This document shows positions 1-24,000 of a stretch of DNA of 24,000 bases, piece by piece. The stretch lies in contig NZ_JHXU01000004.1 in the NCBI RefSeq assembly GCF_000687815.1, forward strand, positions 28,366-52,365, given 5' to 3'. This DNA is from Mycoplasma elephantis ATCC 51980. Lineage in GTDB: Bacteria > Bacillota_I > Bacilli_A > Mycoplasmatales > Metamycoplasmataceae. Each line of letters starts with the position of its first letter. The stretch's first letter is position 1. Both the position numbers and the translations under genes were made by a program. Below the pieces are notes generated by a model. The model did not search any database, was not told the DNA's origin, and saw only the letters and a program-made list of their open reading frames with translations.

Positions 1-1488
1 TTGGTTGTTTTAACATTAAAAGAAAATCAAGATATAAACAATTATCAAAAAGAATTAATTACAAAAATAAAATCTACTAAATTTATAGATATTAATAATT
101 TAAAAGATATAACAAGCATATTAAAAGAAACTAAGTTTATAAATGAAAGAGATTCGATAAAAGCAGTAATAAAATCAATATTTGATCATTTATGAGCAGA
201 TGAAAATGTTGCTAAAAATACAATTAATACTATTAATTTTCCTAAAATATTAAATATTTCTAATTTAATATCAGATCAAGATCTAAATAAATTTATTTTT
301 GAATATATATACAAACCAACATCTAATGATAGTTTTAAATGTTTTATCACTAATATATTTAATGATTTATTTAATAGACCTAATGTTTATGGGGACAAAA
401 ATAAATTAATGGATATTATTAAAGAGTTTATTTTGAATCCTGATTATGAAAGTCAAAATAAATTATTTATAAAAAAATTAATTAGCGACGTCATTGAACA
501 TACAAATATATTGCCTAATTTAATATTTGAAAAATTAAAAGGTTTGGAAATTAATTTTATTGATGATGATTTAGTGGTTGTGACTAGTGTTGTCAAAAGT
601 ATGTTCAATGCTATGAAAGATACTAATTTCTTTGGTGATATAATTAATAATTTTTATGACAACTTAAAAAATTATTCATACACAAATGATATTTCGAAAG
701 ATTTTAAGGGTGTTGTTGATAAGGTTGTTGCTCACTTAATTAAAGATAACAATAACAAGATTGATATTAATAAAATCGTAAATAATATAATCCCCGAATT
801 ATCCAAGATAATTAACAATTCTCAATTAGATGCTAGTTTATATACAAAATTTATTAATTTATTATTTATTCGATCAGAATTCAATGAAGAAAAATCAAAG
901 GGAATTTATAAAATAATTAATGACCTCATAAATATGAAAGGCGCTAGTTCCGAGGTTACATATAATGTTTTTGATTTATTAACAAAAGCTCCTGATAATT
1001 TGAGAAAATTAATAACATCAATAATTAAACCAATTGCTAAAGCTCATATAGACGAATCGATTAATGATAAAAAACCAACAAATTTTGATATATACGAAGA
1101 TGAAAATTTTCATGCGGTTAATAGAATTGCAACAGTTCTTGCTTGATTCCTTAAAAAGAATGTGCCAAATATAGCGTTTTGATCTGTTAATGCTTCTTAT
1201 GAAATGTCAACAATTATTTTCACTGGTATAGAAAATGCATTTAATGAAGTATTATCTTCATTTAATGGTATATCAAACGATACTAAAAAGAAATATTTCT
1301 TATCTGGTTATGATTTTGCGTATAAAATATTTCATAGTAGAAGAATTACTATTAGAGAGTGAAATTATACAAAAGAAGATTGATTAGCATATATTTACTA
1401 TTATGATAAGAAAGATAGAAATCACCCGGGAAAAATGAATTCTGATAATTTGTGATATCTTCTTAAAAATGGACATTTAATGAGATAA
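1..1488 (+). CDS. hypothetical protein, C-terminal part (5' end lies outside the window); N/K/I-rich with no recognisable family
   Basis: Frame +1 is open from base 1 to TAA at 1486-1488 when TGA is read as Trp. In-frame TGAs start at 193, 1144, 1180, 1360, 1381 and 1453. This joins ORF-track pieces 1..195 and 409..1146. A hairpin terminator follows directly. Confidence 0.6.
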
Positions 1489-1490
1489 TA

Positions 1491-1517
1491 AAAAAAACAG
1501 CTAAATGCTGTTTTTTT
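1491..1517. terminator. bidirectional rho-independent terminator shared by two convergent genes
   Basis: aaaaaaacagc (1491-1501), loop taaat, gctgttttttt (1507-1517). An A-run and a T-run flank a GC-containing stem. It sits between the stop at 1486-1488 (+) and the stop at 1516-1518 (-). Confidence 0.7.
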
Positions 1518-4500
1518 ATTCTTTAATGAATTCTCCATTTTGTTTTGTTGTTTCATTATTTAGAAAAGGATAATATCCATATGCAGGTGTTTCCCTTCAT
1601 TTTCCATTTTGATTTTGACTTGTTGCATCCAATATAACTATTCCAGAAATTAGTGATTTAGTAACAGATATTCCTCTATATGAATAAGTTAAATTAACAT
1701 TTAATTGTCAGTTTAGCGATTTGTTGTCATTTCATCTTAATGTTACATCGCAACCACTTCTTCCAACTAAATTTGATCTAGTTCCAAACACAGGAAGATC
1801 TCCATCTTTTTTGAAGATTTCAGTATATTTAATTTTCTTATTATCAAATGAATCAAATTTTCTTGCCTCTAATGGAGCGTTATTGCGATATTTTTCACGC
1901 GTAAAACTTCAATCATTAAATGTTAATGTCATATCAGGTAATATTGTATTTTTAATATATGTAAATTCTAATGGTTGTGGCGCTTGATTTGGATATTTAT
2001 CAAAATGAAAGTGTAATCCATATTCTGCAAGAAATGGAGTTCAAAGTGGAATCTCCATTTTTGCATAACCGAACTCAGTACTTTCGAATACACGATCAAT
2101 TACTTTTTTAGGGTTTTCTGTTCCTATGGATTTAGTGATTTCATATGAAGTATATTTTTTACCATTTATAGTTTTGCTTATTGTATATGTTAATTCTAAA
2201 ATTCTATCATTATCTTTAGGGTTAGTTTTTATGATTTCTATTTTATAATCATTACTTACTTTAGAATTAGTTCTTTCATCATAATAAGTAATATCGCTTG
2301 TTTTAATTTCGCTAGGATCATTTACATGATACATATTTTGATAAAATTCACCATTATTTAATAATTTTAATTGAATAGATTCAGCCATATCATTAACATC
2401 TTTTTGACCGATGTTTATAAATCCACTAATTAATATTGTTTTATTTTGTATAACAGTGTCTAAACCAGTTCCCCGAGATACTTGAAATGTAATTGATTTT
2501 GTACCTTCGGTGTCATTGTTGCTATTTGTATCTTTTTTAACTAATATAGAAACTTTTTGTTCATTTATAATGTTGTCTCATGATTGATTTGTTAAATCTT
2601 TATCTATATTTTTGTAATTATTATCGTAGGAAACAATTGAAGGTAAAACATTTTTATATTGTGAAGTTTCGCCATCTTTTATGCTATCCAAAACCTTTTT
2701 GACAGCTTGTTCATTTTCATGTTTAGCTTTAGTCTTAAAACCATTCAAATAAATTTGTTTATTTATAGATACTTTATCAATACCTTCGCCAGTAGAAATT
2801 TTTAATGTAATAATTTTTTGTCCTAATTCATTATTATTTTGTGATTCTATTTCGAATTTTGCACCAATATCTTCAAATTTAGAAATTAGTAAATTAGAAT
2901 TATTAAGTAGGTTATTAATTGAATCGAATATAACATCTTCGGGTAATTTATTTTCATTGTTTGGAGTTGTAGTATATTCATTTTCAATTTGCGAAATAAT
3001 GTTATTAACTAAATTTTCATTAATTTGTTTTTTTGTTGTAAAATCAATAATTTTTATTGTTTTTTCAATTGATTTAGCATTATTTTTTGTTACTTGTAAT
3101 TTGATTTCTTTATAACCATCACTATTTATTTCATCACCTAAAATAGTTATATTTACTGATTTAGGCGCTTTTAAATAATCAAGTAATGATAAATCAATAT
3201 CATTTGCTAAAAGCTCAAAATTTCTAAAATAATTAAGTTCGCTTGATTGTTTAGATTTATTGTTTATTGTCTTGTAAGTTTCTTTAATATTTCCTAAAAC
3301 TTCATTAACATCATTTTCATCAGCTACATCTTGAGATGTTTTAAAATCACTTATGGTAATTGTGTGTTGTTTTTCAATGTTGTCCTTTTTAATATTGAGA
3401 ACAATTGATTTTGTGCCATCATTATCATTGTGTGTTTGAGATAGGATAGAAATAACTACGTCTTGTTTTGTTGCTAGAGTTGTTAAGTTTAAATTAGTAT
3501 CAAGATCTAAATTAGCTAAGTCGGAATAATTAATATTACTTGGTAAACTATTTTTATTATTTTTTGTTTCATTCATGCTTGAAATCATTTTAATGGTTTC
3601 GTCAACAATGTTTGAATTATTTTTTTCGGTTGTTAAGTATCCAGTAATAGTAATTTGAACAGTCGCTTCTCCAACTCCTTTTGTTATTTTAAGTTGTATT
3701 GTTTTAGAACCTATATCATTATTGCTTACAATATTATTCGTGTCTATGATTATGTTTGTATCCTCAATTATTAAGCTCTTTATATCAAAATTAATATCAT
3801 TATCTAATTGAGTAATGTTTAAGTATGAAACTAAATTAGGTAACTTATCTTTATGATTAATTGTTATTTTATCATTTGCTGAAATTGCTTCCAATTTGTT
3901 TTTTATTTCTTCGACTATCTTTTTGTCTTTTTTGTTTTGTTCATCTTGATTAAATGCTGCAGTTGTCTTAAATCCTGAAAGAACTATTTGAACATCTTTT
4001 GTAACTTTATTTTCATCAGTTCCTGTAGTTACTTCGATTACAAAAGTTTTAGAGCCATTATCATTGTTGTTTGTTTCCGATTTAATAGTAAGAGTCACAC
4101 CATATTTTTTAGATATGCTATTTGCGCCATCTACAAGATTTTGATTTGCTAAACACTTATCTATTTCCGAGATACCATTGATTAAACTTTTATAATCAAT
4201 ATCACTTGGTAATTTATCGTTAACATTAATCATTTTTTCTGATTTTATTTCACCAATTGCTTGATCAACTTTTTTGTGGTTTTCATCTAATTCTTTTGTT
4301 CTATAACCCGATAATTTTAGTGTTGCATTTTTATTTACATTACCTTTAATTAATTGTATGTTGAATAATTTAAATCCATCTCCATTTGTTACATCAATTA
4401 TATTAATTTGAGTTATTTTTTTCGTATCAATGAAATCTCTTTGAATATCTAATTCAATATCTTTATCTATTTCATTAAGTGAATTATAAGAAACAAATTC

Positions 4501-6819
4501 TGACGTTTTTTCTTTATTATTCAAGGTTTTTTGTTCTTTTAATAAATTTATTGTTTCTTCCAAAACAGCTAAATCTTTATGATCTTGTTCTGTTTGAAAA
4601 CCAATAACTTTTAATTCTATATTTTTAGATTGGTTATTACATTTAATTGTTACATTAATTATTTTTGTACCATCTTCATTGCTTGTGCTCGTAAATGAAA
4701 TATTGGTGTTTGTTTGATTTGCAATATTTTGTAAATCAAATGTTGTGTCTTCATCAAGTAACTTTAAATCAGAATTATAAGGATTATCAATGTACTCATT
4801 TAAATGATTTTTAGTTATAGATTCCTTATTTTTAGAAATTAATTCTATAGCTTTATCAACCATTTTTTCATCATATTTATTATTTGTTAAGTAGTTAATA
4901 ATTTTTACGTAATCTGAATTCACGATAACTTGATCATTATTATTTCCGCATCTTATTTCAAATTGGACTAATTTATATCCATCATTATTTTCTTCTTTAA
5001 TTAATTTTATCGATTCATTACTATTGATTTTTAATGTGTTATTTGGATCGTTAATTGAATCAATAAGTAATTTCATACCCCCATTAAAAACTACATCAGT
5101 TGATTTTAAATCCGAATTTTTGGTTACATATTCAGTTAAAATCCCTTGTTTAATTGCGTTTGCTCTTTGTTCATTATCATGTTTTGCTTTTGTTTTGAAG
5201 CCATAAATAGTGACTTTTTTAATTTCTGATTCTACTAATGTTGCACCAGTGCCCTTACTAATTTTTACATTAATAATTTTTTTGCCATCATTAGTATCTT
5301 CAAACAATGAAACATTAAGATTAACTTTGTGCGCATTTATCACTCTAAGGAAATTTATGCTCGTTCCATTATTGGTTAATAAATCTACGTCATTAACTAT
5401 TGTTTTAACATCATAATTATTTCAATTTACATCATTTGGAAGTTTATCTATTGTTTTAGTTATACCTTCAGTACTTAAATTGTTGAAAGCCAAGTCTACT
5501 TGTTCTTTATTAAATTGTTTTTCAGTTTTATATCCTTTAATTTTAAATGTATGAGTGCTATCAGTGGTGCTGCCACAAACAATTTTTAGGTTAATTGTTT
5601 TTTGCCCATTTACATCATCATTTGTTTCATAATTTGTTGGGTCAAAAACAAGTTTTACATTATATTTTTGTTCAATTTCCCTTAAATTTGCATCTATATC
5701 ATCATCGAACTCTTTGTATAATGTATATTTAACACTAGATGGAAGATAATTTTTGTTTTTTAATGTTATAAATGATTGTAATTCTTTTTTTGCATTGGTA
5801 ATTGCTTGTAATTCATTTTCTTTAATATATTGTAAATTAGTTTTAAAACCAGATAATGTAATTATCTTATCTTCAAAAGCATTGTTTTTTTTCACATGTA
5901 TTTTGATTTTTTTTGTACCATTTTCATCATCATTTTCAAATTTACCTGTTTCATTCAAATCAACAACATATATTTCTACATTATGTTCTTCCTTTAATTT
6001 TTTAATGTCTACATTAGGCAAATCTAAATCAATACTTTTTACATCATTGTATATAACAAGTGATGGTTTAAGATTTTGGTTATTTCCACTTATTGTGTCA
6101 TCATTTATTAACGACAATACTTTTCTAACAATTTCTAAATCTTTAGCATTATTATTGTAACCATTAATTGTGACTGTAATTTCACTTTTGGCAAGAGGAT
6201 CATCATTTTTAGCGATTATTAGAACTACCTCTTTAGTTCCTTTTTCGTCGTTATTTTTTGATTCACCAATTTTAGTTTTTCCGGTAATTATAATTTGAAA
6301 TTTATCTTCAATTTCTTTAAATGTTGACAAACCTTTATTTAATTCCATATCATTTTTGAATTTATCGAACTCTTTATAATTAAATTCACTTGGTAAAAGA
6401 GTTGAATATTGTTTAGTTTTTATACCAACTAAATAACTAGATACATCATTTTTGATTTTGTTAATATATTTTTGGTTTTCAGATTCTTCCTTTTTAAAAT
6501 CTGTTAATGTTTTTTCAAATTTGTATGATTTATTTCCTGATACAACTGTACCAAATACTTTTAATTCACCAGTTAAGTTGTTAGGTTCTAATTTATGAAT
6601 GGTGTATGTGGCGTTATTTGGAAAATTTGAAAAAAATAAATCATCTTCCTTGATGTCTGATGGTAGTTTTTGTTCCTTTTTGTCTATTGGTTTAAATTCA
6701 AGTAAATTAACATCTACATTTTGTGCTCTTTTTAAAAATAAATATGTAGTTGCTATAGCTGTTATTGTTAATGGCGCTATTAGCAAAAACCCTAATAATA
6801 TTTTTCTTTTCATTCTCAT
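1516..6819 (-). CDS. very large (1767 aa) membrane-anchored surface protein with 13 divergent tandem ~100-aa modules and a distinct C-terminal domain
   Basis: ORF-track pieces 5422..6819, 2578..5343 and 2041..2388 are all in one frame (distances divisible by 3). They are separated only by TGA (forward tca at 5422, 2578, 2041). I translated the linking segments and 1516..2040 by hand and found no TAA or TAG until 1516-1518. The N-terminus MRMKRKILLGFLLIAPLTITAIATTYLFL is a signal anchor without a lipobox Cys. Confidence 0.85.
2420..6410 (-). repeat. protein-level tandem domain array (13 recognisable modules) inside the large surface protein
   Basis: A recurring module reads (K)LPS-x-(I/V)-x-Y ... 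D-x-D ... N(D/N)(D/N)-G-(T/S)-K-x-I-x-(L/V)-x-(I/V) ... (I/L)-x-(I/L)-x-G-(F/Y)-(K/R/Q)-T. Module ends include INGYNNN, LSGFKTN, IKGYKTE, IYGFKTK, VIGFQTE, LSGYRTK, LSGFKTT, ITGYLTT, ISDFKTS, IIDFTTK, LNGFKTK and ISGFINI. The copies have diverged and I saw no nucleotide-level identity. Confidence 0.7.
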
Positions 6820-6915
6820 TGATACCCCCTTTTTTGATATCTTTATAATAAAATTATATTATTTAATGTAGTTTTTGTTAAATTTGTAGTATATTGGTAT
6901 ATAATTAAAAAACTT

Positions 6916-6992
6916 GGCGAGTGTGGCGAAGTGGTTAACGCATCGGGTTGTGGCTCCGACATACGCGGGTTCGATCCCCGTCGCTTGCCCCA
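6916..6992 (+). tRNA. tRNA-His (anticodon GTG) with encoded G-1 and CCA
   Basis: A cloverleaf folds by hand. The anticodon stem is TCGGG/TCCGA with loop TTGTGGC. The T-arm has GGTTCGATCC. An extra 5' G pairs with discriminator C73, which is a His hallmark. The 3' end is CCA. Confidence 0.9.
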
Positions 6993-7011
6993 AATGTCTT
7001 TTGACACCAAA

Positions 7012-7046
7012 TTAAAACACCGTTTATAATGGTGTTTTAATTTTCT
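7012..7046 (+). terminator. rho-independent terminator after tRNA-His
   Basis: ttaaaacacc (7012-7021), loop gtttataat, ggtgttttaa (7031-7040), followed by tttt. Confidence 0.7.
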
Positions 7047-7252
7047 TAAAATTTAAAAATTCATTATAAAATATTGTTTTTTCATTGAATATTTTTATTT
7101 TCCGTATTTAAAAATTAATATTTTAAATAAAATTGTAAATTTATAATATAATATTACAGCAATACATAAAGACAGTAACGGCACTTGCTTAATAAAGTTA
7201 CCGAATGTATATCTTGTTTTTTATATATTGCAAATTTATGAAAGGAGGCATA

Positions 7253-7759
7253 ATGGCCGACTCTAAATTTCGTTTAATAAAAAAAGAAATTGTTGAAGAT
7301 ATTACTAAAAAAATATCAAATTCTCATGGATTAGTAGTTGCTCAATACATTGGTTTAAAAGTTTCTGAACTTCAAACATTACGTCGTGAAGCTAAAAAAC
7401 ACGGTGTAGAAATAAAAGTTTATAAAAATAGATTATTTAAATTAGCTGCTGATTCACTAAAATTAAACGATCTTGATCAATATTTAGTGGGATCATCTAT
7501 ATTTGCATTTAGCAATAACGATGATATGTCTGCTGCAAAAGTTTTATCAGCTTTCGCTAAAAATAACAAGCTTTTTGTTATTAAAGCTGGTGTTTATGAA
7601 GGAAAAGTTATTGACGCAGATGGTGTTAAAATGGTTGCAAGTTTACCAACATATGAAGAATCTCTTGCTATTCTTGGGCGTTCACTACTTGCTCCCCTTC
7701 AACAAATATCAATAGGTTTAAAAATGCTTGTTGATGAAAATAAACTAATTAATAATTAA
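7253..7759 (+). CDS. rplJ: 50S ribosomal protein L10
   Basis: The ATG at 7253 lies 4 nt after the aaaggagg RBS. The product MADSKFRLIKKEIVEDI...VSELQTLRREAKKHGVEIKVYKNRLF...LPTYEESLAILGRSLLAPL matches the L10 pattern. It sits immediately upstream of rplL. The longer ORF-track start at 7205 has no RBS. Confidence 0.93.
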   Translation: MADSKFRLIKKEIVEDITKKISNSHGLVVAQYIGLKVSELQTLRREAKKHGVEIKVYKNRLFKLAADSLKLNDLDQYLVGSSIFAFSNNDDMSAAKVLSAFAKNNKLFVIKAGVYEGKVIDADGVKMVASLPTYEESLAILGRSLLAPLQQISIGLKMLVDENKLINN

Positions 7760-7789
7760 TAAATAAATTGAAAGGAATAGGATATTATT

Positions 7790-8170
7790 ATGGCAAAATT
7801 AACAAAAGAAAGTTTTATTAGTTCATTAAAAGAAATGACCATTAAAGAAGTAATGGAATTAGTTGATGCAATGAAAGAAGAATTCGGGATCGATCCTACA
7901 GCTGTTGCTGTAGCTGCAGGTCCTGCCGCAGGTGCTGATGCTGCTGAAGAAAAAACAACAGTTAAATTAATGTTAAAAAGTGATGGTGGTGCAAAAATAC
8001 CTACTCTTAAAGCAGTTAAAGAAGCTCTTAACTTATCACTTATGGATGCAAAAAAGATGGTTGAATCTGCTCCAGTTGCATTACTAGAAAATGCAAAACA
8101 AGAAGAAGCAGAAGCATTAAAAGCAAAAATTCTTGAATTATCACCTACAGCTGAACTTGACATTGAATAA
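7790..8170 (+). CDS. rplL: 50S ribosomal protein L7/L12
   Basis: 126 aa: [36 protein letters not shown], then an Ala/Pro-rich hinge [18 protein letters not shown], then a C-terminal domain with IPTLKAVKE...L..AK..VE. It is in conserved rplJ-rplL order. Confidence 0.95.
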
Positions 8171-8181
8171 AATTTAATTTT

Positions 8182-8210
8182 AAAAGAATGTGAACTTCAC
8201 ATTCTTTTTA
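8182..8210 (+). terminator. rho-independent terminator after rplL
   Basis: aaaagaatgtgaa (8182-8194) pairs with ttcacattctttt (8196-8208) and runs into T residues. Confidence 0.75.
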
Positions 8211-8286
8211 ATTAATTAATTTATTAAACAAAAAATGCTTTTTGAATTAAAAAAAGCGTTTTTTTGATTTTATGCATAAAATAAGT

Positions 8287-8339
8287 AAAAAATCTTAAAA
8301 ATTAATAAAAAAGTAAAAAGTCAATTTTTAAGATTTTTT
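8287..8339. repeat. perfect 17-bp inverted repeat with a 19-nt spacer in the rplL-nrdF intergenic region
   Basis: aaaaaatcttaaaaatt (8287-8303) is the exact reverse complement of aatttttaagatttttt (8323-8339). The repeat itself is certain, but its function is unknown. Confidence 0.5.
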
Positions 8340-8453
8340 TAAATAGAAAAAATGTTTTTTATAAAAGATAAATATTTTATAAATTAGAAAGAAATAATCA
8401 TTTATTTTCTTTTATGATAGTATTACAAATTATGAAATTTAAGAAAGGGAAAT

Positions 8454-9536
8454 ATGATTAGAAAAAATTTAAAATCGAAAATTGAAAAAAATGATAAAAC
8501 TAAAATTAAAAATCAATATTATTACGAATCGGTTTCACCTATTGAATATGTTAAAAAAGGATTTAAAGGTCGTTTACGTTCAGTAAACTGAAATTGAATA
8601 AATGATGATAAAGATTTAGAAGTATGAAGTAGAGTCACACAAAATTTCTGATTACCAGAAAAAATCCCGGTATCTAATGATTTAAAATCATGAAATACAT
8701 TAACAGAAAATTGACAACAATTAGTAACTAGAACTTTTACGGGATTAACTTTACTAGATACTATCCAAGCAACAGTCTGTGACATTGCTCAAATTGAAAA
8801 CGGATTAACGGATCATGAACAAATAATATATGCAAATTTTGCATTTATGGTGGGGGTTCATGCAAGAAGTTATGGAACAATTTTTTCAACACTTTGTTCT
8901 AGTGAACAAATTGAAGAAGCGCATGAATGAGTTATAAATAATGAGAACTTACAAAATAGAGCAAAAGCACTTATTCCATATTATTCATGCGGGGATCCAC
9001 TTAAATCTAAAGTTGCAGCCGCATTGATGCCGGGATTTTTATTATATGGTGGTTTTTATTTACCATTTTACTTAGCTGCTAGAAGTAAGTTGCCTAACAC
9101 AAGTGATATTATAAGATTAATATTACGCGACAAGGTTATTCATAACTATTACAGCGGTTATAAATATCAACGCAAATTAGCTAAAGAGTCAAAAGAAAGA
9201 CAAGAAGAAATGAAGAAGTTTACTTTTGATCTAACTTATAAATTAATTGATTTAGAAAAAAAATATTTAAATGAATTATATAAAGGTTTTGAGTTAGAAA
9301 ATGGTAAAAGTTTAGCAGAAGATGCTATTCGTTTTAGTCTTTATAATGCTGGAAAATTTTTACAAAATTTAGGTTATGAATCACCATTTTCCGATGAGGA
9401 AACAAAGATTTCACCAGAAGTATTTGCTCAATTATCAGCTAGAGCTGATGAAAATCATGACTTTTTCTCAGGTAATGGAAGTTCATATGTTATGGGCGTT
9501 AGTGAAGAAACAGAAGATGAAGATTGGGAGTTTTAA
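8454..9536 (+). CDS. nrdF: ribonucleotide reductase small subunit NrdF, class Ie (metal-free) Val/Pro/Lys variant
   Basis: The reading frame is continuous from the ATG at 8454 to TAA at 9534-9536 with TGA=Trp. It aligns by eye with E. coli NrdF along its length: NWN, DDKDLEVW, NFWLPEK, FTGLTLLDT, HARSY..IFSTLC, YSGYKYQ, ADENHDFFSG.GSSYVMG..E.TEDEDW.F. Three ligand Glu positions read Val (FMVGVH), Pro (LMPGFLLY) and Lys (RDKVIH). Confidence 0.93.
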
Positions 9537-9538
9537 TT

Positions 9539-10021
9539 ATGCATAAAGATGTTATTAAAGTTAAAGGGATTAAAAAACCTACAGGTGATATTTTATGTGT
9601 TTATTATTCTAGTTTGACAGAAAATACTCACACATTTGTTACAGAAAAATTAAAATTGAATTCAATTAGAATTCCTTATGAAAAAAAACTTGTTAATAAA
9701 GATGATAAACCAGTTGAAGGTACTATTCGTGTGGATAAAGATTACGTACTATTTTGTCCAACATTTTGTGGTGGTGGCGAATTTACTGAAGGAGCAGTGC
9801 CTAAAGAAGTTATTAAATTTTTAAATGTTAAAGAAAATAGGGATCACTGTCGTGGAGTAATCGCTTCTGGAAATACAAATTTTAATGAAACTTTTGCACT
9901 ATCGGGTCCTATTTTGAGTAAAAAATTAAATGTTCCACTTTTATATCAATATGAACTTAGAGGAACACAAAAAGATGTAGAAAATGTTAAAGACATATTA
10001 AATAAATTTTGAGGTAAATAA
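9539..10021 (+). CDS. nrdI: flavodoxin-like RNR maturation protein NrdI
   Basis: The ATG at 9539 lies 2 nt after the nrdF stop. The product has CVYYSSLTENTHTFV, an NrdI-type flavodoxin motif. It sits between nrdF and nrdE. An in-frame TGA at 10010 extends the ORF by W-G-K to TAA at 10019-10021. Confidence 0.88.
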
Positions 10022-10024
10022 TTA

Positions 10025-12166
10025 ATGAGTAGTAAATTAATGAAAGAGGATGATGAATACATAGCTCTGAATGCTATTGCAAGACTAAAAATAAATGGAA
10101 AATATAATTTTGAATCCGATAAATTATCAGTTAAGCAATATATTAAGCATAATATAATTCCTAAGATGAAGGTTTTTGATAATGAACATGATAGATTATT
10201 TTATTTAATGGAAAATCATTATTATGAACCAGAATTAATCAAAAAATATGGAATTGATAAAGTTGTTGAATTAATAGAGTATGCAAAAACATTTAAACAT
10301 AAATTCCCTGGTTTTATGGGTGCCTATAAATTTTTTAGCACTTATTGTTTAAAATCGTTTAATGGACAAGAATATTTAGAAACATATCCACAAAGAGTGG
10401 TTATGAATGGTTTGTTACTTGGGAATGGTAACTATGAAATGGCAAAAGATATTATAAAAGATATAATGTTGGGTTGTTTTCAACCTGCTACTCCAACATT
10501 TTTAAATGCTGGTAAAAAACAGCGTGGGGAATATGTTTCTTGTTATTTACTTCGTGTAGAAGATAATATGGAATCAATAGGAAAAGCAATTTCTACTAGT
10601 TTACAACTTTCAAAAAGAGCGGGTGGGGTTGCGCTTTGCTTAACAAATTTAAGAGAGTTTGGCGCTCCTATTAAAAATATCGAAAATCAAGCCACAGGTT
10701 TAATTCCGGTTATGAAGCTTTTGGAAGATTCGTTTTCATACGCAAACCAATTAGGACAAAGACCAGGTGCTGGCGCAGTATATCTTAACGTGCATCATCC
10801 TGATTTAATGTCTTATTTGGATACAAAAAGAGAAAATGCGGATGAAAAAATAAGAATAAAATCACTTTCACTAGGACTTGTTATTCCTGATATAACATTT
10901 GAATTGGCAAAAAAGAATGAAGAAATGGCTTTATTTTCACCACTTGATGTGTGAAAAGAATATGGTATGCCGCTAAGTGATATTTCAATAACTAAGGAGT
11001 ATTACAACTTAGTAAAAAATCCTCGAATTAAAAAAACATACATAAATGCTAGAAAAGTTTTTCAAACAATTGCTGAATTACAATTTGAATCTGGATATCC
11101 ATATATATTGTTTGATGATACTGTAAATAATAGAAATCCGCACCCTGGAAGAATTGTTATGTCTAACCTATGTTCTGAAATAGCGCAAGTATCTACTGAA
11201 TCAACTTTTAATCAAGATTTAACTTTTAATAAAATTGGTAAAGATATTTCATGTAATTTAGGTAGTTTAAATATTGCCTATATGATGGAATCTGGCGAAG
11301 ATTTTGGTAATGTTGTTGAAAGAGCTATTAGATCATTAGATGTGGTATCTAGAACCGCTGATTTAGGTTCGGCACCAAGTATTAAAAAAGGTAATGATGA
11401 TAATCACGCTCTTGGCTTAGGAGCCATGAATATGCATGGGTTTTTAGCAACAAATTCAATTTATTATGATTCACAAGAAGCATTAGATTTTACAAATATA
11501 TTCTTTTATACTGTTGCATATCATGCATACAAGGCATCAAATAAAATGGTTGATGAATTTGGAACTTTTAAGGATTTTGAAAAAACGAAATATGCTGATG
11601 GTTCATATTTAAGTAAATACACAAATTGTTCTGATACAGAATATATTCCAAAAACTACAAAAATAAAACACATATTTGAAAAATATAATGTTCATATTCC
11701 GACAAAAGATGAATGAATTGAATTATCAAATAAAATTATAGAAAAAGGTTTAGCTAATTCGCACTTAATGGCTATTGCTCCAACAGGTTCGATTTCATAT
11801 TTAAGTTCTTGCACACCAAGTTTACAACCTGTTGTGGCTCCTGTTGAAGTAAGGAAAGAAGGTAAGGTTGGAAGAGTTTATGTTCCGGCATTCAAAATTA
11901 CAAATTCAAACCTTAAATATTATGAACAAGGAGCCTATGAAATGGGGCCAAATCCAATAATAGATTTAGCGGCAGAAGCTCAAAAACATGTCGATCAAGC
12001 TATTTCTTTAACATTATTTATGACTGATAAAGTAACAACTAGAGATTTAAATAAAGCGTATATTAGAGCATTTACAAAAAAATGTTCATCTATATACTAT
12101 GTTAGAATAAGACAAGATGTGCTTGAAGGTAGTGAAAATTTAGAGTGTGAATCTTGTATGGTATAA
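10025..12166 (+). CDS. nrdE: ribonucleotide reductase large subunit NrdE (class I alpha)
   Basis: Three ORF-track pieces (10025..10954, 10967..11716, 11768..12166) share one frame and are joined through TGAs at 10952 and 11714. The product is 713 aa. Motifs seen: [32 protein letters not shown], and a C-terminal CESCMV redox cysteine pair. Confidence 0.95.
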
Positions 12167-12190
12167 AAAAAGCAGATATCTGCTTTTTTA
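12165..12190. terminator. bidirectional terminator between convergent nrdE and crr-like genes
   Basis: aaaaaagcagat/atctgctttttt is a palindrome flanked by an A-run and a T-run. It overlaps both stop codons. Confidence 0.7.
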
Positions 12191-12679
12191 TTTACTCGCT
12201 TTAAACACTAAAGAATTATTTGTTATTTTTCCATATTTTATGCTTGATACTTTATTATATCTAGATTCAGGAATAACAACCATTATAACACCAGAAAAAT
12301 CAAGATGAGATTTTAAATACTTAAAATCAACACATAAAATAGGATTTTTCTTGGAAATTTGTTGATTTTTGTTGACTAATAGCTTAAAACCTTGCCCTTT
12401 TAAAATTGATGTTTTACTTCCTATATGCAAAAGAATATTCACGTTTTTTGATTCAATTACAATTGCATGATTTGTATCATTTATTGCAGCAATTTTTCCC
12501 GAAATAGGTGAACATATAGTTACATCATTCTCGTTTGGTTCTATAATTACTCCCTCTCCTAGATGTCCCTCACAAAAAACATTATCATTTAATGATTTTA
12601 ATGGCAAAACATCTCCATCACATGGAGAATAGATTTTTTTCTTAGCCTTAAATAAATTTAAAAATTCCTTCAATATCAT
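12188..12679 (-). CDS. crr: PTS EIIA component, glucose family (Crr-like), stand-alone
   Basis: 163 aa. It aligns by eye with E. coli Crr. Both catalytic-site histidines are retained: TNHAIVIES (compare TNHAFSIES) and LLHIGSKTSILKGQGF (compare FVHFGIDTVELKGEGF). Confidence 0.85.
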   Translation of the reverse strand: MILKEFLNLFKAKKKIYSPCDGDVLPLKSLNDNVFCEGHLGEGVIIEPNENDVTICSPISGKIAAINDTNHAIVIESKNVNILLHIGSKTSILKGQGFKLLVNKNQQISKKNPILCVDFKYLKSHLDFSGVIMVVIPESRYNKVSSIKYGKITNNSLVFKASK

Positions 12680-12700
12680 TATTTATATTTTATATGAAAT

Positions 12701-12728
12701 AAAAAAAGCAAGAAATCTTGCTTTTTTA
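12701..12728 (-). terminator. hairpin terminator ending the mraZ-rsmH transcript, upstream of crr
   Basis: aaaaaaagcaag, loop aaat, cttgctttttt. Its symmetric A and T flanks would let it work in either direction. Confidence 0.65.
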
Positions 12729-12910
12729 TGATTTATCAGTAAACTGTAAACCATTGTGTTATCTACAGGTTATAAGGTTTATCTTTGTTTTTACGATAAA
12801 TGCTCAAATGTTTTAGGTATCTTACACCAATTACGATAAAAACATTACTCATACTTTTTTTACTTATTGATTAATTGATTAGCTATCTTAGAAATCCATC
12901 TTCAAGCTGA

Positions 12911-13816
12911 TTAATCAATTAGTTTTGTCAAAATGCGAAGTTTTGCGCTTCTAGAGCGTTTGTTTGTTTCTATTTCTGTTTGTGAAGGATAAATGGTTTT
13001 AATTTTGTAATCCTGTTTAAGCATAACTGGTAATTTGGGATCGTTATGCTTAATTAATGAATTAAAAAACTCTTTTAATATTTTATCCTCCAAGGAGTGA
13101 AATGTAATAATAAGTAATTTACCATTTCTTTTTAAGAAATTTAATGTTTTCTTAAGCATGTTTTTGAGAGAGCCAAGTTCATCATTTACTTCTATACGAA
13201 TGGCTTGAAAAACTGGTTTTATTAAGTTTTTCTTTCTTGTCATTGCATTTGGGTAGCTAGAACGTATTAAATCTGCCAACTGTTTTGTTGTTTCAATTGG
13301 TCTATTTTTAACGATTGCAGTTGCAAGTTGCTTGGATAGCTTAACTTGTCCGTAATCATTAAAAATTTTTACCAATTCATCAACTGTGTAATTGTTAACA
13401 ATTTGATACGCATCTAATTTTTGTTCTTGGTCCATCCTCATATCTAGGCGGGCATCTTTAAAGTAAGAGAAGCCACGTTCTTGAGTGTCAATTTGTGGTG
13501 AGCTTATTCCTAAATCGGCTAAAATTCCAGAAACTTTGTCAATTTTATGTTTTTCTAAAAAATCGTTAAAGTGTTTAAAGTCTGACTTAAATAGCATAAA
13601 ATTGTGTCCGATTTCGCCAAGACGTTTACTACTTTTTTCTATAGCATTTTTATCTTTATCGAAACCGACCAAGAGCCCTGATTTTAACTTTTTAAGGATA
13701 CAAGAACTATGACCCGCAAAACCAACGGTTAAGTCGATAATGGTATCATTTTCTTGAATATTCAGTTGATCGATAACTTCATTTAATAGAACCGGAATAT
13801 GTAATTCTTTATCCAC
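12911..13816 (-). CDS. rsmH: 16S rRNA (cytosine1402-N4)-methyltransferase RsmH (MraW)
   Basis: 301 aa with a GTG start. Motifs seen: HIPVLLNEVI, DLTVGFAGHS, ADLGISSPQID, ERGFSY and ITFHSLEDK. It lies directly downstream of mraZ. Confidence 0.93.
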   Translation of the reverse strand: MDKELHIPVLLNEVIDQLNIQENDTIIDLTVGFAGHSSCILKKLKSGLLVGFDKDKNAIEKSSKRLGEIGHNFMLFKSDFKHFNDFLEKHKIDKVSGILADLGISSPQIDTQERGFSYFKDARLDMRMDQEQKLDAYQIVNNYTVDELVKIFNDYGQVKLSKQLATAIVKNRPIETTKQLADLIRSSYPNAMTRKKNLIKPVFQAIRIEVNDELGSLKNMLKKTLNFLKRNGKLLIITFHSLEDKILKEFFNSLIKHNDPKLPVMLKQDYKIKTIYPSQTEIETNKRSRSAKLRILTKLID

Positions 13817-14250
13817 TAAAATCCTTTATCAGAGATTGTCTGAGCTAAAGTTTCCAGTTTTTCACTTGGATTTTCGTTTTGGAATTTTTCGAATTTGGCT
13901 TTATCTCAAATCTCTACTTTATTGCCAACGCCAACAAAGACTATGTTTTTTCCGATAGCACAAAGGTTGGTAATGTTTTGCGGAATCATTATACGACCTT
14001 GTTTGTCAATGTCTATTTCTTGAGTTCTTGAAAAAAAAGCTCTTTTAAAAGTTCTTACATTTGTATCGAACTCGTTTTTTGAATTAAGTTCTGAAGCAAA
14101 TTGGTTTCAATCATTTTCTGAACGTAACTCTAGAACATCTTCTAAACCACGGCTTAAATAAACAACATTTGTTAATTGATCACGAAATTTTGCTGGTATC
14201 AAAACACGGTTTTTATCATCAAATGTTCGTTCAAATTGTCCGTAAAACAT
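13816..14250 (-). CDS. mraZ: transcriptional regulator MraZ
   Basis: The start MFYGQFERTFDDKNRVLIPAKFR lies at 14250, which is the typical MraZ N-terminus. The frame continues through TGA (forward tca 14107-14109) to TAG at 13816-13818. The stop overlaps the rsmH GTG by 1 nt (TAGTG). The product is 144 aa with a second DxxGR-like half (IDKQGRIMIP). Confidence 0.88.
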
Positions 14251-14389
14251 TTCCCACTCCTTCCCACTATCTATACATATTAAACCACAAATATCCAAAA
14301 TAATAATTTTTTTATCAAATTTTTTGAAAAATAATGTGGTTCAAAATCTCATTTCACCATTTTTTAAAATGAAAATTTATAATAATTTA

Positions 14390-15541
14390 ATGAAAATTAA
14401 AGAATTTCTTTCACTTTTTGCATTTATGCCAATAATATTTACAACTTCATGCACATATTTTTTCAAAGAAAAGGAAAAAAGTGAGCAAATACCTAATGCT
14501 CCAATTTCTTCAAAACCTACATCAAAACCATTAGTAATAAATAAAGATAATAGTGCTATAAAAATAGCCCACTGGAATGTAAAAAATCAAAATGGTAAAA
14601 ATAATTTTAAAAATATAGCTTTAACTAATATTATTAATGCCGAAAATTTTGATATTGTCGGATTAACGGAAATTGATGATTTGCTTGGCGTTGTGTCATT
14701 AATAGATATTTTAAATAAAGCCAATTTTGAATATAAATGAGAATACAAAATATCCAATAAAGACTATACAGCTATTAAAAAAGGAACTCAACTAGAAATG
14801 AATTCAAAACAAAGGGAACATGTTGGAATAATCTATAAAAGTAGTAAGGTTAAACTTATTGCGGATACATTATATGAAAACATTCCATGAAGTAATTTGT
14901 TAGATTTAAATAATCCTAGTGCCGATAAGTACTCATATATTCGTCCTCCATATGGAGCAAAGTTTTTAGACTTAAACACAAATCAAGATTTTACTTGTGT
15001 ATTTGCCCATTTTGATTCTCCGGGAATAGCGAAAGAAAATGAGGACGGTGCTAAAAAATTTAATAGTGATTTTGGAGATATGGGTGCACAAGAAGCTAAT
15101 GAAGCGCTCAAGATTAATGGTGTAATGAAATTTTATGATGCTTGAGATGGGGATAATAATGAACTAATTTTTATGGGTGATACAAATATAAAATTAGGAA
15201 AACAAAATTTAGTATTTAAAAATATTATTGATGATAAGTATACATTTTACTCTGAAGATAATGAACAATGGAAAACATCGCTTAAAACATCAGTTTTTGG
15301 TGAATATTCTCAACCTTATGACAAAATAATTTATAAAGGCGATGCAAAAATAACAAATCCAGGTTTGATAAAAATATATGATTCATTAAAAAATAAATAT
15401 ATAGATCAAAAATGGATTGATGAAGTAATAGCTAGTAAAAATCCCCCACCTAAAAACCCTGTTATTTACCCATATACATTTATTTCAGATCATTGTCCAA
15501 TTTATTTAACTATAAATTTAGATAAAAACGATAAAAATTAA
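14390..15541 (+). CDS. membrane nuclease lipoprotein, endonuclease/exonuclease/phosphatase (DNase I-like) family, MnuA-like
   Basis: The signal peptide plus lipobox reads MKIKEFLSLFAFMPIIFTTS|C. Four ORF-track pieces share one frame and are joined by TGAs at 14738, 14888 and 15143. EEP motifs are IAHWNV, IVGLTEI, FAHFDSPG, FMGDTNI and ISDHCPIY. Alternative starts lie at 14369 (ATG) and 14324 (TTG). Confidence 0.8.
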
Positions 15542-15558
15542 ATATATAATTATGTTTT

Positions 15559-16806
15559 ATGAAATTTATTGATAAGACCAAAATAAAAATAACTGCTGGA
15601 AAAGGAGGAGATGGAATCATCTCTTTTCGTCGTGAAGCACATGTAGATAAAGGTGGTCCTGATGGGGGTGATGGCGGTGATGGAGGAAGTGTGTTTTTTA
15701 GTGGTGATCCAGGAATGAATACACTTTATAAATTTCATCTTCAAAAATCAATCATCGGTAATGATGGCATAAATGGTGGAAGAAAAAATTTATATGGAGC
15801 AAATGGTAAGGATATTATTATAAAAGTTCCATTTGGTACTCAGGTTTTTGAAAACAATAATTTAGTAGCAGATGTTGTGGATGAACAAAACTACTTAATT
15901 TGTAAAGGCGGAAAAGGCGGAAAAGGAAATGCCAAGTTTAAAAGCGCCAAAAATAGTGCTCCTAGATTATGTGAAAATGGAACACTTGGCGAATCTAAAG
16001 TTTTGGATTTAGAGCTTAAAGTTTTAGCCGATGTTGGTTTTATTGGTGTGCCTAATGCCGGAAAATCAAGTCTTTTATCAGTAATTTCAAATGCAAAGCC
16101 AAAAATCGCAAATTATGAATTTACTACAGTTAATCCCCAATTAGGAATTGCCACTTATAATAATGAATCTTTTGTTGTTGCTGATCTGCCAGGATTAATT
16201 AAAGGGGCTCATGAAGGCAAAGGGATGGGTATTGAGTTTTTAAAACATATTGAAAGATGTAAAATTATTGCCCATGTTATTGATTTTAGTGAAGATTATG
16301 AAAAAATTAAAACTAATTTTTTGCTAATAAATGAAGAACTAGCAAATTATAAAATCAATTTACAAAACAAAAAAAGATTAATTGTGGCAAATAAGATTGA
16401 TTTATTAAGTCAAAAAAATAATATTAAGCGTTTTAAAAATGAATTTAAATCCGAACTTGTTCAAACAAGTGCATTGACTAGACAAAATTTAAATCAATTA
16501 AAGGCAAAATTACTCGAAATATTAAAATCATTTAAATACGATGAAGATGAAAATAGTAATTTAAAAGAAGCTTTTATTAATTATGATGCTCCTTTTGATA
16601 TTAAAAAACAAAACAATATATTTATTATAACTGGTTCAAAAGTAAGATATTGATATGAAAGAATACCGTTAAATTCACAAGATAATTTGCTTCGTTTTAA
16701 TAAAATATTAGAAAAAATGGGAATTTGAGACGAACTTTATAATATGGGGATTAAGAAATTAGATACAGTTAAAATATACGATTATGTTTTTGAATGAAAA
16801 GAATAA
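15559..16806 (+). CDS. obg: GTPase Obg/CgtA
   Basis: The N-terminus is MKFIDKTKIKITAGKGGDGIISFRREAHVDKGGPDGGDGGDGGSV. G motifs are GVPNAGKSS, DLPGLI and NKID. The C-terminal domain is reached by reading TGAs at 16651, 16726 and 16795 as Trp. The stop is TAA at 16804-16806. The product is 415 aa. Confidence 0.95.
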
Positions 16807-16876
16807 AAAAACTATTATAAATTTGTAAAAATATATTATAATAACAAGGCTATATATTTCTTTAAGCAAACATAGT

Positions 16877-16953
16877 GGAGAAGTAGCTCAGTTTGGCAGA
16901 GCGCTACGTTTGGGACGTAGTGGTCGCAGGTTCAAATCCTGTCTTCTTCACCA
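16877..16953 (+). tRNA. tRNA-Pro (anticodon TGG)
   Basis: Acceptor GGAGAAG/CTTCTTC. Anticodon stem CTACG/CGTAG with loop TTTGGGA. T-loop GGTTCAAATCC. CCA is encoded. Confidence 0.9.
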
Positions 16954-16959
16954 TTTTAT

Positions 16960-17036
16960 GGGGGGGTAGCTCACCTGGCTAGAGCGCCTGCCTTGCACGC
17001 AGGAGGTAGAGGGTTCGAGTCCCTTCCTCTCCACCA
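16960..17036 (+). tRNA. tRNA-Ala (anticodon TGC)
   Basis: Anticodon stem CCTGC/GCAGG with loop CTTGCAC. The G3:U70 identity pair is present in acceptor GGGGGGG/CCTCTCC. T-loop GGTTCGAGTCC. CCA is encoded. Confidence 0.9.
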
Positions 17037-17039
17037 TTT

Positions 17040-17116
17040 GGCACTGTAGCTCAGTTGGTTAGAGCATCCGGTTCATACCCGGAAGGTCAAGAGTTCGATC
17101 CTCTTTGGTGCTACCA
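17040..17116 (+). tRNA. tRNA-Met, elongator (anticodon CAT)
   Basis: Anticodon stem TCCGG/CCGGA with loop TTCATAC. The 1:72 position is a G:U wobble pair rather than a mismatch, and the anticodon stem lacks the three consecutive G:C pairs of an initiator. Its position matches the Met slot of the known mollicute and Bacillus cluster order. Confidence 0.8.
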
Positions 17117-17138
17117 TTTGGATATATAACAGCATACT

Positions 17139-17214
17139 GGACCCATAGCTCAATGGTTAGAGCACCCGGCTCATAACCGGTAGGTTGCAGGTTCAAGTCC
17201 TGCTGGGTCCACCA
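17139..17214 (+). tRNA. tRNA-Ile2 (genomic anticodon CAT, presumed lysidine-modified)
   Basis: Acceptor GGACCCA/TGGGTCC with anticodon loop CTCATAA. The Ile rather than Met assignment rests on position in the conserved Pro-Ala-Met-Ile-Ser-fMet-Asp-Phe order, not on the sequence alone. Confidence 0.65.
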
Positions 17215-17215
17215 T

Positions 17216-17308
17216 GGGCAATTACCCAAGCCCGGTTGAAGGGACTAGTCTTGAAAACTAGCAGGGGCTTCACGGCCCGCGGGGGTTCGAATCCCTCATT
17301 GCCCGCCA
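17216..17308 (+). tRNA. tRNA-Ser (anticodon TGA), class II with long variable arm
   Basis: Acceptor GGGCAAT/ATTGCCC. Anticodon stem CTAGT/ACTAG with loop CTTGAAA. The long variable arm is GGGGCTTCACGGCCCGC. 93 nt with CCA encoded. Confidence 0.9.
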
Positions 17309-17344
17309 TTTATCTATTTTTATAGATACCAATAACTTTCACGT

Positions 17345-17421
<77 letters not shown>

Positions 17422-17422
17422 T

Positions 17423-17499
17423 GGTCCAGTGGTAAAGTGGTTTAATACGCCTCCCTGTCACGGAGGAGATCGCGGGTTCAATTCCCGTCTGGACCGCCA
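17423..17499 (+). tRNA. tRNA-Asp (anticodon GTC)
   Basis: Acceptor GGTCCAG/CTGGACC. Anticodon stem CCTCC/GGAGG with loop CTGTCAC. CCA is encoded. Confidence 0.9.
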
Positions 17500-17500
17500 T

Positions 17501-17576
17501 GGCTCTGTAGCTCAGTTGGTAGAGCAACGGACTGAAGCTCCGTGTGTCGCTGGTTCGATTCCTGCCGGAGCCACCA
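17501..17576 (+). tRNA. tRNA-Phe (anticodon GAA)
   Basis: Acceptor GGCTCTG/CGGAGCC. Anticodon stem ACGGA/TCCGT with loop CTGAAGC. T-loop GGTTCGATTCC. CCA is encoded. Confidence 0.9.
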
Positions 17577-17587
17577 TATGATGAAAA

Positions 17588-17650
17588 TCGCCTATTAAGG
17601 CTTTTTTTATAAAATTTACACTTTTCTTATTTTGAAGTGTAAATTTTTTT
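17588..17650 (+). terminator. tandem terminators after the tRNA cluster
   Basis: A small hairpin gcct-atta-aggc is followed by ttttttt (17590-17608). A strong 12-bp hairpin follows: aaatttacactt (17612-17623) pairs with aagtgtaaattt (17635-17646), then a T-run. Confidence 0.75.
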
Positions 17651-17750
17651 ACAATTTATTTTCTTTTTAACAATTTTGTTTACATTTTAATTACTATATA
17701 AATTTATAATTTATATGGTGGTAATAATACCACTAAATAAAGGAGATAAA

Positions 17751-19220
17751 ATGAAATACAAAAAATTATGCAGTGTTTTAATACCTGTAATATCTATTGG
17801 GATAACATCAAGTGTAATATCGTGTTCAATTGATGAAGAAGCAATTAAAAATTTTGAAAAAAATAATGAAGCTTTAATAAATGTTGATTTAGCCAAACTT
17901 GATAATGATATTTTAAAAAATCTCGAAAAAGCAGAAAATGAATATTTATCTTTGTCTAAAAATGAGCAAGATAATAAAAAAGATATTGGTGTTAAAATTC
18001 AAACTATTAAAGGAATTAAAAACTCACATGATTCATACTTAAAATCATATAAGAGTCTTTTAGAAATGGAAGATGAAAAACTTGAAAATGAATATAATGC
18101 ACGAGGTTACAAAATAGTTTATAAAGCAATTGAAGCTTTTGAAAAATTTAATAGCCTTGACGATAATACAAAAAATCTTTTAATTAAGAATTTACCTAAT
18201 TCATATTCAAGTATTAATGATGCTAAAAAGGATCTAGAAAGACGTGAAAATCTTTTAATTAATTTACAAAAAAAAGACTATCCAGTTAAAGTACCAAGTC
18301 AAGCAACATACAAAAAAATAAATGAACTTTTAGAATATGTAAAATCATTATCTGGTAAGACAATGGCGGAAAAGGTTGTTGCTATTTCAGAAAAATTCTT
18401 AGGATTTACTTATGTGCCAGATAAAATGATTGGTTCAATAGAAAAAGGGGTTGAAGAAATTCTTGTTCTTGATATATTGGGTGTTGACTGTTTTACCTTT
18501 TTAGATTATACTGTTGCCTTAGCAATGTCAAAAGATATTGATGAATTTAAAGAAAATGTTGCTAAAGTAAGATATATAGATGGACGTGTTGATTACACTA
18601 CTCGTAAACATTTCTTTACTGATTGAGGTCATGAAAATATTAAAATTGCAAATAATGCAGTTGATTTAATGGCTGAAGATGCTAAGAAAATAGCAAATGA
18701 CAAAAAATTGATTATTAATATTAAGAAAAATATTAATGCTAAAAAAGAAGTCGACAAGAAAGTAACAGAGTTTTGATTACCTGGAGTAAGAACAACAGAT
18801 CGTGAATTTGATGCAATTAAATTTGAAAAAGATCACAGAATACTAGATGAAAAATTCATTATGGATAACTTTAAAGAAGGTGATTTTGTAATGGTTGGAA
18901 CCAACCTAGATGGTCTCGATGTTACACATTGCGGAATTTTAATCTTTAAAGAGGGTCCGGTTTATGAATATGATGAAAATGGTGTTGAAAAACGTGATGA
19001 AAAAGGCAATCCAATAGTTAAAAAAGATAAAGATGGAAAAGAAGTAAAAGCTTTAAAACCATTTTATAGAAATGCTAAATGAAATAAACATGTTTTAGAT
19101 GTTGATTTACTATACTACATGCGTGATAGAAATTGAGATACAAAAAACAAGAAGTGATATGAAAAACCTAAAGTTCCATATATGTTATTCTACCGTGTAG
19201 AAGAATCATTAGATGATTAA
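17751..19220 (+). CDS. surface lipoprotein with a C-terminal AmiA/DUF1460-like (NlpC/P60-fold) putative N-acetylmuramoyl-L-alanine amidase domain
   Basis: The RBS aaaggag lies 5 nt upstream of the ATG. The lipoprotein signal is MKYKKLCSVLIPVISIGITSSVIS|C. The frame is continuous through TGAs at 18624, 18774, 19080, 19134 and 19155 to TAA at 19218-19220 (489 aa). The C-terminal half has LDILGVDCFTFLDYTVALA, VRYIDGRVDYTTRKHFFTDW and GDFVMVGTNLDGLDVTHCGI. As I recall them, these match the Cys and His blocks of PF07313. Confidence 0.6.
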
Positions 19221-20101
19221 TGAATATGATAAATAATAATATTACAGATTTAGATACAGAAAAAAGAAATAGAAATACAAAAAATTTATCTTCAAGTTCA
19301 ACATTAGAAATAATTGAAATGATAAATAATGAAGATAAAAAAGTTGCATATGAAGTAATTAAAAATAAAGAAAGTATAGCCAAAGTTATTGATATAGCAT
19401 ATGAATGCCTAAAAAATAAAAAAGGCAGAATTATTTATATAGGCGCGGGAACTAGTGGAAGAATAGGAGTACTAGATGCTACCGAAATTTGACCTACGTT
19501 TGGTGTAAAAAATAAAATTATAGGCCTTATAGCTGGTGGTAGAAAAGCTCTTTTTGAAGCAGTTGAAAAAGCTGAAGATAATATACAATTTGCAATTGAT
19601 GATTTAAATAGTGTAAATATTTCATCAAATGATGTAGTTATCGGAATTACTGCTTCAGGTAGAACACCTTATGTAATAGGTGGCCTAAAATATGCAAAAT
19701 CGATTGAGGCAAAAACAGTTCTTATATGTAATTCTATGCCTAGAGAAAAAAACAACTTTATAGATCAAATTATTTGTGTTTCAACAGGGGCTGAAGTAAT
19801 AGCGGGTTCTACAAGAATGAAAGCAGGGACTAGTCAAAAAATGGTATGCAATATGATTTCAAGTGCGGTGATGACAAAATTAGGTTATGTCGAAAGTAAT
19901 TATATGATTAATCTAATACCAACAAATTATAAACTTGAAGAACGTTGCAAAAACATGATTAAGGATTTAACTAATGCTTCTTATGACCAAATTGAAAATT
20001 GCTTCAATCTTACAAGGAATGTTAAATTAACACTTTTGATGTTACAAAAAAATATTTCAAAAGAAGAAGCGGAAAAAATTTATAAGGAGTTATATGGATA
20101 A
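19220..20101 (+). CDS. murQ: N-acetylmuramic acid 6-phosphate etherase MurQ
   Basis: 293 aa, with a TGA at 19490 read as Trp. It aligns by eye with E. coli MurQ over its whole length: STLE...IN.EDK.V, GR.IY.GAGTSGR.G.LDA.E, PT.GVK, GLIAGG, VE.AED, DVV.GI.ASGRTPYVI.GL.YA, GAEV..GS.RMKAGT.QK.V.NM.S. The start ATG overlaps the upstream stop (TAATG). Confidence 0.88.
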
Positions 20102-20405
20102 AACAAAAATTGAACAGTCGGCTTTTGAAATAATCTCATATTCAGGAGCAGCAAAGGCATTATTTTCTGAAGCAATAGATTATTTAATCAAAAATGATGT
20201 TGTAAAAGCTACTGAAAAAATTAAAGAGGGTAAAGAAGAATTAACAAAAGTTCATAAAGCACATTTTGAATTAATTTCATGCGAAGCTAAAGGAACCGAA
20301 CTTGATTTTAGTCTTTTATTAACCCATGCAGAAGATCAATTCATGTCAGCGGAAAACGCAATGTTTTTAGCTGAAAAAATGCTTTTATTTAAAAAAGCAA
20401 ATTAG
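20094..20405 (+). CDS. PTS EIIA component, lactose/cellobiose (Chb) family
   Basis: 103 aa in the three-helix-bundle EIIA pattern: IISYSGAAKAL, HKAHFELI, and the phosphorylation His in LLLTHAEDQFMS (compare ChbA LVHAQDHLMT). It overlaps the murQ 3' end by 8 nt (ATGGATAA). Confidence 0.85.
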   Translation: MDKTKIEQSAFEIISYSGAAKALFSEAIDYLIKNDVVKATEKIKEGKEELTKVHKAHFELISCEAKGTELDFSLLLTHAEDQFMSAENAMFLAEKMLLFKKAN

Positions 20406-21157
20406 TTATATGATGATGTTTGTAAATACTGAAAATTATCTTCATCATTAATTAAATACTCAAAAATTTTAATGTAAAATGTTACAACTTTAAGTAATGA
20501 ATCGGTCGAATAAAGTCTAAGACCACCCTTAAAATCTTTAACATTTTCAACATGATTAAAAACATTAATTTTATCTTTAATCACTTTATCATTTGGAATA
20601 AAACTACTTGATAACATAATTTTTGCCTTAGTAATTTTTATAAGATCAAGTATTCATGTGTGTTGAAGTGATAATGAGTTAATTATGACTAAATCATTAT
20701 TTGTTAGAAGCTTACTTAAACCAATTTGATCGTATTTACTTTCAGGAGTAAAAACACACTTATTTAATCTTTGTAGTTTACGGGCAAAATCTAAATTATT
20801 TATATATGAGCCTGAAACACCCACAAATAATATTTTGTGAGAATTTGAAATTAAATTAGCCGCATCTTTGATAACTTGATTATAAATATTGCCTTCATAT
20901 TCTTTAGATATTGATTGGTTATGAACAAAACAAAGTTCATTAAAGTTATTAAAATCACATTTTTTAACAAATTTAGAAATAGCGGCAGATGATACATTTA
21001 ATAACTGTGCCAAGTCTTTTGATTTATAAATCTTAGTTGAATTTTTTACTAATTTTAATATCTCATTAGCTATATGTGCATTTGTTATCGATGAATTTCT
21101 ACGAATTGCATTTAATTTCATTAAATATGTGTATTTACTATTATCAACATTTTTCAC
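20402..21157 (-). CDS. RpiR/MurR-family transcriptional regulator (HTH + SIS domains)
   Basis: Pieces 20654..21157 and 20402..20617 share one frame and are joined through TGA (forward tca 20654-20656). The N-terminal HTH is ITNAHIANEIL...KDLAQLLNVSSAAISKFVKKCDFNNFNEL, which resembles MurR. A SIS block KILFVGVSGSY follows. The longest ORF starts with GTG at 21157. The ATG at 21121 (MKLNAIRRN...) is an equally plausible start. Confidence 0.8.
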
Positions 21158-21193
21158 TTAAATATTATATTAAATAAAACGAAAGGAGTAAAT
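21158..21193. promoter_or_regulatory. very short divergent control region between the regulator gene and the PTS operon
   Basis: Only 36 nt separate the regulator GTG from the GTG of the first PTS-operon gene (72 nt if the regulator starts at 21121). The region contains tattatatt (-10-like) and the RBS aaaggag. No operator could be defined by eye. Confidence 0.3.
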
Positions 21194-21787
21194 GTGTTAA
21201 CCAAAAAATTTACAAAAGTGTTTTGATTATCTATGCTAGCAACAATTTTTATGATTGTTTCAATTTTATTGTTTGTTCCTAGTGTAATTTATGTTGGAAA
21301 ATCAAAGCAAATTCAACATTTTAACTTTGATAATATTAATTTTATTATCTTAGTTGCTATTCAAAATATATTTATTTTATTACTTTTAAAATATTTAATT
21401 ACAAATGCGATTAAAGATTTAAAAGATAAAACTTGAGCAAGTAACAAAGATACAAAACTCAAAACTATCATGTTTTATTTTGTATCATCTATTATTTTAT
21501 TATTAGTTATTGCATCAAGTGTATTTATTTCATTTGGAGTTGTGGTTTTTGAAGGGGATCTAAAACCATTAGGAACCATAACTACTGTTGATGGTAAAGA
21601 GGTTCATACAATCTTTTCAGATGAAGTAGTTAGAAACGCTATGACTGTAAATGATAAAATTAAATATATTTTATTTAGTTTTATATTTGCATACTTTTTA
21701 GTTATCTTTATATTACTTATAACAAAAATAAGTTTAGTAATAAAAAATACTGTAACAAACAAAAAACAAATAAAGGAAGCAATCTAA
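21194..21787 (+). CDS. uncharacterised 4-TM membrane protein, first gene of the PTS operon
   Basis: A GTG start lies 5 nt after the GGAG RBS. The ATG at 21192 hits a stop after two codons. Pieces 21233..21436 and 21470..21787 are in the same frame and are joined through the TGA at 21434. The 197-aa product has four hydrophobic segments. Its stop overlaps the EIIB start (TAATG). Confidence 0.65.
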
Positions 21788-22107
21788 TGAATGTTCTTTT
21801 AATTTGTTCTGGTGGAATGTCAACGCATATATTGATTAGTTCACTAGAAAAAGAAGCAAAGCAATTAGGAATACCTTTTAAAGCCAATGCTATTGGTGTT
21901 ACAGAAATTGAGGAATATCCAAATAATGATTACCAAATTATTTTGGTTGCCCCTCAAATTAGATTCAAGTTTATTGAGTTTGAAAAATTTGCAAAACAAA
22001 AAAACAAATTAATATATCAAATTCAACCAATGGAATACAATCCAGTAGGAGCATCAAAACTCCTTAAAAATGTAAAAAAAATTATGGAGGAAAACAATGT
22101 CATCTAA
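21787..22107 (+). CDS. PTS EIIB component, lactose/cellobiose (Chb) family
   Basis: 106 aa. The active-site Cys motif is MNVLLICSGGMSTHIL (compare ChbB LFCSAGMSTSLL). It also has ILVAPQIRF (compare LLGPQIAY). Confidence 0.88.
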   Translation: MNVLLICSGGMSTHILISSLEKEAKQLGIPFKANAIGVTEIEEYPNNDYQIILVAPQIRFKFIEFEKFAKQKNKLIYQIQPMEYNPVGASKLLKNVKKIMEENNVI

Positions 22108-23581
22108 CCAAAAGGTTAAAAAAACTAGTGTTGGTATGAATATTCTTAAATGAATTGAACGTACCTTTATGCCAATAATTAGTAAGATTAGTGATAACCG
22201 CTACATAAATGCTATTCGTAATGGTATGGTAGCCGTAATCCCTATATTGCTAATTGGTTCAATGTTTCTTATTTTATTTTTCTTCCCTATTGGAAAAAGT
22301 GAAACATTAGGAATTAATGTTTTACTACCAATTGATGGCGGTCGTTGAGCAAGATTCTTTATGTTACCATACCGTCTTACATTTCCAATGATGGGATTCT
22401 TTGTAGTTATAGGAATAGCTAGGTCTTTAGCTCGTAATTACAAACTAGATGATCAACAAGGCGTATTCATTGCTCTTATTGCTTATCTAATTTCAATAGT
22501 TGGTCCAACATATAGTTCAATTGGTAATCCTGCATTTACATCAGGTTCATTCGGGTCAGCAACTATTTTTGGCGGAATTATTGTTTCTATTATTTCAATT
22601 GAAATATTTAGATTATGTATTAAATATAGAATAATGATTCGTTTACCTAAATCTGTTCCAGAAGTTGTTGCAAAACCATTTAATGCAATTATTCCAATGC
22701 TTTTTGTAATGGTTCCTGCAGTTCTTTTATTTAATGTATTAAAATTCGATATTCACAAATTTGCATCATTATTATTACAACCAATCCAAGGATTAGTTGC
22801 TGGAAATAACTTTTTTGGCTTTATAGTTGTAATATTATTTGTTATGTTATTATGAATTGCTGGTATTCATGGAATGGCAATAGTTGGTGCTGTTGCTCGT
22901 CCATTTTGACTTATCGCTATTGATGATAACTTATCATTAACTGAAACACTTGGTAGAAAATCAATAACAGCTGCTGATGGAGCTAATATTTTGGTGGAAC
23001 CATTCTTTCAATGATTTGTTTGAATCGGTGGAGCTGGAGCTACATTAGGTCTTTTAATTGTTATGTTATTTATTGCTAAATCAAAATACATAAGAGCTAT
23101 TACATATCCTTCTATTGTTCCAGGTATATTCAACATAAATGAACCAGTTATATTTGGTTACCCACTTGTTTTAAATCCTATTTTAGCAATTCCTGCCATT
23201 TTAGCCCCTCTTACAATGGGTACATTATCATTTATTGCAATGAAACTTAATTTAGTAAATGTACCTATTATAGTTGTTGGGTGAACATTACCTTCACCAG
23301 TTGGTGCGGTGCTTGCAACGAATTTAGATTGAAGAGCATTAGTTCTTTGTTTATTAATGATCGCTGTATCATGCGTAATATGATGGCCATTTGCTAAAAT
23401 GTATGATAATGTATTATTAAAACAAGAAATCGAAGAAGAAGTTCAATTACGTAAAGAAAACGCAGAAAAAGAAAATATCATCTTTAATGAAGAAGAAACA
23501 AGAGCACAAGTTTCAAAAGAATTCCATTCAAGAAGTATTTTTAAACGTAATAAAAAACAAGTAAAAAACATAGAAGCTTAA
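22097..23581 (+). CDS. PTS EIIC permease, lactose/cellobiose (Chb) family
   Basis: The ATG at 22097 follows the ggagg RBS and overlaps the EIIB gene by 11 nt. A single frame runs through nine TGA codons and joins pieces 22361.., 23063.. and 23399.. (494 aa). Features are multiple TM segments, the LWIAGIHG motif typical of this EIIC family, and a charged C-terminal tail. Confidence 0.88.
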
Positions 23582-23598
23582 AAAAACAGAAAGGGAAC

Positions 23599-23931
23599 AT
23601 GCCAGAATGATTAGTATATAGTTTATTAGTATTAACCTTGATAATTGGATATTTGTTAGCAACACTTATTGATCGATACACAAAGTTTTTTAAAAGAATA
23701 AGTTCGTGAATTATTGTTCCATTACCTTTTATAGTTTTGTTTTTGATAGGTATACCCCTATTATTATTTAAGGTTGATTTTGATATTATATTTTACTGTT
23801 GTTCTTTCCCCTTTTTGTTTTTTTGTGGCGTATCTATAGCTGTATATATCGAAAGATATATTATTTGAAGAGAACGCAAGCTTGAAAAAGCAAAAATAGC
23901 ACAAGGTGTGCAAAATAAAGATAAAAAATAA
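23599..23931 (+). CDS. uncharacterised small 3-TM membrane protein
   Basis: An ATG follows the aaaggga RBS. The frame is continuous with TGAs at 23608, 23707 and 23866 read as Trp. The 110-aa product is MPEWLVYSLLVLTLIIGYLLATLIDRY...IIVPLPFIVLFLIGIPLLLF...FYCCSFPFLFFCGVSIAVYI, followed by a basic tail. The standard-code ORF track misses it. Confidence 0.55.
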
Positions 23932-23945
23932 CGAAAGGAATTTAA

Positions 23946-24000
23946 ATGCTAGGTATTTCAATTTATCCTGATAAACAGGATAAACAAGAAATTATAAAAT
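23946..24000 (+). CDS. 5' end of a DUF871/MupG-like (6-phospho-N-acetylmuramidase family) gene, cut by the window edge
   Basis: The RBS gaaagga precedes an ATG at 23946. Only 18 codons are visible: MLGISIYPDKQDKQEIIK. The N-terminal (M)LGIS(I/V)Y(P/L) pattern is what I recall for DUF871 proteins. The call is tentative because of the short length. Confidence 0.35.
   Translation, partial: MLGISIYPDKQDKQEIIK

Follow-up and report, generated by a model that had tools for sequence, protein, structure and literature searches.

A candidate locus for capture and breakdown of foreign peptidoglycan fragments in the wall-less bacterium Mycoplasma elephantis

MurNAc use by a wall-less mollicute via murP, murQ, nagA and nagB was published for Spiroplasma in 2013 (Lo et al. 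2013, PMC3762197) and again in 2025 (PMC12453411), with host-resident bacteria proposed as the source of the sugar. The headline of a sequence-only reading of the M. elephantis locus studied here, that a wall-less mollicute scavenges the peptidoglycan sugars of its neighbors, was therefore not new. M. elephantis likewise combines MurQ with a PTS apparently directed at a peptidoglycan sugar that it does not make itself. However, in Spiroplasma the MurNAc monosaccharide enters via the glucose-family MurP, whereas the M. elephantis PTS is of the lactose/cellobiose (Lac/Cel) family, and the M. elephantis locus adds a surface amidase, a GH170 enzyme, AnmK and two membrane proteins; the Spiroplasma papers name the above four genes alone. 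A second close system is mupG-murQ-murP-murR of Staphylococcus aureus (Kluj et al. 2018, PMC6262408), which has GH170, MurQ, a PTS and an RpiR-type regulator in common with M. elephantis. In S. aureus a peptide-free disaccharide, produced extracellularly by an amidase and a glycosidase, is imported (PMC6262408), and we propose the same for M. elephantis. Neither this combination of genes nor the pathway inferred from it was found described in the searchable literature.

Gene content of the locus

Translation with genetic code 4 (TGA encodes Trp in M. elephantis) recovered nine ORFs in positions 17751-24000 of the window, that is, the whole 24,000-nucleotide stretch of DNA analysed (Table 1). 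The layout of two operons around a single regulator that had been read from the sequence was correct; its ORFs, overlaps and TGA counts were all reproduced, and family and structure searches upheld every gene identity. The HMM searches that the sequence-only reading had suggested gave matches to PF07313, the MurQ model, PF02378, PF02302 and PF02255, with the HTH and SIS domains of the regulator just below threshold. Among the complete ORFs, in-frame TGA codons numbered nine in EIIC, five in the lipoprotein, three in the 3-TM ORF, two in the 4-TM ORF, one each in murQ and the regulator, and zero in EIIA and EIIB. Firmicutes homologues have Trp opposite seven of the nine EIIC codons and opposite the sole TGA of the GH170 gene. 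The locus runs ~2.2 kb beyond the window end, through the full GH170 gene and an overlapping, intact anmK, on a contig (L086) whose overlap with the window tail is exact. Including these two genes, ten structural genes and the regulator were counted.

Table 1. Features of the M. elephantis locus (positions are those of the window).
Feature	Position	Strand	Description
Palindrome TGTAAATTTTTTTACA (TGTAAA-N4-TTTACA)	17638-17653		~100 nt 5' of lipoprotein gene; candidate operator
Palindrome GGTGGTAATAATACCAC	17717-17733		immediately 5' of ribosome-binding site
MurQ-locus lipoprotein	17751-19220	+	489 aa; AmiA-like amidase domain
murQ	19220-20101	+	293 aa; TAATG overlap with lipoprotein gene
PTS EIIA	20094-20405	+	103 aa; 8-nt overlap with murQ
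RpiR/MurR-like regulator	20402-21157	-	251 aa from GTG start; convergent to EIIA, divergent from second operon
4-TM membrane protein	21194-21787	+	197 aa; GTG start
PTS EIIB	21787-22107	+	106 aa; TAATG overlap with 4-TM ORF
PTS EIIC	22097-23581	+	494 aa; 11-nt overlap with EIIB
3-TM membrane protein	23599-23931	+	110 aa
GH170 (DUF871/MupG-family) gene start MLGISIYPDKQDKQEIIK	23946-24000	+	first 18 codons; full gene 361 aa
AnmK gene	beyond window		overlaps GH170 gene; 377 aa

The lipoprotein combines a signal peptide (lipobox VISC) and an all-helical N-terminal domain with an AmiA-like domain at the C-terminus (DUF1460, NlpC/P60-type, N-acetylmuramoyl-L-alanine amidase), and its sequence is identical to that of an NCBI M. 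elephantis protein. It matched PF07313 with 128 bits (E = 4.7e-37), a profile search led to Bacteroides uniformis AmiA (4h4j/4q5k/4q68, E = 3e-42), and the structural matches of its AlphaFold model were exclusively to DUF1460 (probability 1.00). Its Cys in DCFTFLDY and His in LDVTHCG align with the catalytic residues of B. uniformis AmiA, a characterised DUF1460 enzyme that, according to PMC4600125 (on Xu et al. 2014), cleaves GlcNAc-1,6-anhydroMurNAc-peptides to GlcNAc-anhMurNAc. Because identity to AmiA is 18-19% in the structural alignment and an Asn lies opposite its third catalytic His, this anhydro specificity is not transferable by homology.

The remaining enzymes were assigned as follows. 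MurQ (N-acetylmuramic acid 6-phosphate etherase) exceeded the NF003915 cut-off of 168 with 339 bits and the NF009222 cut-off of 255 with 295, matched the solved structures 4s12, 4lzj and 1nri with ~217-220 bits, and keeps residues corresponding to Glu83 (DATE) and Glu114 (AED) of the E. coli enzyme. The 18 in-window codons of the GH170 gene being too few, its identity was scored on the full gene, and the MupG_N (306 bits) and MupG_C (123 bits) matches bore out the earlier DUF871/MupG-like call. The protein groups with PDB 1x7f, which it matches with 367 bits, and is distant from 2p0o, for which the score is 77 bits. AnmK (anhydro-MurNAc kinase) matched the NF007148 equivalog (442 versus 387) and keeps the catalytic Asp in FDNGPG. 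All three PTS proteins belong to the Lac/Cel family: EIIA by PF02255 (88 bits; phospho-His motif HAEDQ), EIIB by PF02302 (48 bits; phospho-Cys in LLICSGGMST) and EIIC by PF02378 (168 bits; TIGR00410, 294 versus 236). The regulator fell just short of the HTH_6 (26.8 versus 28.3) and SIS (24.5 versus 25) thresholds and matched MurR models weakly.

Two palindromes precede the first operon, which has AAGGAG 6 nt 5' of the lipoprotein ATG. The TGTAAA-N4-TTTACA pattern has a single match in the window, TGTAAATTTTTTTACA, and an exact match at the orthologous position in M. californica; M. lipofaciens, M. gallinacea and NEAQ87857 carry similar AAAATATTTTACA-type motifs 5' of their operons. Statistical support for an operator is weak, since 0.5 matches per window are expected by chance at <=1 mismatch, and neither candidate reached significance. 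We propose the palindrome as a candidate operator with low confidence. The second palindrome, GGTGGTAATAATACCAC, has a counterpart in M. californica, AGTGGTATTAATACCAC, at the same relative place, and is a candidate operator or 5'-UTR hairpin.

Conservation among Mycoplasmopsis species

The gene set was found in at least five Mycoplasmopsis species besides M. elephantis; M. californica, M. lipofaciens, M. hafezii, M. gallinacea and Mycoplasma sp. NEAQ87857 all have their structural genes arranged as AmiA-MurQ-IIA-tm4-IIB-IIC-tm3-GH170-AnmK. These loci occupy different chromosomal sites among species, although the M. elephantis site is that of its sister species M. californica. Only the position of the regulator varies: its orthologue is at the operon in all six species, inside the cluster in M. 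elephantis and M. californica and flanking it in the others. Between these two sister species the proteins are 56-82% identical and dN/dS is 0.07-0.29, values close to those of obg, nrdE and rsmH, and the locus is under strong purifying selection. In a GH170 tree the Mycoplasmopsis proteins form one clade, joined by other mollicutes, Erysipelotrichia, and then Bacilli and Clostridia. The shared site, the dN/dS values and this clade agree with the earlier argument, made from the TGA codons, that the locus is no recent import. Among the relatives, anmK is frameshifted in M. californica, as may be the amidase gene in M. gallinacea.

The two small membrane proteins had zero Pfam or NCBIfam matches. 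Hydropathy gave four hydrophobic spans in one and three in the other. The 4-TM ORF is in the same place in each of the six Mycoplasmopsis loci (dN/dS 0.25 versus M. californica), and hhalign found no similarity between the 3-TM ORF and the ~100-aa membrane ORFs of Firmicutes clusters. From sequence comparison, we regard both as conserved components of the system.

Proposed route and its alternatives

It is very probable that the locus deals with MurNAc-containing peptidoglycan fragments. We lean toward the view that it is a functional system for capturing and breaking down such fragments from other bacteria, with anhydromuropeptides as the likeliest, and we give about an even chance to the specific anhydro route, with phosphate on GlcNAc, that is set out below. 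The general idea of scavenging, already put forward from the sequence, is supported by NEAQ87857, in which the operon is divergent from an adjoining regulator-nagA-nagB group.

The substrates would be GlcNAc-1,6-anhydroMurNAc-peptides, which are made by lytic transglycosylases. The AmiA-like lipoprotein would strip the stem peptide extracellularly, leaving GlcNAc-beta-1,4-anhMurNAc, and the PTS (EIIA, EIIB and EIIC, fed by EI/HPr) would take in this chitobiose-like disaccharide, phosphorylating the non-reducing GlcNAc at O6. In anhMurNAc, O6 is tied up in the anhydro ring. To our knowledge, no PTS is known for GlcNAc-anhMurNAc uptake. [quoted passage not shown] In relatives, NagA and NagB would pass the GlcNAc-6P to glycolysis. 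The sequence-only reading had described a complete hypothetical route; its gene identities stood, but its completeness in M. elephantis is less secure. A NagA search named >20 Mycoplasmopsis species, with M. elephantis and M. californica not among them.

We place the phosphate on GlcNAc because of the AnmK in the locus, the AmiA substrate and the precedent for GH170 with a cellobiose-type PTS, taken together. Lac/Cel-family PTSs put phosphate on the non-reducing sugar (PMC12791066), and in L. paracasei a GH170 enzyme paired with a cellobiose-type PTS is genetically required for chitobiose use, as an inferred 6-phospho-beta-N-acetylglucosaminidase (PMC12791066). The same three considerations led us to prefer an anhydro-disaccharide over the route originally suggested, which was modelled on S. 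aureus. In that scheme a reducing disaccharide (MurNAc-GlcNAc via a glucosaminidase, or GlcNAc-MurNAc) is set free by the amidase, the PTS phosphorylates MurNAc, GH170 acts as a 6-phospho-N-acetylmuramidase that releases MurNAc-6P and GlcNAc, and MurQ acts last. S. aureus MupG, the sole biochemically characterised GH170, does have this activity and is in an operon with murQ (PMC6262408), MupG is the Pfam name of both GH170 domains, and the BadF-type kinase of Firmicutes clusters could serve as the GlcNAc kinase that the scheme needs. However, the mycoplasma loci are without a GlcNAc kinase, and the one sugar kinase common to all six is AnmK, to which the scheme gives no role. Uptake in S. aureus is by the glucose-family MurP, not a Lac/Cel-family PTS (PMC6262408), and the product of the characterised AmiA, GlcNAc-anhMurNAc, has the wrong polarity, with the MurNAc O6 not free. 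In addition, a Mycoplasmoidaceae MAG encodes a close GH170 homologue (53% identical) with a PTS and NagA/NagB; MurQ is absent from the 21-kb locus read, and a MurNAc-6P-releasing GH170 therefore seems pointless there. We consider the S. aureus-type route unlikely.

The MAG locus, with its PTS, GH170 and NagA/NagB only, would be in line with a chitobiose or host-glycan (GlcNAc-beta-1,4-GlcNAc) system, to which MurQ, AnmK and AmiA were added for MurNAc or anhMurNAc arriving otherwise. The L. paracasei use of a cellobiose-type PTS and GH170 on chitobiose (PMC12791066) fits this as well, and the M. elephantis EIIC fits no equivalog model, being under the equivalog cut-offs for cellobiose, lactose and chitobiose. 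Yet the locus holds no second transporter, five peptidoglycan-specific or -compatible genes are intermixed with those of the PTS, forming one or two operons of fixed order in six species, and EIIC is nearer to the EIICs of Bacillaceae MurQ clusters (37% identity) than to that of the MurQ-less mollicute locus (26%), which together make such a system improbable. Least probable is a decaying, now functionless relic of wall recycling in a walled Firmicutes ancestor: the branching of the GH170 tree would fit old vertical descent, and the frameshift in M. californica anmK, the possible one in the M. gallinacea amidase and the NagA not recovered for M. elephantis or M. californica point the same way, but all eleven M. 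elephantis genes are intact, their dN/dS and identities are on par with housekeeping genes, and, because MurQ, AnmK, GH170 or a Lac-family EIIC was nearby in none of 80 other AmiA-like loci, the joining of the amidase to a catabolic operon is a mollicute innovation rather than a relic.

The intact, conserved cluster most likely enables this wall-less elephant mycoplasma to strip pieces of cell wall that other bacteria shed, to import them and to degrade them.

Comparison with known systems

Beyond its MurP, S. aureus differs in its substrate, MurNAc-GlcNAc, in having no AnmK, and in its amidase, Atl, an autolysin encoded elsewhere. Recycling in E. coli (AmpG, NagZ, AmpD, AnmK and MurQ; PMC5061867) shares the proposed substrate class and the last steps, in which AnmK and then MurQ lead to GlcNAc-6P and D-lactate. 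There, the whole muropeptide enters via AmpG and is trimmed in the cytoplasm by NagZ and the zinc amidase AmpD (PMC5061867), whereas M. elephantis would use a cysteine amidase outside the cell, PTS entry of a disaccharide and a phosphoglycosidase in NagZ's place, for scavenging and not recycling. Bacteroides AmiA shares fold, family and catalytic Cys and His with the mycoplasma lipoprotein and, as a periplasmic enzyme (PMC4600125), likewise works outside the cytoplasm on turnover products. Unlike AmiA, the lipoprotein is lipid-anchored, carries an extra helical domain and is part of a catabolic operon.

The L. paracasei chb cluster (PMC12791066) also pairs a Lac/Cel-family PTS with a GH170 protein, ChbE, whose inferred reaction frees GlcNAc-6P from a beta-1,4-linked GlcNAc disaccharide, and needs NagA downstream. 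Its substrate is chitobiose; it is without MurQ, AnmK and amidase, and its accessory is a soluble DUF3284 protein, not small membrane proteins. Nearest in composition to the M. elephantis locus are uncharacterised clusters of Caldibacillus debilis, Virgibacillus and Clostridium sp. MB40-C1, with a Lac/Cel-type PTS, 1x7f-type GH170, MurQ, in some cases AnmK or an RpiR regulator, and a small membrane ORF. Their proteins are 35-56% identical to those of M. elephantis (e.g., 37% for the Caldibacillus EIIB), except for the regulator (23% to the Caldibacillus RpiR protein, E = 6e-5). Unlike M. elephantis, they include a sugar kinase of the BadF type and a GH4 phosphoglycosidase, whereas an AmiA-like lipoprotein is absent. 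The BadF-type kinase is compatible with either disaccharide polarity. The hosts of these clusters, in contrast to M. elephantis, are walled and able to recycle their own wall.

Gene content of the M. elephantis locus

Translation with genetic code 4 returned the open reading frames between 17751 and 24000 with the coordinates, overlaps, and in-frame TGA counts that the sequence-only reading had given. Pfam and NCBIfam searches then bore out each of its gene family assignments, including that of the lipoprotein to PF07313 (DUF1460) and that of the downstream DUF871/MupG-like gene, whose complete form matched both MupG_N and MupG_C. Its observation is thus confirmed, with the regulator as a putative RpiR/MurR-like protein that scored just below the thresholds (HTH_6, 26.8 vs 28.3; SIS, 24.5 vs 25). 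The regulator reached ~21 bits with MurR equivalogs, whose cut-offs are above 350, and it is homologous to the RpiR protein of Caldibacillus (E = 6e-5). For the lipoprotein, NCBI has a 100% identical entry from Mycoplasma (Mycoplasmopsis) elephantis. In the locus TGA stands for Trp: of the nine TGA codons of EIIC, seven align with Trp residues of Firmicutes homologues, as does the single TGA of the GH170 gene.

A contig of the M. elephantis sequencing run shares 246 bases with the end of the window and extends the locus past it. The gene of which 18 codons lie inside the window was found to encode a full-length GH170 protein of 361 aa, and its end is overlapped by an intact AnmK gene (377 aa). 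Genes for thymidine kinase and PTS enzyme I occur within three genes downstream of AnmK. The only Rfam matches in the window were tRNAs, and the spacing between obg and the lipoprotein gene is the same in M. californica. Both palindromes upstream of the first operon are also kept in M. californica and are statistically not compelling; TGTAAA-N4-TTTACA occurs once in the window, which is not significant alone, and neither it nor anything comparable was present in the 36-nt spacer between the regulator and the gene for the 4-TM protein. The window was also scanned for promoters and terminators, with a yield no higher than that of shuffled sequence.

Features of the M. elephantis window and of the contigs compared with it, with profile scores where available
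Feature	Sequence	Coordinates (nt)	Match or description
AmiA-like domain	window		PF07313, 127.9 bits vs cut-off 27
N-terminal domain of the lipoprotein (residues 29-176)	window	17751-18280	all-helical; pLDDT about 88
MurQ	window		NF003915, 338.9 vs cut-off 168; NF009222, 295.4 vs 255
GH170	M. elephantis contig L086	from window 23946	MupG_N, 305.7 bits, and MupG_C, 123.4 bits, across full length; complete gene on L086
AnmK		beyond window	NF007148 equivalog, 441.7 vs 387; PF03702, 342 bits
Palindromes	window	17638-17653; 17717-17733	the first is TGTAAA-N4-TTTACA
Eight tRNA genes	window	16877-17576	Pro, Ala, Met, Met, Ser, Met, Asp, Phe; immediately upstream of the locus
1767-aa protein	window (-)	1516-6819	signal/anchor sequence and many similar ~100-aa modules (motif NDDNGTK...I.L.I.KG....); presumably a variable surface protein
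Glucose-family EIIA (Crr-like)	window (-)	12188-12679	between nrdE and rsmH; 119 aa, not 159 aa, in one M. californica annotation
390-aa lipoprotein	window (+)	14369-15541	no Pfam entry in the precomputed table; ends ...SDHCPIYL; by eye, looks like an endonuclease/exonuclease/phosphatase-type membrane nuclease
AmiA-like lipoprotein	M. gallinacea (L088)	5041-6111	divergent C-terminal end
anmK	M. californica (L002, L003)	~17.5-18.7 kb	one frameshift (tblastn frame 3 to frame 1 near residues 59-76)
Regulator-NagA-NagB unit	Mycoplasma sp. NEAQ87857 (L094)	2383-4995	divergent from the AmiA...AnmK operon
GH170 locus	Mycoplasmoidaceae MAG (L093)	9342-17481	EIIB, EIIA, GH170 (53% identity), EIIC, HPr, NagB, NagA, small membrane ORFs
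AmiA-like match	Erysipelothrix inopinata (L069)	9914-12064	secreted, 716 aa; two AmiA-like domains and MucBP repeats

Searched as a profile, the mycoplasma lipoproteins matched Bacteroides uniformis AmiA (4h4j; E = 3e-42), their Cys and His falling on its catalytic ones, and the Foldseek matches of the AlphaFold model (mean pLDDT 76) were DUF1460 structures only (probability 1.00). C247 and the first His, H393, are invariant. The catalytic triad of NlpC/P60-type amidases of the DUF1460 family is Cys-His-His (PMC10318531), and an Asn (in YRNA) stands opposite the third catalytic His in all six Mycoplasmopsis proteins. Cys-His-Asn would be a workable papain-type triad, though different from the family's own, and the enzyme is plausibly active. 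As the signal peptide terminates in the lipobox VISC, the predicted amidase should be at the cell surface. The extra helical N-terminal domain is limited to the long lipoprotein forms of M. elephantis and M. californica, and a structure search with the AlphaFold model found no PDB fold match for it. The last ~60 residues of the M. gallinacea lipoprotein are wholly unlike the conserved YRNA...VPGILVYR end of the other species, and this amidase may be frameshifted or truncated, with loss of the third catalytic residue.

MurQ was just short of the TIGR00274 equivalog (298.4 vs 302). In alignments to solved MurQ structures its DATE stands opposite DASE and its VEKAED opposite VEGAED, so both catalytic glutamates, reportedly Glu83 and Glu114 in E. 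coli MurQ, are present, and the protein is a predicted MurNAc-6P etherase giving D-lactate. In AnmK, the catalytic-Asp motif FDNGPG aligns with FDTGPG of levoglucosan kinase. Among PDB entries, the GH170 protein gave 367 bits to the uncharacterised B. cereus 1x7f and just 77 bits to E. faecalis 2p0o; the GH170 family is composed of clades of probably different specificity (Kluj et al. 2018, PMC6262408).

All three PTS components belong to the lactose/cellobiose (Lac/Cel) family, with matches to PF02255, PF02302, and PF02378 (TIGR00410, 294 vs 236), and they have their phosphorylation sites, Cys7 in EIIB and the His of HAEDQ in EIIA. EIIC scored below every specificity equivalog tried (cellobiose, 294 vs 434; lactose, 200 vs 614; chitobiose, 157 vs 760), and the locus has no PF00367/MurP-type gene (glucose-family EIIBC), its transporter being of the Lac/Cel family. 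By hydropathy, one of the two small ORFs has four hydrophobic spans and the other three; neither had a Pfam or NCBIfam match, and no relatives of them were detected outside these loci.

A proposed route for anhydromuropeptides

Several published activities bear on how these products might work together. B. uniformis AmiA is described in PMC4600125 as converting GlcNAc-1,6-anhMurNAc-peptide to GlcNAc-anhMurNAc and stem peptide. PTS of the Lac/Cel family put phosphate on the non-reducing sugar of beta-linked disaccharides. In Lacticaseibacillus paracasei, the GH170 protein ChbE works with a PTS of the cellobiose type; genetic evidence shows that chitobiose use depends on ChbE, and its release of GlcNAc-6P has been inferred (PMC12791066). 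In E. coli, AnmK turns anhMurNAc into MurNAc-6P, which MurQ converts to GlcNAc-6P and D-lactate (PMC5061867). Together with the gene set, these points lead to a route that uses every catalytic gene and requires none absent from the operon, and we infer that it is the most likely one. Outside the cell, the lipoprotein would strip the peptide from anhydromuropeptides. GlcNAc-anhMurNAc would then enter via the PTS, with phosphate placed on the GlcNAc, and GH170, acting as a 6-phospho-beta-N-acetylglucosaminidase, would release GlcNAc-6P and anhMurNAc. [quoted passage not shown] Its recognition of a gene set for peptidoglycan fragments stands, but the S. aureus-like polarity fits poorly: it leaves AnmK idle, it requires a GlcNAc kinase that the mycoplasma loci do not have, the PTS is of the wrong family, and there is a mismatch with the product of known AmiA. 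That polarity nevertheless retains some probability, because the specificity of GH170 cannot be told from its sequence. The gene context argues for a GH170 that releases GlcNAc-6P.

The anhydro route would deliver GlcNAc-6P, and in Mycoplasma sp. NEAQ87857 the operon is tied directly to GlcNAc-6P catabolism by the regulator-NagA-NagB unit beside it; this was the sole locus seen with such genes physically attached. When the NEAQ87857 NagA was used as a query, 120 of 209 matches were listed, part of them with organism names, and among those listed NagA was named in more than 20 Mycoplasmopsis species, four other carriers of the locus among them; the species named include M. hafezii, M. gallinacea, M. 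lipofaciens, and M. ciconiae. No NagA of M. elephantis or M. californica was among the named matches in these 120 of 209, which is negative evidence of moderate weight that the two species may lack it. In this lineage, possibly without NagA, the pay-off of the route could be D-lactate or a precursor of UDP-GlcNAc, not glycolytic carbon.

Conservation in Mycoplasmopsis and relatives elsewhere

A synteny comparison across mollicutes, which the sequence-only reading had advised, revealed that six Mycoplasmopsis species share the structural gene order. The order AmiA-like, MurQ, EIIA, 4-TM, EIIB, EIIC, 3-TM, GH170, AnmK recurs in five species besides M. elephantis (M. californica, M. lipofaciens, M. 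hafezii, M. gallinacea, and Mycoplasma sp. NEAQ87857); the regulator lies either within the cluster or next to it. Close GH170 homologues were also found in M. ciconiae and Mycoplasma sp. Ms02. The chromosomal site is the same in M. californica and M. elephantis and differs in the other carrier species. Locus proteins of these two species are 56-82% identical, with dN/dS of 0.07-0.29, ratios that are rough since synonymous sites are saturated but clear in direction, and obg, nrdE, nrdF, and rsmH fall in the same range. In a neighbour-joining tree of GH170 (drawn without support values), Mycoplasmopsis formed one clade, followed by other mollicute MAGs, then by Erysipelotrichia, and then by Bacilli and Clostridia. 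Judged from these comparisons, the locus is of long standing in this lineage and is kept by selection. Recent horizontal import, against which the sequence-only reading had already argued, was rejected: the sister species has the locus at the same site, conserved Trp positions are encoded by TGA, G+C content is host-like, and Mycoplasmopsis GH170 is monophyletic. The G+C content of the window is 27%.

Apart from its frameshift, M. californica anmK is free of stops and encodes a product with 70% identity to M. elephantis AnmK, and the two assemblies are identical there. This frameshift, together with the possible truncation of the M. gallinacea amidase, indicates that the pathway is being lost in some lineages. 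A comparative study of M. columborale mentions in passing, with no comment on function, that a putative plasmid of 17 kb has an AnmK gene (PMC11720521), and the locus may be mobile among avian mycoplasmas.

The nearest GH170 proteins outside the mollicutes have 55-58% identity. GH170 clusters of Caldibacillus debilis, Virgibacillus, and Clostridium sp. MB40-C1 contain a Lac/Cel-type PTS, GH4, a small membrane ORF, MurQ, and a BadF-type sugar kinase, with AnmK in two of the three and an RpiR regulator in Caldibacillus. Six M. elephantis components are 35-56% identical to homologues in these Firmicutes clusters; for the regulator the figure is 23%. The small membrane ORF of each cluster, which is unannotated, lies beside PTS or GH4 genes and encodes 97-103 aa, probably with three TM spans. 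Its size and topology are like those of the mycoplasma 3-TM protein, its sequence is not, and hhalign detected no similarity between the two families.

A contig scan with an AmiA-like alignment gave 80 loci, all from outside the mollicutes (Nocardia, Pseudomonas, Bartonella, and others), which served as a negative control for linkage. No MurQ, AnmK, GH170, or Lac-family EIIC lay within 10 kb in any of the 80, and so the union of amidase and catabolic genes appears to be specific to mycoplasmas. The Erysipelothrix inopinata match was set aside, being unlinked to murQ or a Lac-family PTS. The locus of the Mycoplasmoidaceae MAG contains no MurQ, AnmK, or amidase in the 21 kb covered and looks like a chitobiose-type system.

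Implications and comparison with known systems

Overall, we regard as a serious possibility, though somewhat short of probable, a joint reading in which Mycoplasmopsis of animals eat the anhydromuropeptides (of the tracheal-cytotoxin type) shed by neighbouring bacteria by a pathway logic so far undescribed in any organism, remove NOD1/NOD2-stimulating fragments, and gain D-lactate or a UDP-GlcNAc precursor in a lineage that may lack NagA, with the pathway core common to the uncharacterised Bacillaceae and Clostridium clusters. Should the pathway work as proposed, mammals and birds would have wall-less pathogens and commensals that cross-feed on cell-wall turnover products of the surrounding microbiota, and a first physiological role would be given to GH170 of the 1x7f type and to the Lac/Cel-type PTS found beside murQ and anmK in many Firmicutes. 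The surface amidase could also lower local levels of immunostimulatory muropeptides, removing NOD1- and NOD2-stimulating fragments from the mucosal surface. In addition, the locus suggests a simple growth substrate that could be tried with fastidious mycoplasmas. We expect it to be a mild surprise to mycoplasma specialists and, for specialists in cell-wall recycling, a testable hypothesis that also embraces the uncharacterised Firmicutes clusters.

NCBI annotation names the individual genes. In the literature we found no description of this Mycoplasmopsis locus or of its amidase-PTS-GH170-AnmK make-up, no PTS route for GlcNAc-(anh)MurNAc, and no work linking mycoplasma with MupG, AnmK, or etherase that describes the locus. 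Use of MurNAc via murP, murQ, nagA, and nagB by wall-less Spiroplasma, presumably with MurNAc from the host's bacteria, was published as early as 2013 (PMC3762197, PMC12453411). The headline of the sequence-only reading was therefore already known, and the locus is not a new principle, given that MurNAc catabolism in mollicutes is in the literature. The mupG-murQ-murP-murR locus of S. aureus has the glucose-family MurP, and the M. elephantis locus has a Lac/Cel-family PTS instead.

Follow-up and report, generated by a model that had tools for sequence, protein, structure and literature searches.

What would a peptidoglycan amidase do on the surface of Mycoplasma elephantis, a bacterium of elephants that has no wall of its own? 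The question is raised by a gene, here called amiA-like, in the 24,000-nucleotide stretch of the M. elephantis genome that we analysed (the window). Read with genetic code 4, positions 17751-19220 of the plus strand form a single open reading frame of 489 aa; read with table 11, the region splits into frames of 303 aa and 73 aa. Five TGA codons fall in frame (aa 292, 342, 444, 462 and 469). TGA-292 stands for the last residue of the motif HFFTDW, a position occupied by Trp in 63/63 of the family members aligned, which establishes code 4 as the correct one. An M. elephantis protein at NCBI has the same sequence as the product (100% identity), and an equivalent ATG start is present in all orthologues, with the N-terminus MK.KK.

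The N-terminus has the features of a bacterial lipoprotein, with a basic n-region, a hydrophobic region and a lipobox Cys, in the signal sequence MKYKKLCSVLIPVISIGITSSVIS followed by Cys25 (MKYKK...SSVIS-C25; Cys codon 17823-17825). The lipobox VIS-C had already been picked out in a sequence-only reading of this DNA, and its Cys is conserved in nine orthologues, as all 9 of the Mycoplasmopsis-type orthologues aligned carry a Cys at aa 22-27 behind a hydrophobic stretch. Judged by these features, the product is most likely lipid-anchored and facing outward. The same reading described a K/E/N-rich, probably helical spacer of about 190 aa behind the lipobox. Its helical character is borne out by AlphaFold, but the segment is 151 aa long (aa 26-176; K 15%, N 13%, L 13%, E 11%) and, because its helices are modelled with confidence (pLDDT about 87-93 over most of the domain and 74-93 in all blocks), it appears to be a folded helical domain and not a mere linker. 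Outside M. elephantis, only M. californica and an uncultured relative yielded homologues of this domain.

The remainder of the protein belongs to the DUF1460 family (PF07313), the assignment that had been made from its Cys, RYIDGRV/HFFTDW and His blocks, and the computational checks proposed with that assignment, a PF07313 search and a structure prediction, uphold it. The profile match covers aa 212-402 and positions 2-171 of the 202 in the profile and reaches 127.9 bits, where the gathering cut-off is 27 (E 4.7e-37). With phmmer, the protein hits crystal structures of DUF1460 members, namely 2p1g, 2im9 and the B. uniformis AmiA entries 4h4j/4q5k/4q68. An AlphaFold model of the catalytic domain (pLDDT 86.5, pTM 0.86) has as its only significant PDB matches in Foldseek the same solved structures, 2im9, 4q68, 4h4j, 4q5k and 2p1g (E 2e-11 to 3e-9, probability 1.0, target-normalised TM 0.65-0.69), and the next match has an E of 0.2. 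All of the blocks are present (LGVDCFTFLDYTVALA, aa 243-258; RYIDGRV, aa 274-280; HFFTDW, aa 287-292; GLDVTHCGI, aa 388-396), with the Cys and His blocks at family-invariant catalytic positions. Cys247 and His393 are invariant in 63/63 sequences and align to VDC and AHMG of 4h4j, and the protein retains 17/17 of the invariant columns in the 63-sequence alignment.

In the model, Cys247 opens helix 247-258. His393 is placed on strand 384-403, also delimited as 391-403, and Asn441 on the next strand, 433-442; the two strands flank an inserted hairpin, and this predicted layout is a papain-like arrangement. The third triad residue is His in 60 of the 63 aligned sequences (LLHAP or RHAS motif) and Asn, within YRNA, in every mycoplasma copy. 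Papain itself has Asn here, and papain-fold enzymes are functional with it; going by the alignment, Asn441 is a conservative substitution in a triad of the papain type and does not exclude membership of PF07313. Tyr221, invariant in 63/63 sequences and 26 residues ahead of Cys247, is probably the counterpart of the lactyl-binding Tyr41 of B. uniformis AmiA, which in the passage of PMC8586454 on PDB 4Q5K makes a hydrogen bond to the lactyl group of the ligand.

Two charged stretches had also been singled out. The K-rich one at 18630-18860 (aa 294-370) aligns to the matching part of 2p1g without any net change in length and is therefore an ordinary part of the family fold, so that we reject it as a special feature. 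The second, after the His block (YDENGVEKRDEKGNPIVKKDKDGKEVK, aa 407-433), had been thought possibly lineage-specific, and it is indeed a true insertion, found only in M. elephantis and M. californica and modelled as short paired strands with a pLDDT of 80-95.

B. uniformis AmiA (BACUNI_02947; PDB 4H4J, 4Q5K, 4Q68), which we take to be the founding characterised member of DUF1460/PF07313, thus shares with the M. elephantis protein its Pfam family, predicted fold and catalytic Cys and His, at 18-19% identity over the Foldseek structural alignment. Relative to AmiA, the M. elephantis protein has Asn in place of the third triad His and adds a lipid anchor, the helical N-domain of 150 aa, the charged hairpin of 35 aa and a C-terminal insertion. 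Both would act outside the cytoplasm, and the reaction predicted for the M. elephantis protein is the one described for AmiA in PMC4600125, in which GlcNAc-anhydroMurNAc-peptide loses its stem peptide. Unlike the gene for AmiA, that of M. elephantis is joined genetically to a PTS/MupG/AnmK/MurQ catabolic cluster, and since M. elephantis is wall-less its amidase could serve scavenging only, not self-recycling.

That cluster comprises ten genes and is headed by amiA-like, the others being murQ, PTS IIA, IIB and IIC, two genes for membrane proteins, a MurR/RpiR regulator gene, mupG and anmK (Table 1). The amiA-like stop (TAA, 19218-19220) and the murQ start (ATG, 19220-19222) share one A, giving TAATG, so the overlap reported in the sequence-only reading is real, and the stop/start pair suggests putative translational coupling. 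Its naming of the next gene as murQ also stands, with 338.9 bits for NF003915 (cut-off 168) and 295.4 for NF009222 (cut-off 255); the equivalog TIGR00274 scores 298.4, slightly below its cut-off of 302, and the solved structures 4s12, 4lzj and 1nri are matched at about 217-220 bits. The three PTS components are separate proteins of the lactose/cellobiose family (IIC: TIGR00410, 294 bits against a cut-off of 236), not an EIIBC of the glucose/MurP family.

Table 1 Features of the amiA-like gene and its cluster in the window.
Feature	Position	Strand	Remarks
Perfect palindrome GTGGTAATAATACCAC	17718..17733	+	between promoter region and ribosome-binding site; candidate operator or 5'-UTR hairpin
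Ribosome-binding site AAGGAG	17741..17746	+	4 nt upstream of ATG 17751; read from sequence
amiA-like lipoprotein gene	17751..19220	+	489 aa; code 4; five TGA codons read as Trp
Lipoprotein signal peptide, aa 1-25	17751..17825	+	basic n-region K2, K4, K5; hydrophobic core; lipobox V-I-S-C
N-terminal all-helical domain, aa 29-176	17835..18278	+	full-length AlphaFold model
AmiA-like/DUF1460 catalytic domain, aa 177-489	18279..19217	+	PF07313, AlphaFold, Foldseek, invariant columns
Key residue Tyr221	18411-18413		
Key residue Cys247	18489-18491		
Key residue His393	18927-18929		
Key residue Asn441	19071-19073		
Charged beta-hairpin insertion, aa 403-437	18957..19061	+	between His strand and Asn strand
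murQ, MurNAc-6-phosphate etherase	19220..20101	+	293 aa; ATG overlaps amiA-like stop
PTS IIA, lactose/cellobiose family	20094..20405	+	PF02255, E 3e-25; overlaps murQ end by 8 nt
MurR/RpiR-type regulator	20402..21157	-	HTH_6 + SIS; start GTG 21157 or ATG 21121
197-aa membrane protein	21194..21787	+	four hydrophobic segments; between IIA and IIB
PTS IIB, lactose/cellobiose family	21787..22107	+	PF02302, E 2e-12
PTS IIC permease, lactose/cellobiose family	22097..23581	+	PF02378, E 2.6e-49; charged C-terminal tail of ~50 aa
110-aa membrane protein	23599..23931	+	three hydrophobic segments; after IIC
mupG 5' end (GH170/DUF871 6-phospho-glycosidase)	23946..24000	+	runs past window end; anmK next

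The 197-aa membrane protein matches nothing in Pfam or NCBIfam and occupies the same position in all Mycoplasmopsis clusters examined; the 110-aa protein, which has no Pfam match, follows IIC in the six amiA-like-bearing clusters and is missing from Mycoplasma sp. Ms02. The regulator gives Pfam matches slightly under cut-off and weak MurR matches in NCBIfam, and adjoins the cluster in every species examined. The last 55 nucleotides of the window encode MLGISIYPDKQDKQEIIK, the N-terminus of M. elephantis protein P0123, and a Logan contig (L086) that is identical over window positions 23755-24000 carries mupG (361 aa) and, behind it, anmK (377 aa). The AnmK clears the cut-off of 387 bits set for the NCBIfam equivalog NF007148, reaching 441.7, and it scores slightly higher against a fungal levoglucosan kinase than against solved AnmKs. 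A ptsI gene lies slightly downstream of the cluster.

Upstream of amiA-like, the palindrome GTGGTAATAATACCAC occurs only once in the window and arose in 0 of 100 shuffles, and M. californica has GTGGTATTAATACCAC in the corresponding place; the palindrome is a candidate operator or 5'-UTR hairpin. Among the upstream repeats, a TGTAAAATATTTTACA-like motif, which recurs across species, was retained together with the GC-containing palindrome, and most other short inverted repeats look like AT-rich chance matches and were set aside. A sigma-70 scan returned 36 sites against 43 expected, which is uninformative in AT-rich DNA, and no terminator was called after the tRNA cluster; we therefore make no claim on promoters or terminators.

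We compared the cluster in M. elephantis and five other Mycoplasmopsis-type species (M. californica, M. lipofaciens, M. hafezii, M. gallinacea and Mycoplasma sp. NEAQ87857), all of which have it, in differing genomic neighbourhoods, and in Ms02, which is without amiA-like. The TAATG junction recurs in NEAQ87857, where nagB and nagA directly adjoin the cluster, and in the other species amiA-like and murQ stand 3-16 nt apart. These two genes are jointly present in the six clusters and jointly missing in Ms02. The nearest non-mollicute relatives of the amiA-like product are LPxTG-anchored tandem-DUF1460 proteins and, next, those of scattered Proteobacteria, at 36-40% identity, and no donor lineage can be named. 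Our literature search found no paper describing this mycoplasma surface amidase or its cluster.

With some reserve, we think it probable that the amiA-like product is a lipid-anchored, outward-facing N-acetylmuramoyl-L-alanine amidase that performs the extracellular first step in eating the peptidoglycan fragments of other bacteria. Muropeptides in solution would arrive at the mycoplasma surface, most likely in the form of GlcNAc-1,6-anhydroMurNAc-peptides that lytic transglycosylases of neighbours produce, and there Cys247, His393 and Asn441 would hydrolyse the lactyl-L-Ala bond to release stem peptide and free disaccharide. The disaccharide would then be taken up by the lactose/cellobiose/chitobiose-type PTS and phosphorylated on C6 of its non-reducing GlcNAc, since the C6 hydroxyl of anhydroMurNAc is not free. 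Inside the cell, the MupG-like GH170 enzyme would separate GlcNAc-6P from anhydroMurNAc, AnmK would convert the latter to MurNAc-6P, MurQ would yield GlcNAc-6P and D-lactate, and NagA and NagB would pass GlcNAc-6P to glycolysis, with the MurR/RpiR protein as the likely regulator of the cluster. The AmiA of B. uniformis turns GlcNAc-1,6-anhydroMurNAc-peptide into disaccharide and stem peptide, according to the passage in PMC4600125 that cites Xu et al. 2014, and the presence of mupG and anmK in the cluster is an independent pointer to the same substrate. As the gene of a predicted surface enzyme opens what would be an operon for importing and burning sugar, M. elephantis probably feeds on the walls of its neighbours. 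Several findings count against this explanation. The third triad residue is Asn in place of the prevailing His, the PTS scores below the cut-offs of the NCBIfam equivalogs for cellobiose and chitobiose, and neither nagA nor nagB nor HPr could be found in M. elephantis. Ms02 retains anmK without amiA-like or murQ, M. californica has anmK frameshifted in two assemblies with amiA-like intact, and there is also the slightly better score of the AnmK against levoglucosan kinase.

The proposed route resembles several known systems. The mupG-murQ-murP-murR operon of S. aureus (Kluj et al. 2018, PMC6262408) likewise combines PTS uptake of a disaccharide, a GH170 6-phospho-glycosidase, MurQ and a MurR-type regulator, whereas M. 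elephantis uses lactose/cellobiose-family IIA, IIB and IIC in place of MurP and has anmK and a surface amidase in its cluster; S. aureus relies for the amidase step on its autolysin Atl, acting on its own wall. In E. coli recycling (AmpG, AmpD, NagZ, AnmK, MurQ), an amidase also strips the stem peptide from an anhydro-muropeptide and anhydroMurNAc passes through AnmK and MurQ to GlcNAc-6P. AmpD, however, is a zinc amidase that works in the cytoplasm after import by AmpG (PMC4600125), whereas the cysteine amidase of M. elephantis would precede import, and a PTS and a 6-phospho-glycosidase would stand in for AmpG and NagZ. For the cleavage step, the chb cluster of Lacticaseibacillus paracasei pairs a lactose/cellobiose-family PTS with the MupG-family (GH170) ChbE, genetically implicated in cleaving the GlcNAc-6P-beta-1,4 disaccharide diacetylchitobiose-6P (PMC12791066); its substrate, diacetylchitobiose, is no peptidoglycan fragment, and it is without murQ, anmK and an amidase. 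Spiroplasma murP-murQ (PMC3762197) illustrates that wall-less Mollicutes can encode MurNAc catabolism, there by a monosaccharide route only, without amidase, mupG or anmK, and Tannerella forsythia (PMC7670621) also takes MurNAc from other bacteria but puts the sugar into its own wall. The closest non-mollicute gene set is an uncharacterised cluster of Caldibacillus debilis (IIC-IIB / IIA-mupG-BadF-type kinase-anmK-murQ / rpiR; identities to M. elephantis of 56% for MupG, 42% for AnmK, 43% for MurQ and 37% for IIC), which lacks the AmiA-like gene and both small membrane proteins and has an additional sugar kinase and a GH4 enzyme.

The alternative that survives best, though we consider it unlikely, keeps the pathway and changes its substrate. 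The enzyme would act on reducing-end muropeptides, either GlcNAc-MurNAc-peptide released by host lysozyme, which is plentiful on the mucosae that these mycoplasmas colonise, or MurNAc-GlcNAc-type fragments from glucosaminidases; the PTS would import MurNAc-GlcNAc like S. aureus MurP, MupG would be a true 6-phospho-muramidase and AnmK would be accessory. The sole biochemically characterised MupG does cut MurNAc-6P-GlcNAc, and M. elephantis MupG scores 367 bits against 1x7f, a putative MupG orthologue (PMC6262408). Such a route would need no AnmK and implies a different disaccharide, and it thereby counts against the anhydro-muropeptide pathway; M. californica, moreover, tolerates its broken anmK. 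Against this substrate stand the retention of an intact anmK in 5 of the 6 amiA-like-bearing clusters, the specificity of characterised AmiA for the anhydro form (as the enzyme is described in PMC4600125) and a transporter that is not of the MurP type. Cleavage would also release a sugar without phosphate, and the cluster encodes no GlcNAc or MurNAc kinase to deal with it, unlike the related cluster of Caldibacillus.

A second and improbable alternative is that the enzyme chiefly destroys NOD1/NOD2 agonists of co-resident bacteria (tracheal-cytotoxin-like fragments), like host PGLYRP2, and does not serve nutrition. NOD1 sensing requires the peptide and NOD2 sensing the muramyl-peptide linkage, and the protein, whose signal sequence suggests surface exposure, diverges more quickly than the other products of the cluster (50% identity, versus 56-82%, when M. 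elephantis is compared with M. californica), as exposed antigens do. The predicted reaction, drawn from the description of AmiA in PMC4600125, would part peptide from sugar. However, the tight and repeated coupling to murQ, the PTS, mupG, anmK and nagAB speaks for the sugar as the product that matters. Free peptides containing iE-DAP, moreover, can still be sensed by NOD1. An immune role and a nutritional one are not mutually exclusive.

It is highly improbable that the protein is a weapon, that is, a bacteriolytic amidase that attacks the intact walls of neighbours, killing them and releasing nutrients. Many NlpC/P60 enzymes are wall lysins (PMC4600125) and the protein is predicted to face outward, but the same source, in its passage on B. 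uniformis AmiA and YkfC, describes both as strictly specific for peptidoglycan degradation products. The M. elephantis protein keeps the insertions and all invariant residues of the family, a Pfam search finds no SH3b, LysM or other wall-binding domain in it, and a membrane tether would give it little reach. We give equally little credence to a dead enzyme, in which the His-to-Asn change, a departure from the remaining alignment in all mycoplasma copies, would have left a muropeptide-binding lipoprotein (receptor or sensor) or a relic of a walled ancestor: Cys, His and the other invariant residues are kept across at least nine mollicute lineages at ~32-50% identity, the pattern expected under purifying selection on an active site, papain-fold enzymes function with Asn there, PTS transporters do not use binding proteins, and a patchy cluster at differing genomic places fits a passive relic poorly.

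Returning to the scavenging of anhydro-muropeptides, we tentatively entertain a broader possibility, in which a group of Mycoplasmopsis-type mycoplasmas would be dedicated cross-feeders on the wall turnover of others, using a surface cysteine amidase, a chitobiose-type PTS that takes up and phosphorylates GlcNAc-anhMurNAc, a GH170 enzyme as 6-phospho-beta-N-acetylglucosaminidase, AnmK and MurQ. This route would be one undescribed in any organism, and as a side effect muramyl-peptide immune agonists such as tracheal cytotoxin would be lost in mixed infections.

Mycoplasmas are the textbook wall-less bacteria, so a conserved and apparently functional system for peptidoglycan fragments could act only on the walls of others. 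The prediction that follows, that these mycoplasmas change the pool of immunostimulatory muropeptides in mixed infections, is directly testable, as recoding would make available a small, soluble protein, and its candidate substrates, tracheal-cytotoxin-type anhydro-muropeptides and mutanolysin digests, are standard preparations. If true, the proposal would give DUF1460 amidases a new role, in extracellular scavenging as opposed to self-recycling, and GH170 enzymes a new role as well, and it would tie mycoplasmas nutritionally to the microbiota of the mucosae on which they live.

Outside its tRNA gene cluster, which accounts for a local G+C peak of 0.39, the window has a G+C content of ~21–32%, and TGA codons interrupt its long genes when they are read with the standard bacterial code. 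Under code 4 (TGA = Trp) the amiA-like gene is one 489-aa open reading frame with five in-frame TGA codons, one of which supplies the Trp of an HFFTDW motif; this column holds Trp in all 63 family members of the alignment. The protein matches, with 100% identity, a Mycoplasma elephantis entry that NCBI lists as 'N-acetylmuramoyl-L-alanine amidase-like domain-containing protein'. Ahead of the start codon is an AAGGAG ribosome-binding site, and the sequence blocks quoted in a sequence-only reading of this DNA are all present where it placed them. The overlap it described with murQ is likewise there: the last base of the amiA-like stop codon TAA is the first base of the murQ ATG (TAATG).

That reading had also assigned the protein to the AmiA/DUF1460 family, as a match to PF07313 (AmiA-like) confirms (E = 4.7e-37; 127.9 bits, cut-off 27). 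In a phmmer search of PDB sequences, the only matches were the DUF1460 structures 2p1g, 2im9 and 4h4j/4q5k/4q68 (B. uniformis AmiA). When a structure model built from 63 homologues (pLDDT 86.5, pTM 0.86) was submitted to Foldseek, the same entries, AmiA included, were the only significant matches (E 2e-11 to 3e-9, target-normalised TM 0.65–0.69; next match E 0.2).

The M. elephantis protein retains 17/17 columns that are invariant in the 63-sequence alignment, among them Tyr221, Asp246-Cys247, Arg274-Tyr275, Arg285, His287, Asp291-Trp292, Asp390 and His393. In the model, Cys247 starts a helix while His393 and residue 441 occupy successive strands on either side of an inserted hairpin, a predicted layout that is the papain/NlpC-P60 arrangement. 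At the third triad position, 60 of the 63 sequences have His (LLHAP or RHAS motif) and all mycoplasma copies have Asn (YRNA), the residue that papain also uses here. Since everything else in the active site is kept in lineages of only 32–50% identity, we read the Asn as a clade-specific variant and not a loss of function. The nearest non-mollicute relatives, two uncultured Logan proteins (P0242 and P0243) of ~700 aa, have two tandem DUF1460 domains, the usual RHAS motif and a C-terminal LPxTG sortase signal, and are predicted wall-anchored surface proteins of Gram-positive bacteria.

In the predicted lipoprotein signal peptide, the basic n-region is followed by a hydrophobic core and the lipobox V-I-S-C25, with Cys at the equivalent position in 9/9 aligned Mycoplasmopsis-type orthologues. 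The K/E/N-rich region that follows had been taken for a helical spacer. It is indeed predicted to be helical from an alignment of only four sequences (pLDDT mostly ~87–93, 74–93 across all blocks), and helices at such high pLDDT point to a folded domain rather than a mere spacer. Besides M. elephantis, only M. californica and a single uncultured relative have this domain; the linkers of the remaining orthologues are much shorter. Within the catalytic domain, the K-rich stretch pointed out previously aligns to 2p1g with no net length change and corresponds to the internal insertions that shape the binding pocket of AmiA (PMC4600125), so it is an ordinary family part and not lineage-specific. 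The second charged stretch, suspected of being lineage-specific, is a true insertion restricted to M. elephantis and M. californica, modelled as a beta-hairpin separating the His and Asn strands. The M. hafezii protein carries another charged insertion, KLDDKGNVVKNDKGEPVKVKTDKKLTDGNGNV, at a different site in the domain; it resembles aa 407–433 of M. elephantis in its 'D.KG.P.VK' character, and similar hairpins may have been gained independently.

The genes following amiA-like are, in order, murQ, PTS IIA, a MurR/RpiR-like regulator (on the opposite strand), a 197-aa membrane protein, IIB, IIC, a 110-aa membrane protein and mupG. Several adjacent genes overlap by 1–11 nt, as expected if they form one transcription unit. 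MurQ scores 338.9 bits against NF003915 (cut-off 168) and ~217–220 bits against PDB MurQ structures, and IIA belongs to the lactose/cellobiose family. The two membrane proteins have no match in Pfam or NCBIfam and may be accessory parts of the transporter; the 197-aa type keeps its position in every Mycoplasmopsis cluster examined. The IIC C-terminus extends past the last membrane segment as a ~50-aa K/E-rich charged tail, which a 434-aa Caldibacillus homologue lacks. A Logan contig of the same organism (L086), identical to window 23755–24000 over the overlap, continues through mupG (361 aa) and anmK (377 aa) to thymidine kinase and ptsI. The anmK product passes the NCBIfam equivalog NF007148 (441.7 bits, cut-off 387); its score against fungal levoglucosan kinase structures (231 bits) exceeds those against solved bacterial AnmKs (205 and 170 bits). 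We did not locate nagA, nagB or HPr in M. elephantis.

Coordinates of features in the window, in the amiA-like protein and in related loci
Feature	Position	Strand	Remark
1767-aa ORF	1516-6819	-	code 4
Predicted lipoprotein gene	14369-15541	+	…FTTSC…
Nine tRNA genes	16877-17576		
Degenerate AAATATTTYACAAAA copy	~17639-17657		
Palindrome GTGGTAATAATACCAC	17718-17733		
amiA-like gene	17751-19220	+	ATG at 17751
Signal peptide	aa 1-25		
Helical region	aa 29-176		
Catalytic domain	aa 177-489	+	
K-rich stretch	18630-18860		aa 294-370
Charged insertion	aa 403-437		
TAATG junction	19218-19222		
197-aa membrane protein	21194-21787		four hydrophobic segments
IIC charged tail	23430-23581		
110-aa membrane protein	23599-23931		three hydrophobic segments
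mupG	from 23946		first 18 codons
M. elephantis anmK	L086 1267-2400		
M. californica AAATATTTYACAAAA	L001 9887-9901		
M. californica GTGGTATTAATACCAC	L001 ~9961-9976		
M. californica anmK	L001 17546-18700		L002 same region
M. lipofaciens AAATATTTYACAAAA	L003 9879-9893		
M. gallinacea AAATATTTYACAAAA	L088 4923-4937		
M. hafezii amiA-like	L087 4764-6005		
Ms02 cluster	L092 5311-10212		
NEAQ87857 nagB, nagA, rpiR-like	L093 383-2995		
NEAQ87857 AAATATTTYACAAAA	L093 ~2996-3045		two copies

B. uniformis AmiA cleaves GlcNAc-1,6-anhydroMurNAc-peptide into disaccharide and stem peptide (PMC4600125). M. elephantis has no wall, and therefore such substrates could come only from other bacteria. AnmK requires anhydroMurNAc within the cell; since anhydroMurNAc has no free C6 hydroxyl, a PTS could phosphorylate only the GlcNAc end of GlcNAc-anhMurNAc. 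The cluster's PTS falls in the lactose/cellobiose-type family, whose substrates are beta-linked disaccharides such as chitobiose. Genetic data from L. paracasei implicate a GH170 (MupG-family) enzyme that is paired with such a PTS in the cutting of a phosphorylated GlcNAc disaccharide (PMC12791066). From homology and gene order we infer a route with a job for every cluster enzyme: the amidase would act extracellularly, the PTS would bring in and phosphorylate the disaccharide, the MupG-like enzyme would yield GlcNAc-6P and anhydroMurNAc, AnmK would convert the latter to MurNAc-6P, MurQ would produce GlcNAc-6P and D-lactate, and NagA and NagB would lead into glycolysis. The main alternative keeps this pathway and, on the S. 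aureus pattern (PMC6262408), has MurNAc-GlcNAc cut by a true 6-phospho-muramidase. Further rival readings make the protein an immune modulator, a lytic weapon or a dead enzyme.

Five other mycoplasmas (M. californica, M. lipofaciens, M. hafezii, M. gallinacea and Mycoplasma sp. NEAQ87857) carry the same cluster with an AmiA-like lipoprotein gene at its head, in differing chromosomal neighbourhoods; the arrangement obg, gap, cluster recurs in M. californica, and the remaining species carry the cluster elsewhere. Further AmiA-like proteins occur in M. anatis, uncultured relatives and another Mycoplasmopsis species, the last sharing its 80,450-nt contig with the MupG homologue named M. ciconiae. 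In NEAQ87857, where the amiA-like/murQ junction is also TAATG, nagB, nagA and an rpiR-like gene divergently adjoin the cluster, which physically links it to GlcNAc-6P catabolism. Mycoplasma sp. Ms02 has rpiR, IIA, a membrane protein, IIB, IIC, mupG and anmK, adjoined by pgi. Its cluster lacks the small membrane protein after IIC and both amiA-like and murQ, and the latter two therefore behave as a pair. The anmK gene of M. californica has a frameshift near codon 60 and is split or uncalled in two independent assemblies, with the other cluster genes intact. Identity between M. elephantis and M. californica is 50% for the AmiA-like protein and 56–82% for the other cluster proteins; by this comparison it is the fastest-evolving member, as is usual for exposed lipoproteins of mycoplasmas. 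The closest non-mollicute gene set, in Caldibacillus debilis, comprises a lactose/cellobiose PTS, mupG (product 56% identical), a BadF-type kinase, anmK, murQ and rpiR, but no AmiA-like gene and neither small membrane protein.

Just 5' of the amiA-like ribosome-binding site lies a perfect GC-containing palindrome, GTGGTAATAATACCAC, which occurs once in the window and in 0/100 shuffles and may be an operator or 5'-UTR hairpin; the equivalent site in M. californica reads GTGGTATTAATACCAC. A second motif, AAATATTTYACAAAA, which belongs to a TGTAAAATATTTTACA-like palindrome, is present in exactly one copy per ~20-kb locus in M. californica, M. lipofaciens and M. gallinacea, always ~100–120 nt 5' of the amiA-like start codon, and could serve as a MurR/RpiR operator or promoter element. 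The tRNA genes lie directly upstream of the cluster; those listed on the + strand are Pro, Ala, Met, Met, Ser, Met, Asp and Phe, with three tRNA-Met altogether. Elsewhere in the window, the 1767-aa ORF has a hydrophobic N-terminal anchor and, by eye, repeated ~100-aa modules rich in N, K, D and E, and its product is presumably a surface protein. Weak, sub-threshold matches to the endonuclease/exonuclease/phosphatase family (E ~3e-4) mark a further predicted lipoprotein as a possible surface nuclease or phosphatase.

The domain label of the amiA-like protein is already in databases, and murP and murQ, for MurNAc catabolism, have been noted in Spiroplasma genomes (PMC3762197); in the literature collection searched, we found no paper connecting Mollicutes with DUF1460, mupG or anmK. 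On these grounds we rate the system as a variation on known parts: an amidase family and recycling enzymes that were both known already, put together as what would be an extracellular-first scavenging route in wall-less organisms. The M. elephantis variant has the predicted lipid anchor, the extra helical domain and the Asn triad.

Follow-up and report, generated by a model that had tools for sequence, protein, structure and literature searches.

[quoted passage not shown] We suggest that this PTS is the uptake step of a pathway scavenging peptidoglycan sugars, in which GlcNAc-anhydroMurNAc would be processed successively by a GH170 glycosidase, AnmK and MurQ; judged from sequence, we give this reading slightly better than an even chance. 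GlcNAc-anhydroMurNAc, which this PTS probably takes up, is a substrate so far undescribed for the Lac/Cel PTS family, and we found no prior description of such a system in the searchable literature. A Mollicute without a cell wall (Mycoplasmopsis-type) would thereby feed on the cell-wall fragments of other bacteria.

Organization of the gene cluster

The analysed stretch of 24,000 nucleotides (the window) has a GC content of about 25%. In an ORF list made with translation table 11 murQ and the EIIC gene are fragmented, whereas both are intact under genetic code 4 (TGA = Trp); the EIIC gene alone contains nine in-frame TGA codons. Between positions 17751 and 24000 the gene order is AmiA-like lipoprotein, MurQ, EIIA, regulator (minus strand), X, EIIB, EIIC, Y and the 5′ end of mupG (Table 1).

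Table 1. Genes of the murQ–PTS cluster in the window
Feature	Position	Strand	Basis
AmiA-like surface lipoprotein (NlpC/P60-type N-acetylmuramoyl-L-alanine amidase domain)	17751–19220	+	PF07313/DUF1460
murQ, MurNAc-6-phosphate etherase	19220–20101	+	NF003915
PTS EIIA, lactose/cellobiose family	20094–20405	+	PF02255
RpiR/MurR-like regulator (HTH_6 + SIS)	20402–21157	-	weak Pfam matches
X, 197-aa predicted 4-TM protein, function unknown	21194–21787	+	TM prediction
PTS EIIB, lactose/cellobiose family	21787–22107	+	PF02302
PTS EIIC, lactose/cellobiose family, in murQ/anmK-linked clade	22097–23581	+	PF02378, TIGR00410
Y, 110-aa small membrane protein, downstream of EIIC	23599–23931	+	
mupG (GH170/DUF871 phospho-disaccharide glycosidase), first 18 codons	23946–24000	+	cut by window end

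The reading frames abut or overlap across amiA-murQ-EIIA and across X-EIIB-EIIC. The stop of the amiA-like gene overlaps the start of murQ by 1 nt, murQ lies immediately upstream of the EIIA gene and overlaps its start by 8 nt, and mupG starts 14 nt after Y. The regulator gene is convergent with the EIIA gene and divergent from X-EIIB-EIIC. According to the original prediction the EIIA gene belongs to the murQ operon and the EIIB and EIIC genes to a divergent one. The placement of EIIA with murQ stands, but EIIB and EIIC share the strand of these two genes, and the regulator gene alone is divergent. The supposed divergent operon is a same-strand unit into which the regulator gene has been moved; in those sister genomes that were read, the PTS genes run uninterrupted along one strand, with the regulator gene outside.

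The murQ product is assigned to MurQ by sequence, as it exceeds the cutoffs of NF003915 (339 bits, cutoff 168) and NF009222 (295 bits, cutoff 255) and falls marginally short of that of TIGR00274 (298.4 bits, cutoff 302). It aligns over the full length with the solved MurQ structures 4S12, 4LZJ and 1NRI (220 bits to 4S12 over residues 11–285) and keeps the motifs DA[ST]E and VExAED; the Glu residues we take to be catalytic. The lipoprotein has a signal peptide with the lipobox VIS-C and a PF07313 domain (128 bits, cutoff 27; E = 5e-37). Its VDC, RxH..DW and GLDVxHxGI positions align with the Bacteroides uniformis AmiA structures 4H4J and 4Q5K, and the Cys of VDC and two His are conserved in comparison with 2P1G and 4H4J, in keeping with the Cys-His-His (CHH) catalytic triad of the amidase family (PMC10318531). 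By domain and catalytic positions it can be classed as an AmiA/DUF1460-type amidase with a predicted specificity for the anhydro form; B. uniformis AmiA (DUF1460) converts GlcNAc-1,6-anhMurNAc-peptide into GlcNAc-anhMurNAc and peptide (PMC4600125).

The HTH_6 and SIS matches of the regulator are weak, both being under the gathering cutoffs, and the protein is 39–44% identical to regulators encoded beside the sister Mollicute clusters, outside the operon. Protein X matched no Pfam or NCBIfam family. In every Mollicute cluster its gene stands between those of EIIA and EIIB, with positional homologues in all seven sister loci, only two of which gave a tblastn match (28–31% identity). Six of the seven sister loci have a small gene at the position of Y, and five of these were aligned with Y. 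In a profile comparison Y also weakly matches the small TM proteins that come after EIIC or EIIA in Bacillota (hhalign E = 2e-4, probability 48%).

The PTS proteins and the phylogenetic position of EIIC

EIIA (PF02255, E = 3e-25) carries the motif THAEDQ at residues 77–82 (nt 20322–20339), and its His78 is aligned with the conserved His of E. coli ChbA and L. lactis LacF. In EIIB (PF02302, E = 2e-12) the motif LICSGGMST occupies residues 5–13 (nt 21799–21825), with Cys8 aligned with the conserved Cys of E. coli ChbB. The aligned His and Cys of ChbA, ChbB and LacF are the phosphorylation sites of these proteins. EIIC (PF02378, E = 3e-49; WIAGIHG at residues 253–259, nt 22853–22873) reaches 294 bits on TIGR00410, the model of the Lac/Cel IIC subfamily (cutoff 236), and is thus a member of this subfamily. 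The family of all three proteins, originally proposed from these motifs, is therefore borne out by PF02255, PF02302 and TIGR00410. It also holds that the murQ-linked transporter is not a Glc-family MurP: MurP has a fused Glc-family EIIB and depends on EIIA-Glc, whereas here EIIB is PF02302 and EIIA is PF02255. Family searches of the window genes found no Glc-family EIIB or EIIBC of the MurP type in the cluster, and the sole EIIA-Glc gene (Crr-like, 12188–12679) is 7 kb off.

EIIC scores below all substrate-specific equivalog cutoffs of NCBIfam, namely those for cellobiose (TIGR00359, 294 vs. 434; PRK09592, 239 vs. 503), lactose (TIGR00394, 200 vs. 614), and diacetylchitobiose (ChbC; PRK10297, 157 vs. 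760). With the B. cereus ChbC structure 3QNQ it gives a 214-bit alignment over residues 17–444, in which H258 (GIHG) and E349 (NINE) correspond to H250 and E334; in a set of 108 EIICs both columns show a conservation of 97% or more. In 3QNQ this His and Glu reportedly sit at the C6 site of the sugar, and lactose and chitobiose PTSs phosphorylate C6 of the non-reducing sugar. Two further residues, R93 and R268, are clade-specific and most conserved among the murQ/anmK-linked members.

In a neighbor-joining tree, from which L. paracasei ChbC is absent, the EIIC clade excludes LacE, the ChbC proteins of E. coli, Borreliella and B. cereus (3QNQ), and the cellobiose EIICs linked to GH1, though at a bootstrap of only 59%. 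By distance, chitobiose transporters come closest among the characterised EIICs (Borreliella ChbC 1.34, B. cereus ChbC 1.39; ingroup 1.05–1.36). Thus in the phylogeny called for by the original prediction, EIIC is not tightly clustered with characterised transporters, in agreement with its equivalog scores.

Linkage to murQ, mupG and anmK in other genomes

The arrangement EIIA-X-EIIB-EIIC is common to eight Mollicute loci including the window, and murQ is in the cluster in seven of them (six of the seven sisters). An amiA-like gene is found in six of the seven sister loci; one locus (L088) has neither murQ nor amiA nearby, and in another (L086) nagA and nagB adjoin the cluster. All seven sister loci run on into mupG (PF19200 and PF05913) and anmK. 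In sister loci these two genes overlap or are separated by no more than 20 nt and belong to a single same-strand run. AnmK of the Mollicutes scores above the cutoff of the NCBIfam equivalog model NF007148 (443 bits, cutoff 387). The translated 5′ end of mupG in the window, MLGISIYPDKQDKQEIIK, matches the N-terminus of M. lipofaciens MupG, MLGISIYPEKQDKDEIMK; the DUF871 gene named in the original prediction is present in the window, but as the first 18 codons only.

Outside the Mollicutes the 80 nearest EIIC loci were sampled, counting murQ or anmK within 7 kb as linkage. Such linkage was seen in 41 of the 80 but in none of the eight more distant Lac/Cel loci of a small, hand-picked control set (p = 0.006). 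Together with the Mollicute loci this is a strong co-occurrence, as the original prediction had envisaged. Neither of the two outcomes named as contradicting that prediction, tight clustering with characterised transporters or missing linkage to murQ, came about, and its main idea is supported. GH170 is encoded in 49 and a BadF/MurK-type kinase in 47 of the 80 loci. The linkage survives differing gene orders in Mollicutes, Clostridia, Bacilli, and Negativicutes; in C. butyricum (RefSeq annotation) one cluster reads murQ-IIB-IIC-GH4-IIA-..-BadF-anmK-MupG-MurR. On the grounds of this linkage across lineages we propose a murQ/anmK-linked clade of Lac/Cel EIICs. All 21 murQ-linked relatives encode AnmK or a BadF/MurK-type kinase, and the eight loci with a ChbG-like YdjC all have murQ, seven of them also a ChbF-like GH4. 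These patterns suggest that a cytoplasmic kinase, and not the PTS, makes MurNAc-6P, starting from the released reducing-end sugar.

Proposed pathway and comparison with known systems

In the proposed pathway the surface AmiA-like lipoprotein would strip the stem peptides from GlcNAc-1,6-anhydroMurNAc-peptides shed by neighbouring bacteria, and the PTS would take in the free GlcNAc-β1,4-(1,6-anhydro)MurNAc, phosphorylating C6 of the non-reducing GlcNAc. As anhydroMurNAc has no free C6 hydroxyl, C6 phosphorylation is possible only on the GlcNAc of this disaccharide. The GH170 encoded by the mupG homologue just downstream would split the phospho-disaccharide into GlcNAc-6P and anhMurNAc, AnmK would convert anhMurNAc to MurNAc-6P and MurQ would yield GlcNAc-6P and D-lactate, with NagA and NagB passing the products into glycolysis. 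Repression of the cluster genes is presumably the task of the RpiR/MurR-like protein. The chitobiose analogue of the GlcNAc-β1,4-MurNAc type that had been predicted as substrate fits the murQ/anmK linkage; since the operon includes anmK and an amidase of the AmiA/DUF1460 type, we narrow it to the 1,6-anhydro form.

Gram-negative bacteria recycle anhydromuropeptides by means of the permease AmpG, the amidase AmpD or AmiD, NagZ, AnmK, and MurQ. This recycling and Bacteroides AmiA (DUF1460) resemble the proposed pathway in the compound used (GlcNAc-1,6-anhMurNAc with or without peptide), in the succession of AnmK and MurQ and in the AmiA-type amidase chemistry. However, AmpG is an MFS permease acting without phosphorylation and NagZ is a GH3 enzyme, whereas here PTS group translocation would be combined with the phospho-glycosidase GH170.

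The PTSs for diacetylchitobiose (E. coli chbBCARFG, B. burgdorferi chbABC on cp26, B. cereus ChbC 3QNQ, L. paracasei chbABC-chbD-chbE, PMC12791066) are of the same family and three-protein layout, and their EIICs share the conserved His and Glu with the window EIIC. They take up a GlcNAc-β1,4-linked disaccharide and phosphorylate its non-reducing GlcNAc, as predicted here. The cluster might accordingly be an ordinary N,N′-diacetylchitobiose PTS with its GH170 beside peptidoglycan-sugar genes, or chitobiose might be the main substrate and muropeptide disaccharides incidental, which we consider unlikely but the most plausible of the alternatives. The distances in the tree are in its favour, and so is the GH170 next to Borreliella chbABC, which is 42% identical to Mollicute MupG, so that GH170 alone is not MurNAc-specific. 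L. paracasei uses GH170 with a cellobiose-type PTS for diacetylchitobiose (PMC12791066), and the homologues beside these two PTSs show that GH170 enzymes are able to act on a GlcNAc-6P-β-glycoside, which equally supports the GH170 step of our model. Moreover, in 27 of the 80 relatives GH170 is present and both murQ and anmK are missing, and these may be plain chitobiose systems. The glycosidase itself is GH170 in Borreliella and L. paracasei and GH4 with YdjC in E. coli, and both solutions occur in the murQ-linked clade. On the contrary, the listed chitobiose loci lack murQ and anmK, whereas the window cluster has murQ and the sister clusters anmK, in overlapping or closely spaced genes and with a linkage kept across lineages despite different gene orders. 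In addition, the window EIIC is far under the ChbC cutoff, stands outside the ChbC references in the tree and carries the two clade-specific arginines. The predicted reducing sugar is (anhydro)MurNAc and not GlcNAc.

The S. aureus operon mupG-murQ-murP-murR (Kluj et al. 2018, PMC6262408) likewise combines PTS import of a disaccharide, GH170/DUF871 cleavage, MurQ, and an RpiR/MurR-type regulator. Its transporter is the glucose-family EIIBC MurP in place of separate Lac/Cel-family proteins, and the Mollicute cluster has in addition AnmK, the surface amidase (AmiA/DUF1460) and two small membrane proteins. As the host has no cell wall, its pathway would serve scavenging rather than recycling as in S. 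aureus. S. aureus MupG is the only biochemically characterised GH170, a proven 6-phospho-N-acetylmuramidase that cleaves MurNAc-6P-GlcNAc (PMC6262408); our model assumes the opposite orientation, in which GlcNAc is the non-reducing and anhydro-MurNAc the reducing sugar, and this counts against it. Given the joint occurrence of mupG, murQ and a murR-like gene, as in the S. aureus operon, and the two MupG Pfam domains of Mollicute MupG, the Lac/Cel PTS could instead import MurNAc-β1,4-GlcNAc with phosphorylation at C6 of MurNAc, MupG yielding MurNAc-6P for MurQ and GlcNAc. MurNAc-β1,4-GlcNAc is the product of an amidase and an endo-N-acetylglucosaminidase. We regard such a route as rather improbable, as it leaves AnmK of all seven sister clusters without a role, likewise the amidase, whose characterised relative produces GlcNAc-anhMurNAc. 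Furthermore, the freed GlcNAc would need a kinase, and none is encoded in the clusters of the window group, while the MurNAc or anhMurNAc kinases of all murQ-linked Bacillota loci would be needless if the PTS made MurNAc-6P. Also, S. aureus MupG is not among the best 120 matches (all at least 50% identical) to a staphylococcal GH170 linked to a Lac/Cel PTS, which suggests a different GH170 subfamily.

Import of the monosaccharide MurNAc by the PTS as a MurP analogue of another family, with MurNAc-6P passing directly to MurQ, would suit the translational coupling of murQ and EIIA and the pairing of murQ with a MurNAc PTS in E. coli and Spiroplasma diminutum, but is very improbable in view of the phospho-disaccharide glycosidase (GH170) and AnmK conserved in the operon, of the MurNAc kinases alongside murQ in all 21 relatives and of the characterised Lac/Cel-family substrates cited (PMC6262408, PMC12791066), which are all β-linked di- or oligosaccharides.

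Like the host of the proposed scavenging pathway, S. diminutum is a Mollicute that lacks peptidoglycan and possesses genes of MurNAc catabolism, including murP-murQ, which have been interpreted as serving the use of bacterial debris (PMC3762197). It is, however, reported with a canonical murP, whereas the Mollicute cluster described here combines a Lac/Cel PTS with mupG, anmK, and amiA-like genes.

Gene cluster in the window and in other Mollicutes

The window has a GC content of about 25%. As TGA encodes Trp in this organism, the standard code fragments murQ and the EIIC gene; the open reading frames called with table 11 were therefore dropped and called again with genetic code 4, which yielded intact genes (the EIIC gene alone contains nine in-frame TGA codons).

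Features of the cluster and its surroundings in window positions
Feature	Position	Strand	Remarks
1767-aa repeat protein	1516-6819	-	
tRNA-His	6917-6992	+	
Crr-like EIIA-Glc	12188-12679	-	PF00358
Lipoprotein-like protein	14324-15541	+	weak endonuclease/exonuclease/phosphatase domain
Eight-tRNA cluster	16877-17576	+	Pro, Ala, Met, Met, Ser, Met, Asp, Phe
Stem-loop and T-run sequences	~17590-17655		short
Lipoprotein with AmiA-like domain	17751-19220	+	PF07313
MurQ	19220-20101	+	
EIIA	20094-20405	+	PF02255
RpiR/MurR-like regulator	20402-21157	-	
X, four-TM protein	21194-21787	+	197 aa; no Pfam or NCBIfam family
EIIB	21787-22107	+	PF02302
EIIC	22097-23581	+	PF02378
EIIC residue R93	22373-22375		3QNQ position 74
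EIIC residue R268	22898-22900		3QNQ position 260
Y, small membrane protein	23599-23931	+	110 aa
mupG start	23946-24000	+	first 18 codons; product matches the M. lipofaciens MupG N-terminus

The system extends to the amiA-like, X, Y, mupG, and anmK genes. Its genes overlap or abut at their stop and start codons in two units, amiA–murQ–EIIA and X–EIIB–EIIC. Between them, and thus within the operon, the regulator gene is encoded on the other strand; its stop codon overlaps that of EIIA by 4 nt. The original prediction had placed EIIA in the murQ operon, which is correct, and EIIB and EIIC in a divergent operon, which is not: they lie on the same strand and only the regulator gene is relocated. 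In the sister loci, that is, the seven further Mollicute loci with the same cluster, the regulators are 39–44% identical to that of the window and are sited outside the operon. Thus, the split of the PTS into two units of the same strand reflects a lineage-specific relocation of the regulator. Between positions 17500 and 24000 no terminator is predicted between the units, so that read-through from murQ–EIIA would yield antisense RNA of the regulator gene, and promoter-like sites are fewer than in shuffled controls. A search for a shared operator in both promoter regions and the sister loci found in common only a low-complexity AT-rich 12-mer.

The closest EIICs (50–72% identity) are all from Mycoplasmopsis/Mycoplasma, namely M. 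lipofaciens, M. ciconiae, M. hafezii, M. columboralis, the strains NEAQ87857 and Ms02, and uncultured contigs. The gene order EIIA–X–EIIB–EIIC–(Y)–MupG–AnmK is found in all seven sister loci, six of which also have MurQ and four the AmiA-like lipoprotein; in strain NEAQ87857 nagB and nagA are directly upstream of the cluster. The M. lipofaciens AnmK passes the NCBIfam equivalog (443 bits, cutoff 387) and the MupG of this species carries both MupG Pfam domains; NCBIfam has no MupG model by which its subfamily could be assigned.

Transporter family and linkage to murQ

The Lac/Cel-family motifs quoted for EIIA, EIIB, and EIIC in the original prediction are all present, and the EIIA His and the EIIB Cys align with the corresponding residues of E. 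coli ChbA/ChbB and L. lactis LacF. A MurP-type EIIB or EIIBC of the Glc family is absent from the cluster. As the original prediction claimed, a Lac/Cel PTS and not MurP is tied to murQ. With 294 bits the EIIC exceeds the cutoff of TIGR00410 (236), the model for the Lac/Cel IIC subfamily, and it scores well below the cutoffs of all substrate-specific equivalog models: cellobiose (294 vs. 434 and 239 vs. 503), lactose (200 vs. 614), and diacetylchitobiose (157 vs. 760). Among its relatives, a structure is available only for B. cereus ChbC (3QNQ, 214 bits); other EIICs of the B. cereus group are nearer to the window EIIC (317 bits).

When 108 EIICs were compared by neighbour joining (422 columns, 100 bootstraps, L. 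paracasei ChbC left out), the Mollicute EIICs were monophyletic with 100% bootstrap. All Mollicute EIICs and those of the scanned loci described below form one clade that comprises neither LacE, EcChbC, BbChbC, and BcChbC nor the other controls, with a node support of only 59%. The window EIIC does not cluster tightly with the characterised transporters, so that the original prediction survives the first of its two refutation tests. By distance the nearest characterised EIICs are the chitobiose transporters BbChbC (1.34) and BcChbC (1.39), the distances to the non-Mollicute EIICs of the ingroup being 1.05–1.36.

A scan of species-representative genomes, with Mollicute loci gathered separately, gave the nearest 80 non-Mollicute EIIC loci (32–42% identity), which are mostly from Bacillota (Bacilli, Clostridia, Negativicutes) in addition to two Fusobacteria and one gammaproteobacterium. 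When all open reading frames up to 7 kb from the EIIC gene were clustered without preconceptions, the neighbours in these 80 loci were GH170/MupG (49 loci), BadF/BcrAD-type sugar kinases, i.e., the MurK/GlcNAc-kinase family (47), AnmK (34), RpiR/MurR (27), GH4 (24), MurQ (21), GHL10 (20), YdjC/ChbG-like deacetylases (8), and two families of small membrane proteins (22 and 11). In the RefSeq annotation of C. butyricum a single cluster reads murQ–IIB–IIC–GH4–IIA–hyp–hyp–BadF–anmK–MupG–MurR, and P. megaterium has a similar one.

As controls eight more distant Lac/Cel loci, a small and hand-picked set, were screened by tblastn and not by annotation names: E. coli chb, Borreliella cp26 chb, L. lactis lac, two GH1-linked loci, two of E. 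faecium, and one of Listeria. None of the eight contains murQ or anmK. With these two genes as the sole markers, one or both are found in 41 of the 80 ingroup loci compared with 0/8 controls (Fisher p=0.006); the original prediction thus also survives its second refutation test, that of genomic co-occurrence. GH170 was dropped as a marker, since its presence at the Borreliella chb locus indicates that it marks a general module for GlcNAc-β1,4-X phospho-disaccharides and is not MurNAc-specific. On cp26 of Borreliella burgdorferi (comparison locus L094, 1933-3030) the so-called alpha3-beta1 integrin-binding protein is a full-length GH170 protein that shares 42% identity with MupG of the Mollicutes, and its gene adjoins chbA/chbB/chbC. 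This position beside the chitobiose PTS genes suggests that the annotated name is misleading and that the protein acts as the phospho-chitobiase so far missing in Borrelia.

Nine loci of the B. cereus group (L014, L020, L023, L025, L033, L040, L046, L051, and L054) have the arrangement EIIB–EIIC–small TM protein–AnmK–BadF kinase, most of them with a GHL10 protein and a GNAT-aminotransferase fusion. Within 10 kb MurQ, GH170, GH4, and EIIA are all absent from these nine loci.

Substrate of the transporter

Judged from comparative genomics alone, the PTS likely serves the catabolism of MurNAc-sugars. According to the original prediction it takes up a peptidoglycan disaccharide that resembles chitobiose, a specificity not described before; this is probably correct and can be narrowed to the anhydro disaccharide. 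In this specific form, which we consider somewhat probable, the PTS would import GlcNAc-β1,4-(1,6-anhydro)MurNAc and phosphorylate the GlcNAc; the glycosidase would free GlcN/GlcNAc-6P and an unphosphorylated reducing-end (anh)MurNAc, and a kinase would then phosphorylate the latter.

AnmK belongs to the operon throughout. As the C6-OH of anhMurNAc is not free, this sugar could not be phosphorylated at C6 by a PTS, and the constant presence of its kinase argues for GlcNAc-anhMurNAc as substrate. Among the Bacillota loci with murQ all 21 have AnmK or a BadF-type kinase, and the loci with a ChbG-like deacetylase contain murQ in 8/8 and a ChbF-like GH4 in 7/8 cases. Such a co-occurrence of kinase and deacetylase/GH4 with murQ would be expected if the glycosidase leaves unphosphorylated (anh)MurNAc for a kinase. 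The same substrate is suggested by the first gene of the operon, coding for a surface lipoprotein of the DUF1460/AmiA family, as a characterised member of this family converts GlcNAc-1,6-anhMurNAc-peptide to GlcNAc-anhMurNAc and peptide (PMC4600125); the Cys and His positions of AmiA are kept in an alignment with the window lipoprotein. That the GlcNAc would be the phosphorylated sugar is suggested by characterised Lac/Cel systems, in which the non-reducing sugar is phosphorylated (PMC6262408; PMC12791066).

In line with this, GH170 accompanies the chitobiose PTSs of Borreliella and L. paracasei, the latter employing a cellobiose-type PTS and GH170 for diacetylchitobiose (PMC12791066). Nevertheless, the sole biochemically defined GH170, MupG from S. 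aureus, cleaves MurNAc-6P-GlcNAc (PMC6262408). S. aureus MupG is missing among the best 120 matches (all at least 50% identical) to a staphylococcal Lac/Cel-linked GH170, which hints, without proving it, that the Lac/Cel-linked GH170 proteins may be a separate subfamily.

The EIIC residues R93 and R268 are candidates for binding the lactyl carboxylate. Both are kept in 100% of the Mollicute EIICs and in 98% of the murQ/anmK-linked EIICs, and in 85% (R93) and 67% (R268) of the GH170-only relatives; none of the nine reference Lac/Cel EIICs has Arg at either position. Further clade-specific residues are E301, Q305, W306, and W309.

To our knowledge, PTS uptake of MurNAc sugars has been ascribed only to the glucose-family MurP to date, and GlcNAc-anhMurNAc uptake is ascribed to its known importer, the MFS permease AmpG. 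MurP and MurQ have been described in E. coli and Spiroplasma (PMC3762197 for Spiroplasma) and together with MupG in S. aureus (PMC6262408); in M. columborale AnmK is mentioned only as annotation. Full-text searches of the literature, subscription papers such as Reith 2011 on the murK cluster of C. acetobutylicum excepted, revealed no Lac/Cel PTS for MurNAc-type sugars.

Tentatively, the system could be the first PTS for GlcNAc-1,6-anhydroMurNAc, possibly defining a new Lac/Cel substrate subfamily marked by R93 and R268 and, in Bacillota, a widespread and unrecognised uptake route for lytic-transglycosylase products. The wall-less avian-type Mycoplasmopsis might keep it solely to feed on the cell-wall turnover of their neighbours, and at the mucosa the AmiA-type surface amidase might in addition degrade NOD-stimulating muropeptides of the tracheal-cytotoxin type. 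If this is true, the well studied Lac/Cel family would gain GlcNAc-(anh)MurNAc disaccharides as a substrate class, anmK a role in Gram-positive bacteria, and the barely explored GH170 family a second activity, and hundreds of Bacillota clusters with the generic names PTS sugar transporter IIC, DUF871, and BadF ATPase would be accounted for. A wall-less organism would retain a complete pathway for the peptidoglycan fragments of others, with a bearing on cross-feeding in mucosal communities and possibly on the pool of immunostimulatory muropeptides. The hypothesis is directly testable, as some carriers can be cultivated, among them M. lipofaciens, C. butyricum, and P. megaterium.

Small membrane proteins and neighbouring genes

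Protein X (~180–250 aa, predicted four TM segments) lies between EIIA and EIIB in all Mollicute clusters examined. Its position is constant and its sequence is poorly kept (28–31% identity where a match is detected; homologues at L002 9091-9693, L086 9157-9693, L087 9109-9693, and L088 9163-9693), and it may be a lineage-specific accessory PTS subunit. Small membrane proteins of 88–134 aa are encoded directly downstream of EIIC or EIIA, both in Mollicutes (Y) and in 33/80 Bacillota loci, where they form two families (e.g., L054 11550-11816 and L049 11651-11938). A profile comparison revealed no relationship of X to these families, and that of Y to one of them is suggestive only (hhalign E=2e-4, 48% probability). 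It may be that the PTSs of this clade have such a small membrane protein as their fourth, conserved component.

The 17-kb record of M. columboralis (NZ_LR215040.1), reported as the first avian mycoplasma plasmid, opens inside mupG and carries anmK (positions 21-1038; L004 11942-14180). According to its paper, the whole sequence is also present in the chromosome, so that the downstream end of the cluster borders an integrase-bearing element or the record is an assembly artefact.

In the window the eight-tRNA cluster lies directly upstream of the amiA-like gene and is followed by the stem–loop and T-run sequences; the tRNA-His gene stands apart from it. The stand-alone EIIA-Glc gene adjoins ribonucleotide reductase genes. 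It is not related to the Lac/Cel PTS but demonstrates that further PTS branches exist in this organism. A lipoprotein-like protein is encoded between the EIIA-Glc gene and the tRNA cluster. The 1767-aa protein has an N-terminal signal or anchor and many internal repeats of ~100 aa and is probably a surface protein.
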